From contig JBGSIV010000299.1 in the NCBI GenBank assembly GCA_041742355.1, positions 7,912 through 71,911 on the forward strand: a stretch of DNA of 64,000 nucleotides. Direction: 5' to 3'. The stretch comes from Candidatus Zixiibacteriota bacterium (GTDB lineage: Bacteria; Zixibacteria; MSB-5A5; GN15; FEB-12). Every line of letters starts with the position of its first letter. Position 1 is the first letter of the stretch. This document shows positions 1 through 64,000 of this stretch, piece after piece. The notes under the pieces were generated by a model. The model did not search any database. It had not been told where the DNA came from and saw nothing but the letters and a program-made list of their open reading frames with translations. Made by a program: the position numbers and the translations under genes.

Positions 1-572
1 TGATCGACCGTCTCGAATACTCTGACCATGGAATCGGCCGCAACGATCTCCTTCACGGAGCGGCAATTGTCCAGCATGTATTGCATCCAGTGCGGGGAAT
101 GCAGGGGTGCGCGTTCGTCCGGGCTTGGGTTTTGCGTTTCGCCGAGAGCCATGGTGCTCATCACCAGCCCTTTTTCATTCATGCCGGCCCAGGCCAGCTG
201 GTGGCCGACCACCGTGAAGGTGACGCAGGCGTAGTTCGATGTCCACCGGGCAACCTGCCCGGTTGTACCGGGCATGAAACCGGACTCAATGATACCTCGC
301 TTATTGATAGATACCATGCCCTCGGGTATATCGTTATCATAATTGGATCCGAAGACGGCATGGCCACTGTCGGACAAACAGAACGACGTGCATGATCGGC
401 CATCGATCCGCAGGAGCAATTCTGTAGCAGGTCGACCACAAGCTGTTTCGCTCGGCACTTCATGCGCGAGATTTGGCTCATTGGATACAGGGCAACTACC
501 TTGCCGGCCATTGACCCCGGTGAATGAAACGGTGAAGAGAAGAATAGCAACGAAAGCAGTGAAGGATCTCAT
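1..572 (-). CDS. Ntn hydrolase of the choloylglycine-hydrolase / linear amide C-N hydrolase family, N-terminal part (gene runs off the window start)
   Basis: My own minus-strand translation from ATG 572 (GGGAGG 8 nt upstream) stays open to position 1. It is absent from the ORF track because there is no stop in the window. MRSFTAFVAILLFTVSFTG looks like a signal peptide. It is followed by GRSCTSFCLSDSGHAVFGSNYDND, the nucleophile-Cys context typical of this family. Confidence 0.55.
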   Translation of the reverse strand, partial: MRSFTAFVAILLFTVSFTGVNGRQGSCPVSNEPNLAHEVPSETACGRPATELLLRIDGRSCTSFCLSDSGHAVFGSNYDNDIPEGMVSINKRGIIESGFMPGTTGQVARWTSNYACVTFTVVGHQLAWAGMNEKGLVMSTMALGETQNPSPDERAPLHSPHWMQYMLDNCRSVKEIVAADSMVRVFETVD

Positions 573-828
573 AACCAAAACCTCCCTGCTGGTGTTTCAT
601 GTATGATTGCGCGGACGAAGGCACCCGAGTCGCAGATCAGTTTGTTGCTTTCCAACGATTTCCGTTGATTCAGGTGAAGCATAACTGGATTCTGAACTGG
701 AATCTCGCAAAGTTTTGGGGAGAGTGATATTGGAGTCGCTTGGAGATCCCGCGCTGCTCGTTTGTTCAAACAACACCGGTCATACTACCGTTCCTCTGAC
801 CATCAAGGAAGTCAGCGCTATCACCGCC

Positions 829-2181
829 CTAGCTGACTGAACCCTTTTCATTCGACAAACGAGCAGCACCTTTTGGGTGTTCACGAGATTGCCACAGCGC
901 CGGAAGGTGCTCGATATAGATAGCGGCGAGCAGGAGAGCCGTGGCTAAGAAGAGAAATCCTCCGTATCCGTAGAGCGAGAAATCACCCAGCAGGTCAAAG
1001 AAGACAACGTTTGAAATGAGAATTGACAGCAGGACAAGATAGAATGACGTTGTGCCTTGTGTATGAAGTGTTCGAGCACCCCGCGAACCTGTCCACGAAC
1101 CCGCCTGCCGGACGTGCCATAGCAGGAAAGACTGAACAAATGGAAGAAAGGCAAAATCAATCGGCCACGATGTTTTCAGTACGAATGGAGTGGTAAGAAA
1201 AACTATCGAAAAACTCCACAGATTCACTTGGTACACGCGTGCACGCTGTATCCGGTAAACGAAGACGAGGTTGGTAGCTGCAATCGCGTATGAGAGTATC
1301 CATAGTACCCAATGTGCAATCGGCGCGTCAGTGCCGTCTGCCCCTAGCAGACGCAGAGCGACATGTGGAAAGAACTGCGAATGTGGGTTCGCGGTGACCC
1401 AGTCGGACTCTCGAAATGACGCGATGAGAGCACCGTAAAATTCAATTGCACCGTCCGTGCCCAGAACCGCACTTGGAATCAGGCACAGCAATAGAATCAA
1501 TGGTGCTGCGCCCAGAAGAGCGAAACGAGCGTTACGGCAGGCTAAGAAGGGTACGAGGAAGATGACGGGGTAGAATTTGAAACTCGAGGCGAATGCCAGG
1601 AGAAACGCAGCAGTGATGTAGTGACCGCGTTCGACGGCCCACAGTGCTCCGATAAGAGCTACCATTATGAAGGTGCTAGTATTTCCAGTGAGGAAGTTCA
1701 GCCACAGTGGGTAAGAGAATAGAGTGAGCGAAACGACAAGAATGTGGAATGGAAGCGCCCCCGGCAAGAGGCGATGTAATAGCAGCAGGCAAAGTACAAT
1801 TGCGGTTGCCTGCAGAATTCCCCAGAGAATCAATGATACGTCGAGCCCCAGTGGCGGAAAGGCCGCCAGGAGGATAGCGTTGAAGGGTGAATAAAGAAAG
1901 CCGTCCACCGGCAATCCGGTGTGGAATATAGCCTTCCCCATGGGAAGGTAATAGTCTACGAAATCGCAGAACAATTGTGGGCACACGCCAACATTAGCGA
2001 CGAATCTATTCCAAGTGAGACTACTGTAGGCAAGAAGCAATATCGCTATCCCAAGCCCTCCGGCGATGAACAACTTAGGGCGGGTGTGAGACACTGCCAG
2101 AGAAGAACCGGATTGCGTCTTCCGAACGTGTTGCTCATGTCTCTGCATAGTTCTTACCACCTCAGCTAGCCGGGCCTTCAA
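829..2181 (-). CDS. Polytopic membrane protein, GT87/DUF2029-like glycosyltransferase
   Basis: 450-aa ORF with more than 10 hydrophobic helices. The N-terminal loop DFVDYYLPMGKAIFHTGLPVDGFLYSPFNAILLAAFPPLG resembles the DUF2029/GT87 signature. The listed start is TTG. ATG 2148 (MQRHEQ..) is an alternative. Confidence 0.55.
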   Translation of the reverse strand: MKARLAEVVRTMQRHEQHVRKTQSGSSLAVSHTRPKLFIAGGLGIAILLLAYSSLTWNRFVANVGVCPQLFCDFVDYYLPMGKAIFHTGLPVDGFLYSPFNAILLAAFPPLGLDVSLILWGILQATAIVLCLLLLHRLLPGALPFHILVVSLTLFSYPLWLNFLTGNTSTFIMVALIGALWAVERGHYITAAFLLAFASSFKFYPVIFLVPFLACRNARFALLGAAPLILLLCLIPSAVLGTDGAIEFYGALIASFRESDWVTANPHSQFFPHVALRLLGADGTDAPIAHWVLWILSYAIAATNLVFVYRIQRARVYQVNLWSFSIVFLTTPFVLKTSWPIDFAFLPFVQSFLLWHVRQAGSWTGSRGARTLHTQGTTSFYLVLLSILISNVVFFDLLGDFSLYGYGGFLFLATALLLAAIYIEHLPALWQSREHPKGAARLSNEKGSVS

Positions 2182-2729
2182 CCGGCCGCCCTTTGCTCTC
2201 CTTCATGAAGTCCATCGCGTAGTAACCTTTATTATATAGCATATATCATGAGACAAACCCAGAATTCCGGCGTGATGGGCCTTCATGCATTCCAGAAGAT
2301 GCGGCGGGATAGGTCTGGCGACGCGACGTCATGTGCAAACTTGAGTCCAGCTTATTGCCTCCCGTCAACGGAGGTCACTCCAGATTATCTTCATCCACGC
2401 ACTTCCTTGTTCCCCGACGACGTCCGCCGATCTTGGCATAATGTGACTGGAACGGAAAGCTGAAAGTCACCAAAGTTTGGGGACAGTGAGGTCGGGGCCT
2501 CTTGGATTCAGAAGAAGCCCCTTCGGCAAGTATGTCGAAAGGCTTTTCATATGTGGGACAATGGGCCTTGTGGGTCAAGGTCGCTGTTTGCCGGTATCCA
2601 CTCGGCAGCCAAGTCGGTGGGACGAGTTGGTGCTGGTCCGGGTCAAGGCTTGTGGAGTCTTGATATGGCTTTCCAGAGGCGGTATATTTTGCCGTTCACA
2701 CTACCGGTCCAGCGCCCTGACGCAGGACT

Positions 2730-3530
2730 TTGGTCCAATCACCTCGATTCGAAGGGCGGTCTGATTTGAGCGAGCCGACACCACGCTTTTGGCAGATATT
2801 TTTCGAGGTTTTTGAGTCGCTGCCGAGGCAGGGACCGGGTAACCGAACCTGTGCTGCCAAGGCGCTTGCCATGTGTAGCGGCCTGCCGCCTTTGCCCAGA
2901 GTGTTGGATCTCGGCTGCGGTGTCGGCGGGCAGACGATTTACCTTGCCGAACTGACTTCGGGTGCTGTTGTGGCTATCGACAACCACGTTCCCAGCATCG
3001 AGCGATTGAGGGTAAAGGTGTCAGAGTTAGGGCTCTCCCAACGAGTTTCGCCGGTGGTCGGCGATATGGCCCACCCGGGACTACCGCCTTCGAGCTTTGA
3101 CCTCGTCTGGTCGGAGGGGGCGCTCTATAACATTGGCATTGAAAGGGCCCTGGGGATCTGTCATGGACTTCTTCGCCCCGGAGGGTACCTCGCCTTCACC
3201 GACGCAGTCTGGCGCAAGGAGAACCCACCGGTCGAAGTGAGAGAGAGCTTTGACCTCGATTACCCGACCATGGGTACGGTCCCTGATGTTCTGGCGGCCA
3301 TTGAAGGTTCCGGGTTTTCGCTGATCGGGCACTTCACATTACCGGACGACGCCTGGTGGGAGGATTTCTACACGCCGATGGAGCTTCGCATCGAGGAGTT
3401 GCGCGGCAAGTATGCGGCCGACAACGAAGCGCTTGCTGTGCTTGACCAACTCAAGCAGGAACCCGCGATGCACCGGAGGTACTCAGACTACTATGCCTAT
3501 GAGTTTTTCGTGTTGTGCCGGGTAAAGTGA
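2730..3530 (+). CDS. Class I SAM-dependent methyltransferase
   Basis: Motif I VLDLGCGVGGQTIYLAE, followed by VVAIDN and DLVWSEGALYNIG. The start is uncertain: TTG 2730 or TTG 2766, with no nearby ATG. Confidence 0.8.
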   Translation: MVQSPRFEGRSDLSEPTPRFWQIFFEVFESLPRQGPGNRTCAAKALAMCSGLPPLPRVLDLGCGVGGQTIYLAELTSGAVVAIDNHVPSIERLRVKVSELGLSQRVSPVVGDMAHPGLPPSSFDLVWSEGALYNIGIERALGICHGLLRPGGYLAFTDAVWRKENPPVEVRESFDLDYPTMGTVPDVLAAIEGSGFSLIGHFTLPDDAWWEDFYTPMELRIEELRGKYAADNEALAVLDQLKQEPAMHRRYSDYYAYEFFVLCRVK

Positions 3531-3779
3531 ATGAGCCGGAGTCCTTGTTCCTCGAGTACTATGGCCTGTCGTGAATGCATCCACCTGAGTATTTGTGCAG
3601 TCAGGTAATACCGGATTGGGAACCGGAACGTCACAAGGGCGTGGAGAGGGTGGACTGGCGTTGCTACAGAGCGCAAGAACTCCTGCCGGAGTGATTGAGC
3701 CTTCTCCTTCCATGGATGGCAGGAGTGTATGTCGCAGGCGGCGCCGACGTTATCCGCAACCGGATGTCTCCAGAAAGCC

Positions 3780-4400
3780 CTACCCCTTTCGCTGCCCCGC
3801 CAAGTACGCCCGGATCAGGCAGTCGATCGTTTTTTCGAGGCGCCCCCAGCCGAAGTTGGAGTGCAGGTCTATGCCGAGGTACTTGTCGGCCGTGCGCGAA
3901 CACAGCACCATGTGGGTGAGACCGGCATGGACCAGGGCTATAACCGCGCCGACGTCGATCTCCGGGTAGGCGGCCGAGTCGATCGAGAGTGCCGCCAGGA
4001 GTTCCGACCCTCGCTTTTCGCGGACGGCGGCGAACTTCTCAGTCAGTTCGTTGCGCTCGAAGAGCTCCCAGCGGGCCACTTCCTGGGTCGGCTTGCGGCG
4101 CCGCAGTTCCTTCAGGCTGTTGGTGAGCACACGGATTAGGGCATCCTCCGGATCCGCCACGCGGCGCGGGTTAACGCCGGGTCCGAACAAGTCAACGGTC
4201 GAGGGCCAGAGACTGGTCTCTTCGCCGATCGCCCGCAGCACCTCCGACAGGCTTCCGAAGTAGCGGTAAATCAGGACTTTGTCAACTCCGGCTTCCCGCG
4301 CGAGAGAGTTGATGCCAAAATCCCGCCCTCCGGACTTTGTCAGGAGGCGCTCGGCCGCCTTGAGTATCCGCTCTCTGGTCTCCACCTTGTCACGCTTCAT
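3780..4400 (-). CDS. TetR/AcrR family transcriptional regulator
   Basis: N-terminal HTH: RERILKAAERLLTKSGGRDFGINSLAREAGVDKVLIYRYFGS. I prefer ATG 4400 (GAGGAGG 8 nt upstream) over the GTG 4454 start in the ORF track. Confidence 0.88.
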   Translation of the reverse strand: MKRDKVETRERILKAAERLLTKSGGRDFGINSLAREAGVDKVLIYRYFGSLSEVLRAIGEETSLWPSTVDLFGPGVNPRRVADPEDALIRVLTNSLKELRRRKPTQEVARWELFERNELTEKFAAVREKRGSELLAALSIDSAAYPEIDVGAVIALVHAGLTHMVLCSRTADKYLGIDLHSNFGWGRLEKTIDCLIRAYLAGQRKG

Positions 4401-4686
4401 GGCGACATCCTCCTCGGGACACGAAATCTCGACGTCATCTGTCCGGTCTGGCACAGGATGCCGGTCTGTAAGTGATGCGATGACCGGTCAATGGTCCGTT
4501 TATCGTGAAGCGGACGGTTGCCCCAGAGCGCGAAAAGTGGGGCACCCGTTCGTTGATTGCGATCAGACGACACTCGTCCCTGCCGATAGGACGGAAACGA
4601 GGCGGTGGCGCTTGCAGGTTCGGCAGGGAATGTGGCGCGCGGGCGGACTCAGTTTATGTCACCGCCCAGCGACAGTTAAAATCATC

Positions 4687-4702
4687 GTCACCTAACGGTG
4701 AC
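4687..4702. promoter_or_regulatory. Candidate operator palindrome 1: GTCACC-TAAC-GGTGAC
   Basis: Perfect 6+6 inverted repeat. On the minus strand it fills the 17-nt spacer between a TTGACA (4709-4704) and GATGAT, which suits an autoregulated tetR promoter. Confidence 0.45.
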
Positions 4703-4751
4703 TTGTCAAGTTCTTTCGGGGGCTCTTGGCCTGTTAGGGAGCCGAAACAAT

Positions 4752-4766
4752 TCACCGATCGGTGAC
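4752..4766. promoter_or_regulatory. Candidate operator palindrome 2: TCACC-GATC-GGTGAC
   Basis: Same TCACC-N4-GGTGA(C) core as site 1, with centres 64 bp apart. Additional half-sites occur at about 4661 (GTCACCG) and about 4843 (TTCACCGA). Confidence 0.45.
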
Positions 4767-4964
4767 ACCGGGCTCCACGTTATCGGCGCAACTCAAATAT
4801 GGATCGTAACCTACACGAATCCGGCATCGCTGTCGTTAAATTTCACCGAAAAACTCCGCTATCGCTTTCCTGAAGTCAACTGATTGTATCCTAATTCGCT
4901 TCTCGACCCCTCATTGGTATACTGCAGTCGCTTCCCCTCTCCAACCCGCTTGTCCAAATCTGTC

Positions 4965-4993
4965 TTGACATGGATAATGCGCTCGATTATATG
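4965..4993 (+). promoter_or_regulatory. Putative sigma70-type promoter for the hdr-mvh operon
   Basis: TTGACA (4965-4970), a 17-nt spacer, then TATATG (4988-4993), about 90 nt upstream of hdrC. An alternative extended -10, TGGTATACT, lies at 4915-4923. Confidence 0.35.
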
Positions 4994-5079
4994 CGTAACA
5001 GAAGGCTGACTCGTATGGGTCAAGCCGGCGTCAGGGACTACCGATCGCAGTCAAGAACCTGAATCCTCGCGGAGGAGTT

Positions 5080-5670
5080 GTGGAAGAGAAGACCTCTCCC
5101 TTTCCCAGAAAGGAAGCCGAGCTTCGCGCCGCCTTCTGGGATCAAGTAAGCAGTTTTCCCGAAGGCCACAAGGTCAGGCTCTGCCTGCAGTGTGGTACCT
5201 GCACCGGGGCGTGTCCGGTTTCGTACGCGATGGACATCACCCCGCGCCAGACAATCGCCCTCTTTCGCGCCGGCCACCTCGAGGAGATCCTCAACAGCCG
5301 CGCGATCTGGATGTGCGCGTCCTGCTACTCGTGTACGGTCCGCTGCCCCGTCGGGATCAAGGTCACCGATACCATGTATGCGCTGAAGCGTGTGGCAATG
5401 GACAAGGGGATCTACCCGCGGCAGTTCCCGGTTCACACGCTGTCCCGGATATTTGTGAACTACATCAAGAAGTACGGGCGCAACTATGAGTTGGGACTGG
5501 GTACGCGGTATCTGCTGGCCACCCGACCTTCGAAGATGTTGGGAAGCGCCGGGCTCGGCCTGTCGCTCATTCGCAGCGGCCGGATGGGGTTGGTCCCGAA
5601 GAAGCTCAAGCGGGTCAACCAGATCCGTGCGATTATCGAGAAGGCGAATCAGTTCGGGGAGGGTGTATGA
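5080..5670 (+). CDS. hdrC: Heterodisulfide reductase subunit C-like (2x[4Fe-4S])
   Basis: Two CX2CX2CX3CP motifs: CLQCGTCTGACP and CASCYSCTVRCP. GTG start preceded by GGAGGAG. The stop overlaps the hdrB ATG (ATGA). Confidence 0.85.
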   Translation: MEEKTSPFPRKEAELRAAFWDQVSSFPEGHKVRLCLQCGTCTGACPVSYAMDITPRQTIALFRAGHLEEILNSRAIWMCASCYSCTVRCPVGIKVTDTMYALKRVAMDKGIYPRQFPVHTLSRIFVNYIKKYGRNYELGLGTRYLLATRPSKMLGSAGLGLSLIRSGRMGLVPKKLKRVNQIRAIIEKANQFGEGV

Positions 5671-6557
5671 TGGACTTTGCCTACTATCCCGGCTGCAGCC
5701 TCGAGCACACGGCCAGTCCTTACGACAAGTCGATCCGGGCGGTCTTTTCCTCCCTGGGGATCGGGCTGCATGAAATCGAAGACTGGAACTGTTGCGGCGC
5801 CACGATGTACATGTCGGTCAAGAAGATCGTCGGCTACTCGATCAGTGCCCGCAACCTCGCCCTTGCCCAGAATATGGGAATGCAGATCTGCGCCCCCTGT
5901 TCGAGTTGCTACACCATTCTCCAAAAGACCAACCGGCACATCGCTTGGGATCCCCGTGAACGCGCTAAGATAAACCAGGCACTGGCGGCGGCCGACCTGT
6001 CCTACGATACCCTCGTGGAGGTGCGGCACCCGCTTGATATCCTTGTGAACGACTATGGCCTACAGGAGATCATCGGCCGGGTGACAACCCCCCTGACCGG
6101 ACTCCGTGTGGCGCCGTACTATGGCTGCCAGGTCGTGCGGCCGCACGGCTTGTTCGACGATGTGGATGACCCGGTGACCATGGACAAGCTGCTGGCCTGT
6201 GTTGACGCCGAGGTGGTCAATTATCCCTGCAAAGTGCGCTGCTGCGGCGGGATGCTCATGATCACGCAGGAGGACCTTGCGCTCGGATTGAATATGAGAC
6301 TGCTCGAAGCGGCGGTGGAGAACGGCGCGCAGGTGATTGCGACTGCCTGTCCGCTGTGCCAGATGAACCTCGAGGCTTACCAGAAGAAGATCAACGCGAT
6401 GTTCAACCGCAACTTCCACATCCCGATCGTGTACTTCAGCCACCTGCTCGGGCTTGCCCTGGGACTCGATGCGAAGACTCTGGGGCTCGATCAGCTGTAT
6501 GTCCCGCTGGATCTGTCGCGGGCGGCGGTGCTTCAACCTTCAGAGGTGCACTCATGA
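5667..6557 (+). CDS. hdrB: Heterodisulfide reductase subunit B-like (two CCG domains)
   Basis: YYPGCSL, NCCGATMYM, YYGCQVVRP, VRCCGGMLM and CPLCQMNL match the duplicated CCG-domain pattern of HdrB. Confidence 0.9.
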   Translation: MMDFAYYPGCSLEHTASPYDKSIRAVFSSLGIGLHEIEDWNCCGATMYMSVKKIVGYSISARNLALAQNMGMQICAPCSSCYTILQKTNRHIAWDPRERAKINQALAAADLSYDTLVEVRHPLDILVNDYGLQEIIGRVTTPLTGLRVAPYYGCQVVRPHGLFDDVDDPVTMDKLLACVDAEVVNYPCKVRCCGGMLMITQEDLALGLNMRLLEAAVENGAQVIATACPLCQMNLEAYQKKINAMFNRNFHIPIVYFSHLLGLALGLDAKTLGLDQLYVPLDLSRAAVLQPSEVHS

Positions 6558-7531
6558 GCAACACACCCGAACACAACGGCAACGGCATCCGTGTCGGCGT
6601 CTATGTCTGCCACTGCGGGAGTAATATCGCGAAGACGGTCGATGTCGTCGCGGCGGCTGAAGCGGCAGGCCAACTCCCCGGTGTGGTAGTCGCGCGGCAC
6701 TACCGCTTCATGTGTTCCGACCCGGGACAAGAATTGATCCAGAAGGATATCAAGGAACTGAAGCTGAACCGCATTGTGGTCGCCGCCTGCAGCCCGCTCA
6801 TGCATGAGCAGACGTTCCGCAAGGCGGTCGAAGGGGCCGGCCTGAACCGTTATTTCTTCGAGATGGCCAATATCCGCGAACAGGTCAGCTGGGTGACGAT
6901 TGACTCCCGGGCTGCCACGGAGAAAGTGCACCGGTTGATCCGCGGGTCGGTCGCGCGCGTGCATTTTCATGAGCCGCTCGAGATGCGCCGGGTGCCGATC
7001 AAGAAACGCGTGATGATCGTCGGCGGCGGTATCGCCGGAATCGAGGCTGCCCTCCAGATCGCCGACGCCGGATTCGAGGTCGTCCTGGTGGAACGGGAGG
7101 CCTCTATCGGCGGTCACATGGCGCAGTTCGACAAGACTTTTCCGACGCTGGATTGTGCCGCCTGCATTCTCACCCCGAAGATGGTCGCAGTCGGGAAGCA
7201 CCCCAATATCCGCCTGATGACCTGGGCCGAGGTTGACCAGGTGACCGGCTTTGTGGGGGATTTCAAGATCAAAGTGCGCCGGAAAGCGCGCTACGTCGAT
7301 GTGGATAAGTGCAACAGCTGCGGCTCGTGCTACGAAGCCTGTCCCAGCCAGCCGTCGCCGCGGTTCCGCCGGCTCAAGCTTGGCTCGCAGGTAATCTGCG
7401 AGGGCAGGGCGCTGCAGATTCGCCATCCCAGCGTCCTTGGCCCCGAGCACGATCTGACCATGCTGACAGGCGCGCAACCGATGCCGGAGTCGGTGTCGGT
7501 GCCGGTGCCGGTGAAAGGAGGCGCCCGGTGA
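6554..7531 (+). CDS. hdrA: HdrA-like flavoprotein, N-terminal half only (N-terminal Cys cluster domain, FAD-binding fold, first ferredoxin motif)
   Basis: The true start is ATG 6554 (ATGA overlap with hdrB), not 6356. Motifs: VGVYVCHCGSNIAKTVD, VMIVGGGIAGIEAALQIADAG, GGHMAQFDKTFPTLDCAACILTPKM, VDVDKCNSCGSCYEACP. It ends after a roughly 55-aa tail with no recognisable motif. Confidence 0.85.
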   Translation: MSNTPEHNGNGIRVGVYVCHCGSNIAKTVDVVAAAEAAGQLPGVVVARHYRFMCSDPGQELIQKDIKELKLNRIVVAACSPLMHEQTFRKAVEGAGLNRYFFEMANIREQVSWVTIDSRAATEKVHRLIRGSVARVHFHEPLEMRRVPIKKRVMIVGGGIAGIEAALQIADAGFEVVLVEREASIGGHMAQFDKTFPTLDCAACILTPKMVAVGKHPNIRLMTWAEVDQVTGFVGDFKIKVRRKARYVDVDKCNSCGSCYEACPSQPSPRFRRLKLGSQVICEGRALQIRHPSVLGPEHDLTMLTGAQPMPESVSVPVPVKGGAR

Positions 7532-8049
7532 AGACCGCAGTTGACAATCACTATGACCTGGCCGAAGCGATCGATGCGATCGTAAGCAGGTATGAGGCGA
7601 AACAAACCGCCCTCATCATGATCCTTCAGGATGTTCAGAAGCACTACCGCTACCTCCCAGTCGAAGCCCTTCGGCTGGTGGCGAAGAGAATGGATCTGCC
7701 GGTCGCGCAGATTTTCGGAGTGGCTACATTCTACCGGTCATTCAGTTTGAAGCCCAAAGGGAAGAACCACGTGTGCGTCTGCACCGGGACTGCCTGCCAC
7801 GTGCGGCAGGCCGGGGTGATTGTGGATCGCCTGGAAACCGCCCTCAAAATCAAGGCGGGCGAGACCACCGGCGACCAGCAGTTCAGTCTCGAGACGGTAA
7901 ACTGCCTGGGCGCCTGCGCGCTTGGTCCGCTGGTGACGGCCAACGAGCAGTACTACGGGAATATGACGGTACGCAAGGTCGATCGGATGCTGGCGGAACT
8001 CCAGGGAACAATAGCCGAAGCAGACCCGGATGAAGAGGAGGAGGCATGA
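7528..8049 (+). CDS. NuoE/HoxE/HydC-like thioredoxin-fold [2Fe-2S] protein
   Basis: GTG 7528 start (GAAAGGAGG at 7512-7520; GTGA overlap with the upstream stop). Motifs: LIMILQDVQKHYRYLP, VCVCTGTACHVRQAG, VNCLGACALGP. Confidence 0.85.
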   Translation: MKTAVDNHYDLAEAIDAIVSRYEAKQTALIMILQDVQKHYRYLPVEALRLVAKRMDLPVAQIFGVATFYRSFSLKPKGKNHVCVCTGTACHVRQAGVIVDRLETALKIKAGETTGDQQFSLETVNCLGACALGPLVTANEQYYGNMTVRKVDRMLAELQGTIAEADPDEEEEA

Positions 8050-10055
8050 GCGACATGCGATTCACTTCAGCCGCAGATGTCGACGAGTATCGCCGGAAGC
8101 TGATCAGGCAGAGGAATGACGACAAGACGATCATCGCGCTCTGCGCCGGCACCGGTTGCCTCGCGTGCGGCTGCGAAGCGGTGAGCGAGGCTTTCCGAGA
8201 AGCTCTTGCCGGCAGCAACCTCGAGCGAGAGGTCGAACTCAAACGCACCGGCTGTCACGGCTTCTGCGAGCGCGGTCCGCTGGCCGTGATCCAGCCCCAG
8301 GGGGTCTTCTACCAGAAGCTCAAGCCGGCCGACGCGAAGCTCATTGTCGAGCAGACAATCAAAGGGGGGCAACTGGTCAAGCGGCTGCTTTACCGCGATC
8401 CGCAAACGAAGGAGACGATCGTCCACGAGAAGGACATCCCTTTCTACAAGAAGCAGATGCGCCTAATATTCGGCAAGAACGGCTTCATGGACCCGACCGC
8501 GATCAACGACTACATCGCACTCGGTGGGTACAGTGCTGTCGTCAAAGCGCTGCGGATGAAGCCCGAAGACATCATCAAAGAAATCACTCTCTCCGGCCTT
8601 CGCGGGCGCGGCGGCGGCGGGTATCCGACGGGACGGAAATGGGCTTCATGCCGCAAGGCCAAGGGCACCCCGAAGTACATCATCTGCAACGCCGATGAAG
8701 GCGATCCCGGCGCTTTCATGGACCGTTCGCTTTTGGAGGGGAATCCTCATTCGGTGGTCGAAGGGATGATTATCGGCGCCTATGCGATCGGCTGCAGCGA
8801 GGGGTTTGTGTACGTTCGCAATGAATATCCCCTTGCGGTGAAGAATCTCGTACACGCCATCAAGACGGCGCGTGAGTGCGGCCTGCTCGGCCAGAACATT
8901 CTCGGCACCGGCTTCAATTTTGACATTGATATATCACGCGGCGGCGGCGCTTTTGTCTGCGGTGAATCGACCGCCCTGATGGCGTCTCTCGAAGGAAAGA
9001 CCGGCGAGCCTCGCGCCAAGTACATCCACACGGTTGAGGCCGGCCTCTGGGACAAGCCGAGCTGTCTGAACAATGTCGAGACCTGGGCCAATGTCCCGAT
9101 CATCATCGAGATGAACGCGACCAAGTACGCCGAAATCGGCACCTCGGGTTCGAAAGGGACCAAGGTCTTCGCCCTGACCGGGAAGGTAAACAACACCGGT
9201 CTCGTCGAGGTCCCGATGGGGATCACGTTGCGCGAGATCCTCTACGATATCGGCGGCGGCGTGCGGGGGAAGAAACGCTTCAAAGCGGTCCAGACAGGCG
9301 GGCCATCCGGCGGCACGCTGATAGTGGAAACGGGGGAGAGGGGGATCCACGACAGCATGGTCGCCCACGGTGACCTGCGGGAGGATGAGGAAGCGGTCAA
9401 CCTGCTCGATCTGCCGGTCGATTTCGATGAGCTGACCAAGGACGGCTCGATGATGGTCTCTGGCGGCATGATCGTAATGGACGAAGACTCCTGCATGGTC
9501 GATGTCGCCCGGTACTTCCTGACCTTCCTCAAGGAGGAGAGCTGCGGCAAGTGTCTTCCCTGCCGCGAAGGTATCCGGCGGATGCTGGAGATCCTCACGC
9601 GCATCAGCGACGGCGAGGGGGCAATGGAGGATCTCGCGGAGCTCGAGGAGATGAGCCAGGTGCTGATCGACACCAGCCTGTGTCAGCTCGGCGGAAGCGC
9701 GCCCAACCCGATCCTCTCGACGATCCGCTACTTCCGCCAGGAGTACAAGGCGCACATTCTCGACAAGCGATGCCCGGCCGGCGTGTGCAAGGCCCTGGTC
9801 TCGCACGCGATCACCGAGAAGTGCACCGGCTGCCGCTCCTGCGCCAAGCCCTGTCCCACCGCGGCTATCATCGGCGAATCAAAAGGCCTGCACCACATCA
9901 TCCAGGAGAAGTGCATCCAGTGCGGCGCCTGCTACCAGATCTGCAAGCACGATGCCATCGTGCGGGTGAAGCGCGGCGACGGTGATGCGGTACAAGCCCG
10001 CGCCGCCGGACTGTGGAAAGGTAAACCCAAAGCCGAACCCGTGGCGGTCGCATAG
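8046..10055 (+). CDS. NuoF/HoxF/HydB-like NAD(H)-binding FMN subunit with an N-terminal Trx-like 2Fe-2S domain and a C-terminal 2x[4Fe-4S] domain
   Basis: GLRGRGGGGYPTGRKW (FMN), ICNADEGDPGAFMDR (NADH), ESCGKCLPCREG (4Fe-4S). N-terminal CAGTGCLACGC...CHGFCERGP. C-terminal CTGCRSCAKPCP and CIQCGACYQICK. Confidence 0.9.
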   Translation: MSDMRFTSAADVDEYRRKLIRQRNDDKTIIALCAGTGCLACGCEAVSEAFREALAGSNLEREVELKRTGCHGFCERGPLAVIQPQGVFYQKLKPADAKLIVEQTIKGGQLVKRLLYRDPQTKETIVHEKDIPFYKKQMRLIFGKNGFMDPTAINDYIALGGYSAVVKALRMKPEDIIKEITLSGLRGRGGGGYPTGRKWASCRKAKGTPKYIICNADEGDPGAFMDRSLLEGNPHSVVEGMIIGAYAIGCSEGFVYVRNEYPLAVKNLVHAIKTARECGLLGQNILGTGFNFDIDISRGGGAFVCGESTALMASLEGKTGEPRAKYIHTVEAGLWDKPSCLNNVETWANVPIIIEMNATKYAEIGTSGSKGTKVFALTGKVNNTGLVEVPMGITLREILYDIGGGVRGKKRFKAVQTGGPSGGTLIVETGERGIHDSMVAHGDLREDEEAVNLLDLPVDFDELTKDGSMMVSGGMIVMDEDSCMVDVARYFLTFLKEESCGKCLPCREGIRRMLEILTRISDGEGAMEDLAELEEMSQVLIDTSLCQLGGSAPNPILSTIRYFRQEYKAHILDKRCPAGVCKALVSHAITEKCTGCRSCAKPCPTAAIIGESKGLHHIIQEKCIQCGACYQICKHDAIVRVKRGDGDAVQARAAGLWKGKPKAEPVAVA

Positions 10056-10058
10056 GAG

Positions 10059-11822
10059 ATGAATATGGCACAGGTTCATGTCAACATAGACGGCCACGAT
10101 ATCGTGATGGAGGAAGGGGCTTATGTGCTCGAGGGAGCACGATCGCTGGGTATTCGCATCCCGACCCTCTGCCACTACCCGTACATGACGCCGTATGCCG
10201 CCTGCCGCATTTGCGCGGTGGAGGCCCGCGACGGCAAGGGCTGGACCAAGATCGTCACTGCGTGCAACTACCCCGTGTGGGACGGTCTGGAAATTCACAC
10301 CGGCACCCCGCGGGTGATGAACGCCCGGCGAGTCAACCTCGAGATGCTTATGAGCCGCAGTGCGCCGGTTCCGGTGCTGCAGCAACTCGCCGATGAACTT
10401 GGTATCGAGAAACCCCGCTGGGGCACGGGCGACGATACCTGCATCCTGTGCGGGTTGTGCGTGCGCGTGTGCGACGAAGTCGTCGGTGCGCACGCGCTGG
10501 CGTTCAGCGACCGGGGGATCTTCCGCAAAGTAGCGACTCCCTTCGGCGGCCAGAGCGATGACTGCATTCTCTGCGGGGCGTGTGCCAAAGTCTGCCCGAC
10601 CGGGCATATCGCCCTTGACGATATCAACCAGCGGCAGGTGGTTCACCGGGATATCAGCCTCGCTCCCAACTCGGCGATCAGCCTGCCGTTCCGACAGGCG
10701 GTGCCCAACGTGCCGAGGATAGAACCGGAGCACTGCATTCACTTCAACACCGGCGGCTGCAAAGTCTGCTCGCAGGTGTGTCCGAAAGACTGCATTCAAT
10801 ACGATGACACCGAACAGATCGAGGAGATCGAAGTGGGGGCGGTCATTCTCGCGACCGGCTTCGACAGCTTCGATCCGAGCGTGATGAAGCAGTACGGCTA
10901 CGGCCGGTATCCGAATGTGGTGACCGCCGAGCAGTTCGAGATGATGAACAACGCGGCCGGTCCGACCGGCGGGCGAATCCTGCTGGAGAACGGGGAAGAG
11001 CCGCGGGCGATTGGCATCGTCCACTGCGTCGGCAGCCGCGATCAGAACCATCATAAGTACTGCAGCCGCGTCTGCTGCATGTATGCCTTCAAGTTCTCAC
11101 ATTTGGTCAAGGAGAAGACGAAAGCCGAGGTCTACCAGTTCTACATCGACATCCGCAGCTATGGCAAGGGCTACGAGGAATTCTATCAGCGGATTCTCGA
11201 TGAGGACGTGAACATCATCCGGGGTCGCGGCGCCGAGGTCGTTCCGGCTTCGTACCGTCGGACCGAAGAGGGGCAACTCCTCGTGCGGTGTGAGGACACG
11301 CTCATCGGGAAATTCCGCGAGGTGCCGGTCGATATGGTGATCCTCTGCACCGCGCTGGAGGCCCGGGCCGACGCCAAGGAGGTAGCCCGCAAGTTCAATA
11401 TCTCCACCGGCGCGGACGGCTGGTTTATTGAAGCTCACCCGAAACTCGGGCCGGTGTCGACGACCACCGACGGCGTTTACCTCGCCGGCGCCTGCCAGAG
11501 TCCGAAGGACATTCCGGACACCGTCTCGCAGGGGGGCGCGGCCGCCTCGCACGTGCTCAAGCTCCTCTGCCTTGGCGAGATCCTGCTCGACGCGGCCTTT
11601 GCCGAGATTCGCGAGGAGAATTGCAGCGGCTGCCGCATCTGCAACGGGTTGTGTCCGTACAACGCCATCGATTTCATCGCCGAGAAGAAGGTGAGCAAGG
11701 TGAACGCGGCGATGTGCAAAGCCTGCGGAACCTGCGTGGCGGCCTGTCCCACCGGGGCCATTGTGGGCAAACACTTCACTGACGAGCAGATTTACGCTCA
11801 GATCGAGGGGATACTCACATGA
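10059..11822 (+). CDS. hdrA: Fusion protein: HoxU/NuoG-N-terminal-like 2Fe-2S plus 2x[4Fe-4S] domain joined to the C-terminal half of HdrA
   Basis: N-terminal region: TLCHYP..AACRICAV..VTACNYPV, CILCGLCVRVCDE, CILCGACAKVCP. From about residue 205 the sequence is HdrA-like: LPFRQAVPNVP, CKVCSQVCP, AVILATGFDSFDP, QYGYGRYPNVVT, HCVGSRDQNHHKYCSRVCCMY, GVYLAGACQSPKDIPDTV, CSGCRICNGLCP, CKACGTCVAACP. ATG 10065 has better spacing from AGGAG than ATG 10059. Confidence 0.85.
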   Translation: MNMAQVHVNIDGHDIVMEEGAYVLEGARSLGIRIPTLCHYPYMTPYAACRICAVEARDGKGWTKIVTACNYPVWDGLEIHTGTPRVMNARRVNLEMLMSRSAPVPVLQQLADELGIEKPRWGTGDDTCILCGLCVRVCDEVVGAHALAFSDRGIFRKVATPFGGQSDDCILCGACAKVCPTGHIALDDINQRQVVHRDISLAPNSAISLPFRQAVPNVPRIEPEHCIHFNTGGCKVCSQVCPKDCIQYDDTEQIEEIEVGAVILATGFDSFDPSVMKQYGYGRYPNVVTAEQFEMMNNAAGPTGGRILLENGEEPRAIGIVHCVGSRDQNHHKYCSRVCCMYAFKFSHLVKEKTKAEVYQFYIDIRSYGKGYEEFYQRILDEDVNIIRGRGAEVVPASYRRTEEGQLLVRCEDTLIGKFREVPVDMVILCTALEARADAKEVARKFNISTGADGWFIEAHPKLGPVSTTTDGVYLAGACQSPKDIPDTVSQGGAAASHVLKLLCLGEILLDAAFAEIREENCSGCRICNGLCPYNAIDFIAEKKVSKVNAAMCKACGTCVAACPTGAIVGKHFTDEQIYAQIEGILT

Positions 11823-12262
11823 GCTTTGAACCGAGAATCATCGGCTTCCTCTGCAACTGGTGCAGCTACACGGGAGCCGATCTGGCCGGTACCGCCCGGA
11901 TGAAGTACCCGCCCAACATGACCAGCATCCGCGTCATGTGCAGCGGGCGTATCGACCCCGGGTTCATCCTGAGCTCGTTTCGCAAGGGGGCCGACGGCGT
12001 GCTCGTGTGCGGCTGCCATCCGGGCGACTGCCACTATGTCGAGGGAAACTACAAGTGCCTGCGCCGGATGCTCCTGACCCGACAGCTGATCAAGGACTTC
12101 GGTATCGATCCCGTCCGGCTGCGCCTTGAATGGGTGTCGGCCTCGGAGGGAGCCCGCTTCCAGGAAGTCATTACCGAATTCACCGAGCAGATCCGGTCGC
12201 TCGGTCCACTCAAACTCGGCGGCCTCGTTCCCGAAGTGGAACGGACCGCAGTGCACACCTGA
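11819..12262 (+). CDS. mvhD: Methyl-viologen-reducing hydrogenase delta subunit (MvhD/FlpD family)
   Basis: IIGFLCNWCSYTGADLAG, IRVMCSGRIDP and GVLVCGCHPGDCHY form the canonical MvhD pattern. ATGA overlap with the upstream gene. Confidence 0.9.
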   Translation: MSFEPRIIGFLCNWCSYTGADLAGTARMKYPPNMTSIRVMCSGRIDPGFILSSFRKGADGVLVCGCHPGDCHYVEGNYKCLRRMLLTRQLIKDFGIDPVRLRLEWVSASEGARFQEVITEFTEQIRSLGPLKLGGLVPEVERTAVHT

Positions 12263-12273
12263 GCGAGGCATAC

Positions 12274-13245
12274 ATGGCAAAACCGAAACTGGCCATCTAC
12301 TGGGCGGCCTCCTGCGGCGGCTGTGATATCGCCATCCTCGATATCGAGGAGAAGATCCTCGGGGTGGTTGATTTCTTCGACCTGGTTTTCTGGCCGTGCG
12401 CAATGGATATCAAGTACGACGATGTCCGGGCTATGCCGGACAAGTCAATTACCCTGACGCTTTTCAACGGCGCTATCCGCAACTCGGAGAACTATGAGAT
12501 GGCCCACCTGCTGCGGCAGAAGTCGGTGGTGCTCTGTGCGTTCGGAAGCTGCGCTGCCGACGGATGCATACCGGGACTGGCCAATTTCTGCCACAAGCAG
12601 GACATTCTCGAGTATGTCTACCACAAATCCCCATCCCTGGACAATCCGAACGGGACCATTCCGCAAGTCGAATGCCGTGTCCCCGAAGGCCGGCTGACTA
12701 TTCCGGAGATGTGGGACAGCGTCTTCTCGCTCGGCCAAACCGTCCCGGTCGATGTGATCATTCCGGGCTGCCCGCCGCAGTCGGACCAGATTGCAGCGGT
12801 GGTAGCGACGGTGATCGACATCCTGAAAACCGGCAAGCCGCTGCCTCCTGCCGGAACCGTTCTCGGTGCGACCGACAAGAGCTGCTGCGACGAGTGCCCC
12901 CGCGAACGCAACGTCAAGAAGATCAAGAAATTCGTCCGTCCATTCGAGGTGGTCACTGATCCCGATATCTGTCTGATGGAGCAGGGGATCATCTGCAACG
13001 GCCCTGCGACCCGCTCCGGGTGCGGCGCGAAGTGCGTCAAAGCCGGCGTGCCCTGCCGTGGCTGCTACGGCCTGCCCATTAACGTCCGCGATCAGGGGGC
13101 CAAGATGGTTTCCGCTATCGCCAGTGTCATCGATTCCAACGATCCGGAGGAGATCGAACGGATTATCGCCACAATCCCCGATCCGGTCGGCACATTCTAC
13201 CGATTCAGCCTGCCCGGCTCGATGTTGCGGAGGGTGCAGTCATGA
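12274..13245 (+). CDS. mvhG: Group 3 [NiFe]-hydrogenase small subunit (MvhG-like)
   Basis: The true start is ATG 12274 (MAKPKLAIYWAASCGGCDIAILD), not 12130. Motifs: AFGSCAADGCIPG, IIPGCPP, and the C-terminal Cys clusters CCDECP..CNGPATRSGCGAKCVKAGVPCRGC. Confidence 0.85.
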   Translation: MAKPKLAIYWAASCGGCDIAILDIEEKILGVVDFFDLVFWPCAMDIKYDDVRAMPDKSITLTLFNGAIRNSENYEMAHLLRQKSVVLCAFGSCAADGCIPGLANFCHKQDILEYVYHKSPSLDNPNGTIPQVECRVPEGRLTIPEMWDSVFSLGQTVPVDVIIPGCPPQSDQIAAVVATVIDILKTGKPLPPAGTVLGATDKSCCDECPRERNVKKIKKFVRPFEVVTDPDICLMEQGIICNGPATRSGCGAKCVKAGVPCRGCYGLPINVRDQGAKMVSAIASVIDSNDPEEIERIIATIPDPVGTFYRFSLPGSMLRRVQS

Positions 13246-14723
13246 AGGAAATCGTCATCGATCCGATCACCCGCCTGGAGGGACACGGCAAGATCCACCT
13301 GTTCGTCAAGGACGACGGCAACCTGGCCAACGCCTATTTCCAGGTGCCCGAGCTCCGGGGTTTCGAACGATTCTGCGTGGGGCGGCCGGTCGAGGAAATG
13401 TGCCGCATCACGACGCGCATTTGTGGCGTTTGCCCCGATGCCCATCACATGGCGGCTGCGAAGGCGGCCGACGCGGTCTACGGCGTAACCATCCCATCGG
13501 CAGCGCGGAAGCTCCGCGAACTCATGTACAACGGCTTCTACGCCGGCGACCACACGACCCACTTCTACGCCCTCGGCGGACCAGATTTCGTGTGCGGTCC
13601 CGACGCACCCAAGGCCGAGCGGAATATCCTTGGAGTCATTGCCAAGGTCGGGCTCGATGCCGGCAAGGCGGTGATCGCCCAACGCGCACGAGGCCAGCGG
13701 ATAATCGAAATCATCGGCGGCAAGAAAGTCCACCCGGTGACCTCCCTGCCCGGCGGGTTGTCGAAGCGGGTCACGAAAGAAGAGCAGCAGGAAGTTATCG
13801 AGATCGGCCGCCAGATGGTCGAGTTCGGCAAGTTCACGATCAAGGTTCTCAATGACATCGTCCTCGCCAACAAGGCCTACGTCGATCTCATCCTGTCCGA
13901 CATGTTTACCCACAAGACCTACAACATGGGCCTGGTCGACGCCAACAACAAGGTGACATTCTACGACGGCATGGTCCGGGTCACTGGACCCGACGGCAAG
14001 GAGCGGCACAAGTACGAGCCGAGGGACTATCTCCAGTATGTGGCCGAACATGTCGAGCCATACTCTTACCTGAAGTACCCGTACCTCAAACAGGTTGGAT
14101 GGAAGGGGATGGTCGACGGAATCGAATCGGGTGTCTACAAGGCGAGCCCGTTGAGTCGGCTGAACGTATCTGACGGCATGGCGACGCCGCTGGCGCAGGC
14201 CGAATACGAGCGCTTCTACGAAACGCTGACCGGCGATCGCTCAGGCCGTACGCCGGTCCACTCAACGCTCGCCACCCACTGGGCCCGCGTGGTCGAACTA
14301 GTGTTTGCCTGCGAGGCCGTTCTCCAGCAGGCTCAGGACGATGAAATTACGTCCGACAAGGTGCTTAATCCGCCGACGGGGATTGTCGGCGAGGGGGTCG
14401 GCATTGTCGAAGCCCCGCGCGGCACCCTCACGCATCACTACAAGACCGACGGGAACGGTATCATCACAGAGGCCAACCTGATTGTCGGCACGACCAACAA
14501 CAACGCCGCCATTTCGATGTCGATCAAGAAAGCGGCGGAAGGTCTTATCCGAGCCGGTCAGCCGATAACCGACGGCGTGCTCAACAGAATCGAAATGGCG
14601 TTCCGGGCGTACGACCCGTGTTTCGGTTGTGCCACTCACAGCCTGCCGGGCGAAATGCCTTTGGAACTGATCATACATGAGGCGGAGAGCGGCGAGGTGA
14701 TCCAAACCGTCAGGAGGTTCTGA
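13242..14723 (+). CDS. mvhA: Group 3 [NiFe]-hydrogenase large subunit (MvhA-like)
   Basis: N-terminal RLEGHGKI and RICGVCPDAHH (RxCGxCxxxH). C-terminal DPCFGCATH (DPCxxCxxH), followed by a roughly 27-aa extension that would be removed by the endopeptidase. Confidence 0.9.
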   Translation: MKEIVIDPITRLEGHGKIHLFVKDDGNLANAYFQVPELRGFERFCVGRPVEEMCRITTRICGVCPDAHHMAAAKAADAVYGVTIPSAARKLRELMYNGFYAGDHTTHFYALGGPDFVCGPDAPKAERNILGVIAKVGLDAGKAVIAQRARGQRIIEIIGGKKVHPVTSLPGGLSKRVTKEEQQEVIEIGRQMVEFGKFTIKVLNDIVLANKAYVDLILSDMFTHKTYNMGLVDANNKVTFYDGMVRVTGPDGKERHKYEPRDYLQYVAEHVEPYSYLKYPYLKQVGWKGMVDGIESGVYKASPLSRLNVSDGMATPLAQAEYERFYETLTGDRSGRTPVHSTLATHWARVVELVFACEAVLQQAQDDEITSDKVLNPPTGIVGEGVGIVEAPRGTLTHHYKTDGNGIITEANLIVGTTNNNAAISMSIKKAAEGLIRAGQPITDGVLNRIEMAFRAYDPCFGCATHSLPGEMPLELIIHEAESGEVIQTVRRF

Positions 14724-15229
14724 TGAGTTCGACGCTGGTGCTGTGCCTTGGCAACGACGTCCTGTCGGATGATGCATTCGGCTTTCACCTGGCCCGGCGA
14801 CTGCAGGAACAGGAGGAACTGGAGGGCAAAGCGGATGTGCAGTTTGCCCCGTTGGCAGGCTTCAATCTGCTGCCGCTGCTCCAGAACCACGAACGGCTCC
14901 TGATTGTCGATACCATCGTCACCGGTCGGGCGCTGCCGGGGACCATCCACTTCTTTCCGATGGGCGAAGAGACTCCCTCGCGTCTGTTGACCTCCAGCCA
15001 CCAGATCAGCCTGCCCCACGCGCTTGCCCTCGGACGGGCGCTCGGCATGGCCATGCCGGAGAGCATCGATGTTCTGGCGGTGGAAGCGCAGGATGTGTGC
15101 ACGCTCAGTGAGGAGATGACTCCGCCGGTGGAGGAGGCACTCGAACCGGCCCTCAGCCGGGTCGCCGAATGGATCGCCACGTCACTATCGGAGGAATACC
15201 ATGGAGGATTCGAACCGCAGGTCAACTAA
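14723..15229 (+). CDS. Hydrogenase maturation endopeptidase (HycI/HoxW/FrhD family)
   Basis: LVLCLGNDVLSDDAFG (GNxxxxDDxxG), LLIVDTI and SSHQISL. The ATG shares 1 nt with the mvhA stop. Confidence 0.85.
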   Translation: MSSTLVLCLGNDVLSDDAFGFHLARRLQEQEELEGKADVQFAPLAGFNLLPLLQNHERLLIVDTIVTGRALPGTIHFFPMGEETPSRLLTSSHQISLPHALALGRALGMAMPESIDVLAVEAQDVCTLSEEMTPPVEEALEPALSRVAEWIATSLSEEYHGGFEPQVN

Positions 15230-15506
15230 GCCGCCCGACTGCACCCCGCAGCGATGTCCCGAATGCCAGGGACGAGGATGGACCGACAACCGCTGCCTGA
15301 CGCCTGACCATGCGCACCGGTGCTCGTACTGCGACGGCAAGGGGTTTAATGCCCTGGAAAACACCTGTTTCGCGTGCCACGGTACGGGGCAGATAGAAGT
15401 GCGGCAAATCGATAAAGCGCCTTGCCCGCTCTGCTCCGGAGCCGGCGTCTACCCGGTGCCGGAATCTATGACGCTGGCCGAATTCGCTTTTCGTCCGCGT
15501 TCCTGA
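15201..15506 (+). CDS. Stand-alone DnaJ-type cysteine-rich zinc-finger protein (4x CxxCxGxG)
   Basis: CPECQGRG, CSYCDGKG, CFACHGTG, CPLCSGAG. GGAGG lies 6 nt upstream of the ATG. It overlaps the protease gene by 29 nt. Confidence 0.6.
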   Translation: MEDSNRRSTKPPDCTPQRCPECQGRGWTDNRCLTPDHAHRCSYCDGKGFNALENTCFACHGTGQIEVRQIDKAPCPLCSGAGVYPVPESMTLAEFAFRPRS

Positions 15507-15702
15507 AGCTGGATCAGCGATAGGAAACCGGCCGGTTCCCCCGGGAAACGGGGAGCCCGGGGTTGCGCTGTAGTCTGGTGCAGTCGCACGCTACCGCCGC
15601 CGTGAGTTCATACTGCCGGGAGATCTCTGCGGGGAGGATCCGGCGATGGCGAGTCACATGACCATCCGCCGGTCCATTATCAAACGCACGGCCGTCGTCC
15701 GT

Positions 15703-18700
15703 TCAGCGTTGTAGCTTGAAGATGAAATCGAGCCCGCTCGTCTTGCTGTCCCCTTGAAGAAGCTGCAGAAAGAGATGTTTGTTCAACTCGTACTCCAGCG
15801 TGACTATGTCTGGAGTCGCCTCCTGTCCCGGCGCGCTGCCGAGCGAACGCTGGTAGCTCATGAAGAGATCGTTGGTCAGGTACTTGCCGATCGTCATCGT
15901 AGCTGAGGCCAGGCTGCCCTGTGAATTGATATCGACGACATCGAGACCAAGCTTGCTGCCGAGGGTCTGGGACAGCTGGTTGGAGAGCATATTGGCGGCA
16001 GCCCCTTTCGCCAAATCAGCCTGCGCCGCGCCGGCATCGGACTGCTGTCCCGACGTCAGCTCGTCCATGCTGCGCCCGTACATGACATAGGCGATGGCGT
16101 CTTTCTCCTCGATCGCGGCATCATCAAGCGTGAACTGGAGCACCGGCGTGAACGCCTTGCCGGAGACCTCGAGCTTGAGGGTTCGCTTCTCACGTTCCGC
16201 CGTGCGAAACACGTACTGCGCCTGCATCGAGACCTCCGGATTGTACTCCGCGCCCCCCTGGAACAGCAGATTCCCCTGCACGATCGTGAAGACCTTCCCG
16301 TAGAGATTGTACTGGCCGCGTACAATCCGGAGCGGTCCGAACAGCTCGAAATCGGGGCCGTTCTTGACCAGATCGAGATCTCCGTCGCCGATTTCAAGAT
16401 TCATATCCGGGCTGCGCAGCCAGGTATTGCGTGGTATCAGGACTTTGAAACTGCCGCGCAGGTTCTCGAACCAGTCGACCTCAGCGGTGTCAATCTCGGA
16501 CTTGTCGACCACGAGGGCATTTCCCGTGGAGTCGGCCAAAGAGTCGGCTGGCAGCGTGGCCCTGACCAGCATCGGCATCGACTGGTCGGCCATGGCCTGG
16601 GCGGCGGCGGCTTTCTCCATGAGGGCCGGGAGAAAGAAGCTCGATCGAAGAATTGTGATATTGCCCGAGTACCTCGGCTCCGCGCTGTTGCCGGTCAGAC
16701 GCGCATCGCCGGAGATGGATACCTGATAGTCTTTGTGCTTAATCACCTCAAACGAGTTCGCGAGGAAATCAAATTCGGTCGTCTTGATCACGCCGGTGAG
16801 GAGGTCCCGCTCGAACTGCAACGATCCCGAGCCGGTCAATATTCCCTTGTCCCTCACAGCCTGCAGGGTGTCCAGGGTGATGACGGCGTCGTGTACCGAG
16901 AGACCGACCAGCATGTCTGAGTACTCGATACCGTGCGCCGAAATTGAAACCGAGCCGTCGCGCAGGCCGAACTGGCCGCCCACTTTGGGAGCATCAATGG
17001 TTCCGGCGATATTGATATCGGCGGTGATCAACCCCGCGACATTGCTGAGCGGTTGGCCGGAAGCCTGAACGACCGAAAGGGGGAGGCCGGAGGTCCTGAC
17101 ATCGACTTCAAATGGCCGGTCCCGGTGAACTGCGTCCCCGGTGTTGTCGAGCGCAAGGTTGACCGGAAGGAGGCCGGTAATGGCCAGGCTGTCCGCTTGG
17201 TGCGGCACCAGCGACAGGCTCCAGGCGAGGTTCTCGGCCTCGTAGTCGAAACCGGCGTGAATGGCGCGATACGAGAACTGGTTGACCAGGCCGCTGTCGA
17301 TCGCCATCCGTCCGGAGAGAATCGGCGACGACGCCGATCCGCCGAGGTGCATACTGGCGGTCAACAGTCCGGCTACGCTGTCCGGGATATCGAAGGCCGC
17401 GACCAACGGCCTGAGGTCGAGACGATCGATAGCCAATGAGAGATCCTCGGTTCCGGTCATCGAAAACAGCCCCGCCACTGAAATGGTTTGCTGCTCTCCG
17501 GCAGCGGCGACAGGTGAACTCAGGATCAGATTCTCGATACGGTAGTCCTCGCCGATCACGGCAAGACGCGTTTCCGGACTGCCTCCGCGCCACTGCTGCG
17601 TCCCGAAGTCAAAGGCGATAGCCGGAACCACCGCGCTGATCGTGCTGTCGATAGCCACCATGCTCTCGAAGTGAGCGCTGATTCCCGGTCGGTAGAATCC
17701 ATCAAGGACAATGGCCGCCGAGGCTCCGGTGAAATCCGAAGTGGCGATAACCGAATCCAGCACGAGGCTACCGGCTATCAGGCGATATGCCGATATCCGA
17801 GCGTTGCCGCTCAGGCTGTCCCCCAGCGACAGCGCGGTCAGTTGTGCCTCCACCGTTTCGACGCCGGACGTGTTATACCACAGGTTATTCAGGGCCAGGT
17901 CACCACCAATCGACAGCGAATCAAGAGCACCATTGACAGTTCCGTCGAGCGTGCCGGCTCCCGAGAGCGTATCGATACCGGTGAGCATTTCTCGCAGGGG
18001 GGAAAGGGACTTCAAACGCACCGCATACATCAGGGCGTGGGTGCCGTCGACCTCTCCCTGGCCGACCGCGCTCAGGCTCCCCACCGCCGATGCGGTATGC
18101 AGAGTATCCAATCGATAAGAGTCGGCAGTGAAATCCAAACGCGCGAAAGCTGTGTCAACGTTCACGCCGGAAAACGTCGACGGCGAGAGATGGAGTTGCG
18201 CGTTCCCGCTCAGACGCGTCGTATCAAAGCCGCTGCCGTTCACCAGCGCGGTCAAATTCAGGTCGGAGATCATACTGTCCGTCTGAAGCAGGGGGGCCAG
18301 ATTGAGGTGCGAGAATGTCAATCCGATTTCGTAGCTCTGGGAATCGAGTATGTCGGTTACGCTGAAGACAGAATTCAGGCCGCCAAAGGCACCGGAGGCG
18401 TCAAGTGAACCAACGAGATCCCCCCCCGCGTAGCGGGCGGTGCCGGTCATCTGGCCGAGCGACCGGCCGAGAGCACCAACATCTCCAAGGGCAATATCCA
18501 TTGCGACATCTGCGTCCTCGGCAGTAAATCCACTCCCGGCCAGCGTGATCGTACCGTTCGCGCGGTAGTCGGCAGCGGTGTCTCCCAGCCAGTGGGCCAG
18601 GTCGAAGTTCGTTAGGCCGATATCGAGGTAGTACCGCACGAGATCATGCGTAGCGACGTTCATTGCTTTGCTGACATTGGCGACACTGAGGCCGAGGTCT

Positions 18701-19602
18701 ATTCGCTGCGGGGGTTCGATGATACCGAGCGTCGCCTCAAGGGAGTCCCGCTCCAGCCGTGCCTCGATTTCAAAGAGGGGGCTGCCGTGGATGCTCAGGG
18801 CCGGCACAAAGGCGGCCAATTCGGTGAAGTCGAAAGGCTCGCTGGCCAATTGGCCCGAGGATGTCGCGCTGTCGGTGGCGACATAAGTTCCCTCGCCGCC
18901 GAGCTTGTTGCGGGCGGTTCGAATCACGAGATTTCCGAGCGTGATCCGGTTGCCCCGTCGCGATGCATCGACCGACAACTGCTCCAGGCGGAACGGGGGC
19001 TTCTCCATAGCGAAGGACAGCCCCTTCAGGGCAAACTGCTGAGCGGTGTCGGAGTACTGCAGTGCAAAACGCACACCGATTTCCTCTATGGCCGGCGGCA
19101 GGGCCGTATCGAGCGCCGTCAGTGCAATGGAACCGTCGCGGAGGATGAAGTCATTCAGCAGAATGAGCAAACCGGATGTGTCCGTTTCTTCGGGCGTATC
19201 CGGCTGAACCACCGTGTCGGTCCGGATCAGGTTGGCGAAATTCCAACTGCTGTCCCCCGTCTGGATCAATTTGGCGTACGGTGCATCGATCGTGATCGAG
19301 TCGATCAGGAGTTCCCAGTGGAGTAACCGCGACGGCGTCAGGTCCACTCTGACACGCGGCACGAACATCACGGTGTCGTCGTGGGCGGTGATCAGCATGT
19401 CGAGCACCTGAAGGTGGGTGAAGAAGTTCCCCTCGATAGCTTCAATGCTCAACCGGCCATTCAGGTGCTCGTTTCCGGCCGCGATAATCCGGTTTTTCAG
19501 CCAGTCGCGAAAGAACGCCGTCTGAGTCAGCCCCAGGAGCAGGCCCATCATCAGGACGAAGGCTCCGAACACTACTGCTATGCGTTTTAACCAGCGTTTC
19601 AT
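15703..19602 (-). CDS. tamB: Translocation and assembly module protein TamB (AsmA-like, DUF490 C-terminus)
   Basis: 1299 aa with an N-terminal anchor (IAVVFGAFVLMMGLLLGL) and a long beta-rich body. The C-terminus, TIGKYLTNDLFMSYQRSLG...TLEYELNKHLFLQL, is typical of TamB. It sits directly downstream of tamA. Confidence 0.85.
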   Translation of the reverse strand: MKRWLKRIAVVFGAFVLMMGLLLGLTQTAFFRDWLKNRIIAAGNEHLNGRLSIEAIEGNFFTHLQVLDMLITAHDDTVMFVPRVRVDLTPSRLLHWELLIDSITIDAPYAKLIQTGDSSWNFANLIRTDTVVQPDTPEETDTSGLLILLNDFILRDGSIALTALDTALPPAIEEIGVRFALQYSDTAQQFALKGLSFAMEKPPFRLEQLSVDASRRGNRITLGNLVIRTARNKLGGEGTYVATDSATSSGQLASEPFDFTELAAFVPALSIHGSPLFEIEARLERDSLEATLGIIEPPQRIDLGLSVANVSKAMNVATHDLVRYYLDIGLTNFDLAHWLGDTAADYRANGTITLAGSGFTAEDADVAMDIALGDVGALGRSLGQMTGTARYAGGDLVGSLDASGAFGGLNSVFSVTDILDSQSYEIGLTFSHLNLAPLLQTDSMISDLNLTALVNGSGFDTTRLSGNAQLHLSPSTFSGVNVDTAFARLDFTADSYRLDTLHTASAVGSLSAVGQGEVDGTHALMYAVRLKSLSPLREMLTGIDTLSGAGTLDGTVNGALDSLSIGGDLALNNLWYNTSGVETVEAQLTALSLGDSLSGNARISAYRLIAGSLVLDSVIATSDFTGASAAIVLDGFYRPGISAHFESMVAIDSTISAVVPAIAFDFGTQQWRGGSPETRLAVIGEDYRIENLILSSPVAAAGEQQTISVAGLFSMTGTEDLSLAIDRLDLRPLVAAFDIPDSVAGLLTASMHLGGSASSPILSGRMAIDSGLVNQFSYRAIHAGFDYEAENLAWSLSLVPHQADSLAITGLLPVNLALDNTGDAVHRDRPFEVDVRTSGLPLSVVQASGQPLSNVAGLITADINIAGTIDAPKVGGQFGLRDGSVSISAHGIEYSDMLVGLSVHDAVITLDTLQAVRDKGILTGSGSLQFERDLLTGVIKTTEFDFLANSFEVIKHKDYQVSISGDARLTGNSAEPRYSGNITILRSSFFLPALMEKAAAAQAMADQSMPMLVRATLPADSLADSTGNALVVDKSEIDTAEVDWFENLRGSFKVLIPRNTWLRSPDMNLEIGDGDLDLVKNGPDFELFGPLRIVRGQYNLYGKVFTIVQGNLLFQGGAEYNPEVSMQAQYVFRTAEREKRTLKLEVSGKAFTPVLQFTLDDAAIEEKDAIAYVMYGRSMDELTSGQQSDAGAAQADLAKGAAANMLSNQLSQTLGSKLGLDVVDINSQGSLASATMTIGKYLTNDLFMSYQRSLGSAPGQEATPDIVTLEYELNKHLFLQLLQGDSKTSGLDFIFKLQR

Positions 19603-19630
19603 CTAGGTCTGCACTTCTCATCAGCTATCA

Positions 19631-21481
19631 CTAGAAGGCCTGCCCGATACTGATGTGAAACTGGGTCCCGTCATCGTCGTCGGCCACCGGCCGGGCAACA
19701 TCGAGCCGGACCGGGCCGATAGGCGTGGCGACTCTGATCCCGGCGCCGACAGAATAGCGAAGATCCGCCGGGTCGTAGGAGAATGATTCGGTCCAGACGT
19801 TTCCCAAATCACTGAATACGACGCCGGACAACATGCCGATAATCGGGTACCGCAGTTCGATACTGGCCTCCATGAGCGACTGCCCCCCGATCGGCTCGCT
19901 ATCTTTCTTCGGCCCCAGGTCCGAGCGTGCCCATCCGCGCACCGATGAACTGCCGCCGGAGTAGAAGAGCTCTTCCACCGGCACGAAACTCTCGGCGCCG
20001 AAAGTCTCTATGCCGCCCAGTTTGATTCGCGTTGCGAGAACGAGCACCGAGAGCGAGCTGTACCGGCGGAGGTCGATCAGCAGTTTCATGAAGCGCGTAT
20101 CCCCGCCGAAACCGAGGCCGCTGAAGGCGATCGTATTGGCATTGAAGAAGCCGCGGCGCGGATTGAACAGGGGGCCGGAATTGTCAAAGGAACTGCCCAG
20201 GATCAATTGTGATTTGTTGTACAGCCCCGGAAGAGCAGTGCTGTCGGTCGACTCCGAAAGGACCGACTCCGAGACATCGACCTGTTCCAGCGCGTAGGTG
20301 ATCGAGCCGTTCAGCGACGAACTGAACTGATGGGCGGCCCCGAGTGTTGCGCCCGTTCGATTGATGGTGTAGGCCGGTTCGCGCTGCCGCCTCGCAAAGG
20401 GGCCGAAACTCAGGGTCGTGCGGGGCGTTGGGAAGGCCGGCTGTGTCAGGGTCAGCGCGACGTGGTACGGCTCCAGATATGAGTGTTTCATGAAGAGCTG
20501 CAAGCGGCGGGCGCCCCCGAGAAATCCGAGCAGCCGTGTCTCCGATGACACCCGGATGTGATCTTCGGTGCCGTATCCGACTCCGAACTTGGTTGTGAAC
20601 CGTTTGGCGTCCTTGACAAACGCCTCAACCGGAATCACGTTGCCGCTGTCTTTGGCGAGAACGGGAGTAGCTGTGGCCACCTGGAATACTCCGAGTCCAT
20701 ACACCTGCTGTTGTGTCTGTTCTACCGAGCGCAGGCGAAATACGTCGCCCGGATGGAAGGCAACCTGCCGGGTGATTACAGGCTCCGAGACTTTGCTGAC
20801 CCCCAGGATTCGCACGTCGCCGAAGAAGCACTCCGGGCCGCTGTCGATCCGCCAGTCAATCGCCACGGACAGATCTTCAGCAGAGACCGCCAGCTCCGGC
20901 TCGATTTCCGCATACGGGTATCCCGCGTTGCCGAGCGCCCGGGCGAGCAGCAGCTGGTCGAGCATAACCGAGGAGTCGCGGAATCTGGTCTCCGGGCGAA
21001 GAGCCACTTCGCGCGCAATTCGCTTGAGAATCTCCTGGAAGACGATATCAGGAACGGAACTGGATTCGGAGCGGGTGTAGGCGACCCGATGCACGGTGAT
21101 AGGCTCACCTTCGGTAATGGTGATGGTCAGTTTGACCGTCTTCTCTTGCGGGTCGGTCTCCTCTCGCACCGGTGCGACAGCGACGTACAGGAAGCCTTCG
21201 CGCTGGTAAAACGCCTTGATGCGATCGAGATCCTGCGCCAAAACCTCTCTGGAGTATTCCGGCCCCTTCTTACCGAGCAGTTTCGACAGCCCTCCGACAG
21301 ATTCTGTCTCCATCAGCAGCGTAAGCGAATTGGCCGGGATAGATTCGTTTCCTTCAAACGCGATCTTCTGAACGGCAAATCCATCCTGGGCTTGAAGCGG
21401 CGGCGCGATCACCAGCACAACGGCCAGGCTGGGGACGAGAAGGATGAGGGGAAGAAGTCCCGCGATTATAGAACGACTCAC
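19631..21481 (-). CDS. tamA: Omp85-family outer-membrane protein TamA (POTRA domains plus beta-barrel)
   Basis: Signal peptide and POTRA-like repeats (KIAFEGNESI.., ITITEGEPITV). The barrel ends with a terminal aromatic residue (..FHISIGQAF). GTG start. It lies 28 nt upstream of tamB. Confidence 0.85.
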   Translation of the reverse strand: MSRSIIAGLLPLILLVPSLAVVLVIAPPLQAQDGFAVQKIAFEGNESIPANSLTLLMETESVGGLSKLLGKKGPEYSREVLAQDLDRIKAFYQREGFLYVAVAPVREETDPQEKTVKLTITITEGEPITVHRVAYTRSESSSVPDIVFQEILKRIAREVALRPETRFRDSSVMLDQLLLARALGNAGYPYAEIEPELAVSAEDLSVAIDWRIDSGPECFFGDVRILGVSKVSEPVITRQVAFHPGDVFRLRSVEQTQQQVYGLGVFQVATATPVLAKDSGNVIPVEAFVKDAKRFTTKFGVGYGTEDHIRVSSETRLLGFLGGARRLQLFMKHSYLEPYHVALTLTQPAFPTPRTTLSFGPFARRQREPAYTINRTGATLGAAHQFSSSLNGSITYALEQVDVSESVLSESTDSTALPGLYNKSQLILGSSFDNSGPLFNPRRGFFNANTIAFSGLGFGGDTRFMKLLIDLRRYSSLSVLVLATRIKLGGIETFGAESFVPVEELFYSGGSSSVRGWARSDLGPKKDSEPIGGQSLMEASIELRYPIIGMLSGVVFSDLGNVWTESFSYDPADLRYSVGAGIRVATPIGPVRLDVARPVADDDDGTQFHISIGQAF

Positions 21482-21901
21482 AATGCACCAAATCTGTTTG
21501 TCGAGCTACGGTAAGTTGAAGAGTTCACACAGGAAAAGGTATCTGCGTAACCGCATAGATGTCAAGCGAAAGCGGGCGATGCGCAAAGAACGCACCCCCC
21601 TGAACCCCGCCTGCCGTTGTGTGTCAATTCGGTATCTGGGCGCCTCGCCAGAACGGGATGGCCTTGGTGGCGAAGGTTGGTCTGGTGATTCGGTAAGAGC
21701 GGATGGGCTGCAACTGGTGGCTGCCATCACTTGGGTTCGCGGCGTCAGGGAACGGCCGTTTGGCGGCCCGGCGGCAAATTAACCGGCCGACCAAGCAGAA
21801 ACGCTTTGCACAGCAGGCCGAACCACATTAACTTAGGCCACAATATGGAGTGAATGCACCTCGCTCGACCGAGACCGACCAACTCGCAAGGAGATCAGCT
21901 T

Positions 21902-23857
21902 ATGGCGATGGATCAGCAGACAGAGCACGCATCTGAGCGTGACAAGACCCCGGTAACGCACGATGCCTACGACAACTACGAGTTGCCTGTCGAAGGATTC
22001 AAGGGGACCGCGGAGGAGATCGAGCGCCAGTGGTACGAGAAGTGCTACCGCGGGCGCGGCGATACCATTAAACAGCTCACCTGGCGTGCTGTCATCATGG
22101 GATCGGTGTTGGGGGGAGTTTTGTCGCTGACCAACATCTACATCGGGCTCAAGGCCGGATGGGGGTTCGGTGTGGCCATCACCGCCTGCATTTTGTCGTA
22201 CGCGATCTGGACCCTCCTCTTCAAGATGAGGCTCGCTCACACCCAGATGACCATTCTGGAGAACAACTGCATGCAGTCTACCGCCAGTGCCGCGGGCTAC
22301 TCGACCGGCGGTACTCTGGTTTCGGCTTTCGCCGCCTACATCCTGCTGAACAATCAAACGCTCCCGATCCCGCTCATGCTGGCCTGGGTTTTCTTCATTG
22401 CCATTCTGGGCGTGACCATGGCCGTCCCTATGAAGCGGCAGATGATAAATGTCGAGCAGCTCCGCTTTCCCAGCGGGATCGCCGCAGCGGAAACGCTTCG
22501 GGCGTTGCATGCCACGGGGCAAAAGGGAATGCGCGCTGCGCGTGCCCTCGGGATCTCCGGCCTCCTGGCCATGGTAAGCGCCTTTCTAACCGATGGACTC
22601 AGGCTTGTAAGCACTCGCCTTGAGTCTCTCCAACTCTCATCTCTGGTGGCCCGCTTCAGCTCGGCGACCCTTGGCGAGACCTGGATCGGCCGGACTGTTA
22701 CCTTCGCCTGGGATCCGATCTTCATCGCGGCCGGCATGTTCGTCGGTATGCGAGTGGCGATCAGTATGCTCGTCGGTTCGATTACCTGCTGGATGATTTT
22801 CGTGCCCTGGCTTCAGGCCAATGTCCCTGAGGCTGCCGGAGTGACCGGTTTCCGGTCCCTGGTTCAGTGGTCGCTCTGGGCCGGCACTGCCTGCATGGTC
22901 ACATCCGGGATCCTCGCGGTGGGTTTTGAGTGGCGCAGCGCCCTTCGTGCATTCCGCGGTCTCGGAGATATGTTTACGAAGCGCGGCGGCAAGAAACTGG
23001 ATGAGCTCACTGCGATCGAGACGCCTGGCTCGTGGTTTGTCATCGGACAGGTGGTTGCGCTGATCGCCCTGGCAATCCTCTCGCATGTCACCTTTGCCAT
23101 GCCCTACTGGCAGAGCTTCGTCGCCGTACTCCTCAGTTTCGCGCTCGCTCTGGTCGCCTGCCGGGTCACGGGTGAAACCGACACCACCCCGGTCGGGGCC
23201 ATGGGTAAGATTACCCAGTTGACCTTTGGGGCTCTCTCGCCCGGCAACATGAATGTCAACCTGATGGCGGCCAACATCACCGCCGGCGCAGCTACCTCCT
23301 CGGCCGACTTGCTTACCGACCTCAAGAGCGGATACCTGCTGGGTGCCCACCCCCGCAAGCAGTTCATCGCTCAGTTCGCCGGGATCTTCGCCGGAACCCT
23401 GGTCACTGTGGCGGCCTTCAGCATCCTGGTTCCGAATGCCAGCGTGCTTGGCACGGATCAGTTCCCGGCTCCGGCCGCGCAGACTTGGAAGGGCGTCGCT
23501 GAGGCCATGGCGCAGGGCCTCAGCACCATGCACCCGGTCAAGATCTGGTGCATCGTAATCGGCGGTCTCGTCGGGCTCATCCTCCCGATTCTTTCCCGTC
23601 TCTTCCCCAAACAGAACAAGTGGATTCCGTCGGCGGCTGGTATCGGTCTGGCCTGGGTTTTCCAGTGGTTCTACGGCTTCCTGTTTTTCCTCGGCGCCGT
23701 GATTGGCTGGGTCTGGCAGAAGAAGAACCCGAAGCAGAGTGAGGAGTATCTGTTCCCGGTAGCGTCCGGTATCGTTGCCGGCGGCGCACTCATGGGAGTC
23801 GTGCTGGTCTTCTGGGAGAGCGGCTGGGAGATCATTCGTCAGTTCCTCGGTCTGTAG
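21902..23857 (+). CDS. OPT-family oligopeptide transporter
   Basis: The signature LTWRAVIMGSVLGGVLSLTNIYIGLKAGWGFG and about 16 TM helices. I prefer ATG 21902 (AAGGAG 8 nt upstream) to ATG 21854. Confidence 0.85.
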   Translation: MAMDQQTEHASERDKTPVTHDAYDNYELPVEGFKGTAEEIERQWYEKCYRGRGDTIKQLTWRAVIMGSVLGGVLSLTNIYIGLKAGWGFGVAITACILSYAIWTLLFKMRLAHTQMTILENNCMQSTASAAGYSTGGTLVSAFAAYILLNNQTLPIPLMLAWVFFIAILGVTMAVPMKRQMINVEQLRFPSGIAAAETLRALHATGQKGMRAARALGISGLLAMVSAFLTDGLRLVSTRLESLQLSSLVARFSSATLGETWIGRTVTFAWDPIFIAAGMFVGMRVAISMLVGSITCWMIFVPWLQANVPEAAGVTGFRSLVQWSLWAGTACMVTSGILAVGFEWRSALRAFRGLGDMFTKRGGKKLDELTAIETPGSWFVIGQVVALIALAILSHVTFAMPYWQSFVAVLLSFALALVACRVTGETDTTPVGAMGKITQLTFGALSPGNMNVNLMAANITAGAATSSADLLTDLKSGYLLGAHPRKQFIAQFAGIFAGTLVTVAAFSILVPNASVLGTDQFPAPAAQTWKGVAEAMAQGLSTMHPVKIWCIVIGGLVGLILPILSRLFPKQNKWIPSAAGIGLAWVFQWFYGFLFFLGAVIGWVWQKKNPKQSEEYLFPVASGIVAGGALMGVVLVFWESGWEIIRQFLGL

Positions 23858-23901
23858 ATTTCGTCCCCGCCGCGCAATGCGCGATGGAGGCAGAGTACCT
23901 A

Positions 23902-23938
23902 AAGAGGGCAGGTCAGCCGACCTGCCCTCTTCTTTTTG
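23902..23938 (+). terminator. Rho-independent terminator
   Basis: Perfect 13-bp stem AAGAGGGCAGGTC / GACCTGCCCTCTT with loop AGCC, followed by CTTTTT. Confidence 0.8.
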
Positions 23939-24052
23939 GGCAATCGGGCTGTTGAAACGGGTCGATTTCCCTACCCGGGACTGTCCGTGCGGTCCTGAAT
24001 CATGGCTGCGGGGAATAGCTGGGGGAGGGGATGCGGTACGGAGTGGACTGCC

Positions 24053-25660
24053 TTAGACCGACGGGAATGATATCTGGATCCGGGTGTACGAGCCCGGTTC
24101 GGTGTCGACGTTGATAGTGGCGTGATGACCGGCAATGATACGGGCGCAAGTGACCAGACCGAATCCATGGCCATCGCGCTTGGTGGTGAACCGCTGCAGG
24201 AAGAGCTTCTCGCGAACTTCGGGCGGCATGCCGCAGCCGTTGTCGGCCACCAGCAGTATCACGCGGTCCCGGTCGACAGTGGTGCGAACCGTGATCTCCC
24301 CTTCGCTGCGACCCGCTTCACGAATAGCGTCGGCTGAATTATTGATGAGGTTCATCAGCACCTGGGTGATGCGGTCGGTATCGACCTCAACCGCCGGAAG
24401 GTTGGGATCGAAATCACTGATCACCCTGATTGCCTTGAAACGGCTCTGAATCCGGAGAAAGGTGATTACGTTCGAGGCCAGGTCATTCAATGAAGCGAGC
24501 TGTGTCTGCAACTGCCCCTTCCGGTTGTCCATGAGTTCGGTTGTGAACCGATCAAGGTGACGGACATTTTCGAGGACTCGGCCCAGGTAGCTCTCCGCTT
24601 TTGCTCTATCACCGCGCTTGATTGCGATCTGGGTCAGTTCCACTCCCCCGTGCAGCACCGCCAGAATGTTGCGGATCTCATGCGCTATGGAAGACACCAT
24701 GGCGCCCCGTTCCGCTAGTTTCTCCAGTTCCAGAAGTTGAGACTCAGTCTCCCGCGCATGCGAGACATCGTCGAGCAGGAGGACCTTGTCGCAGTGAGAG
24801 GCGGCGCCACCGTAAATCCGCGCTAGTGACAGGCTGTACACCCGCCCCGATTGGCTGTCAAGCACGGTGCACGGCTCGGGCTGGCCGGCCGATTCCTCCG
24901 TGAGGAAGCGACGAACCGCCCGCGGCAGTTCTATGGTGGTCAGGATTTCGGTCAAGGGTGGCGTGGTGTCGCCGAGATCCACTTCGCCGCCGGTCATGTC
25001 CAGGACCAGCGTGCGTGCCGTCTGATTGAGCATGCGCGGTTTTCCCGTGGCGCTGCACACGAACATGGCCTGCGGTACGTCGTCGAGCAGCGACGCATAC
25101 CACTGTTTGGTAGCCGAGAGATCGGACAGCAGGTATGAGTTGGTCAGCAGAGGGGTGACGGACGCCACGACCGCTTTGAGCCGGGTCACGTCATCCTCAT
25201 CGAGCGTCTGGCCATCGTGCTTACGGCCCACTCCGATGAAACCGAAAAGAGTCTGCTTGTGCACGAGCGGAACGACGGCACTCAGGCCGTACCTCTGGAG
25301 GAGGCAGATACTTTCGGGTGCTCGATCCGACCAATCATCAGTGCAGTGGCCCAGGCAGGGCGAGGATTCATGCTCCAGGCACCTCCAGCATCGGACGGAG
25401 CCGGTATCGGGCAACTCCCGCTCCCGGTTCGCCAGGGGACCAACAGCGTATACGGTGGGATGGACGGACGGGATGCCCAATCTGCGAATAATCGCCATGA
25501 CGCCGGGAACTGCAACCTGCCCCGACAGTGTCAGGAGCAGGGAGTGCATCAGCTGCCCGAAATCGGAGTCAGCCGCAAACTGGGCCGCGAGCTGATGCAG
25601 CGCGCCAAGCGCCAGTGCGTCGCGTTCCATAGCCGCAGTGGGTTCAGTCGTCGGTAGCAC
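24053..25660 (-). CDS. Soluble sensor histidine kinase (GAF/PAS-like N-terminal region, HisKA, HATPase)
   Basis: H-box SSIAHEIRNILAVL, N-box LMNLINNSADA, G-boxes DNGCGMP and GHGFGL. No TM segment and no adjacent response regulator. ATG 25630 is an alternative start. Confidence 0.85.
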   Translation of the reverse strand: MLPTTEPTAAMERDALALGALHQLAAQFAADSDFGQLMHSLLLTLSGQVAVPGVMAIIRRLGIPSVHPTVYAVGPLANRERELPDTGSVRCWRCLEHESSPCLGHCTDDWSDRAPESICLLQRYGLSAVVPLVHKQTLFGFIGVGRKHDGQTLDEDDVTRLKAVVASVTPLLTNSYLLSDLSATKQWYASLLDDVPQAMFVCSATGKPRMLNQTARTLVLDMTGGEVDLGDTTPPLTEILTTIELPRAVRRFLTEESAGQPEPCTVLDSQSGRVYSLSLARIYGGAASHCDKVLLLDDVSHARETESQLLELEKLAERGAMVSSIAHEIRNILAVLHGGVELTQIAIKRGDRAKAESYLGRVLENVRHLDRFTTELMDNRKGQLQTQLASLNDLASNVITFLRIQSRFKAIRVISDFDPNLPAVEVDTDRITQVLMNLINNSADAIREAGRSEGEITVRTTVDRDRVILLVADNGCGMPPEVREKLFLQRFTTKRDGHGFGLVTCARIIAGHHATINVDTEPGSYTRIQISFPSV

Positions 25661-25685
25661 TATCGCATTCCTCGGCCGGCCGGTG

Positions 25686-26033
25686 TCATGACTGCGGAAC
25701 CGCTTCCGTCAGCGTCACCGCCTCTTCGAGCGATTGCCTGACCGTGAAGTAGGTATCCAGGTCCAGTACTTTCAGGACGTGCAGAACCGTCGGGGACACC
25801 TGACACAGGATCAGGTCGCCGCCCTGATCCCTGAAGGTGTTTACCGTTCCCAGCAGCGCGCCCACCCCGGCCGAAGAAATGAACTCGAGCCGGGCCATAT
25901 CGATGATGACGAAGCGAACTCCGCCCGCCCTTGCCGAGACGAGCGACTCCACCATGCTCGATGCATTGTAGTTGTCCAGCATTACTCCCGGTGAGATCAC
26001 CAGTACCTGGCTGGACAACAATCTCTTATCCAT
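25686..26033 (-). CDS. STAS-domain anti-sigma-factor antagonist (SpoIIAA/RsbV-like)
   Basis: 115 aa. FVIIDMARLEFISSAGVGALLG holds the phosphorylatable Ser context, and VLKVLDLDTYF is the conserved C-terminal motif. Confidence 0.85.
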   Translation of the reverse strand: MDKRLLSSQVLVISPGVMLDNYNASSMVESLVSARAGGVRFVIIDMARLEFISSAGVGALLGTVNTFRDQGGDLILCQVSPTVLHVLKVLDLDTYFTVRQSLEEAVTLTEAVPQS

Positions 26034-26049
26034 AGCCGATCCTTTCGAA

Positions 26050-26790
26050 TCACGTTGACCATTGCTTTACTGCGGTGCAGACGTTCAGTACTCCCAGATG
26101 GCGCTCATACGAAACGCTATCGGCCAGTTTTGCTATCATTGTCAGGCCGTACCCCCGGGTTCGTCGGCTTTCGGCGGCCTCGAGAGGCATCACCCCGGCC
26201 CGTCGGACCGTAGGGTCGAACGGCACGCCGCCGTCGATGAATTTCAGGCTGATCGAATGCCGGTTCTCTGATGTAGATACGACGGCCGTGACGACGATTA
26301 CGTCGTTTGAGTCGAGTTCGCCGTGGTACATGATGTTCGAGGCCATTTCATAGAAGATCGTGCGAATATCCATGGCGGCCAGTTCCGGCATCGGCAGCTG
26401 CCCGAGATACCGCTCGAACCGCTCCAATGCCTCACGAATGGACGTGTCCGCAACCGGGATGGTATCGGCGTAGCCCGCCGTGGTATCCGACACTTTGAAC
26501 GGGAAGAAGGCTTCCAGGTCGAGCAGCCGGAGCACCCGGATGAGCTCTGGACGCACGCCAACCAGCCGCAGAGTCGAACCCCGTTTCGCGCTCAGATCGC
26601 GGGCGATCCACATGAGGCGAATATGACCGGAGTAAACGACCCCTAAATCCGAGCAATCCAGCAGCAGTTCATGCGGCTTCGCCATGAGCGCTCGCATGAC
26701 TGCAGACTCGAAGTCTTGCCCGGACCGATCCTCTACCGAAACCGGCAGCGCAACCACCACCCGCTCCGATATGTCAGACGGATGCAGCAT
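26050..26790 (-). CDS. Fusion of an N-terminal STAS domain and a C-terminal RsbW/SpoIIAB-like serine kinase (HATPase_c_2)
   Basis: Residues 1 to about 110: LLLDCSDLGVVYSGHIRLM...LIRVLRLLDLEAFF (STAS). Residues 140-246: IFYEMASNIMYHGE, LKFIDGGVPFDP, RGYGLTMIAKL (kinase). Confidence 0.75.
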   Translation of the reverse strand: MLHPSDISERVVVALPVSVEDRSGQDFESAVMRALMAKPHELLLDCSDLGVVYSGHIRLMWIARDLSAKRGSTLRLVGVRPELIRVLRLLDLEAFFPFKVSDTTAGYADTIPVADTSIREALERFERYLGQLPMPELAAMDIRTIFYEMASNIMYHGELDSNDVIVVTAVVSTSENRHSISLKFIDGGVPFDPTVRRAGVMPLEAAESRRTRGYGLTMIAKLADSVSYERHLGVLNVCTAVKQWST

Positions 26791-28372
26791 ACCAGTCGAT
26801 CTCCTGTCCGGTTCGCGCTATCGGATTTCCGCGCCACTTCATGGCCACCAGCGTGATATCGTCAAACTGGGGCGCCGAGCCGACGAAAGTGCAGTGGTCC
26901 TCCAAGGTGCTGTTGATGAAGTCGGCCGGCTCCAATTGCCGCTTTGTCAGCAACGCCTGTGTCAGGCGGTCCATGCCGTACTCCGTTCCTTCCGGGTTGC
27001 GCGCCTCGTTGACACCATCGGTAAATTGCACGAGCCAGTCTCCGGCGGTCAACTCGATCCTTTGGCTTTCGATACGCTGATCGAACACCGCCGGCTCCAT
27101 GAGCCCGAGGGGATACCCCGGCGGTCGCACCAGGGAGGTCGTCCCTTGGGTCGATGAAATCCAGATGATGGGATTGTGGCCGGCGGACGCCACGGCCACG
27201 TGCCCGGTACGGAGATCCAGCAGGCCGTAGAGCATGGTGACGAACATGCCTTTGCGAATTGTTCCGAGAAGTTCCCGATTCAGATCGCACATAACCTGGC
27301 GAGGATCGCGGTCGGGCGTGGCCACACTGCGGATTATGTCGCGGGTCATCAGCATGAACAGCATGCCGGGGAGGGACTTGCCTGACACATCGGCGATCAG
27401 AAAACCCAGTCGATGATTGTCGAACGGCAGGAAGTCGTAGTAGTCCCCACCAACCTGATTGGCGCTGATGTAGGTGCCGCAGAACTCATAGCTCGGCCCG
27501 GTGGGGAACTTGCGCGGGAGAATGCCAATCTGAATTTCGCGGGCAATCTCCAGTTCGCGCACCATGCGGTCTGTCTGAAGACGCTCCTCCTGGGTCGTCC
27601 GCAGATGGATGCCCATGACCCTCAGTGTCTCGGCTAGATAGGCCAATTCGTTCTTCCCTCCGACAGGAATATCCAAGGACGGATTGGACGGATCGACATT
27701 GCGCAGGTGCGTGACAATCGTGCTGATCGGCCGCAGCTTTCGGCTGACCAGCCAGAGAACCATGGGGATCCCGATGAGAATCGTCACCAGCGTCACCGTG
27801 GTAACGGTTACGATCGAGTTCGTCCGGGCCTTTTGGATCTTCTCCGTCGGGAAAGCCAGGGCCAGATGGCCGATGGTCACCTGGCGCTCCCGGATCGGCA
27901 CGTAGATGTAAAGCGTGTCCTGCACGGTATACGCCCGAGAGTCGTACGGGCCGGTCTGAACGTCGGCTGGTGTGACCGGCAGTCTGAGCCGGCCGCCGCC
28001 GGTTAGAAGCCGAATGTCAGTATGCGCGAGAAACAGCCCCTGGTCATCGGCTACGCCCGACCAGTACAGCTCGGGGTTGGTGGCCGCAAGCTCACGACAC
28101 AAACTGCTTAGTCGGAGCACATCGGGGCCATCGGGGCTCAGGATATCCTTGGCTGCCGAGGCCGCATGGGACCGCGCCTGGATCAGCAACTGATTGACGA
28201 CATTCGACGTTACCTCCGTCACATACTGGCGGGTGAAGAGGTAACCGGCAACAGACATCAGGACCGTCACCAGTACCACCAGGTACAGGGGGAATTCCCA
28301 CCGCAGTGAGCGGCGGTACTGACGGGCATCCGGCCACTCTGGAGATCGTTCGACAGCGGGATTAGTCGCCAT
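26774..28372 (-). CDS. Membrane-bound PP2C (SpoIIE/RsbU-type) phosphatase with a periplasmic sensor domain and HAMP
   Basis: Two TM segments (FPLYLVVLVTVLMSVAGYLF and IVTVTTVTLVTILIGIPMVLWLV) flank a loop of about 150 aa. A HAMP domain follows, then GGDYYDF, FLIADVSGKSLPG and FTDGVNEA. The start is ATG 28372, overlapping the upstream stop by 11 nt, not 28513. Confidence 0.85.
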   Translation of the reverse strand: MATNPAVERSPEWPDARQYRRSLRWEFPLYLVVLVTVLMSVAGYLFTRQYVTEVTSNVVNQLLIQARSHAASAAKDILSPDGPDVLRLSSLCRELAATNPELYWSGVADDQGLFLAHTDIRLLTGGGRLRLPVTPADVQTGPYDSRAYTVQDTLYIYVPIRERQVTIGHLALAFPTEKIQKARTNSIVTVTTVTLVTILIGIPMVLWLVSRKLRPISTIVTHLRNVDPSNPSLDIPVGGKNELAYLAETLRVMGIHLRTTQEERLQTDRMVRELEIAREIQIGILPRKFPTGPSYEFCGTYISANQVGGDYYDFLPFDNHRLGFLIADVSGKSLPGMLFMLMTRDIIRSVATPDRDPRQVMCDLNRELLGTIRKGMFVTMLYGLLDLRTGHVAVASAGHNPIIWISSTQGTTSLVRPPGYPLGLMEPAVFDQRIESQRIELTAGDWLVQFTDGVNEARNPEGTEYGMDRLTQALLTKRQLEPADFINSTLEDHCTFVGSAPQFDDITLVAMKWRGNPIARTGQEIDWYAASV

Positions 28373-30368
28373 AACCGGCCTCCGCCAGGCGAGCCATCTC
28401 CCCGCGCGTTCTGGCAATGTAATTGCTGATCTCGGGGTTGCCGGGGACCATTCGAAGGGCCTTCTCCCACACCGCAATGGCCTCGGGGAGGCGATTCTTC
28501 CCGTAGTAGTCAATGCCGGACAGCTTGTAGGCCTGGAGCAGGTAGTCCCGGACCGAACGATAGTCCGGCGCCAGCCGATGGGCCAGTTCCCAGTGTGAGA
28601 TCGCTCCGCTCAGGTCACCCTGGGCGAAGGCCTGCTGCCCGGCCAGGTAGGATGCCTCGGCCTCTTTCCGTATGGTGGCGCTGAGTTTCGTTGGAGCAGT
28701 TGTTTCTTTCACCGGCGCGACCGCCGCAACGTCGCCGTTCACCTTCTTCATATTCTCCCGGAAGATCGCCGGCCAGCCATGATCCGGGAACGACAGACTG
28801 ACGGAGTCGGCGAACTGCGCAGCGAGAGCATAATTGCCGTCGCCCGCGGCCCTCTCAGCCTCGGCTCTCCAGGCTTCGAATCGCAGCCGGCTCCCGGCCC
28901 CGGAGATGCCCGGATACCGCGATGCGTAGGGCGCGATCGTGCGGTGCAGCGCCCCCGCCTCTTCGATCTTGCCCAGACTGACGAGGGAATCAAGCGTGAA
29001 GAGCGCATTCGAAACCATGCGTTCCTGTGCGGCGGCATCCTCCAGGGCCTGATCGGTGCGCGCTATCAGATCCAGTGCAGCAGGGGAAGAGGCGTCCAGC
29101 GCCAGGGCCATTCCGGCATAGTGTCGTGCACCCAGGAGATCTCCCTGCCGGAATTTCGCTGTGGCCGAATCGACGAGCTGCCCGAGCTGACGGTCGCGGT
29201 CTCTCCTCTCCCGCAGATTGTGTGCCTCCGTCGCCAGCGCGGCAACTGCGGCCGTATCACCACCGGACACTCGAGTCAGGAACAGGGCCCGGTCAAGACT
29301 AATCGATGCGTCTGTCAGGGCGCCGGACGCCAGTGCCGCCTGTCCGGCAGCAATCAGGTCGTGAATCATCGCCTCCTGCTGGCCCTTGACTCGAGAAGCC
29401 ATAATCCGGTTGAATTCCTGCTCGCGGCGCTGATCCCGGGCCATCCGGCGATCGTCGGCGGACGAGCCGATAAGCGTCGTGATCGAGAACATGTGGACGC
29501 TTCCCAGATCCCGGTCGACCAGCGCGTAATCGAACGTCAGGGGACCGGCACGGAAGCCCGCTCCGCACGACAGCTTCCCGGACTCCCATCCGCCGCGGAG
29601 CGTCAGCATATCCTGGAAGCCGTACTCTGCTCCCACCGAGGTCTGAACATCCGCCCCATCGCTCGCGCCCGCGCTCATGAGAATGCCGGCACTGTGGTCG
29701 CCGTGGTTGGGAGCAAGCTCTATTCGGGTACCGAAGTCGACGCGGAAAGGCAGCTTAACCGCGTCGTCCAGGAGCGTCAGCCGCGGACTCACCACGTTCC
29801 GCAGCACGACGGTCACATCCACCGATGGTGACCATGCAAACGGCGGCGTGATCGTTCGGCCGAACGCGACACTGATCCCGGGGGATGATGTCGCCGACCG
29901 GTCGGCCAGCGCATGGTGTTCGAAGTGGGTCGCCACACCGAGCCGATAGCTCCCCAGCATCCGGCCGTACGCAGCGTACAGCGCAAGCCGCTGCTCCGAA
30001 ATGTACCCGAGCATCAAATTGCGGTCGTCACGTTTCTCGATACCGTCGACTCCAAGGCGGAAGACGCCTAGGCCGAAGGTTCCCATATCAAGGGTCGGCC
30101 AAGCTGCCCCGGCGTACTGGTAGGCGACGTCAGAGTCGAACAGACGGCTGTAGAACCCGGCGGCGGTCAGGTACTGTGCGGAGGCAAGGTTCGACGGATT
30201 CCAATAGGGCGCCGTGGCCGCGTCGGACACGACGACACCGGCGCCGCCGAGAGACAACTCCCGTGCCCCTGCGCCGAGGCTGAACGGGGAATCACTGCCT
30301 CCGTCGTCGGCGCACACGGTCCCGGCCAGCAGGCCGAGCAGCCCGATGAGAAGCCCTGCCATCTTCAT
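28362..30368 (-). CDS. Secreted outer-membrane beta-barrel (PorV/PorQ- or FadL-like) fused to a C-terminal helical/TPR domain
   Basis: The start is ATG 30368 (ATGA overlap with the giant gene stop). Signal peptide MKMAGLLIGLLGLLAGTVCA. The barrel N-terminus is GARELSLGGAGVVVSDAATAPYWNPSNLA. The C-terminal TPRs include YLAGQQAFAQGDLSGAISHWELAHRLAPDY and AIAVWEKALRMVPGNPE. Confidence 0.55.
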   Translation of the reverse strand: MKMAGLLIGLLGLLAGTVCADDGGSDSPFSLGAGARELSLGGAGVVVSDAATAPYWNPSNLASAQYLTAAGFYSRLFDSDVAYQYAGAAWPTLDMGTFGLGVFRLGVDGIEKRDDRNLMLGYISEQRLALYAAYGRMLGSYRLGVATHFEHHALADRSATSSPGISVAFGRTITPPFAWSPSVDVTVVLRNVVSPRLTLLDDAVKLPFRVDFGTRIELAPNHGDHSAGILMSAGASDGADVQTSVGAEYGFQDMLTLRGGWESGKLSCGAGFRAGPLTFDYALVDRDLGSVHMFSITTLIGSSADDRRMARDQRREQEFNRIMASRVKGQQEAMIHDLIAAGQAALASGALTDASISLDRALFLTRVSGGDTAAVAALATEAHNLRERRDRDRQLGQLVDSATAKFRQGDLLGARHYAGMALALDASSPAALDLIARTDQALEDAAAQERMVSNALFTLDSLVSLGKIEEAGALHRTIAPYASRYPGISGAGSRLRFEAWRAEAERAAGDGNYALAAQFADSVSLSFPDHGWPAIFRENMKKVNGDVAAVAPVKETTAPTKLSATIRKEAEASYLAGQQAFAQGDLSGAISHWELAHRLAPDYRSVRDYLLQAYKLSGIDYYGKNRLPEAIAVWEKALRMVPGNPEISNYIARTRGEMARLAEAGYGD

Positions 30369-33300
30369 CGAATCACCGCCACTTTCCGCTGCAACGACTC
30401 TTCCCCTCCCGACAGGTATCGTATCGTCAGCCGGCACAGGTAGGTCCCGGGCAGCACCTCGCGCCCCTTCTGGTTTTCGCCGTACCATTTGTCGGCCTGA
30501 TGCTGCCCCGTCTCGCGATATTCATCCACCGCGAGGTCGGTGACCAGATCGCCCGTGATGGTATACAGAGAGATCGACACATGAGCCGGTTCGGCCAGCA
30601 TGTAGGTAATTGTTGTCCCGTTGCCGTCAGCAGCGTTGAACGGATTGGGGTAATTTGTAAACGACGCTGCAATGGTCGCCGCCGTGACCGACAATTCGGT
30701 CCCGCGAAGTGGATAGGTCCCCTCTGCAACGAGTGGAAGTACCGCAGTGTGCAGCAGCGGATCCTGAAGCGTCAACGAGAGCGAATCCATAAACGCAAAC
30801 GAGTAATTCGCCGGTGTGGCGGTCGACTTGATATCGCCGGTCAGCCTGAGTTGGTGACTTGCTCCGGCTGTGAGTACGACCGGCTCGGCCAGGGCGAAGG
30901 TCAGCGGCTGATCGGCCGCCACGGGGAATGTCGCTACCGGGGACTCATCGAGCCACACGCTCACACTGGACACCAGATCCGTCAAATCCGTTGGGATGAA
31001 CCCGGCCGCTGTGCGCGTGAACACCTGACCGCTCAGCCCCTGCAACTCGACATCCCCCTGCTGCCCCAGCAGGCTGTAGTCGACATTCAGTTCCATCAGC
31101 GGAACTCCGAATTGTCCCTGATGGACTATGATTACCGAATGGTCCTCGGCCGAAAGCGATGGACGCCCCGCCGGCTGAATGATCGCCGCCGGACCGATTG
31201 CCATGGGGAAACTGAGATCACAGGCCGGGTTGGCCACCACGCGGAGGTCGTGCGCTGGATCGGCGAGATCGCTCAATACGAGGCGGTCGGACGACTCCAC
31301 GACGAGCACAAGGCTGTCATGGGGTGCCAGCGCTTCGATGTCGGCCACCAGGCGGACCCTGATCGAATCCTCGGCGCTCAACTGCAGGCCCGTTTCGCCG
31401 AAGCGGAAGTACACGGCGCCGTTGACCAGTTCGACGTACGGCTGGTACCGGGCGGGCTCCCCCTCCACCGAGACGCCTATGCGATCTAAAAACTTCTGCG
31501 GGTCGAGCGGCACACCATCGGTATTGAGCAAATTGGTTTTCACCCCGTCGACCTGAGCCGGCGAGCAATCCTCGCAGGGCGGATAGACGATGCTGAACTC
31601 TACCAGCTGAACTTCCTCCGAGCCGGCCACAATTGATCCCGGCATCATCGCGGTAACGCAAACTGAGGGTGGCAGGGCGGGTTCGTTGATATCCACCCAC
31701 CCGCCTGCTAATGGAAAAGCCGACGCTGTGCTGAGCACGGTGGTATCGGTGACCGCCAGAATGGTTGCGCCCGAGCCTATTTCCCGAACCGACAGGTACG
31801 AGCTGTCGGCGATGACCAGCCGGAACCCGCTGTTTAGGGCCGATGAACCAACATCACCGATAAGTTGCAGTGTGCGCGCTTCGCCTGGCCCGAGTGTGAG
31901 CGGTGAGCCCAGGTCGATCTGCACGGGAGTGGTGCTCAGGCCAGCGCCTGACACCGTTCCGTATTCGGTCCCGGCCGACCGCACTGCCAGGAGGCGGAGC
32001 ACGGTGGAAGCATCGATAGGATTGCTGTCGCTGTCGACAAAAGCGGCGCGGAGCGATGTGATCTGTATGGGCGACGCACCGACCTCGCCGGGATGCCGAA
32101 CTGTAATGTCCATGCATACCACGCCGGTTTGCCCCTGGTTGGCCTGGCGGTCGGTCTGTACCGGACCGGCCACAGCGAGGCTGCCCGCGGGCAGATCCAC
32201 CCGGCAAATCGCGGTGCTCAGCGGGAAAGTTTCGGCTGATTGCACGGTTGCCGGTGATCCCGCGTTCGCGTCGTGCACGACGAAAGCCTCGGGTCCATCG
32301 ATCGACAGAACAAACGTGGAGGCTTCACAGGCAGAGTCAACATCCACCAGCAGTGCCAGCCGGGCGTCAGCGCCCGGAGTGATGATCACCGGCGACGGGA
32401 AGGTGAGAGTAACCTGGCTGTCAGCCGGGACCGGGAGCGCCATCGCGTAGTTGGAGAATCCGACTCCCAGCGCCATGAGCGAAAACACCTGATTTGCGGG
32501 TCGGCCTGTCCCGGATGCGTCTCTCACCGTTATGCGCACAGCATCCAATTGCAGCGGAGAGACCGATGCCCCGGTGTCCGGATGAGAAACGGTAATCGTG
32601 AGGGGAAAGACATTTCGCTGGCCCTGTGTTACCGAGGCCGGGGCGGAGTTCAGCAGACTGACGACTGCAGTCTCGGCCCGCTCCAGGATGATCGCCGTCG
32701 AGGACACGATGTATGCCGATGAATCGGAGACGGCCGGCGCCACCGCTCGCATTCGCCAGGAAACCTGTCCGGTCTGGAGGGAGGTGAAATAGCACCTGAG
32801 TTCTCCTGTAGCTCCCGGGCTCAACGTCAAGGTACCGCTGCAGCTGTCCAGTCGGACCGCGGCGATAGTTCCCTCCGGAATCACTTCGGCCGCGAGGCCG
32901 GGCACAGTCACGCCGTAGAGGTTCTGCACATTCAAGCGGACTGCAATCGTCTCTCCAACCGAGTACGTCGAACGAATTTGACCGCAGGACACCTGAAGCT
33001 GCGATGCGTATACGGTCAACGACGCACCTGAGGCCAGCACGGAGTCTCGGGGGCCGTCGTTGTTCGAGGCGTAGGTGCAGCCATTGAGGGGAATCCAGGT
33101 CTGAATAACGGTCCCCGAAGCGGCATCGGCGGCGATATCGGCGGTAATGATGAGGTAGGGGGGAGATTCCAATATCGGTAAGCCAAGGTAGGCACTCGTC
33201 CACAGGCCGGCGGCATAGAAGCATGGGCCGAGCAGGGAGTCTGTTCCCTGCCAGATCGCGTCGCCGTTACGATCAAGCCAGATCTTCACAGATAGCAGGT

Positions 33301-36300
33301 CTGTCGGTGCACAACTTACCCCGAGCGCGACAGTCTGTAGTGTATCGATCAGATCACCGTTATGAGCCGGACGGAGCGAGACGAGCACCTGCGACGTATC
33401 GCCGGCGCGGACTGTCCGCGAGGCCATCGCGAGAACTTCGTACTGCGACGCCACGGAACCATCGACCACTAATGTCCGGCCGGTCTGGACGGGAAGATCG
33501 CCGTTGAGGGCGACGGGCGTGGCAAAGGAGAAGTCGGCGGCATCGAAAGCCGCGACGATAAGCGTGTCGGAGTCGGCTGCATCGTCCGCAATTTCCGCCG
33601 TCACGAACAGGTACGAGAGCGATTCGGCCGGCAGCGCTGCCGTAAACCCATCCAGTTGAAGCGTGTCATCGGAGAAACTCCGCGCCGCCGCGAGCGAGTT
33701 CTCGTCGAGGCTGAAGGAACTGGATCGGCCATAGTACAAGCGCACGAGGCCGAGCAGGCGGTCCCGATAATCATCGTCTCCACCCGACACGCTCCGGTTG
33801 TGGAGACGCAGCCCGCTCAGTTCTTTCTGAACCGTATATCCGTTGTAGAGCGCAAAGGCCAGTATCCGGGTGTTGTTGGCGCCGGGCGCCACCGCGCCGC
33901 TGATGTCACCGAGAGTAACAATGGTAACGCGATCGGGCGGAAGAAGCAGCACGGGATCGTCTGCGCTGACGGCCGCGTCATCGGGGCCATTCAGGCCCGA
34001 CCGATAGGTTACTCCGCCTATTGGAACTGACAGAAAGAGTGTCCCGGCCCGGAAAGATTCCGGAGTGATGCTGGCAGTCACAATGAACTCGACGCCGCCT
34101 GCGAATACCCCTGTTCGCAGGTTGCCGGCCGACCAGTCGGTGCCATTCCATGTCAGTTCGGCACACACTATGTCGTCCGTAGTAAGTCCGTTGCCCGTCA
34201 CATCATGCCACAATCGGAGCGTGCTTACCGCGCTTCCGTCACTCAACGACCCCAGATTCATTAACCGGATCGACTGTAGTGTGTCGGCGGCATACCCATT
34301 GCCCGGGAGGCGGAAGCGGAACACGGGGCTGTTGGTCCGCCCTCCGGTAAGGTTCAGGTCGTCAACAGAGGAGACTCCCACCGCCGAAGCGGGGAAGCCG
34401 CTGATTGTAGCGAAGGAGGGATTCACCGCCGGAAATGTCCCCGTTACCTGAATCGGTTCATGGCAGTAGACATGATTTTGTTGGTCGATGCCGAACCGAA
34501 CCTGTGTGCCGGCCCGCGCGAGATTTCTGGACACGGCTGCCAGAACGGTCAATTGGATGTGGCTGTTGCTCCATGGCAGTAGCAGGCCAGGCGTTCCCAC
34601 GACCGCCGTCCCGGCCTCCACAGTTGCGACAGCGATCAACGTGTCGGCGGCGCCGATCACCATTGGATTGCCATCGAGGTCGTGATACACCATGAGGCTG
34701 TCGAACTGCCCATCGAGTTCATCCTGGGTTGCTCCGAGCGGATCCACGGCATAGGAAGTCAGCACGAGGCTGTCGATTTCGGCCGGAGCACCACTGTGGT
34801 TGACCAATTGCAGTGACAGAAGAGGCGGCGAGACAGCTCCCCAGACTATAGAGGACCCGGGGATCGGCTGCACGGATACCAACATCTCGCGCTCGCTGAG
34901 AATCGTGAGACCGCCTTCGGCGGCAACTTCGTGGTCGAGCGGGCCATCATTACCCGAGGAGACCCCGATGCCGTACTGGGGAATGCCCAGTTCAAGCGTT
35001 GCCCCCCGGGTAGCAAAGCGTGACGCTGTGGCGATTACGAACAGCCTGGTCATCCCGGTGTTCAACGGAACCCGGAGGGCACTGCGACTCCACCACGCCC
35101 CGTGGTTTACAAGAGCCGCGACCCGGTGGTCGCTGCTTCCTCCATCCCAGGTGCCGTCCCCCTCATCAAGGTAGACTGTCAGCGAATCAAGATCCGCTGC
35201 TCCGGCAGTACCGGTATTGGCTACCGCGAGCATGGTGAGGGTGTCGGGGAGGTAGCCATTGCAGGGGATATCAATGGTGAGAATTCGTACCGGGCCGTCG
35301 GCCCACTCAAGGGTGTCCTGATCGGCGCCGGTGAGAGCAAGCTGCGCGGCAACCATACCATCGATAATACACACACCGTGCGAGTTTACCGTATCCGGCC
35401 CGTCGGCCGGCGTGGCATCCAGCAGCTGCAGGTCGGCTGAGGGGAGCAGACTGAAGTCGAGTGAATCGCCGTCGTGCGGATGCGTGGCTATGTCGGCCAC
35501 TACCAGCAAAATGGCCCGTTCGCCCGGCGCCAGCGCAAGGGAGCAGGCGCTGATGTGTCGATTGTCGGTTCCCGCAAACGGTGTCGCCAGCAGCGTATCC
35601 CACAGTGACAATTCGAGGTCGAGGTCGCGGTCAAGGTAGATTGCCACCGAATCGAGATTGCTTCCCACCTGTTCCGCTGTCCCGTTCCCGCGTGACACGT
35701 TCCTGACCGCCAGCGAACTAATGGTCTTGGGTTCCTGGAAGTAGTTGCCAACCTCGATCGCGAGGAGCGTCTGATCCTGCTCGCCGGGATACACCGAGGT
35801 TGTCCCCAGGGCAATCTGATCAATCAGCACTGACTGGATCACAATCAGGCCGGTGGTATCGACGGCGCCGCTGCCGTCAGTGGCGACCGCAATTCGGCCC
35901 ATGCCGGGAACATCAGCGGACAGCTCGCCCCGCTCATCAAGGGTGCCGATCATTCCCAGAAGCGACCAGGCAATCTCGCCGGCGTCAGCGAGGTTCGAAT
36001 CCGCATCGTAGGCCGTCACGGAGAAACCAATCGTATCATGCAAGACACCGGTAAAACTCTCCGGCGAAATTCGAATTCGGGCAGGCAGTCCGGGTACCAA
36101 CGTCAGGATCCCGGAAGTGTCGGCAGTGATCAGATCGAAGCTCGCAGCGATTCTCCCTGTACCAGGTCTCCTGAAATCCAGGGTAACCGACGCGCTGACG
36201 GCGCCCGGCGATTGCGCTATGGAGTCCTCGCCGATAATCGTCCAGAGAACGGCAACGTCTCCTAGAGACACGCTGTCGCTGCTATACCCCCGGCAGTACA

Positions 36301-37624
36301 CTTCTATCTCCTCATCGGTGGAGAGAGCGGTGTCGCCGACAGCTGTCCCGTCGGCCAACTCCACGCGAATGAAACTCAGGAGCGCGGCATCCAGCACCGT
36401 GATCTGCACGGTTTCCGAGTCAGCCAGAATTCCGTCGGATGCAACAAATGTGACTTCGATTGAACCTACCTGCGAGGAGTTAGGAACAAACCAGAAAGTG
36501 CCTTGACCGTCGCCGTGGTCAGTGAACGACGCCCCCGGTGGCAGGGGAGCGGCCGACAGCACGGGGACGGCGCCGTCGGCATCGGATGCACTGAGCGTGA
36601 ACTCCAGTGTATCTCCCGCCGCGATCGATTGGGGCCCGATGTCCTCGAGCACGGGGGAGACGTTGGCCGTATAGACCGTGATCGTTACTACTTCGGTGTC
36701 GGCAAGCTCACCATCGCTGGCAGTGAAGAAGATTTCGTAAATCCCTGCGGCGTTCTGTGAAGCCGAGAAAACGAAATCTCCTGTGCCGTCGCCGTTATCC
36801 TTGAAGGAGGCGTCCTTGGGCAGCGGAGCAGCTTTCAGCACGGGGATGGTTCCGTCGCCGTCCGACGCTGAAACCGTGAACGTGACTTCTTCACCTTCGG
36901 CGATAGTTGCGGAACTGAGCGGCGCAAGGTTGGGTGGCTCGTTCAGGTGCCTCAAGCTGGCGCCCAACTCCACCCACTCCTTGTTCTCGGTAAAGGCCCA
37001 ACCTATGCCGACCGACACCGCGCCACTCTTGACGCACCCTTGTCCCCAGTGCTCGTCCCTGACTTCCAGCGACCAGATCCGGGTCGAGCCAATACTTGGG
37101 TCGGGTTCGCCGTTGGAGAGCGACAGAGACGAGGCAAGCACCATGTTGCCCGGGTTGCTGGGTACAACGATACTTCCTGTGTTACTCTTGCCTGATTTGG
37201 TAATGATTGTGTCTACCGGGTGACTCAAGTCAACTCCGGTGAGGGCGACAGCCGACATCGCTGCCTTGACATTGCCGTCGGAAAGCAGCACCAGTTCAGC
37301 CTCACCAACCGGGGGATTCACATACTGCCACAGCTCAATGCGCGGTTTGCCGATCGCATGGATGACTTTGCCGACCAGCGTGAGCGGGAGGCCTCCGTAC
37401 GTGACCGTCTCGGCCGAGTCGTCCTTGTCGGTGTACTGGACGGTCACCAGGAGAAGCATGTCCGGGTCACGGGTCGTATGCATGAGAACCAGCGAATCCG
37501 TGTCGTCACTGATCGAAATGGCAGTGTCGACGACTACCGGAACTGCGCTGACGATGCATGGCATAATCACCGCCCAAAGCAGCGCGATCGCCAGGGTGAA
37601 TGCGGAATTGAGCCTCAATGACAC
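30365..37624 (-). CDS. Giant (2419 aa) secreted surface protein with Ig/cadherin-like repeats, many degenerate beta-rich modules and a T9SS-type C-terminal sorting domain
   Basis: Uninterrupted 7.26-kb ORF. Signal peptide ...VIMPCIVSA. The listed start is GTG 37624, but TTG 37618 has better spacing from GGAG. See the sub-features below. Confidence 0.85.
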   Translation of the reverse strand: MSLRLNSAFTLAIALLWAVIMPCIVSAVPVVVDTAISISDDTDSLVLMHTTRDPDMLLLVTVQYTDKDDSAETVTYGGLPLTLVGKVIHAIGKPRIELWQYVNPPVGEAELVLLSDGNVKAAMSAVALTGVDLSHPVDTIITKSGKSNTGSIVVPSNPGNMVLASSLSLSNGEPDPSIGSTRIWSLEVRDEHWGQGCVKSGAVSVGIGWAFTENKEWVELGASLRHLNEPPNLAPLSSATIAEGEEVTFTVSASDGDGTIPVLKAAPLPKDASFKDNGDGTGDFVFSASQNAAGIYEIFFTASDGELADTEVVTITVYTANVSPVLEDIGPQSIAAGDTLEFTLSASDADGAVPVLSAAPLPPGASFTDHGDGQGTFWFVPNSSQVGSIEVTFVASDGILADSETVQITVLDAALLSFIRVELADGTAVGDTALSTDEEIEVYCRGYSSDSVSLGDVAVLWTIIGEDSIAQSPGAVSASVTLDFRRPGTGRIAASFDLITADTSGILTLVPGLPARIRISPESFTGVLHDTIGFSVTAYDADSNLADAGEIAWSLLGMIGTLDERGELSADVPGMGRIAVATDGSGAVDTTGLIVIQSVLIDQIALGTTSVYPGEQDQTLLAIEVGNYFQEPKTISSLAVRNVSRGNGTAEQVGSNLDSVAIYLDRDLDLELSLWDTLLATPFAGTDNRHISACSLALAPGERAILLVVADIATHPHDGDSLDFSLLPSADLQLLDATPADGPDTVNSHGVCIIDGMVAAQLALTGADQDTLEWADGPVRILTIDIPCNGYLPDTLTMLAVANTGTAGAADLDSLTVYLDEGDGTWDGGSSDHRVAALVNHGAWWSRSALRVPLNTGMTRLFVIATASRFATRGATLELGIPQYGIGVSSGNDGPLDHEVAAEGGLTILSEREMLVSVQPIPGSSIVWGAVSPPLLSLQLVNHSGAPAEIDSLVLTSYAVDPLGATQDELDGQFDSLMVYHDLDGNPMVIGAADTLIAVATVEAGTAVVGTPGLLLPWSNSHIQLTVLAAVSRNLARAGTQVRFGIDQQNHVYCHEPIQVTGTFPAVNPSFATISGFPASAVGVSSVDDLNLTGGRTNSPVFRFRLPGNGYAADTLQSIRLMNLGSLSDGSAVSTLRLWHDVTGNGLTTDDIVCAELTWNGTDWSAGNLRTGVFAGGVEFIVTASITPESFRAGTLFLSVPIGGVTYRSGLNGPDDAAVSADDPVLLLPPDRVTIVTLGDISGAVAPGANNTRILAFALYNGYTVQKELSGLRLHNRSVSGGDDDYRDRLLGLVRLYYGRSSSFSLDENSLAAARSFSDDTLQLDGFTAALPAESLSYLFVTAEIADDAADSDTLIVAAFDAADFSFATPVALNGDLPVQTGRTLVVDGSVASQYEVLAMASRTVRAGDTSQVLVSLRPAHNGDLIDTLQTVALGVSCAPTDLLSVKIWLDRNGDAIWQGTDSLLGPCFYAAGLWTSAYLGLPILESPPYLIITADIAADAASGTVIQTWIPLNGCTYASNNDGPRDSVLASGASLTVYASQLQVSCGQIRSTYSVGETIAVRLNVQNLYGVTVPGLAAEVIPEGTIAAVRLDSCSGTLTLSPGATGELRCYFTSLQTGQVSWRMRAVAPAVSDSSAYIVSSTAIILERAETAVVSLLNSAPASVTQGQRNVFPLTITVSHPDTGASVSPLQLDAVRITVRDASGTGRPANQVFSLMALGVGFSNYAMALPVPADSQVTLTFPSPVIITPGADARLALLVDVDSACEASTFVLSIDGPEAFVVHDANAGSPATVQSAETFPLSTAICRVDLPAGSLAVAGPVQTDRQANQGQTGVVCMDITVRHPGEVGASPIQITSLRAAFVDSDSNPIDASTVLRLLAVRSAGTEYGTVSGAGLSTTPVQIDLGSPLTLGPGEARTLQLIGDVGSSALNSGFRLVIADSSYLSVREIGSGATILAVTDTTVLSTASAFPLAGGWVDINEPALPPSVCVTAMMPGSIVAGSEEVQLVEFSIVYPPCEDCSPAQVDGVKTNLLNTDGVPLDPQKFLDRIGVSVEGEPARYQPYVELVNGAVYFRFGETGLQLSAEDSIRVRLVADIEALAPHDSLVLVVESSDRLVLSDLADPAHDLRVVANPACDLSFPMAIGPAAIIQPAGRPSLSAEDHSVIIVHQGQFGVPLMELNVDYSLLGQQGDVELQGLSGQVFTRTAAGFIPTDLTDLVSSVSVWLDESPVATFPVAADQPLTFALAEPVVLTAGASHQLRLTGDIKSTATPANYSFAFMDSLSLTLQDPLLHTAVLPLVAEGTYPLRGTELSVTAATIAASFTNYPNPFNAADGNGTTITYMLAEPAHVSISLYTITGDLVTDLAVDEYRETGQHQADKWYGENQKGREVLPGTYLCRLTIRYLSGGEESLQRKVAVIR
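30368..30676 (-). other. C-terminal sorting domain (Por_Secre_tail / FlgD-Ig-like) of the giant protein
   Basis: The last 103 aa: FTNYPNPFNAADGNGTTITYMLAEPAHVSISLYTITGDLV...WYGENQKGREVLPGTYLCRL. This is the pattern of T9SS type A C-terminal domains. Confidence 0.65.
36389..36937 (-). repeat. Two tandem Ig/cadherin-like repeats of about 92 aa (protein-level repeat)
   Basis: Residues 230-321 and 322-412 align. For example, EEVTFTVSASDGDGTIPVLKAAPLPKDASFKDNGDGTGDFVF matches DTLEFTLSASDADGAVPVLSAAPLPPGASFTDHGDGQGTFWF, and FTASDGELADTEVVTITV matches FVASDGILADSETVQITV. Confidence 0.8.
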
Positions 37625-38291
37625 TCCAATGCTGTCGGACAGATGTTTAGCATCCCTTTACTTAAGCAGGTCGGTAAATCAGGGTGTACACTTTACCCGG
37701 TCGAGGATTCCCCTGTCCTCTTTTGACGGCGAATGCTGCCCGTGTTGAGCTCGGAGCAGGGCACACATTATATGGGTATACTGGGTATCGCTTCTGGGTC
37801 GGGAAGTGGATATTTCGGATGCACCCGGTGTTGCGCCTCTGAGGGTACACAGCGACAAGGTCTTGAATGTCAGCGCCTTGCTATGGACGGTCAACCTGAG
37901 ATGGGGCTGCTATGAGATTGATCTGAGTCTTTTCGGTACTCCATGGGCACCTTGGGCGCGCAAGGAAAAAGATAGGCACAAGCCAATTGAGATGAGGTGC
38001 CACATGGCCGGATCTGTCGGATTCCTGCACTTATGGTGTTGGATGGCTTGATGTTAACTGGCGCGAAGAGGACTCCGGCCCCAGATAGCGCTAAACTCCT
38101 CCTCGAACTCTGATCCCCATGGCGGTTTGGGCTGCTTCCTTCTACCGAAGGCATATTTGCGACCAGCCAGCGTCAATCCACTTCCACAAGTGCGCCAATC
38201 TGTCCGGCGCTTGGCGGCTTCTCTCAAGGACGCTTGTAGAATGGACCATAGGGATAGATATTATCGCAATTCTTGAAGGACCTGAATTTTC

Positions 38292-39119
38292 ATGGCTATC
38301 GACAGACTCGGCTACGAATACCTCCTCGGCGACAGCGACCGGGAAATCGACCGGCTCCGCTTCCAGCACTCGGTCTGGGGGCCGGTGACCCATCGCTTCT
38401 TTGACCGCCTCGGCGTGCAGCCCGGATGGCGGTGTCTCGATGTCGGCGCAGGGCCGGGGTTTGTCTCGATGGATCTGCGCGACCGGGTCGGCAACTTTGG
38501 CGAGGTGACCGCCCTCGAGCCCTCGGAGACGTTCCGAGCGTGGTTAACCGATGAAGTCAGGCGTCGCGGCTGGATCAACCTGCACATCGTCACCGGCACG
38601 TCCTACGAGGTCGACCTGCCACATGAGTACTATGACTTGATCTTTGTCCGCTGGGTGATCGGTTTCGTCCCCCATCCCGAGCCGTTTCTCAAACCACTGC
38701 TGGCCGCCCTCAAGCCCGGCGGTATCGTTGCGTTGCAGGATTATGTCCATGAGGGATGCTCCCTTTTCCCCGAGGGTGGGGCTTGGGACAGTTTTCCTGA
38801 GATGATGCGCCGGTGGTGGCGCTCCGGAGGGGGCGATCCATTTGTGGCGGCGCGTTTGCCCGGCGTCATGCGCCACCTCGGCCTGACGGTGATCGATTAC
38901 ACCCCGACCTCGCTGACCGGCGGACCGGGCAGCCGCGTGATGGAGTGGATGGAGCGCTTCCTCGTCAGCCAGCTCCCGGTCATGGTGCAGCGCGGTATCG
39001 CCACGCAGGAGGATGCCGATGCGATTCTTGCCGACTGGCAGGAGCACCAGGCGAACGCCGAAACCGTGTTTTTCTCACCCTTCGTGGTGGACATCGCAGG
39101 GCAGAAGCCGCGCGCCTGA
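38292..39119 (+). CDS. Class I SAM-dependent methyltransferase
   Basis: Motif I RCLDVGAGPGFVSMDL, followed by VTALEPS and DLIFVRWVIGF. Confidence 0.8.
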   Translation: MAIDRLGYEYLLGDSDREIDRLRFQHSVWGPVTHRFFDRLGVQPGWRCLDVGAGPGFVSMDLRDRVGNFGEVTALEPSETFRAWLTDEVRRRGWINLHIVTGTSYEVDLPHEYYDLIFVRWVIGFVPHPEPFLKPLLAALKPGGIVALQDYVHEGCSLFPEGGAWDSFPEMMRRWWRSGGGDPFVAARLPGVMRHLGLTVIDYTPTSLTGGPGSRVMEWMERFLVSQLPVMVQRGIATQEDADAILADWQEHQANAETVFFSPFVVDIAGQKPRA

Positions 39120-39349
39120 GGCCGGCAAACGGCCCGGGAACACGCCTTCCCGAGACGGGTCTTCTCCCAGCGAATCATGAGAGCGGGGGGCCTGCCATCG
39201 TCCGCTTTCGTGTTCGCCACCCCAAAAGAATCATTGACTATATTGGGCCATATAGTATCTTATTGCCGTGCGAACGCGAGCTGCCCGGCCACCCGGCAAT
39301 CGCCCTGAGTTGGACCTGTTATCTCAAACAACCTTACGCGGAGTGCAGT

Positions 39350-41674
39350 ATGCGCTACCTCACTATCGTTCTGGCCCTTGTGTGCCTGTTCGTCGTGATG
39401 TCGTCCGTCTCGGCCGGCACCGTCAAGGACTCTATTGCCTACCAGGGTCGGCTAACCGACGCCTCCGACAACCCGGTCCCCGATGGTCTGCGGGATCTTG
39501 TCCTGACTTTCTGGTCCGATTCGGTCGGCGGTACCCTGCTCTACACCGAAGTCCGAGCGGTGAGCGTCAAGAACGGCCTTTACTCCGCCTGCATCGGCTG
39601 CGACAACGATTCGTTTTTCGATATCTTCACCGACTCCTCGATTTACCTTGAAGTGCAGTTGACCGGCGAGCCGCCCATGACCCCGCGCACGCCCATCCGC
39701 TACGCGCCCAAGGCGATGATGAGCGCCCGGGTGCGCGGCGACATCTCCACCTCGCCCGACCACCTCACGATCGGTGATCTTGACGGTGACGGCGCGTTGG
39801 ATCTCGTTTCGTCCGCGGATCAGTCCGAGCTCCGGGTAATCAAGAAGCGACCCGGCCGGACCACCTTTTCCAATATAACCCTGCGCGCCTACCCCGATTC
39901 CGTCAGTGACTCACGCGACTGCGATGACGATGACGACGGCGACCCCGAAAGCGCATACGTACAGCGTCTGACGCCGACTACCGCGAGTCTGGCCATCAAG
40001 ACCAAGGGGACCAGCGCCCAGCGCCTCGGTATGGGGGGCGACTGCGACGACACCGACGCCTCTGTATATGTCGACGGGGACGACGACGGCGACGGCATCC
40101 CGGAGCGTGACGCCGAACTACGGATCACCCCGACCACGGCCAGCCTTGCGATCAATTCGAAGGGGACCAGCGCCAAACGCCTCCGGGCGGGCGGTGACTG
40201 CGATGACACGGACGCTTCCTTCTACCTTGACTATGACGATGACGGTGATGGCGTATCCGAAACCAGCATGACCTCCACTGTCGAGCGCAAGTCCGGGTCG
40301 ATCATTTACCTCGACCGCGAGGGAAACGAGGTGCTGCGCAGCATGATGGGGGTCGATAGCACCCGCTCGATCGTGACGCTCGATCGGGATTCCGACGGCG
40401 ACGGCGTACCGGAAGAGGAAGTAACCGCAAAGATCACCCCGGGCGTCGCCGCCCATGCCATAAACACCAAGGGGACGGGCGCGCAGGGGGGACGCTCGGT
40501 CTTGATCAGCTCCACTACCGACCAGTTTAGCGCTGTCCATTCTTGCGACATCGATGACGATGGCGACGGGCTGTCCGACGCTGATATCTCCTCGACCGTG
40601 ACGCCGACCAGTTCCAGCTTCGCCGTCAATTACAATGGAACGGGGGGCTCAGGCAACCGTTCGGCCGGCACTACCGCAGACGATTCCACCGTTATCGACT
40701 ACCTCGACATGGACGATGACGGTGACGGCATTGCCCAGGCGAAGGCAGTGAGCTCCGTGTCCTCCCTGTCCGGCAGCGGCGGCGGTGCGGCTGCAGCCTC
40801 TTATGCCGCGACCGGACGCTGGTATACCGACAGCGACGATGATGGTGTCCCGGAAGGGGACATCGAATCAATCGCCACCCCGCTGACGTGCAGCGTTGCG
40901 ATCAAGACCAAAGGGACCGGCGCCGATCCCAATCGGACATCCATTACCCAGTCGACCGATACCAGCCATGTCGGGCTGGCGCTGTCCGGAATCAGCACCG
41001 GCGGCGGTTACAAGCTGTTCTCGGTCACCGGCCAGCCGACTCCCGTGGGCGGGCAGGTGAAGTCCCGGATGGAGGTCGGAGACCTGGGCAATCCGGCAGA
41101 TGTTTCCATCGAACATACATGCGATACGTCGGGGGCTGTGATACTCCTCGCGGGGAAGAAGGGCTACGATTACTACCAGTCTTCCAACTCTCTTGGCGCA
41201 CGGATGACTATCCGCACCGATGCCGCCGACACGACCATCGATATTGATGGAGACGGCCGGATTGGCATCGGCAAACCGGCCGATGCCGTCAAGAGAATCG
41301 ATGTTGATGGCGGAGCATACTGCGACGGCTCAAACTGGGTGAATGCATCCGACGCCAACTCCAAGGAGAACTTCGCACCGGTCGACGGCCAGGAACTGCT
41401 GGAGAAGATCGGCGATCTGGAAATCACGAAGTGGAACTACAAAGGTGATCCGGAAACCGAGCACATCGGGCCGACCGCCCAGGACTTCAAGGAAACTTTT
41501 GGTGTCGGGGCCGACGACCGGTCGATTTCGACCATTGACCCTTCCGGGATTGCCCTCGCCGCGATAAAGGAGCTTTCGAAGCAGAATCAGGATCTTCGCA
41601 GTCAGAACGCCGACCTGCAGAAGCAGCTGGACGAGCTCAAGCGCATGGTCGAGCAACTGGCCGCAAAGAAATAG
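39350..41674 (+). CDS. Secreted tail-fibre-like protein with acidic calcium-binding-type repeats and a C-terminal S74 intramolecular-chaperone (endosialidase chaperone) domain
   Basis: The true start is ATG 39350 (MRYLTIVLALVCLFVVMSSVSAG signal peptide), not 38813. The N-terminal module IAYQGRLTDASDNPVPDG is common in tail-fibre-domain proteins. See the sub-features below. Confidence 0.75.
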   Translation: MRYLTIVLALVCLFVVMSSVSAGTVKDSIAYQGRLTDASDNPVPDGLRDLVLTFWSDSVGGTLLYTEVRAVSVKNGLYSACIGCDNDSFFDIFTDSSIYLEVQLTGEPPMTPRTPIRYAPKAMMSARVRGDISTSPDHLTIGDLDGDGALDLVSSADQSELRVIKKRPGRTTFSNITLRAYPDSVSDSRDCDDDDDGDPESAYVQRLTPTTASLAIKTKGTSAQRLGMGGDCDDTDASVYVDGDDDGDGIPERDAELRITPTTASLAINSKGTSAKRLRAGGDCDDTDASFYLDYDDDGDGVSETSMTSTVERKSGSIIYLDREGNEVLRSMMGVDSTRSIVTLDRDSDGDGVPEEEVTAKITPGVAAHAINTKGTGAQGGRSVLISSTTDQFSAVHSCDIDDDGDGLSDADISSTVTPTSSSFAVNYNGTGGSGNRSAGTTADDSTVIDYLDMDDDGDGIAQAKAVSSVSSLSGSGGGAAAASYAATGRWYTDSDDDGVPEGDIESIATPLTCSVAIKTKGTGADPNRTSITQSTDTSHVGLALSGISTGGGYKLFSVTGQPTPVGGQVKSRMEVGDLGNPADVSIEHTCDTSGAVILLAGKKGYDYYQSSNSLGARMTIRTDAADTTIDIDGDGRIGIGKPADAVKRIDVDGGAYCDGSNWVNASDANSKENFAPVDGQELLEKIGDLEITKWNYKGDPETEHIGPTAQDFKETFGVGADDRSISTIDPSGIALAAIKELSKQNQDLRSQNADLQKQLDELKRMVEQLAAKK
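39917..40935 (+). repeat. Degenerate repeat array inside the tail-fibre-like gene
   Basis: Seven acidic loops: DCDDDDDGDP, DGDDDGDGIP, DYDDDGDGVS, DRDSDGDGVP, DIDDDGDGLS, DMDDDGDGIA, DSDDDGVP. These alternate with five copies of a TPxxAxxAI-x-xKGTxA motif: LTPTTASLAIKTKGTSA, ITPTTASLAINSKGTSA, ITPGVAAHAINTKGTGA, VTPTSSSFAVNYNGTGG, ATPLTCSVAIKTKGTGA. Confidence 0.75.
41333..41671 (+). other. Peptidase S74 / chaperone-of-endosialidase domain
   Basis: NASDANSKENFAPVDGQELLEKIGDLEITKWNYK...HIGPTAQDFKETF...AAIKELSKQNQDLRSQNADLQKQLDEL. This shows the S-D-x-x-x-K-x-N autocleavage context followed by a terminal coiled coil. Confidence 0.7.
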
Positions 41675-41687
41675 TCTGACCAAAACG

Positions 41688-41718
41688 AAAACGGGCAGGC
41701 GCGACGCCTGCCCGTTTT
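41688..41718. terminator. Bidirectional rho-independent terminator between convergent genes
   Basis: AAAACGGGCAGGCG-CGA-CGCCTGCCCGTTTT: a GC-rich stem flanked by an A-tract and a T-tract. Confidence 0.78.
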
Positions 41719-41748
41719 GCTGTCTAAGTACATAGCTCGACGGCAGCC

Positions 41749-44421
41749 CTACCGCTCCTTCAATTCCTCCAGCCAATTCTGCACAACCACGAACTCGGCC
41801 GTTCCGCTCCGGCTCTCAGTCGTGATAATCAGGAATTCCAGACCATCCTTGCTGACCTGGTAAGAGGCGTGTGAAGCGCTGGCCTCGAAGTAATACGGCC
41901 GGTTGAACAGGATCTTCGGCTGGCCGAAACTCAGCCCACCTTCCAGATTGACCGGCACCGCCAGAAAATCGCTCTCGTAATTGACGAAGAACAGCTCCTT
42001 GCCGTCGGCCCGCCACTGGGGCATACGTCCCCGGTTGGATGACACCTGCCACTTTCCTCCGGTCGGACTCAGTTCCCGCACGTAAATCTCGGGACGACCT
42101 GATTCGTTGCAGGTGTAGGCGAGGTACCGGCCGTTGGGCGAGAGCGTCGCCCAGCGTTCAAAGAATTGCGAGGTCAGCAGAGGTTCGATCGCGCCACTTT
42201 CAAGATCGACCCGGTGGATATCGGCCCCTCCTGTGGCGCTCATAACGATCATCGTTTTGCCGTCGGTCGATAATGACTGCGTCAGTACTCCCATCGAGTC
42301 GTTCACCGTAATCCGCTGATCATCGCCGATGCCGTTGGCCTGACGCCGGTACAGATCCCAGCCGTTGCTGTTAGTGCCTCCCCTGCGGTTCGACGTGAAG
42401 TAGATGCTGGCTCCGTCCGGGTTCCACACCGGCCAGGCATCGATTCCCGGATCAAATGTGAGCCGCGACGAGACATCCCGCTCCAAGTCGCGCACCCATA
42501 TATCCGCTGTCGTCAGGTTTTCCCCCGTGACGTCATAGGCGAGTCGCTTGCCGTCGGGGGAGAGGGCGATGTTCTCGTACCGCTCGGGGGCACCGATACG
42601 CCGGAGTTCCTTGCCGTCGCGGTCGCACACGACAATCTCCCTCGCCGACTCCGCGGTTCCGCGCAGATACACGAGCTGGCCCCCGTCCGAGACGCTGAAC
42701 AACGCGCGCTCGCTCGCTGAAGTTACGTCGTTGGCCACCGGGATCGGATCCCCGGTGAATTCGAGCTTATCGGCGTCAAACGGATGCGCCACGAGGATCT
42801 TGTCCTTGCGGTAGAGGATGTGCCCGCTTGGATGGTACACGGCCCGCGAATCGGAAATCCCCAGCTTCTTCGTCTCCTCCGACTCGATGTTGCCGACCAT
42901 CAGGAGCGTCTCGTCGCCAGCACTAACTGAATCGGAAAACGAAAGGAAGAGAAAATGCTTTCCATCGGGCATGAATGAGGGCCACGAGTGGCCCGTTTCG
43001 CCGCCCGCCCGATTGATGACTGTGGCAAATGTCACCGGCCCGCCTGCCGCCGGTACCTGGCAGATGGAGTCGGCAAAAGCTCCGTCAAACAGGATGATCC
43101 CGCTGCTTCCCCAGGTACCGTCGGCGCCGCGCTGAGCCTCGCAGATGAACTGCGTCGGCCCGCCGCCCACCGGGATCCGCTTGAGCTGATTCCTATTATC
43201 GAAGAAGGCAAGATACTTGCTGTCGGGCGACCAGAACGGTCGTCGGGATTCTTCCGTTCCCACCAGCGGATACGGATCGAGCGAATTGATCGGCCGCACC
43301 CAGATCATAAATGTGCCCGCGGTGTCGCGCGCCTGAAATGCCAGCGTTTTGCCGTCGGGCGAGATCAGCGGCCAAGTTACCGAGGCGAAACGCGCGTCCT
43401 GTCCGATCGCAAACCGGGCCACCGGTTTTTCGGGCGCCGGCTGCATAAACAGCATCCACGCCATCGCGGCGGTGGCCACCGCCAGAACGCCCGCCGCGGC
43501 CCACAACACCCGCTCGCGCGCCTTGCGACGCACCGACACCTGCAAGGGGACGCCTACCTGCGACCCTCCCTCGTTTATCCACAACAGCGCCCGCTTCAGG
43601 TCGCCGGCCGTGTGCCAGCGGTGTTCCGGGTCCTTCTCGAGGCATTGACGAATGACCCGTTCGAGCATGGGGGGAGACAGCGGCTGGGTGTCAATAATCG
43701 GCCGTGGCTGTTCCTTGATAATCGATGCAATCAGGCTGGCCTGGCTGTTCCCCTCGAATGCCCGCCGTCCGGTGATCATCTCATAGAGAATCGCCCCGAA
43801 GGCAAAGATGTCGCTGCGGGCGTCGGCCTCTTTCCCTTCGAGCTGCTCCGGGGCCATGTACTGCAGTGTCCCGATAATCGCCCCCTCGCCGGTCAGGGGC
43901 GTGGTCCGGGTGATCCCGCTGACACCCTGCACTACGCCCGCCACCTCCTGCAGTTTGGCGAGACCGAAATCGAGCAGCTTGGCCCCTCCCTTGGTCAGCA
44001 TAATATTCCCCGGCTTGAGATCCCGATGGACCAGTCCCTGACGGTGCGCCTTATCCAGCGCCTCCGCAATCTGCATGGCAATCGCCAGCAGTTCTGGCAC
44101 CGGGAGCGGCCCCTTGAGCAGTCGGTTCGCGAGCGACTCCCCTTCGAGGTACTCCATCACGAGGTAGTCGACGCCCTCGTGGTGGCCAATGTCGTGGAGT
44201 GTGCAGATATTGGGGTGGTTCAGGCTCGAGATCGCTTTTGCCTCCCGCTCGAACCGGAGCTTCATGTCCGGATCGCTGGCAACCTGTGCCGGGAGGATCT
44301 TGATTGCGACGGTGCGATCCAGCCGCACATCCTTTGCCTTGTACACCTCGCCCATGCCTCCCGCGCCGGCCGGGGATTCGATACGATAGGGACCTAACTG
44401 CGTTCCACTGGGAAGAGCCAC
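41749..44421 (-). CDS. Transmembrane Ser/Thr protein kinase with extracytoplasmic TolB-like (PD40/WD40) beta-propellers
   Basis: [32 protein letters not shown] and APE, then [25 protein letters not shown]40-type repeats follow ([36 protein letters not shown]). The start is GTG 44421 with AGGAG 7 nt upstream. The 45-aa N-terminal extension in the ORF track has no support. Confidence 0.85.
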
Positions 44422-44852
44422 GTTTATTCTCCTAAAATGTGGTTGGGCCGTTCGAATCGGCCACCGGGGGCGCACTGCGCGTCTGTGTAAGATCGACAAA
44501 TTTGATCCAATTAGCAAGGAAAACCCTCCGGTTGAGGGTTTGGTCCCGGCAACCACAATGTAACATCATGCTGGTTTCGCTGATCTGCTGCCAGGCTGGC
44601 CCTGCTGTTCATTTTTGGCGCAGAATTGGCCAGATCCTGACAAATCATAGACACCGTCATCGACAACAGGCCCGGCCCCCTGCAGGTACTCCCCGCCGTA
44701 ATCCGATAGTATCCCTACCGATTCTGTAATCAGGTCGTGATGAAAAAGGGGACCCAGACCAGGCCGCCGCGGCAGTCCTTCCGCGACAGGCCGGGTGATA
44801 ATGACAGGCTGATTCATAACCACTACCTATAACCAGGACCAGGGGATACGTT

Positions 44853-46307
44853 ATGTTCAAAGTCATCATCTTCGTGCTCTCGCTGCTGCTGCTGGGACAG
44901 GCCCAGGTTGCGGCACAGGACTTCAAAGCTCTGCTGGATGCAGTAGACAAAGTAGCTGCCGACTTGAAGACGCTCGTGGCGAAAGAAGCGCAGACGCGGC
45001 AGCAGGAGCTGCAGTCGGTGCGAAAAGATATCGACCAGCTGAAGACGGCCCCCGGTGCAGGATCGGCCGATCCGACGGTGGCCGCCCTGGCTGCCGAGGT
45101 TCAGGCGCTGAAGGCTGAAGTGCAACGCCTCTCCTCTCAGCCGACATCGGCTCCGGCCAACAGCGACCAACTGGCCGCTCTGACCGGCGAGATCACCGCG
45201 TTGAAGGCCGACCTGAGCGCCCTGCGCGCCAGTACGGAAGAGAACCAGAAGATGCTGGTGTCACTCGACGAAGAGGGATTCTACGTACCCGAAGAGCAGA
45301 ACCAGATGCTCGAACAGATTTACCAGCGCCTCGGCTCTATCAATGAGCAAATGGCCGGGCTGAAATCCACCACCAGCTCCTCCACCACCTCCGGCACGAC
45401 CAATCCGGCGATCATCAGCAAGGGGAAGATCTCCGTCTACGGTTTGGTGCACGAGCACTTCACCGATCAAACCAACGAACGTTCCACCTTCACTGCCAAG
45501 CGGGCTCAATTCGGTCTGCTCGGCGAACTCAACCGGTATGCTCAGATCAAGATAATCGCCGATCTGGCCGGCACGCCGTCGCTGCAGGATGGCGAACTGA
45601 CGGTCTCCCCACACAAGCGGTGGTCGCTGACTGTCGGTCAATTCAAGACTCCCTTCGGGACCGACTTCCTCACCGGCACGCCCGTGCTGCCATTTGTCAA
45701 CGTCGCTATGGCCACCGGCCTTGGCCCTAGCAGGGACATCGGCGCCAGCCTCTCATTCCGCACGCCGCTGGGGGCCGCCCACAGCCTCAAACTGACCACC
45801 GGTATCTTCAACGGCTCAGGCATCAACACGACCGATGCGAACGCCCATAAGAATTTTGTCTTTCGAAGTGAGCTGTCCCTCTTCAAGATGTTCACGTTCG
45901 CACCAAATGTCCTCGCGGGCAAGACCAATGCCGCCGACAGCGCAGCCCTCGACCTGACCACCTACGGCGCCTCGCTCGGCTGGCAGCGCGCCCGCACCCA
46001 GGTGATCGGCGAGTACACCTACTCGACCGTGGGTGACCAGGACAAAGCCGGCTGGTATCTCTGGGCGTCCCAGGGTGTCGCCACCGGCTGGCAGTTCCTG
46101 CCCGTGGTGGAATTTCTCACCCGGTTCGAACAGCTCGACCCGAATCGTGCCGTCGCCGAGAACACGCTTTCGCGGCTGACCTTTGGGACCAATCTGCTCG
46201 TTGACGGCAAGTACACCAAACTCCAGATCAACTATGAACTCGACGACGATGGGGAAGGGCTCGGCCAACAGAACCGCTTGGCTATGAACCTGCAGGCCAG
46301 TTTCTAA
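44853..46307 (+). CDS. Outer-membrane porin (OprO/P-like) with an N-terminal coiled-coil extension
   Basis: Signal peptide [21 protein letters not shown]. Heptad-like repeats occur to about residue 130 ([35 protein letters not shown]). A beta-barrel follows with QFKTPFG, ending ...NLQASF. Confidence 0.65.
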
Positions 46308-46365
46308 TACACGGGACACTGATGACATCGTAGAGAAGAAACAACAAGGAGAAAGGGAGATACGG

Positions 46366-48345
46366 ATGGGGTGGAGAGACTTGAAGGTAGGCACGAAGCT
46401 GTTCGTCGGCTTCGGTGTCCTGTTGCTGCTAACCACGGCCGTCGGCCTGGTTTCATACAAGGGATTTCATGATGTCTCCAGCTTGAGCGCCAGTGCGGAT
46501 CAGGCCAACGGTATCGTCCGCGGCGTAAACGACTGTGCGGTCGCGCGCCGCGACTTCTACTTGACCAGCGACTCGAAATTCGACGAGAAGATTCAGACGA
46601 CTGTCCAGAAGATCGAGCAGCAAATCGACTCACTTGTGAGCAACGTCGAGGATTCCAAGGACCAGGCGACGCTCGAGTCGTTGCGCAAGGAACTGCATGC
46701 CTATCGCGACGGCTTCAAGGACTATGCCAAGCACGCGTACGAGCAGTTCAGGCTCGATGAGGACATGGTCGCCGCCGGTCGCAAGGTGTTGGCGGCCGCA
46801 AAAGAACTCGGCGGACTCGAGGGCTACCGGGTGGAGTCCCGCATTCGCCAGTGCCGCCAGGCCGAGAAGAACTATATTCTCCGCGATGACGAGAAGTACG
46901 TCGAGGAGATCAATAGGACGGCCGAACAAATGCTCGCTGACCTGCTCGTTATGCGTGCCGGTTCCTCAAGCGGCACAGTCGCCGAGATCACCAGTGGCGT
47001 CCAGGAGTACCTGACCGCCTTCAAGGAGTACTACGCACAGCGTGAGGAGCAGCAGAAGGGAGGCGAGACGCTCAAGGTTCAGGCCGCCAAGGTGGTCGAG
47101 AGCTCGGACCTCATCTGGTCGAGCATCCATGAGAAAGTAAATCAGGCCGAATCGACCGCCGTATCTCTATCGATCGCGTTTGTTCTCTGCGCCGTGTTCC
47201 TCGGTATCGCCATAGCCTGGATCATCGCCCGCACCATCTCCCGGTCGGTGGTCGAAATGACCCGTATCGCCGAAGCCATCGCCCACGGACACATCGATCA
47301 TACGATCGAGATTCGGTCCAACGACGAAATCGGCTTACTGGCCAAATCGTTCCAGGAACTGATCGCCTATATGAAGAACCTAGCCGGTGCGGCGGAGCGG
47401 ATAGCGGCCAACGACCTGACGGTGGCGGTACAGCCGCGCTCGGAGCGGGATGTCCTGGGCATCGCCTTTAAGACCATGGTCCAGAACCTGACCGGCATGA
47501 TCCGGCAGCTTTCCGACAACGCCCGGGAGCTGGTCAGCGCGGCGACCGAGATCTCCAGTTCGGCCGAGCAGATCAGCAAAGGCAGCAAGGAGCAGTCCGA
47601 CCAGGTCAACCAGGTCTCCACGGCGGTCGAGGAGATGACGGCGACCATCCTGGAGAGCAGCCGCAACGCCGGGGACGCCTCCGGCACGGCCCAGGGGGCC
47701 TCCCAGACGGCGCTGTCGGGCGGGCAGCTGGTGACCGACACCATCCACGGCATGCAGACCATTGCCCAGGTGGTGCGCGAGTCGGCCGACTCGATCGGGA
47801 AACTGGCCAGCTCGGCCGACCAGATCGGGGAGATCATCGGGGTGATCGACGACATCGCCGACCAGACCAACCTCCTGGCTTTAAACGCGGCTATCGAAGC
47901 GGCCCGGGCCGGGGAGCAGGGGCGGGGCTTTGCCGTGGTGGCCGACGAGGTCAGAAAGCTGGCCGAGCGGACGGGCAAGGCGACCGGGGAGATCACCGAG
48001 ATGATCAAGGGGATCCAGAAGCAGACGGCCGAGGCGGTCTCGTCGATGCAGTCGGGTATCAGCGAGGTGGACAAGGGGCGCAGCCTGGCCGACAAGGCGG
48101 GCTCGAGCTTAAGCGAGATCGTGACCATGGCCCAGAAGGTGACCGAGATGGTGGCCCAGATGGCCAAGGCCAGCGAAGAACAGTCCAGCGCGGCCGAGCA
48201 GATTTCCCGGTCGATGGAGCACATCAGTTCGGTGACGCGGGAATCGGCCACCGGGGCGGAGCAGGCGGCCACCGCGGCCGAGGAGCTCAACCGCCAGGCC
48301 GAGGGCCTGCAGAACATGGTCACCAAGTTCAAAGTAAACGCCTGA
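46366..48345 (+). CDS. Methyl-accepting chemotaxis protein
   Basis: Two TM segments flank a ligand-binding helical domain, followed by HAMP. The highly conserved hairpin is [39 protein letters not shown]. Confidence 0.92.
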
Positions 48346-48374
48346 GCATAGATTCACTGCCGGCGTTGATACTT

Positions 48375-48406
48375 GGGCGGGGAGAGCACCCCCGCCCGAT
48401 TTTTTA
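48375..48406 (+). terminator. Rho-independent terminator
   Basis: GGGCGGGG-AGAGCAC-CCCCGCCC followed by GATTTTTT. Confidence 0.75.
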
Positions 48407-48479
48407 GCTTACAGTCCCCCCGATCTGTATCGTATCTTTGTATTCCACTGCATGCGGGAAACCTGAACAGGAGTAGGCT

Positions 48480-48902
48480 ATGCCTGTCATGACCGTCGAC
48501 CAGTTCTCGTTTCGGCTGGCCACGCTCTGCCTTCAGAGCGGAGGTATCGATCTGCCCCGAAGGCAACTGGATCGGCACGTTCTCTTCCGGAGCATCGTGC
48601 AGACACTCGATCCCTCCAGGACTTACACCGAGAACGAACTCAACCTGGCAATCGAGGCCTGGCTCTCCGAAGTCGGACAGAATATCCACATCGACCACGT
48701 TACCCTTCGGAGGCACCTGGTGGACGAGCGGTACCTCAAGCGAGATGCAGCCGGCGCTGCTTACCGGCTTTTCCAGTGGCAGAGGGAAGACCTCTTTGAC
48801 CCGGCGGTCAGTGGTCTGGATCCGGGCCGGGTCGTTCGGGAGGCTATTGAAACGAGAGAACAGCAGAAGAAACGGTACGAAGCGCCCCCTGACACCGCCT
48901 GA
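48480..48902 (+). CDS. DUF2087-like small protein (putative transcription-associated)
   Basis: YTENELNLAIEAWLSEVGQNIHIDHVTLRRHLVDERYLKRDAAGAAYRL resembles the DUF2087 core. AGGAG lies 6 nt upstream of the ATG. Confidence 0.5.
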   Translation: MPVMTVDQFSFRLATLCLQSGGIDLPRRQLDRHVLFRSIVQTLDPSRTYTENELNLAIEAWLSEVGQNIHIDHVTLRRHLVDERYLKRDAAGAAYRLFQWQREDLFDPAVSGLDPGRVVREAIETREQQKKRYEAPPDTA

Positions 48903-48980
48903 CTTCCGTAGGATCTGCCTGAAGTCAGGGGGAATTTCACCCCGAAGTCCACGAATATTGTGATTTTTGTACGAGATTAC

Positions 48981-49008
48981 TTGACAGTTTTCCGAGCACC
49001 CCTATATT
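48981..49008 (+). promoter_or_regulatory. Near-consensus sigma70-type promoter upstream of gdh
   Basis: TTGACA (48981-48986), a 16-nt spacer, then TATATT (49003-49008). This leaves a leader of about 180 nt before ATG 49188. Confidence 0.4.
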
Positions 49009-49187
49009 CTGTCTTGTGAAAAAAGTAACAAAGCCGACTAAACCGGCAATTAAAGATAGTTGAAATCTTGTTTTACGGTTCATTACTTGTACCAACAAAC
49101 GCGACTCCGTTGCGGCCTGCTCTCCCGACGCAAACTGCGAAGGGAACTGACCCAACGCCGCGGCATTAGTGATGTGAGGATTCAGTC

Positions 49188-50474
49188 ATGAGTAAAGGGT
49201 CATTCAATCCATTCTTGATGGCTCAGACACAGTTCGACGGCGTAGCCGACATCCTGCAGTTGGATGGCGCTACCCGCGATCTGCTCCGCAACCCGTTAAG
49301 AGAATACCAGTTCAGTATTCCCGTCCGGATGGACGACGGATCGGTGAAGGTTTTCCGCGGTTTCCGCGTCCAGCATAACGACTCGCGCGGTCCCTGCAAG
49401 GGTGGCATTCGCTTCCACCCGCAGGAGACGATAGACACCGTGCGCGCCCTCGCCATGTGGATGACCTGGAAGTGCGCCGTGGTTGACATCCCGCTCGGCG
49501 GCGGCAAGGGCGGCGTGATCTGCGATCCGCACAACCTGAGCCAGCGCGAACAGGAGTCCATTTGTCGCGGCTGGGTCCGTCAGTTGGCGAGGAACGTCGG
49601 CCCGATCGCCGATGTCCCGGCGCCGGACGTCATGACCAGCCCGCAACACATGCTCTGGATGCTCGATGAGTACGAACACATCCACGGCGGCAAGTACCCC
49701 GGCTTCATCACCGGCAAACCGGTGGGCATGGGCGGATCTCTGGGCCGTACCGAAGCGACCGGCTTCGGCGTTGTGTACACCGTCCGCGAAGCCCTCAAGC
49801 AGCTCTCTATTCGCCCGGGCGACACTATCGCCAGCGTCCAGGGTTTCGGCAACGTCGCTCAGTACGCCATCAAGCTGTACCAGGAACTCGGCGGCAAGGT
49901 TATCTGTGTCTCGTGCTGGGATCAGAACGACCAGACCTCGTACACGTTCCGCAAGAAGACCGGCGTTAACCTTGAGCAGTTGCTCGGGATCACCGATCGG
50001 TTCGGCGGCATCGACAAGAACAAAGCCCGCGACCTTGGGTACGAAGTTCTGCCTGGAGATGCGTGGATCGAGCAGGAGGTTGACATCCTCTTCCCGTCGG
50101 CCATCGAAAACCAGATCACGGGCGAAAACGTCGAGAAGATCTCGCAGCGGGTGCGGGTCATCGCCGAGGGCGCCAATGGTCCGACGACACCGGAAGCCGA
50201 CCGCGTTATCTCCAAGCGCGGCATCTTCATAATTCCCGACTTCCTGGCCAACGCCGGCGGCGTTACCTGCAGCTACTTCGAGCAGGTCCAGTCCAACATG
50301 AACTACTTCTGGGAGAAGCCCGAAGTGCTCGACAAGCTGGACACCAAGATGACCTCGGCCTTCCTCGCGGTGAGCGATCTCGCCTGCCGCAAGAACCTGT
50401 ACATGCGCGATGCCGCGTACGTTATCGCGGTCGGACGTGTGGCGCAGGCCTGCCGGGATCGCGGCTGGGTGTAA
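49188..50474 (+). CDS. gdhA: Glutamate dehydrogenase (Glu/Leu/Phe/Val dehydrogenase family)
   Basis: RGPCKGGIRFHP with the catalytic Lys context, PLGGGKGGV, and the Rossmann motif VQGFGNVAQYA. 428 aa. Confidence 0.92.
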   Translation: MSKGSFNPFLMAQTQFDGVADILQLDGATRDLLRNPLREYQFSIPVRMDDGSVKVFRGFRVQHNDSRGPCKGGIRFHPQETIDTVRALAMWMTWKCAVVDIPLGGGKGGVICDPHNLSQREQESICRGWVRQLARNVGPIADVPAPDVMTSPQHMLWMLDEYEHIHGGKYPGFITGKPVGMGGSLGRTEATGFGVVYTVREALKQLSIRPGDTIASVQGFGNVAQYAIKLYQELGGKVICVSCWDQNDQTSYTFRKKTGVNLEQLLGITDRFGGIDKNKARDLGYEVLPGDAWIEQEVDILFPSAIENQITGENVEKISQRVRVIAEGANGPTTPEADRVISKRGIFIIPDFLANAGGVTCSYFEQVQSNMNYFWEKPEVLDKLDTKMTSAFLAVSDLACRKNLYMRDAAYVIAVGRVAQACRDRGWV

Positions 50475-50509
50475 TACCCCTTCGATCCGGCCTTTTCGAG
50501 AACTGACTA

Positions 50510-50548
50510 TCGGCCGTACGCCCCGCAGGCGTACGGCCGTTTCATTCT
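50510..50548 (+). terminator. Rho-independent terminator
   Basis: 12-bp stem CGGCCGTACGCC / GGCGTACGGCCG with loop CCGCA, followed by TTTCATTCTT. Confidence 0.75.
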
Positions 50549-50701
50549 TGCATTCCCGTGGTCCCGCCGTGATATTGACGGTACAACAGGTACACGCCCC
50601 CCTGCACGGGGGCGCCAAGACAGTCGCCGTGTTTCTAAGGCGCAAGCAGATGCCGCAGAGCGACCGGCACGAAGCCGGGATCGCCGAGGAGAGCAGACGA
50701 T

Positions 50702-53700
50702 ATGGTTGACAAAGACCGACCCATGGGCGATTACTGGGCGCTCGACCGGCTCATCGACTCCCTGCAGGAGCGGGCCAAGGAACTTAACTGCATCTACCGC
50801 GTCGGCGCCATCCTCAGCAACCCCGACGAACCGATCGAGCGGGTCTGCCCGCGACTTATCGATGTCATTCCTTCCGGCTACCAGTACCCCCGCCTCTGCC
50901 AGGTCAAGATTATCCTCGAAGGCGACACCTACGCCTCTGCCGACTTCTCCGAGACCCCCTGGCTGCAAACGGCTGAGATCATGGTCCAGGACGTATCCAT
51001 CGGCGAACTGACCGTTTGCTACCGCGAAGAGATCCCGGGCGCCAACCACGACACGTTTCTCAAGGACGAGAACAAGCTCCTGCAGACGATCGCCGACCGG
51101 CTCGGTTATTTCATCTGCCATCAGAAAATGCGCAGCGTAACCCAGGAGTGGCAGTCGGTGAAACGCGAGGGGGGCGGGGTCGGTCGCCACGACTGGCAGG
51201 TCGTCGTCAAGCTCCTGCGCGAGACCGACCGCGAGCTCTACCTCACGATCGCCCGCAAGATGCTCAACCATCTCTGCTGGAGCGGTATTACCGAGGCCGA
51301 GGTGCTTCTGCAATCGTTCAGTTCCAACCAGTCGTCGGACTCCGAGGATACTCCCGAACACTGGAATCGCCCGCATCAGCGCAAACCGCTCGTCATGTCG
51401 GCCGCCTTCAGCTCGGCCGCTTTCAAGATCGCCTCGGAACATCTCGATGGCACCGAGATCCTGAAGCTCATCCAGAAGTGGATCCAGGAAGACAAGCTCA
51501 ATTTCCTGGTCCAGGTGGTCAATCGCAACCTGTCCCTGCCCGAGGTGGCCGACGCCATCCGGCGCTTCCGCCACCTGACCCAGGACGAGCCGATGACGCT
51601 CTCTTCGAGCATGCGCGGGATACAGGTCTCCCTGATACGTCGTTTCCTCTCCGACCAGCAGCAGTACATCAATGTCGCCAAGAACTACATTGAAGTCTCC
51701 GATTTCGCCGAACTGATCCAGAACATGATCTTTACGTCCGAAAGCCACGGACGTATCGGCGGCAAGAGCGCCGGATTCTACCTGGCCAAACAGATCCTCC
51801 TGAAAAAGGCCCGGGAGAACGATCTCCTGGCCAACATTACGATCCCCAAGACCTGGTTCATTACGTCGGATATCCTTCTGCACTTTATGCACTACAACAA
51901 CCTCGATGACGTCGTCGAGCAAAAGTACAAGGACATCGACCAGGTCCGCCGTGAGTATCCGCACATCGTGCAGTCGTTCAAGAGCGCCCGCTTCCCGGCG
52001 GATATCGTGAAAGGGCTGTCGATGGCGCTGGATGATTTTGGCGATCGACCGCTCATTGTCCGCAGTTCAAGTCTCCTGGAAGATCGTTTCGGCGCAGCCT
52101 TTTCCGGCAAGTACAAGAGCCTCTTTCTGGCCAACCGCGGCAGCAAGCAGCGCCGCCTTGAAGCGCTTATGGACGCGATCGCCGAGGTCTACGCCTCGAC
52201 TTTCGGCCCCGACCCGATTGAGTATCGAGCCGAACGCGAACTGATCGACTTCGCCGAGGAAATGGGCATCATCATTCAGGAGGTCGTCGGCAGCCACATC
52301 GGCAAGTACTTCCTCCCCTCGTTCGCCGGTGTCGCTTTCAGCAACAACGAATTCCGCTGGTCGCCGCGCATCCAGCGCTCGGACGGCCTCATCCGGCTCG
52401 TTCCCGGCCTCGGGACCCGCGCGGTCGACCGTCTCAGCAACGACTACCCGGTGCTCATTGCACCCGGACAGCCCGGCCTCCGCGCTAATGTCACGCCCGA
52501 CGACGTTGTGCGCTATGCCCCCAAATACATCGATGTCATCAACCTCGAAGCCGAAGACTTCGAGACCATTGATCTCCTGGGCTTTCTCCGCGAAGTCGAC
52601 TTCCAGGTCCCTTCGGTTCACCAAATGCTCTCCCTCTACCACGAGGGGCATCTGACCCTGCCCGGTATCACGACCGACTTTGGCAGCACCACCCCGGTCG
52701 CGACGTTCGATGGCCTGATCAGCAGGACGCGTTTCGTCCGGCGCCTGCGCACTATCCTGCAGACCCTTGAAGAGACGCTTGTCACCCCGGTCGACATCGA
52801 ATTCGCTTGCGATGGCGACGACTTCTACCTTCTGCAGTGCCGTGCCCAGAGCTACTCTCCAGAAAGCGCCCCGGCTCCGATTCCCAAAGACATCCCGATG
52901 GAGCAGATCGTTTTCACCGCCCGGCGCTACGTCTCCAATGGCCGGGTTCCCGATGTTACCCACATTGTGTATGTCGATCCGCGCAAGTACAACGAGATCG
53001 GGGAGCGCGCCGATCTGGTGTCGGTCGGACGGGCCGTGAGCCGCCTGAACAAACTCCTGCCGAAGCGTAAGTTCATCCTCATGGGCCCGGGGCGATGGGG
53101 CCGCCGCGGCGACATCAAGCTCGGCGTCAACGTGACCTACTCCGACATAAACAATTGCGCCGTGCTTATTGAGATTGCCATGCAGCACGGCCACTACGTC
53201 CCCGACCTGTCCTTCGGCACCCACTTTTTCCAGGATCTCGTCGAGGCGAACATCCGCTACCTGCCGCTCTTTCCCGATGACGAGCAGGTAGTCTTCAGCG
53301 AACGGTTCCTGACCCAGCAGCCGAACATGCTTCCGGAACTTCTGCCGGAGTACGGCTCCCTGGCCGATGTTCTCAAAGTCATCGACGTCCCGAAGTCGAC
53401 GCGGGGAAGAGTCCTGCGCATCCTCATGAATGCCGATCTCGATGAAGCGGTCGGTCTCCTGGCCGCGCCCAACGAGGAGCTCGATACGCCCGTCTCCTAC
53501 GTTGAGGCGCCTGTGCACCCGCGCGAGGACTACTGGCGCTGGCGCGTGCAGATGGCCGAACGTGTCGCCGCCCACGTCGATGCCGACCGTTTTGGCGTTG
53601 CCGGCCTGTACCTCATCGGCAGTGCCAAGAACGCCAACGCCGGCCCCGCCAGCGACATCGACATGCTGGTGCACTTCCGCGGAACGCCCGACCAGCTGGA

Positions 53701-53896
53701 GGCGCTTCGGCTCTGGTTCGAAGGTTGGAGCCACTGCCTCGACGAAATGAACTACATCCGTACCGGCTACCGGAGCGGCGGTTTGCTCGATGTCGAGTAT
53801 GTAGGAGACGACGAGATCGAGCGGAAGATCGGCTACGCCGCGCGCATCAATGCGGTCACCGACCCCGCCCGCCCGCTGGCGATGATGAAGAAGTGA
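50702..53896 (+). CDS. Multidomain protein: N-terminal sensor-like domain, PEP/pyruvate-binding ATP-grasp (PPDK_N) and a C-terminal minimal nucleotidyltransferase
   Basis: N-terminus: ELNCIYRVGAIL...IPSGYQYPRLCQVKIILEGDTYASADFSETPW..GELTVCYREE. PPDK_N: GRIGGKSAGFYLA, LIVRSSSLLEDRFGAAFSGKYKSLFL, VDIEFACDGDDFYLLQCR. NTase: LYLIGSAKNANAGPASDIDMLVHF. I see no phosphohistidine swivel motif (TGGxTSHAAI-like). Confidence 0.75.
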   Translation: MVDKDRPMGDYWALDRLIDSLQERAKELNCIYRVGAILSNPDEPIERVCPRLIDVIPSGYQYPRLCQVKIILEGDTYASADFSETPWLQTAEIMVQDVSIGELTVCYREEIPGANHDTFLKDENKLLQTIADRLGYFICHQKMRSVTQEWQSVKREGGGVGRHDWQVVVKLLRETDRELYLTIARKMLNHLCWSGITEAEVLLQSFSSNQSSDSEDTPEHWNRPHQRKPLVMSAAFSSAAFKIASEHLDGTEILKLIQKWIQEDKLNFLVQVVNRNLSLPEVADAIRRFRHLTQDEPMTLSSSMRGIQVSLIRRFLSDQQQYINVAKNYIEVSDFAELIQNMIFTSESHGRIGGKSAGFYLAKQILLKKARENDLLANITIPKTWFITSDILLHFMHYNNLDDVVEQKYKDIDQVRREYPHIVQSFKSARFPADIVKGLSMALDDFGDRPLIVRSSSLLEDRFGAAFSGKYKSLFLANRGSKQRRLEALMDAIAEVYASTFGPDPIEYRAERELIDFAEEMGIIIQEVVGSHIGKYFLPSFAGVAFSNNEFRWSPRIQRSDGLIRLVPGLGTRAVDRLSNDYPVLIAPGQPGLRANVTPDDVVRYAPKYIDVINLEAEDFETIDLLGFLREVDFQVPSVHQMLSLYHEGHLTLPGITTDFGSTTPVATFDGLISRTRFVRRLRTILQTLEETLVTPVDIEFACDGDDFYLLQCRAQSYSPESAPAPIPKDIPMEQIVFTARRYVSNGRVPDVTHIVYVDPRKYNEIGERADLVSVGRAVSRLNKLLPKRKFILMGPGRWGRRGDIKLGVNVTYSDINNCAVLIEIAMQHGHYVPDLSFGTHFFQDLVEANIRYLPLFPDDEQVVFSERFLTQQPNMLPELLPEYGSLADVLKVIDVPKSTRGRVLRILMNADLDEAVGLLAAPNEELDTPVSYVEAPVHPREDYWRWRVQMAERVAAHVDADRFGVAGLYLIGSAKNANAGPASDIDMLVHFRGTPDQLEALRLWFEGWSHCLDEMNYIRTGYRSGGLLDVEYVGDDEIERKIGYAARINAVTDPARPLAMMKK

Positions 53897-53993
53897 TTGA
53901 TCGCGGCACCCGGCATTTCCATTCTGTTCGGTTGCGCAATTCGGAAACCCGGTACATCTGAGAACGGGCCTGGACCCACGCTAATGCCTGCCG

Positions 53994-55337
53994 ATGAATA
54001 GACTCGATGAGACCGCTCCGCAAGAATCACGGCTCCGCACGGTGTTCCGCGCCCTGCGTCACCGGAACTTCCGCTACTTCTACATGGGGCAGACCGTCTC
54101 GCTCACCGGCACCTGGATGCAGCGCGTCGCCATGGGCTGGCTGGTCTACCGCCTCACCGAATCGGCCTTCCTGCTCGGGTTGGTCGGGTTCACCAGCCAG
54201 ATTCCCACCCTGCTCCTGTCACCGTTCGCCGGAGTCGTCGCCGACCGCTTCAGCCGCCATCGCCTCACTATCATTACCCAGGCTCTCGCCATGCTGCAGG
54301 CGTTCACGCTCGCTACCCTCGTTTTCACCGATGTCGTGCAGGTTTGGCACGTCATCGTTTTGAGCGGGCTCCTCGGCGTCATAAACGCCTTCGATATGCC
54401 TATTCGCCAGTCGTTCATGGTCGAGATGATCGAAGACCGCCGGGATCTCGGCAACGCGATCGCACTGAACTCCTCAATGGTTAACGCGGCGCGACTGATC
54501 GGGCCGTCGACCGCCGGTCTGCTGATTGCCGCGGTCGGCGAAGGCATCTGCTTTCTGATTAACGGTCTTAGCTATATCGCGGTGATCGGATCGCTCATGG
54601 CGATGACGATTCCTCCGTCGAAACCGAAGCTGCGTACGACGCGCGTCTGGCACGAGCTGCGCGAGGGGCTCCAGTACGCCGGGCGGTTCGAGCCGATCCG
54701 GGCCATCCTGCTGATGTTGGCACTGGTAGGTTTCGCCGGTATGCCCTACACCGTCCTCCTGCCCGTTTTTGCCCGCGACATCCTCAAGGGGGGACCCGAC
54801 ACGCTCGGCTTTCTCATGGGCGCCGCCGGGATCGGCGCACTCTTCGGCGCAGTATACCTCGCGTCACGCAAAAGCGTTTTTGGGTTGGGCAAACTGATTC
54901 CGATCGCCTCAGCCGTCTTTGGCCTGAGCCTCATGATCTTTTCGTTCTCGGAGATGATGGTGGTGTCGCTGGCGCTGATGTTCCTGACCGGACTCGGGCA
55001 GATGATCGAAATGGCGACGAGCAACACGCTCCTGCAGACGATCGTCGACGATGACAAGCGCGGCCGGATTATGAGTCTCTACACGATCGCCATCATGGGC
55101 ATGGCCCCCATCGGCAGTTTTATCGCCGGAAGTCTCGCCAGCAGCATCGGCGCGCCGTGGACTGTCTTCATTGGCGGCAGTACGTGCGTGATAGGATCGT
55201 ACTTCTTTGCCCGACGGCTGCCCATTTTGCGGGAGAAGGTCCTCCCGGTTTACCGCCAGCGGGGGATCGTTCCCGAAATCGCGCGCGGCCTGCAGGGAGC
55301 GACCGAGCCGCCCGCCCCCGGACCGTATCCCCAGTAA
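53994..55337 (+). CDS. MFS transporter (EntS/MFS_3-like)
   Basis: FRYFYMGQTVSLTGTWMQRVAMGWLVY, the loop 2-3 motif GVVADRFSRHR, and 12 predicted TM helices. Confidence 0.85.
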   Translation: MNRLDETAPQESRLRTVFRALRHRNFRYFYMGQTVSLTGTWMQRVAMGWLVYRLTESAFLLGLVGFTSQIPTLLLSPFAGVVADRFSRHRLTIITQALAMLQAFTLATLVFTDVVQVWHVIVLSGLLGVINAFDMPIRQSFMVEMIEDRRDLGNAIALNSSMVNAARLIGPSTAGLLIAAVGEGICFLINGLSYIAVIGSLMAMTIPPSKPKLRTTRVWHELREGLQYAGRFEPIRAILLMLALVGFAGMPYTVLLPVFARDILKGGPDTLGFLMGAAGIGALFGAVYLASRKSVFGLGKLIPIASAVFGLSLMIFSFSEMMVVSLALMFLTGLGQMIEMATSNTLLQTIVDDDKRGRIMSLYTIAIMGMAPIGSFIAGSLASSIGAPWTVFIGGSTCVIGSYFFARRLPILREKVLPVYRQRGIVPEIARGLQGATEPPAPGPYPQ

Positions 55338-55359
55338 CACCGGGGGCGAACCCCCGGTG
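55338..55359. terminator. GC-rich hairpin between convergent genes (possible terminator; no U-tract)
   Basis: CACCGGGGG-CGAA-CCCCCGGTG, a 9-bp perfect stem. Confidence 0.4.
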
Positions 55360-55388
55360 CAGTGATCTACAGGGAGATATTGCGAACG

Positions 55389-55859
55389 TCAGCGAGTGTG
55401 GCTGTTGTGGTCGGTGCCGCCCGCTGTCCGGACCTCCATCTTCTTCAAATAGCCTGCCGGCGCCGCGGTGAACTTGGCCATGTTCGCTTCCGACGTGAAA
55501 TAGAGCCGTCGGCCCTCGTAGTCCGTGAAGATCTTCTTCTCGGCGAGCTTCTCGCCGCTCACGGGATCCGTAGTCTGGATATTCTCGTACAGAATTCCCG
55601 CTGCGGCCGCCTTTTTGAAATACAGGTCGGGGTTATTGATGAGCTTCGTCGTGCACGCTGGGCAGCAGTGATAGACCCGCTGGCCCTGAATGTCGGTGTA
55701 CGAGGTCGAGTCGATTTCTCCTCCCATTACCGGGCAGTGCGTTTGGACTTTGAGTGTCTTCGCAGTGGCGGCGTCCGCGTTCGAGTTGGCTGCCAGCCCC
55801 GTCGAGGCAGCCGCCGTAATCAAAGCAGCTGTGGCCAAAAGGTGCTTGAATCCGTTCAT
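55389..55859 (-). CDS. Secreted YHS/TRASH-type metal-binding protein (two YHS-like modules)
   Basis: ATG 55859 gives the signal peptide MNGFKHLLATAALITAAASTGLAA. Module 1: CPVMGGEID..GQRVYHCCPACTTKLINNPDLYF. Module 2: DPVSGEKLAEKKIFTDYEGRRLYFTSEANMAKF. Confidence 0.6.
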   Translation of the reverse strand: MNGFKHLLATAALITAAASTGLAANSNADAATAKTLKVQTHCPVMGGEIDSTSYTDIQGQRVYHCCPACTTKLINNPDLYFKKAAAAGILYENIQTTDPVSGEKLAEKKIFTDYEGRRLYFTSEANMAKFTAAPAGYLKKMEVRTAGGTDHNSHTR

Positions 55860-56279
55860 GGTGCTCAATTCCTTTCTATGTCGGTTTGCGATCTACGATA
55901 TTCTCTCTGGTACAACCCCATTCAATTACCGTGCCGGATGGTCCTGTATTCGGAAAGCGCTGAAAGGAAATGGGTTAAGGAGAGGGGTTGTCGAGGCCCC
56001 GGTTTCACTAGAGAATATTCTTCAGTAGTGAATAATATACTTCACTATTCGGGCGCTGTGAGAGTCCCAAAATCTGGTTCATCGCCCCTTCCGTAGCTTA
56101 TCTGCACTCTACAATCTCTTAATAAGTAACAAGTTACCAGACCTTGCTCATATCAGCTTGAGGGATCTACACTGTTTGGCACCGAATTTACTTAGACATT
56201 GACTAAGGGTGCCTACATGGAGTTTTTCAATCCCTTTTTGCCGTTTATCCGATGGCGCTCCAGACTGAAAGATACCGAC

Positions 56280-57608
56280 ATGAGCTCAATATCATACGCA
56301 ATTCGAATCCACCGTCTCTGCGTGCTTGCCCTTCTACTGGCCCTCCTTGTCGCTGTATCTGCCCGAGCACAGGATGCCCCAGCCGACACTGTGACCCTTG
56401 ACGAGGTAATCGCCGAGGTTCTCGACCGCAACGACCGGGTGACTGCCGCACGCTTTATGGAGGAGTCGGCGCAGCGCCGCATCGCGACCCAGGGGGTCTG
56501 GGACGATCCCATGCTCATGCTCGGTGTGCAGAATGCCCCGACCAATTTCGATCTCGACATGGACCCGATGACGATGACAATGATCGGTCTGAGCCAGACA
56601 ATACCCTACTCCGGTTACAACGGGCTGTTGCGGCAGTCCGCGCAGGCAGAGGCGCGCGCGGCTACTGAACAACGCCGCGCCACCGAGGTTGATCTTGTGA
56701 CTGCCGCCAGTACCGCGTACTTCGATGTTTACTTCCTCCAGCGTACTGTCAACGATCTGGAAATCCAGCACGAAATCCTGGAACAGGTAGCGGCCTCTAC
56801 CACTGCCCGCCTTCGTTCCAACCAGGCCGGACAGGATGAAGTCCTCAGCGCGCAGGCTGATATCTGGCGTCTTGAATCCACCCTCCGTTCGACCCGACAG
56901 GAACTCGATGCGGCGGTATACCAGCTTAACAGCCTGCGCGGCGCCGATGCGTCCGACGCCGTGACCCTCGCTACGGTTCCGCAGGTGGACCTTCCCGACT
57001 CGGTGTCGGCGTGGGTCGCGGCCGCTGAACAGAACTATCCCCCCTTGCGCCAGTTGCAGGAGGAAGCGGACAGCTACGCTCTGTCGGCGCGCGCCTCGCG
57101 CCGCATGGCCTGGCCGATGCTCTCGGTGGAAGCCGCCTACGGTATCCGCAGCGGTACCAGTATCGACCACACCGGCATGGAAGAAGAGCGCGACAACATG
57201 ATCAGCCTGCAGGCGAATATCTCACTGCCGATCTTCTCCCGTGCCAAGCAGCGCGCTATGGCCGGCTCGATGGAGGCTATGGGACGGAGCGCCCAGGCCG
57301 AGGCGGCCCAGTTACGTCGCGATATCCATGCCGAGCTCAACACCCTCTACCAGCGCGCCCAGCGTCTGCAACAGAGTGTGTATGCCTACCGCAACCAGAT
57401 CATCCCGGCCACCGAAGATGCCTTCCGCACTGCACTGGCGGGGTACACGGCCAACCGCACCAGCTTCACCGCGCTGTCCAATTACAGCCTCGCGCTCTAC
57501 CGCGATCGCATCACGGCCAACCAGCTCGAAAACGAACTGGCCCGCACTCTGGCCGAGGCCGACCGCTACGTGCGCGGCGCCGCCAGGTTGGACCTGGACG
57601 GTGAGTGA
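56280..57608 (+). CDS. cusC: TolC-family outer-membrane efflux factor (CusC/CzcC-like)
   Basis: ATG 56280 gives the signal peptide MSSISYAIRIHRLCVLALLLALLVAVSARA. The body has two OEP-type repeats (LDEVIAEVLDRNDRVTAAR.., LNTLYQRAQRLQQS..). The track start at 56199 is less likely. Confidence 0.82.
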   Translation: MSSISYAIRIHRLCVLALLLALLVAVSARAQDAPADTVTLDEVIAEVLDRNDRVTAARFMEESAQRRIATQGVWDDPMLMLGVQNAPTNFDLDMDPMTMTMIGLSQTIPYSGYNGLLRQSAQAEARAATEQRRATEVDLVTAASTAYFDVYFLQRTVNDLEIQHEILEQVAASTTARLRSNQAGQDEVLSAQADIWRLESTLRSTRQELDAAVYQLNSLRGADASDAVTLATVPQVDLPDSVSAWVAAAEQNYPPLRQLQEEADSYALSARASRRMAWPMLSVEAAYGIRSGTSIDHTGMEEERDNMISLQANISLPIFSRAKQRAMAGSMEAMGRSAQAEAAQLRRDIHAELNTLYQRAQRLQQSVYAYRNQIIPATEDAFRTALAGYTANRTSFTALSNYSLALYRDRITANQLENELARTLAEADRYVRGAARLDLDGE

Positions 57609-57636
57609 GAAGTTAGCATCCAAAAGGAATACGACT

Positions 57637-59325
57637 ATGAATGACACGGTGAACCCATACGATCCGCATGATCACGAACCTCTGCCCGAGGGAGAAGAAC
57701 AGGCGCCGCCGCTCACCCACACCATGGCGATCGTGCGCTGGGTGATCCTTGGTGGAATGACCCTCTTTGCCCTGATCATGATCCTCTCCTACTTCGGCGC
57801 AACCCCCTGGTCCGGGGGAGAAGCCGGTGCCACGCAGTACCACTGCCCGATGCACCCGACCTACATCACCGCGCAGCCCGGCGACTGCCCGATCTGCGGC
57901 ATGAGCCTCGTGCCGATCAACAGCAATGTCGACGCCGACAGCGCCGCCGCGGCCGAACACGGTGACCACGCCGCCAACAGTGAGGATCTCGGCAAGGTCT
58001 CAATTGCGAAGCCGGGGCAGTACTACTGCCCGATGTGCCCTGAAGTCGCGTCCGACACGGCCAGCCGCTGCCCCATATGCAAGATGAAACTGCTCAAGTT
58101 TGAACCGGGGACGATGTTCACCTGCGACATGCACCGCGAGGTTGTCACCGACGCCCCTGGCGACTGCCCGATCTGCGGCATGGATCTCGTGCCAGTGTCC
58201 GAATCCGACGAACACGCCGAAGGAGGTCCGCAGGTCGATTCTGGAGAGAACGATGTCCCCGGCCTTGTCCCCGTCACCCTGGACCCGCAGCGCCTCCAGC
58301 TTATTGGTGTGCGCACCGGCCTGGTCGAACGCCGGACCATCGGCGACGATAAGCGCATCGTCGGGTTTGTCACGCCTGATGAAACCAGGGTCACGAACAT
58401 CACTCCGCGCGTCGGCGGCTGGGTGCAGCAGCTGTTCGTCAACCAGACCGGCCAACAGGTTTCGCGCGGCCAGGAACTCCTGACGATCTACAGTCAGGAT
58501 CTCTACCAGGCCCAGCAGGATTACCTGGTCTCGTTGCAAACCGCCTCCCGCCCCGGGACCGATTCCCTGCTGAGCGCGACCCGCGACCAAATCCTCGATG
58601 CCGCCCGCCAACGCCTCCGCCTGCTCAACATGCCGGAGAACGAAATCGAACGGCTCAAGTCCACGGGCGAGGCCCGGGCCGAACTGCCTCTAACCAGCCC
58701 CTTCGACGGTATCGTCCTGGACAAGAGCGTCCTCGCCGGTCAGTACATCGGGCCGAACCAGTCCCTTTTCACGATTGCCGACCTGCGAAAGGTGTGGGTG
58801 CTCGCCGATGTCTACGAGGCCGACCTCGCCGGCGTCAGTGCCGGTCAGGAGGCGGTAATGACCGTCACCGCTTTCCCCGGGGAAGAATTCCACGGCAAAG
58901 TAGCCTTCATCTACCCGACCGTCTCGGAGCAAACCCGCACGCTCAAGGTCCGCCTTGAATTCGACAATTCGAGTTATCGTCTGCGCCCCGGTATGTACGC
59001 CGAAGTCCGCCTGCAGGGCGGCGAAGAGTCAGTTCTCGCCGTCTCGCGCGACGCGGTCATGGACGGTAGCGACATCGACTACACGTTTGTCGTTCATGAC
59101 GGCACCCACTTCGAGCCCCGCGCGGTTGAAACCGGCCGCGCGTCCGGCAATTACGTCGAGATTCTCAGTGGCCTGTCGGAAGGGGAGAAGGTCGTGACGA
59201 GCGCCAACTTCCTCATCGATTCCGAAAGTCGTCTGCAGGCCGCCATCTCCGGTATGGGCGGTACCCAAAACGGCGCGCGGGGCGACACGACATCTGCTGA
59301 TCCCCATGCCGGGCATGGGAAGTGA
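57637..59325 (+). CDS. cusB: RND efflux periplasmic adaptor (CusB-like) carrying three N-terminal heavy-metal-binding domains
   Basis: The true start is ATG 57637, not 57241. A TM anchor is followed by YHCPMHPTYITAQPGDCPICGMSLVP, YYCPMCPEVASDTASRCPICKMKLLK and FTCDMHREVVTDAPGDCPICGMDLVP. The HlyD-like core follows (LLTIYSQDLYQAQQDY, FHGKVAFIYPTV). Confidence 0.85.
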   Translation: MNDTVNPYDPHDHEPLPEGEEQAPPLTHTMAIVRWVILGGMTLFALIMILSYFGATPWSGGEAGATQYHCPMHPTYITAQPGDCPICGMSLVPINSNVDADSAAAAEHGDHAANSEDLGKVSIAKPGQYYCPMCPEVASDTASRCPICKMKLLKFEPGTMFTCDMHREVVTDAPGDCPICGMDLVPVSESDEHAEGGPQVDSGENDVPGLVPVTLDPQRLQLIGVRTGLVERRTIGDDKRIVGFVTPDETRVTNITPRVGGWVQQLFVNQTGQQVSRGQELLTIYSQDLYQAQQDYLVSLQTASRPGTDSLLSATRDQILDAARQRLRLLNMPENEIERLKSTGEARAELPLTSPFDGIVLDKSVLAGQYIGPNQSLFTIADLRKVWVLADVYEADLAGVSAGQEAVMTVTAFPGEEFHGKVAFIYPTVSEQTRTLKVRLEFDNSSYRLRPGMYAEVRLQGGEESVLAVSRDAVMDGSDIDYTFVVHDGTHFEPRAVETGRASGNYVEILSGLSEGEKVVTSANFLIDSESRLQAAISGMGGTQNGARGDTTSADPHAGHGK

Positions 59326-59336
59326 GCTTATTGATC

Positions 59337-62300
59337 ATGATCAAAGGCATTATCGATTTCTGTGCGCGTAACCGGATGGTCGTCTTCATAGCGACCTTCT
59401 TCGCGATCGTCGGGGCCTGGTACGCGATCAACAACATTCCGCTGGACGCCATCCCGGATCTCTCCGATGTCCAGGTAATCATCTACTCCGAGTGGATGGG
59501 ACGCAGCCCCGACCTTGTCGAGGATCAGGTCACCTACCCGTTGGTCACCTCGCTGCTGGCCGCACCCGCCGTCTCCGCCGTACGGGGCTATTCGATGTTT
59601 GGGATGTCATTCGTGTACGTCATCTTCGACGAGGGCACCGACATCTACTGGGCCCGCAGTCGCGTCCTCGAATACATGCAGCAGTTGCAGGGTCGCCTCC
59701 CCGAGGGTGTCACGCCCACCCTTGGCCCCGATGCTTCCTCGGTGGGTTGGATTTACCAGTACGCGCTTGTCGATACCACCGGTCAGCAGGATCTCGCCGA
59801 AATGCGCACATTTCAGGACTTCAACCTCCGCTATGCCCTCGCTTCGGTTCCCGGTGTGGCCGAGGTTGCATCGATCGGCGGCTACCAAAAGCAGTATCAG
59901 GTCGAGGTCGACCCCGAGCGCCTCAGCGCCTACGGCCTTTCGATCGCCGACGTCACCCGGGCCATACGCCAGAGCAATGCCGATGTCGGGGGCCGCGTGG
60001 TCGAAATGACCGAACGCGAGTATTTCGTCCGGGGGCGCGGTTACATTCAGGATCTCAACGCCCTCCGCACAATCAGCCTCGGGGCGAGCCCGACTGGAAC
60101 CCCGATCCTCCTCGGCAGCATCGCAAACGTCACATATGGCCCGGAAATCCGCCGTGGTGTTGGTGAATTCGATGGTATCGGCGAGGCCGTCGGCGGCATC
60201 GTCGTCATGCGTTACGACGAAAACGCGCTCGATGTCATTTCACGTGTCAAAGCCAAGATTGAGGAACTCAAACCGACCTTCCCGGCCGGAGTCGAACTTC
60301 GCCCGGTCTACGATCGCAGTGGTCTGATCGAACGCTCGATCGCCACCCTGCGCAACAGCCTCATCGAGGAAGGCATCGTTGTTGCCCTGGTCATCATCAT
60401 CTTCCTGCTGCATTTCGGCAGTTCCCTCGTGCCGATCATCGCTCTGCCGATCGCGATCGGACTCGCGTTCATCCCGATGTATCTGCTGGGTATCAACTCC
60501 AACATTATGAGCCTCGGCGGTATTGCAATCGCCGTGGGCGCGATGGTCGATGCCTCCATTGTGCTGGTCGAGAATGCCCACAAACGTCTCGAGAAAGCGC
60601 CGCCCGGCACCAACCGAAAAGAAGTGATTATTGCCGCCGCGAAAGAGGTCGGCCCGTCGATCTTTTTTGCCCTGCTCATTATCACCATCGCCTTCCTGCC
60701 GATCTTCGCCTTGACTGGGCAGGGGGGCCGTCTCTTCAAGCCGCTCGCGTACACGAAGACCTTCGCCATGTTCTTTGCCGCCATTGTCGCGGTCACGGTC
60801 GCCCCGGCACTCATGGTGACCTTTCTCAGAGGGAAGATTCATTCCGAGTCGAAACATCCGGTCTCGCGATTTCTAATCAGGCTCTACAAGCCGTTTGTCT
60901 TCGTCGCCTTGCGCAATCCAAAAACGACTATCATGATCGGCCTCATGGCCATCCTCTCCGCGCTCCCCATGATCCCGAAAATCGGCTCCGAGTTCATGCC
61001 TCCCTTGAACGAGGGGGACATCCTCTACATGCCGACCACCTTCCCCAATATCTCCATTGAAGCGGCGAAGCAGTACATGCAGTACCAGGATCGGGTGATT
61101 CGGTCGTTCCCCGAGGTTGTCAGTGTCTACGGCAAAGCCGGCCGCGCCGAGACCGCGACCGACCCTGCGCCACTCTCCATGCTCGAAACCGTGGTGCAGC
61201 TCAAGCCGACCGACCAGTGGCGCACGATTACGCAGGAACGATGGTACTCCGACTGGATGCCCGACTGGATGAAGCCGCCATTCCGGTGGGTCTGGCCCGA
61301 GGAGCGGCGCATCACCTGGGACGAGCTGGTGGCCGAGTTCGACAAGGCGATGCAAATGCCCGGCTGGACCAACGCCTGGACCATGCCGATCAAAACCCGA
61401 ATCGACATGCTCTCCACCGGTATCCGCACGCCTATCGGTGTGAAGGTCTTCGGCAACGATCTCGACGAGATCGAACGGATCGGCATGGAACTCGAGCAGT
61501 CGCTGTCGAAGATCCCCGCCACCCGGTCGGTCTTCTCCGATCGCAACACCGGCGGTTTCTACATCGATATCATTCCCGACCGCGACGCGATCGCCCGCTA
61601 CGGGTTGACCATCCGCGACGTTCACGACGTTATCGAAACCGCAATCGGGGGAATGCCGATCGAGGTGACGGTCGAGGGGCGCAACCGCTTCACAATCAAT
61701 GTCCGCTACCCCCGTGGTCTGCGCGATAATATCGACCGCCTGCGCGAGGTGCTGGTGCCGCTGCCGGGCGGCTCCTCTGCACCCGCTTCCACAGGCGCAA
61801 TGCCCATGGGCGCGGTTCCATCGGCACAAACCGGGGGACCAATCCTCGCTTCGGATGATCCCGCCGTTGACCTCATGGCGTGGGATCAAACCGTGAGGCT
61901 CGCCCAGATGGATGACAACATGGGCGGCAATCCCTCGCGCTCCGGCGGCGCGTTTCCCGGCGGGGCGAATCAAATGGGATCCCCCATGCCGCAGGGGCAA
62001 ATGCCCCCCACCATGAACAACGGTGGCCCGGGTTCGTCTTTCACCGTTCCGCAGGGGCGTGCCTCTGTGCCCCTGGGGCAACTCGCCGAAATCAAGATCG
62101 CCAGCGGCCCGCCCATGATCCGCGATGAAAACGGCATGCTCGTCGGTTACGTCTATGTCGACATGGACCAGAACCAGCGCGATATCGGCAGCTATGTCGA
62201 CGAGGCTAAACAGGTTGTCGCCAACGAAATCGACATCCCCGCCGGCTACTACCTCAAATGGACCGGGCAGTACGAGCTGCTGGAGATCATGGCCCGGCGG

Positions 62301-62840
62301 ATGAAGATCATCATCCCGATCACGATCATCCTCGTGATCATCCTGCTCTACTTGAACTTTCGCAACTTCACCGAGACCCTCATCGTCCTCGCCTCGGTTC
62401 CCTTTGCGCTAGTCGGGTCAATCTGGTTGATGTACTTCCTCGGCTACAACTACTCGACCGCCACGCTTGTCGGTATCATCGCGTTGGTCGGTTTGGCTAC
62501 CGAAACGGGGATCGTCATGATTCTCTACCTCGACCATGCCTACGAACGGCGGAAGAAGGCCGGCAAGATCCGGGACCTCAACGATATCATCTGGGCGCAC
62601 ATGGAGGGCACCGTCATGCGCGTCCGCCCCAAACTCATGACAGTGGGTACTACGATGATCGGTCTCGTGCCGCTTCTGTGGGCGACCGGCACCGGCGCCG
62701 ATGTCATGAAGCGTATTGCCGCCCCCATGGTCGGCGGCCTCATCAGCTCGACCTTCCTGACGCTCGAGATTATCCCCGTGGTTTACACCTATTGGCGTCT
62801 CTGGCAGATCAAGCATGAAGAGAAAGAGGCCGGATCATAG
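59337..62840 (+). CDS. cusA: Heavy-metal (Cu/Ag) RND efflux pump, CusA family, with an insertion of about 100 aa
   Basis: MIKGIIDFCARNR..., PDLSDVQVIIYSEW, GTDIYWARSRVLEY. The contexts of the E. coli CusA methionine triad are conserved (LYMPTT, LSMLETV, RIDMLSTG). ATG 59337 is preferred. GTG 59322 (GTGA overlap with cusB) is an alternative. Confidence 0.9.
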   Translation: MIKGIIDFCARNRMVVFIATFFAIVGAWYAINNIPLDAIPDLSDVQVIIYSEWMGRSPDLVEDQVTYPLVTSLLAAPAVSAVRGYSMFGMSFVYVIFDEGTDIYWARSRVLEYMQQLQGRLPEGVTPTLGPDASSVGWIYQYALVDTTGQQDLAEMRTFQDFNLRYALASVPGVAEVASIGGYQKQYQVEVDPERLSAYGLSIADVTRAIRQSNADVGGRVVEMTEREYFVRGRGYIQDLNALRTISLGASPTGTPILLGSIANVTYGPEIRRGVGEFDGIGEAVGGIVVMRYDENALDVISRVKAKIEELKPTFPAGVELRPVYDRSGLIERSIATLRNSLIEEGIVVALVIIIFLLHFGSSLVPIIALPIAIGLAFIPMYLLGINSNIMSLGGIAIAVGAMVDASIVLVENAHKRLEKAPPGTNRKEVIIAAAKEVGPSIFFALLIITIAFLPIFALTGQGGRLFKPLAYTKTFAMFFAAIVAVTVAPALMVTFLRGKIHSESKHPVSRFLIRLYKPFVFVALRNPKTTIMIGLMAILSALPMIPKIGSEFMPPLNEGDILYMPTTFPNISIEAAKQYMQYQDRVIRSFPEVVSVYGKAGRAETATDPAPLSMLETVVQLKPTDQWRTITQERWYSDWMPDWMKPPFRWVWPEERRITWDELVAEFDKAMQMPGWTNAWTMPIKTRIDMLSTGIRTPIGVKVFGNDLDEIERIGMELEQSLSKIPATRSVFSDRNTGGFYIDIIPDRDAIARYGLTIRDVHDVIETAIGGMPIEVTVEGRNRFTINVRYPRGLRDNIDRLREVLVPLPGGSSAPASTGAMPMGAVPSAQTGGPILASDDPAVDLMAWDQTVRLAQMDDNMGGNPSRSGGAFPGGANQMGSPMPQGQMPPTMNNGGPGSSFTVPQGRASVPLGQLAEIKIASGPPMIRDENGMLVGYVYVDMDQNQRDIGSYVDEAKQVVANEIDIPAGYYLKWTGQYELLEIMARRMKIIIPITIILVIILLYLNFRNFTETLIVLASVPFALVGSIWLMYFLGYNYSTATLVGIIALVGLATETGIVMILYLDHAYERRKKAGKIRDLNDIIWAHMEGTVMRVRPKLMTVGTTMIGLVPLLWATGTGADVMKRIAAPMVGGLISSTFLTLEIIPVVYTYWRLWQIKHEEKEAGS

Positions 62841-62999
62841 TATCCGGCCTCGCCCGCAAGCCGTACCCGATCCTACCCATCGCTTTGCTTTAAATCAGAC
62901 CAACATTATCCAGAAAAGCCCCATTTCCCTCAAGATCCGGCGAGTATCGGCCGACTCTAGTGGCAGTCCTATGAAGCCACGGAATCAAAGGAGACAACC

Positions 63000-63602
63000 A
63001 TGAAAAACTCGTTGCTCATCGTTGCGGCCCTCCTGCTGTTTGCAGTCGCCGCTTCGGCCCAGGTATCCAGCCCGTTCAGCCTGTATGTCGGTGGCGCCGT
63101 TTCTCTGCCGCAGTCACCGGAATCCTTTTCCGAGTCCTTCAAGACCGGCTTCCACGGCTCGGTTGGTCTCGGCTACAAGCTCATGCCGTCGCTGCAACTC
63201 GTCGGCAAGGTGGAGTACCACCGGTTCGCCGTTGATTTCGGAAACACCGTGCTCGCGGCCGAGAACATTTCCGGCGGCCACAATAACGTGCTGATGTACG
63301 GCGCCGATGCCCGGTACGGGCTCAATGTCCCGGCCTTCCCGCTCAAGCCGTTCCTGCTTGGCGGCGTCGGGTTTGCCCGGCTGTCGGCGACTGAATTCGA
63401 TGGCTCCAGCGAGCTGGTCGCCAGCCTGAACGATGAGCAAACTGAATCGCAGACGAAGTTCTACTTCAATGTCGGCGGCGGCATCGAACTCTCCTCGGGG
63501 CCGCTCTTCGGTCTTTTCGCTCAGGCCCGGTACGTGTCGGTTGCCACCGACGGCGAGTCGTCCAGCTTTATCCCGATCACGCTCGGCCTGAAGTTCTTCT
63601 GA
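63000..63602 (+). CDS. Small outer-membrane beta-barrel protein (OmpW/OMP_b-brl-like)
   Basis: Signal peptide MKNSLLIVAALLLFAVAASA. Alternating beta-strand pattern, ending with a C-terminal aromatic residue (..ITLGLKFF). AAAGGAGA lies upstream. Confidence 0.7.
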   Translation: MKNSLLIVAALLLFAVAASAQVSSPFSLYVGGAVSLPQSPESFSESFKTGFHGSVGLGYKLMPSLQLVGKVEYHRFAVDFGNTVLAAENISGGHNNVLMYGADARYGLNVPAFPLKPFLLGGVGFARLSATEFDGSSELVASLNDEQTESQTKFYFNVGGGIELSSGPLFGLFAQARYVSVATDGESSSFIPITLGLKFF

Positions 63603-63627
63603 GCCTGTCCTTTTTGGCTACGAATCG

Positions 63628-63659
63628 AGCCGGGGTGATTTCACCCCGGCTTTTCGTTT
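63628..63659 (+). terminator. Rho-independent terminator
   Basis: AGCCGGGGTGA-TT-TCACCCCGGCT followed by TTTCGTTT. Confidence 0.78.
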
Positions 63660-63760
63660 GCCTCCGCCTGGGCCATTGAGCCCCTCTCAAACCTTGCCTG
63701 CCCAGAAACTTCCGTTGTATTTTGGCTCAAATGAAACAACCACGAAACGGAGAACGCCCA

Positions 63761-64000
63761 ATGACTCTTCGGTTCATTCTTTACGCCACCATCGCGGTAG
63801 CGTGCTGTGCCGGTGCCGCTATCGGCGACACTTCAGAGCAGAAGACCATTGCCACCTTCTCGATTGTTGCGCGCGACTCGGCCACCGGTGAACTCGGTGT
63901 TGCCGTCGCCTCTCGTTTTTTCGCCGTCGGATCGGTCGTCCCGTGGGCGAAGGCCGGTGTCGGCGCGGTCGCCACCCAGGCCTACGCCAATACCACATTC
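63761..64000 (+). CDS. DUF1028-family (Ntn-hydrolase fold) protein, N-terminal 80 codons (runs off the window end)
   Basis: My own translation from ATG 63761: [22 protein letters not shown]...[57 protein letters not shown]...GVAVAS...[13 protein letters not shown] is the DUF1028 N-terminal signature. Confidence 0.7.

Follow-up and report, generated by a model that had tools for sequence, protein, structure and literature searches.

A conserved Zixibacteria operon in which a HydBC/Bfu-type gene cassette interrupts hdrA between hydrogenase-linked hdr and mvh genes

Gene content and layout of the operon

In the analyzed window (the whole stretch of 64,000 nt), positions 5080-15506 of the plus strand carry an uninterrupted head-to-tail string of 11 ORFs according to the ORF listing and the raw sequence. 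The gene order is hdrC, hdrB, hdrA N-part, nuoE-like, nuoF-like, a fusion ORF joining a NuoG/HoxU-like FeS domain to the hdrA C-part, mvhD, mvhG, mvhA, a maturation protease gene, and a DnaJ-type zinc-finger gene. A preliminary description had counted 12 genes; the HoxU/NuoG-N-terminal FeS domain is part of ORF 10059-11822 and has no gene of its own. All gene identities proposed there were confirmed by Pfam and NCBIfam profile searches. The features are:

3783-4454, minus strand: TetR-family gene, divergent, bounding the operon upstream
4950-4978, plus strand: weak sigma-70-like promoter candidate (TTGTCC-17-GATAAT, 9/12 matches)
5080-5670, plus strand: hdrC-like, 196 aa (Fer4_8; HdrC model TIGR03290 82 bits, below cutoff)
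5667-6557, plus strand: hdrB-like, 296 aa (PF02754 CCG, two stretches)
6554-7531, plus strand: hdrA N-part, 325 aa (HdrA2 model positions 1-261)
7528-8049, plus strand: nuoE/hydC (BfuC)-like, 173 aa, GTG start (PF01257, 2e-50)
8046-10055, plus strand: nuoF/hydB (BfuB)-like, 669 aa (Pfam, NCBIfam, and PDB matches)
10059-10604, plus strand: BfuA/HoxU/NuoG-N-terminal-like FeS domain, aa 1 to about 182 of the fusion ORF (HoxU, NuoG, and group A6 FeFe-hydrogenase N-terminal models)
10560-11822, plus strand: hdrA C-part, within ORF 10059-11822 with likely start ATG 10065 (HdrA2 model positions 240-640)
11819-12262, plus strand: mvhD, [2Fe-2S] adaptor, 147 aa (PF02662 FlpD, 1e-54; VhuD model)
12274-13245, plus strand: mvhG-like [NiFe]-hydrogenase small subunit, 323 aa (PF01058; VhuG best, 207 bits, below cutoff)
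13242-14723, plus strand: mvhA-like [NiFe]-hydrogenase large subunit, 493 aa (VhuA best, 398 bits, below cutoff)
14723-15229, plus strand: hydrogenase maturation endopeptidase, 168 aa (PF01750 HycI; TIGR00072 106 bits, above cutoff)
15201-15506, plus strand: DnaJ-type zinc-finger protein, 101 aa (Anti-TRAP, DnaJ_CXXCXGXG; four CXXCXGXG repeats)
15706-19602, minus strand: TamB gene, convergent, bounding the operon downstream

All six 4-nt overlaps claimed previously are present in the raw sequence, with ATGA at 5667-5670, 6554-6557, 8046-8049, 11819-11822, and 13242-13245 and GTGA at 7528-7531. They suggest translational coupling of the operon genes and were counted in favor of the one-enzyme reading discussed below. 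The other junctions had been described as gaps of 3-11 nt. This holds for nuoF-like/fusion ORF (3 nt, or 9 nt if the fusion starts at ATG 10065, which agrees with AGGAG at 10055-10059 and with homologues of 585 aa) and for mvhD/mvhG (11 nt), while mvhA and the protease gene overlap by 1 nt (TGATG, 14721-14725) and the protease and zinc-finger ORFs by 29 nt (15201-15229). The intergenic region between the TetR-family gene and hdrC comprises 625 nt, and promoter-like sites showed no excess in it (3 found vs. 3.1 expected by shuffling).

Encoded proteins, split HdrA, and conservation

The HdrC-like protein has two CX2CX2CX3CP motifs (Cys 35/38/41/45 and 79/82/85/89) for 2×[4Fe-4S]. For the HdrB-like protein, the HdrB model TIGR03288 (189 bits) and an SdhE-like model (197 bits) both scored below their cutoffs; its CCG motifs are at C42-C43 and C192-C193. 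In HdrB, CCG domains harbor the noncubane clusters and the disulfide reduction site.

HdrA consists of two polypeptides here; a cassette of three genes splits hdrA at its inserted ferredoxin domain, separating the two cysteine motifs of this domain. Because aa 13-267 of the N-part align to residues 5-260 (E 7e-97) and aa 168-585 of the fusion ORF to residues 245-649 (E 3e-108) of M. wolfeii HdrA (5odc_A), the break lies after Cys motif 1 of this domain. The N-part starts with the N-terminal FeS domain, continues with half of the FAD (thioredoxin-reductase-like) domain and Cys motif 1 (C253/256/259/263), and ends in a 62-aa tail; its ligand cysteines are all invariant among the aligned orthologues. 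The C-part provides the linker of the inserted ferredoxin domain with Cys motif 2 (C226/234/237/241), the second half of the FAD domain, the HA4-type cysteines C323/335/339/340, and the C-terminal 2×[4Fe-4S] domain. HdrA hallmarks are kept, i.e., the FAD GxGxxG motif, CxxC (C201/C204), the HA4-type cysteines, and the flavin-N5 lysine (K345, aligning with K409). Four Cys motifs, three of them in the fusion and one in the N-piece, show 100% conservation among 27 and 42 orthologues. In methanogen Mvh-Hdr complexes, low-potential electrons leave HdrA through the inserted ferredoxin domain (PMC9012536), which is hard-wired to polyferredoxins in methanogens (PMC13580544).

The cassette encodes an NAD module which by its sequence is of the HydBC/Bfu type, the bifurcating kind, and not of the complex-I or Hox type. 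The NuoE-like protein is a thioredoxin-like [2Fe-2S] protein scoring below the equivalog cutoffs of all HoxE/NuoE NCBIfam models. The BfuB-like protein comprises an N-terminal thioredoxin-like [2Fe-2S] domain, the FMN/NAD(H) site, SLBB, a [4Fe-4S] domain, and a C-terminal 2×[4Fe-4S] ferredoxin domain, plus a family-specific insertion of about 26 aa (aa 426-451). Its best PDB matches are all bifurcating enzymes (WorB 9mqx_B, 3e-224; NiFe-HydB 7t2r_B, 3e-221; HydB 8a6t_B, 1e-214), so that of the former label HoxEFU/HydBC-type only the HydBC part is retained. It also carries GDPGAFMD and C483/H570/C576/C581 (B2-or-Zn site), both Bfu-specific features (PMC9304861). The BfuA-like domain precedes the HdrA C-part in the same polypeptide and is most like WorA in sequence comparison (aa 7-201 vs. 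9mqx_A, E 3e-34). It carries the [2Fe-2S] ligands C38/49/52/69 together with two [4Fe-4S] motifs (C128-138, C169-179), and no His-ligated A3 cluster was found in the domain sequence. WorA is a Type-2 BfuA without A3, in which electrons enter at A4 (PMC12318220).

The hydrogenase large subunit carries RICGVC (C61/C64) and DPCFGCATH (C460/C463), with a C-terminal extension after the latter. Its class, left open previously, is nearest to MvhA of group 3c (5odc_F, 1e-120, 407 bits vs. 318 bits for a group 3d Hox enzyme). The zinc-finger protein is possibly an assembly factor; a homologue occupies the same position in 10 of the 25 loci with sufficient flanking sequence. The loss of key ligands considered earlier was not observed: those of FAD, FMN, about 22 FeS clusters, and the NiFe site are all present and 94-100% conserved in 27-42 orthologues.

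The operon is conserved in many uncultured sediment bacteria. A search for the gene order found fusion-bearing loci in at least 43 species-level MAGs (Zixibacteria, KSB1, Calditrichota, Coatesbacteria, Chloroflexota), and 19 of the 25 loci with enough flank show the complete nine-gene core in unchanged order. All hosts seen so far are MAGs, and the 43 independently assembled loci include Mb-scale contigs (one of 4.3 Mb) and complete chromosomes. The fusion protein forms more than 120 clusters (583-604 aa, 66-95% identity). Unsplit hdrCBA-mvhDGA operons occur in other bacteria and are presumed to be the ancestral state. Very divergent relatives share exactly this HdrA break point; in them, the N-piece runs directly into NuoE as a fusion. 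In related nested HdrA-Bfu modules, the hydrogenase is replaced by ETF and acyl-CoA dehydrogenase genes; one of them also lacks MvhD. Three loci (L028, L034, L059) retain both the hdrA split and the fusion, with no nuoE/nuoF in the operon; the BfuBC core may be dispensable there or encoded elsewhere. In a Chloroflexia variant (L038-L040), a GltD/NfnB-like domain is fused to the NuoF-like protein.

A proposed composite Mvh-Hdr-Bfu enzyme and its alternatives

With moderate confidence, we propose that the eleven genes specify one soluble multi-subunit enzyme, an Mvh-Hdr-Bfu composite, which would bifurcate H2 electrons to a disulfide and to a Bfu core. One putative enzyme thus described appears to combine two different energy-coupling devices. 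The earlier view of a single unit is strengthened by the cassette interrupting hdrA, the fusion of the FeS domain with the HdrA C-part, and the NuoE-HdrA N-part fusion in relatives. The locus would be a canonical bacterial hdrCBA-mvhDGA operon with bfuC, bfuB, and bfuA nested inside hdrA. The two HdrA pieces would reassemble, and the orphan motif of the N-piece and a motif of the fusion protein would build one two-cluster ferredoxin domain in trans, which would place the BfuA cluster chain beside HA5/HA6, the low-potential exit of HdrA. H2 would be oxidized by MvhAG and its electrons bifurcated at the HdrA FAD, the high-potential electron passing via HdrC and HdrB to a putative disulfide and the low-potential electron via HA5/HA6 and BfuA (A4-A2-A1) to the BfuBC core rather than to free ferredoxin. 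The FMN-FeS site of BfuBC would share electrons between NAD+ and a ferredoxin docked at the BfuB C-terminal domain. Overall, both NAD+ and ferredoxin would be reduced in an H2-dependent, disulfide-boosted reaction by two energy-coupling modules in series. The direction of electron flow in the Bfu arm is inferred and goes beyond what sequence alone tells. If the proposal is true, the reaction would still be possible at the low H2 pressures found in sediments. The bacteria with this operon are not known to make CoM or CoB (PMC3903129 for Zixibacteria RBG-1).

The same composite might instead use the Bfu arm as input, which we regard as possible but unlikely: NADH and reduced ferredoxin would be confurcated by BfuBC, with electrons passing via HdrA either to the hydrogenase, for fermentative H2 evolution, or to the HdrB substrate together with H2. 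In both cases, the physiological direction would be reversed or different from that proposed above. Against Bfu as output and in favor of this alternative, the homologous HydBC-like module of class II benzoyl-CoA reductase (BCRII), BamGHI, is experimentally an input confurcating NADH and reduced ferredoxin (10.64898/2026.04.10.717634; proposed also in PMC9304861), and Bfu enzymes are reversible (PMC9304861). Hydrogenase-less nested modules adjoin ETF, acyl-CoA dehydrogenase, or FAD-oxidase genes with NADH as likely donor, and in the ETF/acyl-CoA dehydrogenase-linked relatives the Bfu arm may well be a donor. According to Castelle et al., Zixibacteria RBG-1 is without Rnf or other H2-evolving hydrogenases for ferredoxin re-oxidation (PMC3903129). 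However, the graft is on the inserted ferredoxin domain, i.e., the low-potential exit, and not at the C-terminal ferredoxin domain/MvhD site used by BamGHI (PMC9012536). Also, reverse flow through the bifurcating FAD to H2 needs simultaneous oxidation of HdrB thiols, physiologically senseless at first sight. To our knowledge, Mvh-type group 3c hydrogenases are H2-oxidizing in every characterized case.

It is improbable that the NuoEF-like proteins are a plain, non-bifurcating NAD+ reductase (HoxEFU-like diaphorase) in an NAD+-reducing hydrogenase carrying Hdr subunits. HoxE and HoxU are the top-scoring named NCBIfam models for the NuoE-like protein and the fusion N-terminal domain, all below cutoffs, whereas the BfuB N-terminal [2Fe-2S] and C-terminal 2×[4Fe-4S] domains, GDPGAFMD, and the Cys/His site mark bifurcating homologues (PMC9304861; PMC8805022). 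The nearest structural relatives of BfuB are likewise all bifurcating, the large subunit resembles MvhA more than the Hox enzyme, and NAD+ as sole low-potential acceptor would make HdrA bifurcation thermodynamically pointless.

Operons often hold functionally related but physically separate enzymes, and the locus could encode an Hdr, a NuoEF-type NADH:ferredoxin oxidoreductase, and an Mvh hydrogenase, co-transcribed and sharing no complex. This is very improbable, as HdrA needs both pieces to fold, with its FAD domain divided between two ORFs flanking the cassette, the BfuA-like domain and the HdrA C-part are one polypeptide, relatives fuse NuoE to the HdrA N-part, and the order is fixed over 43 loci.

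An assembly chimera or decaying pseudogene, suggested by nothing beyond the unusual architecture, is ruled out by the same architecture in 43 independent assemblies and more than 120 protein clusters, with every ORF intact and every ligand conserved.

Comparison with known systems

A full-text literature search found no named or characterized enzyme with this gene order, in line with the preliminary description, which had named none of this composition; Zixibacteria loci are annotated in the literature simply as Mvh/Hdr. The accompanying statement that the modules are separate in textbook systems is outdated in view of BCRII and ANME-1 HdrA (see below).

HoxEFUYH (group 3d) shares NuoE-, NuoF-, and NuoG-N-terminal-like subunits and a [NiFe]-hydrogenase, but HoxF is without bifurcation signatures or extra FeS domains, and Hox is without Hdr and MvhD. 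With MvhAGD-HdrABC of methanogens (group 3c, PDB 5ODC), all six subunit types including ligands are shared; it is the best PDB match for MvhA, the HdrA N-part, and the HdrA C-part (E 1e-120, 7e-97, and 3e-108), and the hdrCBA-mvhDGA order is that of unsplit bacterial operons. In contrast, HdrA here is two polypeptides with the BfuCBA cassette nested in the inserted ferredoxin domain, and therefore the low-potential exit is probably hard-wired to an NAD/ferredoxin module instead of serving free ferredoxin; a CoM/CoB context is also missing.

NiFe-HydABCSL (NiFe-Bfu) of Acetomicrobium mobile (PDB 7T2R) has a [NiFe]-hydrogenase and the bifurcating BfuBC core in common (BfuB E 3e-221, large subunit 5e-109). 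Its hydrogenase feeds BfuA directly via A3, without Hdr and MvhD, whereas here BfuA is without A3, and HdrA (FAD) and HdrBC lie between hydrogenase and Bfu. WorABCSL, a tungsten aldehyde oxidoreductase-Bfu (PDB 9MQX), is the best PDB match for the BfuB-like protein (3e-224) and the BfuA-like domain (3e-34); its WOR module is docked through the WorA C-terminal helix, while the BfuA C-terminus continues into HdrA here.

The closest precedents are BCRII and ANME-1 HdrA, whose NfnB insertion occupies the same site. BCRII, Bam[(BC)2DEFGHI]2 ('Bam-Bfu'), is the only characterized complex uniting HdrA-type and HydBC/Bfu-type bifurcation modules (10.64898/2026.04.10.717634; PMC9304861), and it shares an MvhD-like adaptor and a Type-2 BfuA with this operon. 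There, BamGHI serves as input and connects through BamI and BamF to the BamE C-terminal ferredoxin domain, and the low-potential arm leads to a tungsten enzyme. Here, MvhDGA takes that input site, and the low-potential arm bears the Bfu module; the genes are nested, not adjacent, with no tungsten subunit. In ANME-1 HdrA9/10/11, a second flavin module, NfnB-like and predicted to bind pyridine nucleotides, interrupts the same inserted ferredoxin domain (PMC9012536); the Chloroflexia variant above resembles it in its GltD/NfnB-like domain. The ANME-1 module is a single 500-aa in-frame NfnB-family domain in archaea, with no hydrogenase link.

Operon layout and gene identities

The window had been described as carrying one operon that merges Hdr, an NAD(H) module and an Mvh-type hydrogenase. 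This operon is real and the description is right in its essentials; because of a gene fusion and the nesting of the NAD module within hdrA, the support is stronger than the preliminary description could know. According to the ORF listing and the raw sequence, positions 5080-15506 contain an unbroken series of + strand ORFs, in the order hdrC, hdrB, the N-terminal part of hdrA (N-piece, 6554-7531), nuoE-like and nuoF-like genes, a fusion ORF (10059-11822), mvhD, mvhG, mvhA, a protease gene and a zinc-finger gene. These are eleven ORFs instead of the twelve genes claimed; the supposed gene for a "HoxU/NuoG-N-terminal FeS domain" corresponds to the N-terminal ~182 residues encoded by ORF 10059-11822, which beyond this point encodes the C-terminal two thirds of HdrA (Pfam, NCBIfam). 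The fusion ORF probably starts at ATG 10065, because AGGAG at 10055-10059 precedes this codon and the homologues have 585 aa.

All six reported 4-nt overlaps were found, as ATGA at 5667, 6554, 8046, 11819 and 13242 and as GTGA at 7528. The remaining junctions had all been given as gaps of 3-11 nt; such gaps separate the nuoF-like gene from the fusion ORF (3 nt, or 9 nt with the later start) and mvhD from mvhG (11 nt), whereas mvhA and the protease gene overlap by 1 nt and the protease gene and the zinc-finger ORF by 29 nt. A single transcript for the operon is suggested, with gene spacing as its one line of support. Scans of the + strand for promoters and terminators gave nothing beyond chance, and no Rfam families were found in window 4000-16000. 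Upstream, the operon is bordered by a TetR-family gene and a spacer, and downstream by convergent TamB and Omp85 genes:

3783-4454, - strand: divergent TetR-family gene, upstream boundary of the operon
4455-5079: intergenic spacer of 625 nt between the TetR-family gene and hdrC
15201-15506, + strand: zinc-finger protein of 101 aa with four DnaJ-type CXXCXGXG repeats (Pfam Anti-TRAP / DnaJ_CXXCXGXG)

The TetR-family protein might regulate the operon locally. Further along the window lie a very large ORF (2419 aa; 30365-37624, - strand) and a number of others that exceed 900 aa.

Profile checks of each ORF (Pfam, NCBIfam) recovered the proposed Hdr, NuoE/NuoF-like, Mvh and maturation identities. 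HdrC has two CX2CX2CX3CP motifs (2x[4Fe-4S]; Pfam Fer4_8) and HdrB two CCG domains (PF02754, two stretches), both with NCBIfam scores below the respective equivalog cutoff. Directly 3′ of the hdrA C-terminal part follow mvhD, mvhG and mvhA, encoding an MvhD adaptor (FlpD, 1e-54, Pfam), an MvhG/VhuG-like small subunit (best NCBIfam model VhuG) and the large subunit, and after mvhA a maturation endopeptidase is encoded (Pfam, NCBIfam). The large subunit, for which groups 3c, 3d and 3b had been considered, contains both NiFe-ligand CxxC pairs, RICGVC (C61/C64) and DPCFGCATH (C460/C463). Its best match in the PDB comparison was M. wolfeii MvhA (5odc_F, 407 bits), followed by A. mobile NiFe-Bfu HydL (368), group 3d Hox (318) and groups 3a/3b (~91-106 bits); the best NCBIfam model was VhuA, with 398 bits below the equivalog cutoff of 800. 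Because MvhA outscores the other enzymes, the large subunit is read as group 3c-like from these similarity scores. A homologue of the zinc-finger protein is encoded at the equivalent position in 10 of the 25 related loci with enough flank, and this protein may help the complex to assemble or act as its chaperone.

The divided HdrA and the NAD module

In the NCBIfam search, the N-piece covers positions 1-261 of the HdrA2 model, while in the fusion protein HoxU/NuoG N-terminal models match from aa 1 to ~100-190 and aa 167-585 correspond to HdrA2 positions 240-640. Aligned to M. wolfeii HdrA, the N-piece covers residues 5-260 and the fusion protein residues 245-649; therefore, HdrA is cut directly after the first CX2CX2CX3CP motif of its inserted ferredoxin domain. 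All four HdrA domains and their ligands are present, spread over ORFs 6554-7531 and 10059-11822, which are kept apart by two genes plus the fused foreign FeS domain. The N-piece retains the motif C253/256/259/263, followed by a 62-aa tail. The fusion protein carries two BfuA-type motifs (C128-138, C169-179), then the HdrA inter-motif linker, and then HdrA motif 2 as CX7CX2CX3CP (C226/234/237/241). There are thus four motifs to hold four [4Fe-4S] clusters, and for any pairing we infer that one two-cluster ferredoxin domain is assembled across two polypeptides. In orthologue alignments of 27 N-pieces and 42 fusion proteins the cysteines of the four motifs are 100% conserved, as are the N-terminal-domain Cys, the FAD-adjacent CxxC and the HA4-type Cys. 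The lysine contacting flavin N5 in bifurcating HdrA (K409, 5ODC) corresponds to K345 of the fusion protein. In the literature, HdrA's low-potential electrons leave through the inserted ferredoxin domain, on the route FAD to domain to ferredoxin (Chadwick et al., PMC9012536); the path FAD-HA3-HA5-HA6 of methanogen supercomplexes leads, hard-wired, to the polyferredoxins MvhB and FmdF (PMC13580544).

The nested genes belong to the HydABC-type bifurcating (Bfu) family. The best solved relatives of the NuoF/HydB-like protein (BfuB; 669 aa) in the PDB comparison are all electron-bifurcating: WorB (9mqx_B, 3e-224), A. mobile NiFe-HydB (3e-221) and T. kivui HydB (1e-214), to all of which it aligns full-length, and further NfnB and Stn homologues. 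Its Pfam map comprises an N-terminal [2Fe-2S] Trx-like domain, the FMN/NAD site, SLBB, [4Fe-4S] and a C-terminal 2x[4Fe-4S] domain, the first and last of which are absent from complex I NuoF. Residues specific for bifurcating BfuB are A202/M204 (GDPGAFMD) near FMN and C438/H525/C531/C536 of the B2-or-Zn site, in A. mobile numbering (Schut et al., PMC9304861). Aligned to 7t2r_B, the NuoF-like protein has E218-GDPGAFMD-D226 and C483/H570/C576/C581, with C483, C576 and C581 100% conserved among orthologues and the BfuB ligands 94-100% conserved in an alignment of 35 sequences. The position of A. mobile C476 is Ser in this protein and Thr in WorB and T. kivui HydB. Thus, from the HoxEFU/HydBC-type module originally proposed, the HydBC/Bfu type was retained on the basis of domains, GDPGAFMD, Cys/His site and PDB matches, and the Hox type was dropped.

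The NuoE/HydC-like [2Fe-2S] protein (BfuC) matches PF01257 with 2e-50. The BfuA-like domain, nearest to WorA in the PDB comparison (E 3e-34), exists solely fused to the HdrA C-terminal part and, with the [2Fe-2S] ligands and two [4Fe-4S] motifs, fits a BfuA N-terminal domain with clusters A1 and A2. It lacks Cys between C69 and C128 and therefore the His-ligated A3 cluster, which makes it a "Type 2" BfuA; in this type, electrons enter at cluster A4 (PMC9304861, PMC12318220). The NuoF-like protein also contains an insertion, extra compared with every solved BfuB/NuoF and found in ~86% of the family members:

9321-9398: insertion of ~26 aa, IVETGERGIHDSMVAHGDLREDEEAV, spanning aa 426-451, with the SLBB domain on one side and the [4Fe-4S] helix bundle on the other

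Distribution and variants of the arrangement

The fusion protein (585 aa) belongs to a large and well-conserved family: its best 120 matches all have 583-604 aa and 66-95% identity, and where one of them is named, the name is just "heterodisulfide reductase subunit A" or "4Fe-4S dicluster domain-containing protein". Scanning one genome per species yielded 193 related stretches, the best 80 of which were taken further; 43 of these 80 contain the full fusion, all of them MAGs. In the gene-order search the order of the window recurred, with all nine core genes in 19 of the 25 loci with enough flank, and the complete eleven-gene layout is repeated on a 4.3-Mb contig with called genes. Going by record titles or protein names, carriers of the fusion belong to Zixibacteria (including RBG_16_53_22), KSB1, Calditrichaeota, Ca. 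Deferrimicrobium, Coatesbacteria, Anaerolineae, Chloroflexia, Eisenbacteria and Thermoanaerobaculaceae. Nearest to the operon of the window are Zixibacteria loci, with 80-83% identity in the fusion protein.

The unsplit order hdrC-hdrB-hdrA-mvhD-mvhG-mvhA was found in delta-proteobacterial, Chloroflexi and Bacillota MAGs and is likely the ancestral state. In a neighbour-joining tree of the HdrA core, calculated without support values, the family of the window forms one tight clade among bacterial Mvh-linked HdrA, while the Chloroflexia and the ETF-linked fused forms fall elsewhere, so that fused forms occur in several clades. The identical break point argues for common descent of the fused forms, whereas this tree points to several clades.

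Several loci deviate from the layout of the window. Three of them (L028, L034, L059) keep the split HdrA and the fusion of BfuA to the HdrA C-terminal part but have no nuoE/nuoF between the pieces (L028: 2622-5317); either these genes were lost, or BfuBC is encoded elsewhere. In L028, the zinc-finger gene is followed by hypF and hypD. In two further loci (L031, L032), CBS-HATPase, PHP and HATPase genes lie between the N-piece and nuoE. The insert comprises four or five extra genes (L032 2259-5178, L031 similar), which in L032 are a gene for a histidine-kinase-like ATPase with a CBS domain, one for a PHP-domain protein, one for a small HATPase_c protein and two ORFs without Pfam match. The nuoE/nuoF products there are just 38-55% identical to those of the window, which suggests that the cassette was exchanged. 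Three Chloroflexia loci (L038-L040) encode a NuoF-like protein of 1056 aa (L038 4817-7987) with a GltD/NfnB-like domain (Fer4_20 + Pyr_redox_2) in place of the C-terminal 2x[4Fe-4S] ferredoxin domain, suggesting NADP(H) as an additional partner in this lineage; no hdrC/hdrB was found within 7 kb upstream.

Among 1.8 billion cluster representatives searched, ~12 further fusion proteins with 36-43% identity turned up. The contexts examined contain no hydrogenase (double colons mark fusions):

L083, 4858-10941: acyl-CoA dehydrogenase, etfB, etfA, HdrA-N::NuoE, NuoF-like, BfuA::HdrA-C, HdrD-like
L085, 1361-9928: etfA, hdrC, hdrB, HdrA-N::NuoE, NuoF-like, BfuA::HdrA-C::MvhD, CCG protein
L086, 584-7866: FAD-oxidase-Fer4-CCG, short HdrA-N::NuoE, NuoF-like, BfuA::HdrA-C

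In all three, the N-piece continues directly into NuoE, and in the alignment HdrA is broken at the same point as in the window. Judged by these hydrogenase-less relatives and the shared break point, the nested HdrA-Bfu unit appears to be a portable module that is covalently joined at one end or at both.

Proposed mechanism and comparison with known systems

Flavin-based electron bifurcation lets anaerobes live near the thermodynamic limit. Reasoned from standard potentials, E′(H2) is near -300 mV at sediment H2 pressures, which is too positive for plain HydABC-type reduction of NAD+ and ferredoxin. The operon products very probably form one complex, in which, as we infer, the two HdrA pieces reassemble and the BfuA cluster chain abuts HA5/HA6. 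For its function we lean slightly towards H2-driven bifurcation at the HdrA FAD, feeding both a disulfide arm and the Bfu core. H2 would be oxidised by MvhAG, and from the FAD the high-potential electron would pass via HdrC and HdrB to a disulfide and the low-potential electron via HA5/HA6 and BfuA clusters A4-A2-A1 to the BfuBC core. There, NAD+ would be reduced at the FMN and ferredoxin at BfuB's C-terminal domain. If coupled to disulfide reduction, the electrons given to Bfu would have a lower potential, which would make the reaction feasible.

As the main alternative, the Bfu arm might be an electron input confurcating NADH and reduced ferredoxin, as has been demonstrated for BamGHI in class II benzoyl-CoA reductase (BCRII; 10.64898/2026.04.10.717634). 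For the hydrogenase-less relatives this is plausible; for the window it is unlikely, as MvhDGA occupies the input site there and the graft is on the output domain. A Hox-like, non-bifurcating NAD module is very improbable, since it conflicts with the BfuB signatures; the Hox-type reading of NAD module and hydrogenase was rejected on the bifurcating BfuB domains and motifs and the MvhA-like large subunit. Separate enzymes without a common complex are hardly credible, since the FAD domain is divided and fusions occur. An artefact has a negligible probability given the recurrence of the arrangement; assembly artefact, pseudogene and intein-like explanations fail on this recurrence across loci and on the conserved family and ligands.

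Tentatively, the nested HdrA-Bfu unit could be a portable module for serial bifurcation that had gone unrecognised, in which two bifurcating sites of different mechanism act in series. If so, the operon would encode a new class of [NiFe]-hydrogenase complex, in which the energy of disulfide reduction pushes H2 electrons low enough for NAD+ and ferredoxin at environmental H2 pressures or, as an alternative output, yields ferredoxin of unusually low potential; with ETF/acyl-CoA dehydrogenase or FAD-oxidase partners, the module would serve other metabolisms. The operon family is common among sediment and aquifer phyla that are abundant yet uncultured (Zixibacteria, KSB1, Calditrichota, Chloroflexota); as it is annotated there as ordinary Mvh/Hdr, genome-based models of the H2/NADH/ferredoxin balance are probably wrong on this point.

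In full-text searches of the literature no published description of this gene order was found, although an earlier mention in the HdrA-module review of Appel et al. 2021 is possible. A Zixibacteria operon was annotated earlier as ordinary "MvhADG/HdrABC" (PMC3903129). For Caldithrix abyssi, a group 3c cluster is described whose upstream hdr genes have no assigned function, and the genes in between are listed in neither text nor supplement (PMC5317091). The Bfu survey of Schut et al. 2022 (PMC9304861), which excluded metagenomic data, lists no Hdr-Mvh-Bfu type.

With MvhAGD-HdrABC, the operon shares an MvhA/VhuA-like large subunit, MvhD, MvhG, HdrB and HdrC in linked order, but HdrA is one polypeptide there and is encoded by two ORFs here. 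BfuA is only a domain here, and the contact of the hydrogenase with BfuA known from NiFe-HydABCSL is not expected in the complex of the window. HoxEFUYH (group 3d) is without Hdr and MvhD, whereas the window has hdrCBA and mvhD, a bifurcating-type NuoF-like protein and an MvhA-like large subunit.

The only characterised enzyme with both module types, and the sole studied complex joining two different bifurcating modules, is BCRII, described in a 2026 preprint whose authors state that two FBEB modules in one complex were unreported before (10.64898/2026.04.10.717634). In BCRII, an MvhD-like adaptor connects a HydBC-like module to the HdrA-like subunit, at the C-terminal ferredoxin domain of the latter, so that Bfu feeds the input, and there is a tungsten subunit and no hydrogenase. 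In the window, by contrast, the inserted ferredoxin domain carries the fused BfuA-like domain, which would place Bfu on the low-potential output, and MvhDGA is present for the input site; no AOR-family (BamB-type tungsten) gene was found in or beside the operon (Pfam, NCBIfam). The operon family would thus be a second, differently wired dual-bifurcation example. Among genomes, the insertion site has its nearest precedent in ANME-1 HdrA9-11, whose inserted ferredoxin domain is interrupted by 500 aa of NfnB, so that two bifurcation sites would be expected (Chadwick et al., PMC9012536). The natural gene fusions give an unusually clear prediction of touching cofactor chains and mark this HdrA domain as a recurrent docking or insertion site for pyridine-nucleotide modules. 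The complex thus appears to be built from, and to work like, MvhAGD-HdrABC and a Bfu core while departing from the canonical architecture of each, and the operon is a new, widespread, uncharacterised variant of known module kinds, not a categorically new system.

Follow-up and report, generated by a model that had tools for sequence, protein, structure and literature searches.

In a window of 64,000 nucleotides, the whole stretch of DNA analyzed here, the coding sequence of HdrA is divided into two complementary halves, with neither overlap nor gap, as alignment to solved HdrA chains confirms. The break falls inside the inserted ferredoxin domain, and genes of a Bfu-type module, predicted to be electron-bifurcating, lie between the halves. 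We propose, with a probability of roughly 0.6, that ten translationally coupled genes (5080-15229) encode one soluble supercomplex of Mvh hydrogenase, HdrABC, and Bfu, in which H2, a disulfide, NAD(H), and ferredoxin are connected. The arrangement would point to two different electron-bifurcating machines hard-wired in one enzyme. No description of a split-HdrA/Bfu arrangement was found in the literature searched. The features of the locus are listed below; NCBIfam scores of all subunits lie under the curated cut-offs.

5080..5670, + strand: hdrC, 2x[4Fe-4S] subunit (Pfam Fer4_8/Fer4_17; NCBIfam CoB_CoM_SS_C top match, under cut-off)
5667..6557, + strand: hdrB, two CCG domains, predicted disulfide-reducing site (Pfam CCG, two stretches, E 4e-23; NCBIfam CoB--CoM heterodisulfide reductase subunit B, 1e-55, under cut-off)
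6554..7531, + strand: N half of hdrA, 325 aa (phmmer to 5ODC_A residues 5-260, E 7e-97)
7346..7528, + strand: C-terminal tail of the N half, 60 aa, including the Shine-Dalgarno sequence of bfuC
7528..8049, + strand: bfuC, NuoE/HoxE/HydC-like [2Fe-2S] subunit, GTG start (Pfam 2Fe-2S_thioredx, 7e-50; NCBIfam HoxE/NuoE)
8046..10055, + strand: bfuB, HydB-type NuoF homologue (full-length alignment, all Cys motifs conserved)
10059..10643, + strand: BfuA/NuoG/HoxU-like N-terminal FeS domain of the fusion gene (9MQX_A over aa 7-201, 3e-34; Pfam Fer2_4, Fer4_7)
10644..11822, + strand: C half of hdrA, fused in frame (5ODC_A residues ~262-649, E 3e-108)
11819..12262, + strand: mvhD, [2Fe-2S] adaptor between hydrogenase and HdrA (Pfam FlpD, 1e-54; NCBIfam VhuD and the MvhD part of HdrA2)
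12274..13245, + strand: mvhG, [NiFe]-hydrogenase small subunit (Pfam Oxidored_q6; NCBIfam VhuG, 4e-61, under cut-off)
13242..14723, + strand: mvhA, [NiFe]-hydrogenase large subunit, Mvh/group 3c-like (best PDB match MvhA, 5ODC_F, 1e-120)
14723..15229, + strand: hydrogenase maturation endopeptidase, HycI family (Pfam HycI, 2e-11; position common to related loci)

Rereading the sequence placed every ORF and motif where the preliminary description had put it. Its view that the reading frames are intact and coupled was borne out by the ORF check and by 4-nt start/stop overlaps at hdrC/hdrB (the hdrC stop overlapping the hdrB start), hdrB/hdrA-N, hdrA-N/bfuC, bfuC/bfuB, fusion/mvhD, and mvhG/mvhA. 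The overlap of the bfuC start with the hdrA-N stop is GTGA (7528-7531), with AGGAGG upstream at 7516-7521. The fusion gene is preceded by a 3-nt gap, and mvhG starts at an internal ATG at 12274 (homologues, 323 aa).

Two complementary halves of HdrA

The N half contains an N-terminal [4Fe-4S] domain and the first part of the TrxR-like FAD domain, whose GxGxxG motif reads GGGIAG (aa 157-162); of the two Cys motifs in the inserted ferredoxin domain, it holds the first (C253-P264, nt 7310-7345). It matches solved HdrA chains over aa 13-267 only, corresponding to 5ODC_A 5-260 and 8RVU_a 13-268. In the 587-aa fusion protein, a NuoG/BfuA-like FeS domain (aa 1-195) is followed by the inserted ferredoxin domain's second Cys motif (C226-x7-C234-x2-C237-x3-C241-P, nt 10734-10784), the remaining FAD domain with [4Fe-4S] ligands C323, C335, C339, and C340 plus K345 and E294, and a C-terminal 2x[4Fe-4S] ferredoxin domain. 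Fusion residues 168-585 match 5ODC_A 245-649 (3e-108); the generic CX2CX2CX3CP motif alone accounts for the first ~28 residues of this match, and HdrA homology proper begins at ~aa 196.

These alignments put the break inside the inserted ferredoxin domain, after the first of its two CX2CX2CX3CP motifs and before the second, in agreement with the preliminary description. That the halves are complementary and do not overlap, as it also held, is evident as well from the NCBIfam HdrA2 profile (777 positions), which is tiled by the N half (1-261), the fusion (240-640), and MvhD (647-774). On L036, a bacterial HdrA that is not split, the N half spans residues 12-280 and the fusion gives a BLAST match at 252-664; the generic motif again explains the first ~28 residues of the latter, which places the start of real homology at ~residue 281. 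The possibility that the ORFs are two independent, complete HdrA paralogues was rejected on these alignments, and the E-values together with conservation in hundreds of independent assemblies exclude a chance match. Both halves are under purifying selection, and every FeS cysteine is retained. When each half was folded alone, the prediction was poor exactly where it would be expected to pack on the other half, a weak hint of such packing. The break site coincides with the insertion site of GltD/NfnB-like domains in other HdrAs, and low-potential electrons leave HdrA by way of the inserted ferredoxin domain (PMC9012536; bioRxiv 10.64898/2026.04.10.717634).

The tail of the N half had been described as ~55 aa with no recognizable motif. 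In the close clade, however, the 60 aa are conserved (CPSxPxPxxRRLxLGxxVxREG...GPxHDLTxLTGAQPMPE in the alignment), whereas in distant relatives the tail is absent, short, or different. In the half folded alone, its pLDDT is low, with a weak beta-hairpin at aa 272-284.

Conservation of the arrangement

The best homologues of both halves are themselves half-size, at 314-334 aa for the N half (120/120) and 579-604 aa for the fusion (120/120). For each half, over 120 protein clusters keep such lengths, and another 120 proteins homologous to a divergent N half are likewise half-size. The ten-gene order is identical beside unrelated flanks in L001, L003, L005, L010, L013, L015, and L085, and is the same up to the ends of loci L020, L023, and L031. 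A survey for other split hdrA genes with nuoEF-like genes between the halves recovered the arrangement, again with unrelated flanks, in lineages labeled as at least 12 phyla, with many uncultured bacterial phyla represented; this recurrence served as the test of chimerism in place of read mapping. The conserved half-size lengths and shared gene order show that the split is neither decay, as the earlier interpretation also held, nor misassembly; alignment, conservation, and co-occurrence suggest that a single clean insertion event may have made the split.

All half-size N halves whose neighborhood was looked up share a cluster with a fusion gene (6/6), and the two genes occur together in every cluster readable far enough. 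Three genomes (L029, L042, and L045) encode in-frame HdrA-N~BfuC fusions, a physical link of the N half to the Bfu module. The gap of some relatives also holds six regulatory genes; the regulatory cassette inside the cluster of relatives is H2-sensor-like, of a kind we take to be that of HydABC operons.

The Bfu module and the hydrogenase

Pfam homology supports the naming of the genes in the gap as NuoE- and NuoF-like, but they are BfuC and BfuB (HydC/HydB type) rather than plain NuoE and NuoF. BfuB contains an N-terminal [2Fe-2S] Trx-like domain, an FMN/NADH core, an N3-type [4Fe-4S] cluster, and a C-terminal 2x[4Fe-4S] domain. Among solved structures it is closest to bifurcating B subunits (9MQX_B, 3e-224; 7T2R_B, 3e-221; 8A6T_B, 1e-214), whereas plain Nqo1/NuoF reach only ~1e-101. 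The BfuA-like domain has cysteines for a [2Fe-2S] cluster (C38, C49, C52, and C69) and two [4Fe-4S] clusters (C128-C138 and C169-C179), with no His-ligated cluster in this domain, matching the Type-2 BfuA cluster set defined in PMC9304861. Every full-length fusion examined retains these cysteines; the L034 and L043 fusions lack the [2Fe-2S] part and keep only the 4Fe-4S motifs. The three parts of the NAD(H) dehydrogenase module proposed earlier are present, but as a bifurcating Bfu type and not a simple NuoEF/HoxEFU diaphorase. Judged by homology, the module is a BfuC/BfuB pair plus a Type-2 BfuA-like domain, of the electron-bifurcating HydBC type; BfuC and BfuB form the core of what is the fourth family of electron-bifurcating enzymes.

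K345 and E294 of the C half correspond to K409 and E356 of 5ODC, two hallmark residues of bifurcating FAD (PMC12054007), and both are conserved with all cluster cysteines in the 32 fusion variants examined. Compared with its best match, MvhA, the hydrogenase large subunit is more distant from that of NiFe-HydABCSL (7T2R_D, 5e-109) and from HoxH (5XF9_D, 1e-93).

Proposed supercomplex, related systems, and alternatives

The proposed supercomplex would join three modules, namely an Mvh-type [NiFe] hydrogenase (MvhAGD), HdrABC, and a module of the Bfu type for NAD(H) and ferredoxin (BfuC, BfuB, and BfuA-like FeS), with the C half of HdrA joined covalently behind the BfuA-like FeS chain. If the halves re-associate, the TrxR-like FAD domain and its FAD site would be built from two polypeptides, as alignment, conservation, and co-occurrence suggest. 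Ferredoxin folds of the 2x[4Fe-4S] kind use 3+1 cysteines per cluster, and both clusters of the inserted ferredoxin domain would be shared by the two chains in this way. By analogy with the solved Hdr-Mvh complex, the high-potential electron would pass through the FAD-domain cluster and HdrC to the disulfide site of HdrB, and the low-potential electron would exit via the inserted ferredoxin domain into the BfuA clusters and the BfuBC core, not to free ferredoxin. There, FMN and its clusters would split electrons between NAD+ and ferredoxin. Such wiring would couple the four substrates reversibly via two bifurcation centers in series. With H2 as donor, reduction of NAD+ and of the disulfide are both exergonic, and the energetic gain of a second bifurcation is not obvious; the 64,000-nt window gives no other hint of the disulfide substrate.

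All six subunits of methanogen HdrABC-MvhAGD (5ODC, 8RVU; H2:CoB-CoM heterodisulfide,ferredoxin reductase) have homologues here, the hdr genes likewise lie ahead of the mvh genes, and all HdrA cluster ligands, K409/E356, and Cys197 (C204 here) are retained. Here, in contrast, HdrA is split in two genes, the host is bacterial, and the exit that reduces ferredoxin is joined to a BfuA-like FeS chain plus BfuBC core. With the Bfu family (NiFe-HydABCSL of Acetomicrobium mobile, 7T2R; WOR-Bfu, 9MQX) the locus shares full-length BfuB and BfuC with all cluster motifs and a BfuA-like part with the Type-2 set (A1, A2, A4; PMC9304861), but the "third substrate" side of BfuA is half an HdrA instead of a direct hydrogenase or tungsten enzyme, and the hydrogenase is of the Mvh type, joined through MvhD. 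HoxEFUYH (group 3d; 5XF9) has the same order of NuoE-, NuoF-, and HoxU-like, small-subunit, large-subunit, and protease genes, and NAD(H) is a predicted substrate here also; the present locus differs in the extra bifurcating-type FeS domains of its NuoF homologue, its MvhA-like large subunit, and its MvhD and Hdr parts. GltD/NfnB-insert HdrAs (ANME-1 HdrA9-11; "type III"; bacterial proteins of 1120-1166 aa), sometimes linked to mvhADG, have a module that reacts with NAD(P)H at this very site, between the Cys motifs. Each of them is one polypeptide into which a single flavoprotein domain is inserted, whereas here the gene is split around a three-part, multi-subunit Bfu-type insert that would also be ferredoxin-reactive. 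BCRII (BamBCDEFGHI) is the only characterized complex to unite HydBC/Bfu and a bifurcating flavin of the HdrA type with an MvhD-like adaptor and a subunit resembling HdrBC; its Bfu enters on the donor side, with BamI leading to BamF and to the C-terminal ferredoxin domain, and its inserted ferredoxin domain feeds a tungsten enzyme (bioRxiv 10.64898/2026.04.10.717634). BamE is a fused HdrA dimer, whereas HdrA here is split, with Bfu fused at the inserted ferredoxin domain and the hydrogenase at the donor side; since Bfu feeds HdrA at the input side in BCRII, the BfuA domain may have a different three-dimensional placement here.

The most serious alternative, possible though clearly less probable than the proposed flow, keeps the supercomplex and permutes its roles. 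Bfu would be the electron input, from NADH alone or from NADH and reduced ferredoxin by confurcation, and the HdrA flavin would bifurcate, downhill to the disulfide and by way of MvhD and hydrogenase to protons, making an H2-evolving NADH sink in a fermenter. The confurcating Bfu input to the HdrA-type flavin of BCRII (bioRxiv 10.64898/2026.04.10.717634) fits this scheme, as does NADH as proposed mid-potential donor for disulfide and H+ reduction by archaeal type III HdrA, in which a GltD insert occupies the same site, linked to mvhADG (PMC12054007). So do the H2-sensor-like cassette of relatives and the oligopeptide transporter and glutamate dehydrogenase encoded in the window, suitable for a fermentative heterotroph. 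Gene order and homology, however, assign the donor position to MvhD and hydrogenase, and NADH together with reduced ferredoxin would be able to reduce protons with no disulfide involved.

It is unlikely that the halves stay apart, with BfuCB, the fusion, and MvhDGA as a Bfu-type [NiFe] hydrogenase, the HdrA C half as only an FeS wire and MvhD docking scaffold, and HdrCB plus the N half separate or vestigial. Such a hydrogenase without Hdr is known from A. mobile (NiFe-HydABCSL), and in many loci six other genes separate hdrCB and the N half from bfuC, but the C half keeps the bifurcating-FAD residues and FAD-domain cluster in all variants, and the N half, only half a flavin domain and half a ferredoxin domain, is strongly conserved, accompanies the fusion gene, and is sometimes fused to BfuC. 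Somewhat less likely still is a non-bifurcating, Hox-like NADH diaphorase in an H2:NAD+/disulfide oxidoreductase without ferredoxin; the gene order recalls hoxEFUYH-hoxW, with HoxE and HoxU among the best NCBIfam names, yet BfuB has two extra domains, an N-terminal [2Fe-2S] and a C-terminal 2x[4Fe-4S] domain, that are missing from non-bifurcating homologues (PMC9304861), the E-value margin in favor of bifurcating relatives is ~100 orders of magnitude, and the large subunit is nearer MvhA than HoxH. The proposed supercomplex accords with the complementary halves, their conserved lengths and order, 6/6 co-clustering, the HdrA-N~BfuC fusions, conserved K345/E294, a HydB-type BfuB, Type-2 BfuA clusters, and a low-potential exit at the site of GltD/NfnB-like inserts. 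A pseudogene, frameshift, or assembly chimera joining a broken hdrA to unrelated genes is highly improbable: the unusual arrangement itself is all that speaks for it, and against it stand intact, overlapping ORFs, the same half-size proteins and order in hundreds of independent assemblies, an architecture conserved across phyla beside unrelated flanks, and uniform GC over both junctions (0.59-0.63).

A divided HdrA within a ten-gene operon

Ten plus-strand genes occupy positions 5080-15229 and have neighbouring start and stop codons that overlap or nearly touch. Each has a Pfam-supported identity, and the fourth and fifth belong to the bifurcating BfuABC family (HydABC type).

Genes of the operon
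5080-5670, +, hdrC
5667-6557, +, hdrB
6554-7531, +, HdrA N half
7528-8049, +, NuoE-like gene (bfuC)
8046-10055, +, NuoF-like gene (bfuB)
10059-11822, +, NuoG-like::HdrA C-half fusion
11819-12262, +, mvhD (Pfam FlpD/MvhD, 1e-54)
12274-13245, +, [NiFe] small subunit
13242-14723, +, [NiFe] large subunit
14723-15229, +, HycI-type protease

The GTG start of bfuC overlaps the stop codon of the N half (GTGA, 7528-7531), with AGGAGG 6 nt upstream, and the bfuC ribosome-binding site sits in the last codons of the N-half tail. GC content is even across the operon region (0.59-0.63). Promoter-like sites are no commoner than in shuffled sequence; upstream of hdrC there is one at 4950-4978. The sole plus-strand terminator-like site within the operon is a weak hairpin inside mvhG (12366-12382). 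The last 29 nt of the protease gene are shared with a 101-aa Cys-rich ORF (15201-15506, +), which has matches in the DnaJ CXXCXGXG zinc-finger and Anti-TRAP families. This ORF could serve the operon in maturation or as a chaperone, or have nothing to do with it.

We compared the N half and the fusion with all PDB sequences. In the N half, the HdrA match is limited to aa 13-267, corresponding to residues 5-260 of 5ODC_A, the HdrA of the methanogen HdrABC-MvhAGD complex (E 7e-97). In the fusion, aa 7-201 match 9MQX_A, the NuoG-like BfuA chain of WOR-Bfu (3e-34), and aa 168-585 match residues 245-649 of 5ODC_A (3e-108), with real homology from about aa 196. We rejected the apparent overlap with the first Cys motif of HdrA, as those ~28 residues from aa 168 reflect generic CX2CX2CX3CP similarity in a motif that belongs to the BfuA-type 2x[4Fe-4S] domain, to which the 9MQX_A match extends. 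The NCBIfam HdrA2 profile is tiled by the N half (1-261), the fusion (240-640), and MvhD (647-774). On the unsplit bacterial HdrA of L036, a plain hdrCBA-mvhDGA operon labelled Krumholzibacteriota, the N half covers residues 12-280, and the BLAST match of the fusion spans 252-664, of which the part from about residue 281 is true homology. All three comparisons bear out the proposal of the preliminary description that the halves are complementary and do not overlap; covering complementary stretches of HdrA, they are therefore not paralogues.

The alignments place the break in the inserted ferredoxin domain, in the loop that follows its first Cys motif; this domain is the low-potential exit of HdrA. 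All four HdrA Cys motifs are present, with inserted-domain motif 1 on ORF 6554-7531 and motif 2 on ORF 10059-11822, and no single polypeptide of ~650 aa unites the inserted and C-terminal 2x[4Fe-4S] domains in one chain. NCBIfam HdrA models gave 378 and 429 bits against cut-offs of 1100-1400, and no NCBIfam model reached its cut-off for the N half or the fusion. The N half has the N-terminal [4Fe-4S] domain and the equivalent of the trans-ligand Cys197; across 50 N halves, C54, C79, C201, and C204 never vary, and C19 and C21 almost never do. Features of the TrxR-like FAD domain are spread over the two polypeptides, with GGGIAG (GxGxxG) on the N half. C323, C335, C339, C340, K345, and E294 of the fusion are conserved in 32 variants, and every cluster cysteine is also kept in all fusion variants. 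K345 and E294 correspond to K409 and E356 of 5ODC, which are specific to the bifurcating flavin (PMC12054007). The Cx7Cx2Cx3C spacing of the second motif was rejected as a split-specific trait, since unsplit bacterial HdrA shares it.

The only stretch recognisable on both sides of the cut is a short LxLG, seen as RRLKLG in the N-half tail (7346-7390) and as DISLAP/EIxLGP in the fusion (10644-10690). In the L036 comparison both segments align to KLSLGP of unsplit HdrA, and the pair may be a small duplication left by the gene-splitting event. The tail itself (aa 265-325) had been described as having no recognisable motif. Its sequence is conserved within the close clade and short or different in distant relatives, which makes it a clade-specific addition; it is possibly a docking arm.

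Structure prediction for the separate chains was of uneven quality. The fusion folded alone gave a poor model (pLDDT 55), and the N half was good only at aa 10-180 and 205-245, comprising the N-terminal domain and the start of the Rossmann fold, with low confidence around FDKTFPTLDC, the Cys motif, and the tail. The poorly modelled regions fit two incomplete domains that need each other, a pattern that shallow alignments could also produce.

Identity of the inserted module and the hydrogenase

The insert had been taken for a nuoE/nuoF-like NAD(H) module. Genes of these two kinds are indeed present, but the NuoF-like protein is of the bifurcating BfuB type. Pfam finds in it an extra [2Fe-2S] thioredoxin-like domain at the N terminus and a 2x[4Fe-4S] domain at the C terminus. 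Its best solved matches are 9MQX_B (3e-224), 7T2R_B of the NiFe-HydABCSL complex of Acetomicrobium mobile (3e-221), and HydB 8A6T_B (1e-214), with NuoF/Nqo1 at only ~1e-100, and the alignment to 9MQX_B and 7T2R_B spans the whole protein with the Cys motifs conserved. Extra BfuB clusters set bifurcating BfuB apart from nonbifurcating homologues (Schut et al. 2022, PMC9304861). By Pfam domain set and alignment, the FMN/NADH core and all five clusters of BfuB are predicted, as is the [2Fe-2S] cluster of BfuC.

The first 195 residues of the fusion contain one [2Fe-2S] motif and two CX2CX2CX3C motifs, and the HX3CX2CX5C motif of a His-ligated cluster is absent from this region. This leaves clusters A1, A2, and A4 only, the set of Type 2 BfuA, which feeds electrons from a third substrate (PMC9304861); here, the domain is joined to the HdrA C half and does not stand free.

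The hydrogenase large subunit best matches MvhA 5ODC_F (1e-120), followed by the NiFe-HydABCSL large subunit (5e-109) and HoxH 5XF9_D (1e-93). The best NCBIfam names are VhuA, VhuG, and VhuD, all below cut-off. On best matches and gene context, the enzyme is probably of group 3c (Mvh-type), with MvhA/MvhG-like subunits, MvhD, and linkage to hdr. A group 3d Hox hydrogenase does not fit: HoxH ranks below MvhA, the NuoF homologue is of the bifurcating type, and MvhD and Hdr are encoded alongside. With homologues of Hdr, Mvh, and Bfu in one operon, the locus is, by homology, a hybrid of the three modules. A group 3c hydrogenase preceded by hdr genes without an assigned function has been noted in Caldithrix abyssi, Thermoanaerobaculum aquaticum, and Ca. 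Acetothermum (PMC5317091).

Recurrence of the split and variants at the cut site

Both halves keep their reduced size among relatives. The best 120 homologues of the fusion share 66-95% identity and all fall within 579-604 aa, the best 120 of the N half all within 314-334 aa, and the best 120 of a divergent N half within 275-331 aa with three exceptions. The ten-gene order is repeated with unrelated flanks on the 4.3-Mb contig of L001 (73% identity) and in the Eisenbacteria MAG of L003 (67% identity). As the half-size lengths and gene order recur in unrelated contexts, decay and misassembly, which the preliminary description had argued against or wished to see checked, are excluded for practical purposes.

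A scan of relatives with one genome per species returned 576 related stretches; the full NuoG-like::HdrA-C fusion is encoded in about 35 of the best 80 of these 576. By their depositors' labels, these carriers are Zixibacteria, Ignavibacteria, GN15, Calditrichaeota, Armatimonadetes, Acidobacteriota, Aminicenantes, Chloroflexota, Desulfobacterota, Planctomycetota, Verrucomicrobiota, and Eubacteriales, together with two archaea. KSB1, Eisenbacteria, and Thermoanaerobaculaceae appear among the named fusion homologues, and the cluster-member names include no cultured organism. The public names of the halves are generic ("FAD-dependent oxidoreductase", "4Fe-4S dicluster protein", or "HdrA"), so metabolic reconstructions count an ordinary Mvh-Hdr or miss the halves.

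Several loci vary the arrangement at the cut. In a Desulfobacterales MAG (L029), a Thermoplasmata MAG (L042), and an unclassified MAG (L045), the N half and BfuC form one in-frame ORF of 427-464 aa; with the BfuA::HdrA-C fusion, both cut ends are therefore covalently tied to Bfu subunits. A Syntrophobacteraceae MAG (L034) encodes an unsplit 780-aa HdrA (ORF from 2811) in which an extra 2x[4Fe-4S] unit, homologous to fusion aa 127-194, lies at the cut site between the inserted-domain motifs; this protein is a possible evolutionary intermediate. HdrAs of 1120-1166 aa have a ~500-aa insert at the same site, which matches the NfnB/GltD-like insertion of ANME-1 and "type III" HdrA (type III: PMC12054007). 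Judged from these sequences, the loop between the inserted-domain Cys motifs is evidently a place where NAD(P)H-reactive modules have been grafted in repeatedly.

In four Desulfobacterota loci (L024, L027, L029, and L043), the hydrogenase is replaced: after the cassette come mvhD, an HdrC-like gene, and a double-HdrA ORF of 700-1255 aa (1010-1255 aa in L024 and L027) that resembles BamE of the class II benzoyl-CoA reductase BamBCDEFGHI (BCRII). In L043 the N half adjoins the fusion, with bfuCB absent between them. BfuB is enlarged to 1013-1064 aa in L088 (15524-18607), L089 (15566-18607), L018, L023, L025, and L029; in L088 and L089, Pfam identifies the C-terminal extension as GltD/NfnB-like (Fer4_20, Pyr_redox_2), a possible second nicotinamide site.

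About a dozen loci had suggested "Type II" operons lacking hdrCB and the N half, an idea that would have spoken against reassembly of the halves and that we dropped after six look-ups based on N halves. All six half-size N halves on long contigs share a cluster with a fusion gene. The NuoE/NuoF-like genes lie directly 3' of the N half in two of them (L085 and the P0453 contig), and a six-gene cassette intervenes in the other four (L086, L087, L088, and L089), in the order DRTGG, HATPase_c_2, a HydS-like sensory [FeFe]-hydrogenase homologue, DRTGG, PHP, and HATPase_c. This cassette, at about 9850-14700 in locus coordinates, sits between the N half and bfuC and leaves the hdrA halves about 7.7 kb apart. 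Such cassettes accompany HydABC operons. In the dozen "Type II" loci, the ORFs upstream of the NuoE-like gene encode a PHP protein, HATPase-type proteins, and a HydS-like homologue of the same kind. The fusions of these loci, too, retain every cluster cysteine together with K345 and E294. Their N half most likely lies just outside the 6-kb flanks examined, pushed past them by the six-gene cassette.

Four Dehalococcoidia loci (L035, L046, L047, and L052) show breaks of another kind, with ORFs for unsplit HdrA, MvhD, and sometimes MvhA interrupted at single in-frame stops. The HdrA break falls exactly at Cys204, the equivalent of trans-ligand Cys197 of methanogen HdrA. From the ORF boundaries, this looks like selenocysteine recoding, not gene splitting.

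Predicted electron path and its alternatives

Flavin-based electron bifurcation is the source of low-potential electrons in anaerobes and is found in four enzyme families. In the operon studied here, the donor and high-potential parts are all conserved; the cut falls at the low-potential exit, which is joined there to the FeS chain of BfuA. From this we infer three elements of a mechanism. The N half and the fusion would re-form HdrA, and the split protein is predicted to bind FAD and to bifurcate. Each cluster of the inserted domain would be held by 3+1 cysteines from two chains; such ligation is the rule in 2x[4Fe-4S] ferredoxin folds. Low-potential electrons would then pass straight into the Bfu core and be shared between NAD+ and ferredoxin, the Bfu module being predicted to couple NAD(H) and ferredoxin with a third substrate, and the other electron would go via HdrBC to a disulfide. 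The rest of the 64-kb window holds no clue to the disulfide substrate. The implied stoichiometry would be 4 H2 + 2 RSSR + NAD+ + Fd(ox) -> 4 RSH + NADH + Fd(red), reversible in principle. By our own reasoning, moving the mean potential of the low branch up from about -500 mV to about -410 mV would be an advantage at low H2 pressure.

Our boldest reading, to which we assign a probability of roughly 0.4, is that the operon encodes a covalently hard-wired tandem of the crossed-potential FAD of HdrA and the FMN/FeS "flavobicluster" of Bfu. Bfu would be attached where low-potential electrons leave HdrA, by way of a ferredoxin domain in which two polypeptides contribute ligands to each of the two [4Fe-4S] clusters. 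Such an enzyme would handle four substrates (H2, disulfide, NAD(H), and ferredoxin), would be widespread among uncultured bacterial phyla and present in some archaea, and would be wired unlike BCRII. The main rival to the predicted electron path is a permuted wiring, with the BfuA domain placed, or electrons entering, differently. It draws its weight from BCRII, in which the Bfu module enters on the donor side, whereas here the BfuA chain is fused at the low-potential exit. BCRII also differs in its tungsten AOR-type BamB/BamC and its fused double-HdrA BamE, neither of which is encoded in the operon.

A Bam-Bfu class is named among the Bfu enzymes by Schut et al. 2022 (PMC9304861), one supplement of which contains no Hdr entry. 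Before the 2026 preprint on BCRII, complexes with two different bifurcating modules were unreported, according to that preprint (bioRxiv 10.64898/2026.04.10.717634). Full-text searches turned up no account of a split HdrA that has Bfu or NuoEF genes in between, an absence that is no proof of novelty. The closest published statements are the Bam-Bfu class, the BCRII preprint, type III HdrA, and the group 3c hydrogenases with hdr genes upstream (PMC5317091). All the modules are known; neither the split nor the fusion point nor the implied wiring is described in the literature searched.

If the hard-wired tandem exists, it would be a second solution to double bifurcation beside BCRII, with other wiring and a much wider distribution, the operon being present in Zixibacteria, KSB1, Eisenbacteria, Ignavibacteria, Acidobacteriota, Aminicenantes, Chloroflexota, Planctomycetota, Verrucomicrobiota, Desulfobacterota, and some archaea. 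An HdrA cut precisely where its low-potential electrons leave, and joined there to the next FeS chain, would amount to a natural experiment on electron hand-off from HdrA and would test whether intersubunit clusters can make a ferredoxin fold. It would also offer abundant uncultured sediment bacteria a testable route for balancing H2, NAD(H), ferredoxin, and the thiol/disulfide pool.

Directly downstream of the operon, on the opposite strand, lie genes for a TamB-like protein (1299 aa; 15703-19602, -) and an Omp85/POTRA protein (616 aa; 19631-21481, -), which show that the host has an outer membrane. Farther along, a 2419-aa ORF at 30365-37624 (-) lies near a gene at 38813-41674 (+) for a 953-aa protein with a Peptidase_S74 domain (endosialidase chaperone, tail-fibre-like).

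Follow-up and report, generated by a model that had tools for sequence, protein, structure and literature searches.

A conserved six-gene cassette joining a giant T9SS-type surface protein and a PorV-like barrel to a sigma-less partner switch: a proposed route of trans-envelope signaling

In the FecA-FecR-FecI and RcsF-OMP-IgaA systems, events at the cell surface are relayed to a transducer in the inner membrane by an outer-membrane protein that extends into the periplasm. Partner-switching modules that have a PP2C phosphatase, a kinase, and a STAS protein but lack a dedicated sigma factor are exemplified by RsbU/V/W of Chlamydia, in which RsbU has a periplasmic sensor domain, and by BtrU/V/W of Bordetella, and some sigma-less partner switches are known to control secretion, e.g., BtrUVW and type III secretion in Bordetella. 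Although sigma-less partner-switching modules are widespread, their inputs are to our knowledge mostly unknown, and the PorV-family proteins of the T9SS are known to us only as shuttles and anchors.

The PorU-PorV and PorZ-PorQ pairs of Porphyromonas gingivalis are T9SS attachment-complex pairs (PMC5562754, PMC10947112). In Flavobacterium johnsoniae, the cargo protein SprB carries a type-B CTD and is accompanied by an adjacent cognate shuttle/anchor, the PorP/SprF-like protein SprF (PMC9143113, PMC12618676). The SiaABCD system of Pseudomonas aeruginosa is a sigma-less switch with a HAMP-PP2C protein, an RsbW-type kinase, and a small protein of antagonist fold, which controls a neighboring output enzyme through its state of phosphorylation (PMC7647112, PMC7278518). 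The locus described here is compared with these systems as each of its genes is discussed.

The locus lies on the minus strand between positions 24053 and 37624 of the window, which is the whole 64-kb stretch of DNA analyzed, and consists of six ORFs, designated A (30365-37624, 2419 aa), B (28362-30368, 668 aa, with an ATG start that overlaps the stop codon of A in the sequence ATGA), C (26774-28372, 532 aa), D (26050-26790, 246 aa), E (25686-26033, 115 aa), and F (24053-25660, 535 aa). A first-pass annotation of this DNA had described six minus-strand genes with overlaps of 4, 11, and 17 nt and gaps of 16 and 25 nt; these coordinates and junctions proved exact (−4, −11, −17, +16, and +25 nt from A/B to E/F with the chosen starts), and its domain calls for all six genes hold on profile and hydropathy analysis. 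An SD-like purine run precedes each of the genes B to F. Internal promoters and terminators were looked for at the inter-gene junctions, where no promoter-like or terminator-like sites were found and the counts were below shuffle expectation. Judged from gene geometry, A to F are probably co-transcribed. The promoter of the cassette would lie within the 667-nt intergenic region 5' of A (37625-38291, minus strand), which is divergent from a plus-strand methyltransferase gene; no sigma-70-type consensus was found in this region, in which the promoter scan was uninformative, and an Rfam scan of it for a riboswitch, e.g., for c-di-GMP, gave no match at E ≤ 1. At the other end, a 13-bp GC-rich palindromic hairpin (23902-23931) is situated between the convergent genes for F (minus strand) and an OPT transporter (plus strand). 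This hairpin is likely the 3' boundary of the unit, and the cassette transcript presumably terminates at it; its T-run is good on the plus strand and weak (TTT) on the minus strand.

Conservation of the neighborhood, taken as a test of whether the genes form a coupled unit, was strongly positive. The order A, B, Cache-HAMP receptor is kept in 42 of 42 assessable non-redundant lineages, with the A-type CTD directly 5' of B at every locus having upstream sequence. Junctions among these relatives are typically −4 nt at A/B and −11 to −14 nt at B/C, and the flanking genes vary from locus to locus. The genes downstream of the receptor are kept somewhat less strictly: D in 37 of 40 lineages (separate and fused forms counted), E in 31 of 34, and F in 22 of the 26 assessable lineages of clade 1, the window's own clade, with F missing in 4/26. 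These results support the first-pass reading of the locus as a unit in which a giant T9SS-type protein is functionally linked with a sigma-less partner switch and a histidine kinase. The relatives are referred to as Zixibacteria-like solely from the names that homologs of B and A carry, and the closest MAG is labeled Ignavibacteriales.

Relatives also differ in what the receptor is joined to. In the window's clade its output is PP2C alone, while kinase-Cache-HAMP-PP2C-HTH fusions occur at loci L049 and L055, Cache-HAMP-PP2C-kinase fusions at L058 and L059, and a Cache-HAMP-HD-GYP receptor, with no partner switch, at L057. The complete Zixibacteria genome L004 retains only A-B and a shortened C. 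Comparison of these sequences identifies the receptor as the constant partner of A-B, with an output domain that varies. Two further loci were set aside. An alphaproteobacterial locus (L003) proved to be a STAS/PP2C module of generic type rather than a relative of the cassette, and a single 1259-aa ORF at L060, considered as a true B-C fusion, is probably a frameshift or assembly artefact, because topology makes the joining of an outer-membrane barrel to a receptor of the inner membrane implausible.

Gene A encodes a protein with a signal peptide-like N-terminus, two Big_9/Cadherin_5 domains, ~1700 aa of repeated Ig-like β-sandwich modules, and a putative C-terminal sorting/anchoring domain (CTD). 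By hydropathy scan and translation, the N-terminus (aa 1-27, MSLRLNSAFTLAIALLWAVIMPCIVSA; 37544-37624, minus strand) is hydrophobic at aa 5-39 and ends in VSA, consistent with a Sec signal peptide that would be cleaved. When A was searched against Pfam in eight slices (E ≤ 1), residues 600-2320 gave no meaningful match. Internal repeats of ~160 and ~315 aa are present, and an AF2 model of residues 1780-2419 (pLDDT 85) forms a chain of Ig-like domains, for which a structure search returned the PrgB adhesin as the top match and PorU as the fourth. Orthologs of A align over residues ~430-2419 at 35-39% identity; by this measure A is a conserved ortholog over ~2000 residues and not a variable adhesin cargo.

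The CTD of A (aa 2321-2419, SFTNYPNPFN...GTYLCRL...RKVAVIR; 30368-30664, minus strand) is T9SS type-A/FlgD_ig-like. It scores 20.6 bits on TIGR04183, against a cutoff of 23, and 19.8 bits on FlgD_ig, against a cutoff of 27, and the C-termini of PorU and PorZ also match it. Among 42 orthologous CTDs, matches at E ≤ 0.01 were obtained to FlgD_ig in 35, to Por_Secre_tail in 15, and to CHU_C in 10. When a CTD profile was searched against the PDB, the best match was the CTD of PorU (6za2, residues 1061-1154, E = 4.4e-5), and the PorZ CTD matched at E = 0.07; the conserved CTD of A is most like those that PorU and PorZ retain.

Gene B encodes a signal peptide and a 14-strand PorV/PorQ-family barrel followed by a helical/TPR domain of ~365 residues. 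The barrel (aa 25-300; 29469-30296, minus strand) was assigned from an AF2 model and a structure search, and the all-helical/TPR domain (aa 304-666; 28371-29459, minus strand) from profile calls and the AF2 model, with canonical TPR in its last ~100 residues. On the PorV/PorQ model NF033709, B is a near miss, scoring 83.1 bits (E = 2.6e-23) against a cutoff of 90, with a match that extends over residues 31-298 and model positions 9-324 of 326. Its scores on the equivalog models are far below cutoff (PorV, 31.9 vs 250; PorQ, 25.4 vs 220), and B is therefore not an ortholog of PorV or PorQ. The AF2 model (pLDDT 83) contains ~14 strands over residues 67-300, and its top two Foldseek matches, 8gl6_F (E = 5e-13) and 6h3i_F (E = 2e-10), both of which we take as PorV within the SprA translocon, gave target-normalized TM-scores of 0.65-0.66; FadL was poorer, at 0.4-0.5. 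As modeled, B is a PorV/PorQ-family outer-membrane protein with a predicted FadL-type 14-strand fold nearest PorV. Since the number of barrel strands is even, the helical/TPR domain would be periplasmic. Mean identity between B and its orthologs is 47% in the barrel and 49% in the C-terminal TPR part. The PorV/PorQ identity of B would provide a concrete physical link to the A CTD, and binding of this CTD by B may be expected from the adjacency of the two genes and their 4-nt overlap in nearly all loci.

The A CTD is nearest those of PorU and PorZ, the B barrel is nearest the translocon chains taken as PorV, and the arrangement proposed here, a surface protein on a PorV/PorQ-family barrel, resembles that of these pairs. 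Unlike PorV and PorQ, however, B has an extra helical/TPR domain of ~365 aa, and the protein it would hold is an Ig-repeat protein of 2400 aa rather than a secretion-machinery enzyme. The A and B genes also differ from those of the P. gingivalis pairs in that they overlap and adjoin a receptor phosphatase gene, and in that their hosts are Zixibacteria-like, not Bacteroidota. As with SprB-SprF, the cassette links the gene of a giant, repeat-containing surface protein to that of an outer-membrane partner of its own, which in the case of SprB-SprF fixes the final location of the protein. The barrel here is of the PorV/PorQ rather than the PorP/SprF family, the CTD is type-A/FlgD_ig-like rather than type B, and signaling genes are attached, whereas the known cases of the SprB-SprF type have none.

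Gene C encodes an inner-membrane receptor phosphatase with a TM segment at residues 25-49, a ~135-aa periplasmic domain (aa 50-185; 27818-28225, minus strand; from hydropathy topology), a second TM segment at residues 186-213, a HAMP domain, and a SpoIIE/PP2C catalytic domain (aa 319-514; 26831-27418, minus strand; PF07228, 157 bits). The PP2C motifs GGDYYD, DVSGK, TDG, and DDIT are nearly invariant, at 84-100% at least in 37 orthologs. The periplasmic domain of the window protein had no direct Pfam match. The corresponding receptor halves of relatives carry a called sCache_3_2 domain, and the sCache_3_2-HAMP-HD-GYP protein of L057 is matched by the C profile from position 10 to position 268 (98 bits) and aligns collinearly by BLASTP; on account of this match and alignment, the periplasmic domain of C is probably sCache_3_2-like.

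The switch itself is encoded by D and E. In D, an N-terminal STAS domain is fused to an RsbW-type serine kinase domain, HATPase_c_2 (PF13581, 50.9 bits), whose N, G1, and G2 boxes (E148/N152/H156, D186xG188, and G213xG215) do not vary among close homologs. Five close homologs were found in a word-indexed search and ~30 orthologs are present inside cassettes; a sequence search of the PDB with D gave no match. E is a single-domain STAS protein of the anti-sigma-antagonist type that scores above the TIGR00377 cutoff (60.2 bits vs 53.45), and S53, S54, and G56 of its Ser53-Ser54-x-Gly56 motif are invariant in 34/34 orthologs. The STAS domain of D and E are homologous by profile-profile alignment (hhalign probability 98%), while BLASTP of E against D gave no match; the canonical phospho-site position of the D STAS domain is variable among orthologs and is occupied by Tyr in the window.

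The first-pass annotation had stated that the window encodes no sigma factor or response regulator, and this was borne out: no sigma-like ORF was found in the 64-kb window, and no receiver domain was found by jackhmmer with a CheY seed in any window ORF of at least 80 aa. A sigma search across the cassette loci gave one weak match (E = 0.0012), at L019 and L020, which are two copies from one lineage. As in SiaABCD, a sigma-less set of membrane HAMP-PP2C protein, RsbW-type kinase, and small antagonist is present, and a GGDEF output is found in clade-2 relatives. Unlike the cassette, Sia is without an outer-membrane or secreted part, and the cassette differs further in the fusion of its kinase to a second STAS domain and in having a histidine kinase as the output in the window. 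C is not an ortholog of SiaA, since its score on the SiaA model NF038263 (19.5 bits, E = 2.9e-4) is far below the cutoff of 700, and the window has no GGDEF gene, so that the cassette is Sia-like in outline only. The Chlamydia Rsb and Bordetella Btr modules have no giant surface protein or PorV-like barrel, and their outputs differ from those of the cassette.

Gene F encodes a soluble histidine kinase composed of a GAF-like N-domain (weak GAF match), a PAS domain, HisKA, and HATPase_c, with no clear TM segment and no receiver domain. HATPase_c scores 78.7 bits and HisKA 26.4 bits, just below its cutoff of 26.9, and the H-box SIAHEIRN is present. The earlier designation of F as an orphan kinase is apt for this lineage but not elsewhere, as some orthologs bear their own receiver domain in the form of a fused hybrid HK-REC (L008, L010, L013, L018, and L023). 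Across loci, the sixth slot is occupied by a GAF/PAS histidine kinase, a hybrid HK-REC, or a GGDEF or HD-GYP enzyme, the last two in other clades. With such varied enzymes the slot behaves as an output slot, and the sixth-slot enzyme is presumably the target of the D/E switch.

We lean, with modest confidence, toward a reading in which the cassette carries out trans-envelope signaling, from A on the PorV-like protein B, through the TPR arm, to C, the sigma-less switch, and the output enzyme. In the proposed sequence of events, A would be exported by Sec and then cross the outer membrane via a T9SS-type route that recognizes its CTD. Instead of being released or lipid-linked, it would remain at the surface with the CTD docked on its own barrel, B, for which PorU on PorV and PorZ on PorQ serve as parallels. 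The ~365-residue helical/TPR domain of B would, given the barrel topology, hang in the periplasm and touch the small Cache-like domain of C; this contact is suggested by the invariant adjacency and translational coupling of the two genes. The state of A-B, whether present or absent, ligand-bound, or under load, would then pass via the HAMP domain of C to its PP2C domain. By analogy with these protein families, C would dephosphorylate E at the invariant serine and the RsbW-type kinase of D would re-phosphorylate it. More speculatively, the partner held by D or E might set the activity of the sixth-slot enzyme: F would signal to an unlinked response regulator, without involvement of a sigma factor, and in other lineages the output would be a hybrid kinase, a diguanylate cyclase, or an HD-GYP phosphodiesterase. 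The proposed logic is the same as that of FecA-FecR-FecI and RcsF-OMP-IgaA; the families are entirely different, and the output here would be a Ser/Thr phospho-switch rather than a phosphorelay or an ECF sigma factor. A more specific proposal, offered tentatively as a possibility, is that the cassette represents a new class of trans-envelope sensor, in which a docked Ig-repeat antenna responds to contact, load, or polymer binding and acts by mechanical relay through the TPR arm on a Cache-HAMP receptor, a Ser/Thr switch, and interchangeable outputs.

Rate covariation bears on the contact between B and C. The periplasmic parts of B covaried with the periplasmic domain of C (partial Mantel r = 0.50 and 0.42, p = 2e-4), as did the PP2C domain of C with E (r = 0.45, p = 2e-4), and there was no covariation between the periplasmic domain of C and its own PP2C domain (r = 0.08). 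F showed no covariation signal with D or E in the mirror-tree test, a result that counts against the favored reading, as do the clade-1 lineages that lack F, the reduced locus of L004, and the variable phospho-site position of the D STAS domain. As a control, the cytoplasmic N-domain of F was compared with the periplasmic domain of C and gave r = 0.53, so the test is non-specific. The control weakens the specificity of the B-C covariation, which as a sign of contact between the B TPR domain and C is suggestive only. This non-specificity would fit a co-regulated neighborhood in which there is no physical relay: the Cache domain of C would, with no part played by A or B, sense a soluble ligand of the periplasm or the environment, the switch and F would regulate the expression or use of the surface protein from an autoregulated operon, and the TPR domain of B would serve in assembly or anchoring only. 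sCache_3_2 domains typically bind small molecules, and the calls of this family in homologous receptors fit such a sensor, as does the periplasmic domain of C in being only moderately conserved (39%). A generic ligand sensor would not, however, be expected to keep an overlap with the gene of a PorV-like barrel in 42/42 lineages, or to stay with A-B although its output has been swapped between PP2C and HD-GYP, and the C-terminal TPR part of B is conserved to the same degree as the barrel. We consider an arrangement of this kind rather unlikely.

The T9SS-type route in the favored reading is called into question by the window and its fetched flanks (~0.8 Mb), in which no T9SS core gene (SprA/Sov, PorK/L/M/N, PorU, or canonical PorV) was found. 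The window proteins are also below cutoff on all curated T9SS models, and a literature search on Zixibacteria with T9SS or secretion systems returned nothing relevant. A and B could accordingly be imagined as a self-contained export and anchoring pair, consisting of an FlgD_ig-like CTD and a FadL/PorV-like barrel recruited to another route, with the signaling unchanged. The probability of this appears low, given that the best structural matches of B are the translocon chains 8gl6_F and 6h3i_F and not FadL, and that the best matches of the CTD are PorU and PorZ. In addition, Por_Secre_tail domains are found on enzymes encoded by neighboring Zixibacteria genes, which implies a general CTD-dependent pathway, and a plugged 14-strand barrel would be an unlikely conduit for a folded protein of 250 kDa.

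The direction of signaling might also be reversed, with the switch and F responding to cytoplasmic cues and acting via C and B to license A for secretion, anchoring, or release. Such inside-out control is compatible with the GAF-like and PAS domains of F, which are cytoplasmic sensors, and the BtrUVW module of Bordetella, with its control of type III secretion, offers a precedent. The architecture of C nevertheless runs from the outside in, from periplasmic domain through HAMP to cytoplasmic enzyme; the L057 receptor, which bears HD-GYP directly and is accompanied by neither switch nor kinase, fits output from periplasm to cytoplasm rather than control of secretion; and the output enzymes of other clades are GGDEF and HD-GYP proteins. 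We regard reversed control as very unlikely. Chance adjacency of genes that form no functional unit is refuted by synteny and has a negligible probability, because the same order and overlaps in ~40 independent lineages with unrelated flanks are more than chance would produce.

Signaling from A-B through C, if it occurs as favored here, would make the cassette probably an undescribed way to relay cell-surface events inward. A literature search combining T9SS or PorV with STAS, PP2C, or partner switching found nothing relevant, and the search on Zixibacteria yielded no description of such a cassette. On this reading, a partner switch would receive a defined physical input, namely a surface protein on its anchor, and a PorV-family protein would have a part in signaling. 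If true, this would be the first T9SS shuttle-family protein to act as a signaling conduit, within a surface-sensing pathway common to Zixibacteria and neighboring uncultured phyla. The cassette may govern attachment, aggregation, or behavior linked to c-di-GMP. The swaps among clades, i.e., fusion of phosphatase to kinase and replacement of PP2C by HD-GYP, constitute natural experiments that make the wiring testable. The cassette occurs in most sampled Zixibacteria-like lineages and its barrel-TPR family numbers at least several hundred clusters (50% identity); this wide occurrence and family size make the cassette a probable core trait of a sediment and soil phylum that is abundant and uncultured. 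With the B profile, 516 clusters at 50% identity were recovered at E ≤ 1e-30, and nearly all of those listed are 620-700 aa in length.

The six minus-strand open reading frames (ORFs) of the cassette, genes A to F, are real: A, encoding a giant secreted protein (30365-37624, 2419 aa); B, a barrel-TPR outer-membrane protein (28362-30368, 668 aa); C, a membrane PP2C receptor (26774-28372, 532 aa); D, a STAS::RsbW-type kinase (26050-26790, 246 aa); E, a single STAS protein (25686-26033, 115 aa); and F, a GAF/PAS histidine kinase (24053-25660, 535 aa). The junctions from A/B to E/F given in the first-pass annotation were also reproduced at -4, -11, -17, +16 and +25 nt, values that assume start codons chosen for sensible N-termini. 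Genes B to F are each preceded by a purine run resembling a Shine-Dalgarno sequence, and no terminators were predicted in the junctions, which are too short to contain any. A 667-nt intergenic region lies 5' of A, with a divergent methyltransferase gene beyond it, while a 13-bp GC-rich hairpin (23902-23931) separates the 3' end of F from a convergent OPT transporter gene.

Related loci were collected from genomes and metagenomes (57 in total), and removal of near-identical copies left 49 lineages of B. An A-type C-terminal domain (CTD) ends directly before B in every locus with upstream sequence, and a gene for a C-homologous receptor directly follows B in 42 of 42 lineages with enough downstream sequence, a count that includes three apparent absences caused by threshold artefacts. 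Of 40 lineages, 37 have D, which stands alone in 27 and is joined to C in the other 10; E occurs in 31 of 34, and F in 22 of the 26 lineages of the window's clade. Almost every locus has an A/B junction of -4 nt; B/C ranges from -11 to -17 nt, C/D is mostly -11 to -23 nt, and D/E and E/F vary from a few nt to 59 nt. The OPT transporter and methyltransferase genes that flank the window cassette occur in none of the related loci, the flanking genes of which are unrelated to one another. Conservation of the neighbourhood, which had been put forward as a test of the proposed operon, is thus clear: order and junctions are kept while the flanks differ. Sequence records that carry the cassette include CP070756.1 (GCA_020348905.1), a 3.84-Mb contig of ERZ21831104, JADJGQ01 and CAYNIJ01. 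The first of these, a 3.27-Mb Zixibacteria record that contains locus L004, has a shortened C (12009-13400), for which the C-profile match stops at position 418 of 532, and lacks D, E and F at this locus; a gene for a Cu-oxidase with a Por_Secre_tail domain comes next. This may be a degenerate cassette, or one whose other genes are encoded at another site in the genome. In L060 (6569-10348), B and C were called as one 1259-aa ORF (TPR, sCache_3_2, HAMP, SpoIIE); STAS and histidine kinase genes come after it, and there is no giant-protein gene upstream on the same strand. The single ORF probably results from a frameshift within the usual 11-14-nt overlap rather than from a genuine B-C fusion.

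The original description of B as a β-barrel joined to TPRs holds and can be made more specific, since residues 31-298 span the whole PorV/PorQ family model (83 bits, E = 2.6e-23, cutoff 90). In an AF2 model of B (pLDDT 83), a barrel of ~14 strands precedes an entirely helical domain (residues 304-666). The model is closest in the PDB to 8gl6 and 6h3i, in each case to chain F (target-normalised TM-score 0.65-0.66); both are T9SS translocon entries in which we take this chain to be PorV. FadL was a poorer match. Because the modelled barrel has an even number of strands, the helical/TPR domain is predicted to lie in the periplasm. Its terminal TPR part is conserved to the same degree as the barrel (49% vs 47% identity to orthologs). 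Homologs of B form ~100 clusters of near-constant length, the named ones being from Zixibacteria MAGs. An exhaustive profile search returned 516 clusters at 50% identity (E ≤ 1e-30), and among the matches listed, almost all are 620-700 aa long and align over the full length.

Protein A begins with a signal-peptide-like N-terminus and two Big_9/cadherin-like domains. Over the following ~1700 residues no Pfam match was obtained even at E ≤ 1, and this stretch contains internal repeats of ~160 and ~315 aa. Residues 1780-2419 were modelled by AF2 (pLDDT 85) as a string of Ig-like β-sandwiches that match the PrgB adhesin best, through its Ig-like domains; PorU ranks fourth, ahead of streptococcal envelope proteases and protocadherins. 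The last ~100 residues are strongly conserved among 42 orthologs (SFTNYPNPFNP...GTYFCRI...RKIAVIR). Although the CTD of the window protein falls just under curated cutoffs (TIGR04183, 20.6 vs 23 bits; FlgD_ig, 19.8 vs 27), the 42 CTDs match FlgD_ig (35/42), Por_Secre_tail (15/42) and CHU_C (10/42). When the CTD profile was compared with solved structures, the best match was the CTD of PorU (6za2 residues 1061-1154, E = 4.4e-5), and the PorZ CTD was also found. PorU and PorZ are T9SS proteins kept on the cell surface by PorV and PorQ, respectively, and the A-B pair resembles these anchoring pairs (PMC5562754). Orthologs of A are homologous across residues ~430-2419 at 35-39% identity, so that A is a conserved component rather than a fast-evolving cargo. 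Some orthologs (L054, 1-10004; also L015, L028 and L033) are longer than 3300 aa and have at their N-termini pectate-lyase-like β-helix domains (Beta_helix, NosD, Pel9A-like), which are absent from the window protein; the head of A therefore varies, whereas its repeat body and CTD are conserved.

In C, two transmembrane segments flank a periplasmic domain of ~135 aa and are followed by HAMP and PP2C domains, the metal-binding motifs of the latter being nearly invariant. D joins a STAS domain to an RsbW-type kinase in which the N, G1 and G2 boxes are intact. The STAS part is a homolog of E (hhalign probability 98%), and its canonical phospho-site position is variable, being Tyr in the window. 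Close homologs of D are very few (five in a word-indexed search of 5.8 billion proteins). E is a canonical anti-sigma-antagonist-type STAS protein that scores above the curated cutoff, with Ser53, Ser54 and Gly56 invariant. F is a soluble histidine kinase composed of a GAF-like domain, PAS, HisKA and HATPase_c, with an intact H-box. Its orthologs in L008, L010, L013, L018 and L023 are hybrid histidine kinases of 715-841 aa with a duplicated PAS region and a C-terminal receiver domain, which is missing from the window protein. The window had been described as encoding no sigma factor, anti-sigma target or response regulator; none is found among its other ORFs, and homology searches of all window ORFs of at least 80 aa found neither a receiver domain nor a sigma-like ORF.

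The genes that follow B differ between clades. In a distant clade (L043, L045, L049, L050, L055), the first of them encodes a single membrane protein of ~980-1140 aa that joins an RsbW-type kinase to sCache_3_2, HAMP, PP2C and HTH domains. In L049 (11881-20725), this fusion gene is followed by genes for a ParA-like ATPase, a 241-aa STAS protein, a GGDEF cyclase and Wza/Wzz-like polysaccharide export, a content that points to c-di-GMP and exopolysaccharide outputs. The clade of L058 and L059 has a Cache-HAMP-PP2C-kinase gene, then a STAS gene and, in third place, a gene for a GAF histidine kinase or for a DUF3369 and HD-GYP protein. In L057 (9409-10875), the gene after B encodes an sCache_3_2-HAMP-HD-GYP protein, and the locus has no STAS or kinase gene and hence no partner switch. 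The N-terminal half of this receptor matches the C profile (positions 10-268, 98 bits), indicating that the output domain was swapped. These variants define an invariant core, consisting of a giant CTD protein, a PorV-like barrel with a TPR arm and a Cache-HAMP receptor, with the partner switch as a frequent yet rearrangeable middle layer and the last slot occupied by an interchangeable output enzyme.

The best-supported reading of the cassette is an outside-in relay. A would be secreted by a T9SS-type route and kept on B by its CTD, and the periplasmic TPR arm of B would contact the Cache-like domain of C, as homology and the strict, translationally coupled adjacency of these genes suggest. 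The PP2C domain of C would then act on E, which D would phosphorylate, a step in keeping with knowledge of these families and with the conserved catalytic and phospho-acceptor residues. More speculatively, the D/E partner switch may set the activity of F; here the support comes from analogy with SiaABCD, also a sigma-less partner switch (PMC7647112, PMC7278518), and from enzyme swapping in the sixth slot. Mirror-tree analysis of 25 lineages, using partial correlations, associated the periplasmic parts of B with the periplasmic domain of C (r = 0.50, 0.42, p = 2e-4) and the PP2C domain of C with E (r = 0.45, p = 2e-4), whereas the periplasmic domain of C and its own PP2C gave r = 0.08. No signal linked F to D or E. 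The cytoplasmic N-domain of F, a control, also correlated with the periplasmic domain of C (r = 0.53), so the method picks up non-specific covariation among more divergent regions, and its support for contacts is suggestive only.

It is unlikely that C is a ligand-sensing receptor merely co-regulated with A and B. Independence of the A-B pair from T9SS might be argued from the curated T9SS models, which score window proteins just under cutoff; Zixibacteria genes adjoining one cassette encode enzymes with Por_Secre_tail domains, which indirectly support a general CTD pathway, and such independence seems distinctly improbable. Inside-out control of secretion appears more doubtful still. Chance adjacency can be dismissed, given gene order retained amid unrelated flanks.

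The cassette brings known modules together in an undescribed and deeply conserved arrangement. Type-B cargo is similarly linked genetically to cognate PorP/SprF shuttles (PMC9143113, PMC12618676), and FecA-type and RcsF-type trans-envelope signalling share its overall logic. Membership in the PorV, PorQ or SiaA equivalog families was rejected, as scores were far below cutoffs. Full-text literature searches yielded no paper connecting T9SS or PorV to STAS, PP2C or partner switching, and none that deals with T9SS or secretion systems in Zixibacteria. There is a fair chance, though less than even, that the cassette represents a previously unrecognised class of surface-sensing pathway. For specialists in T9SS or bacterial signalling, the surprise would be a PorV-family barrel whose conserved TPR arm, predicted to be periplasmic, always comes coupled to a Cache-HAMP receptor. 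The natural domain swaps make the wiring directly testable.

The remaining window ORFs include hydrogenase/Hdr-like proteins, a TamB/Omp85 pair, a Ser/Thr kinase, an MCP, glutamate dehydrogenase, RND efflux proteins and a TetR regulator. Divergent from the cassette, a 953-aa ORF (38813-41674, plus strand) closely follows the gene for a class-I methyltransferase (38292-39119, plus strand) and carries Peptidase_S74 at residues 846-896, a domain that acts as intramolecular chaperone in proteins of the endosialidase and phage tail-spike type; no further phage genes were noted in its vicinity. A 935-aa fusion of a Hanks-type Ser/Thr kinase to PD40/WD40 (TolB-like) β-propeller repeats is encoded at 41749-44556 (minus strand). 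A long co-directional redox cluster (5080-15229, plus strand) encodes Hdr-like Fe-S/CCG proteins, a NuoE/NuoF-like flavoprotein, a poly-ferredoxin, the small and large subunits of a NiFe hydrogenase and a HycI maturation protease. About 2.5 kb past the 3' end of the cassette, paired genes for TamB-like (1299 aa) and Omp85/POTRA (616 aa) proteins (15703-21481, minus strand) form a TAM-type outer-membrane assembly module.
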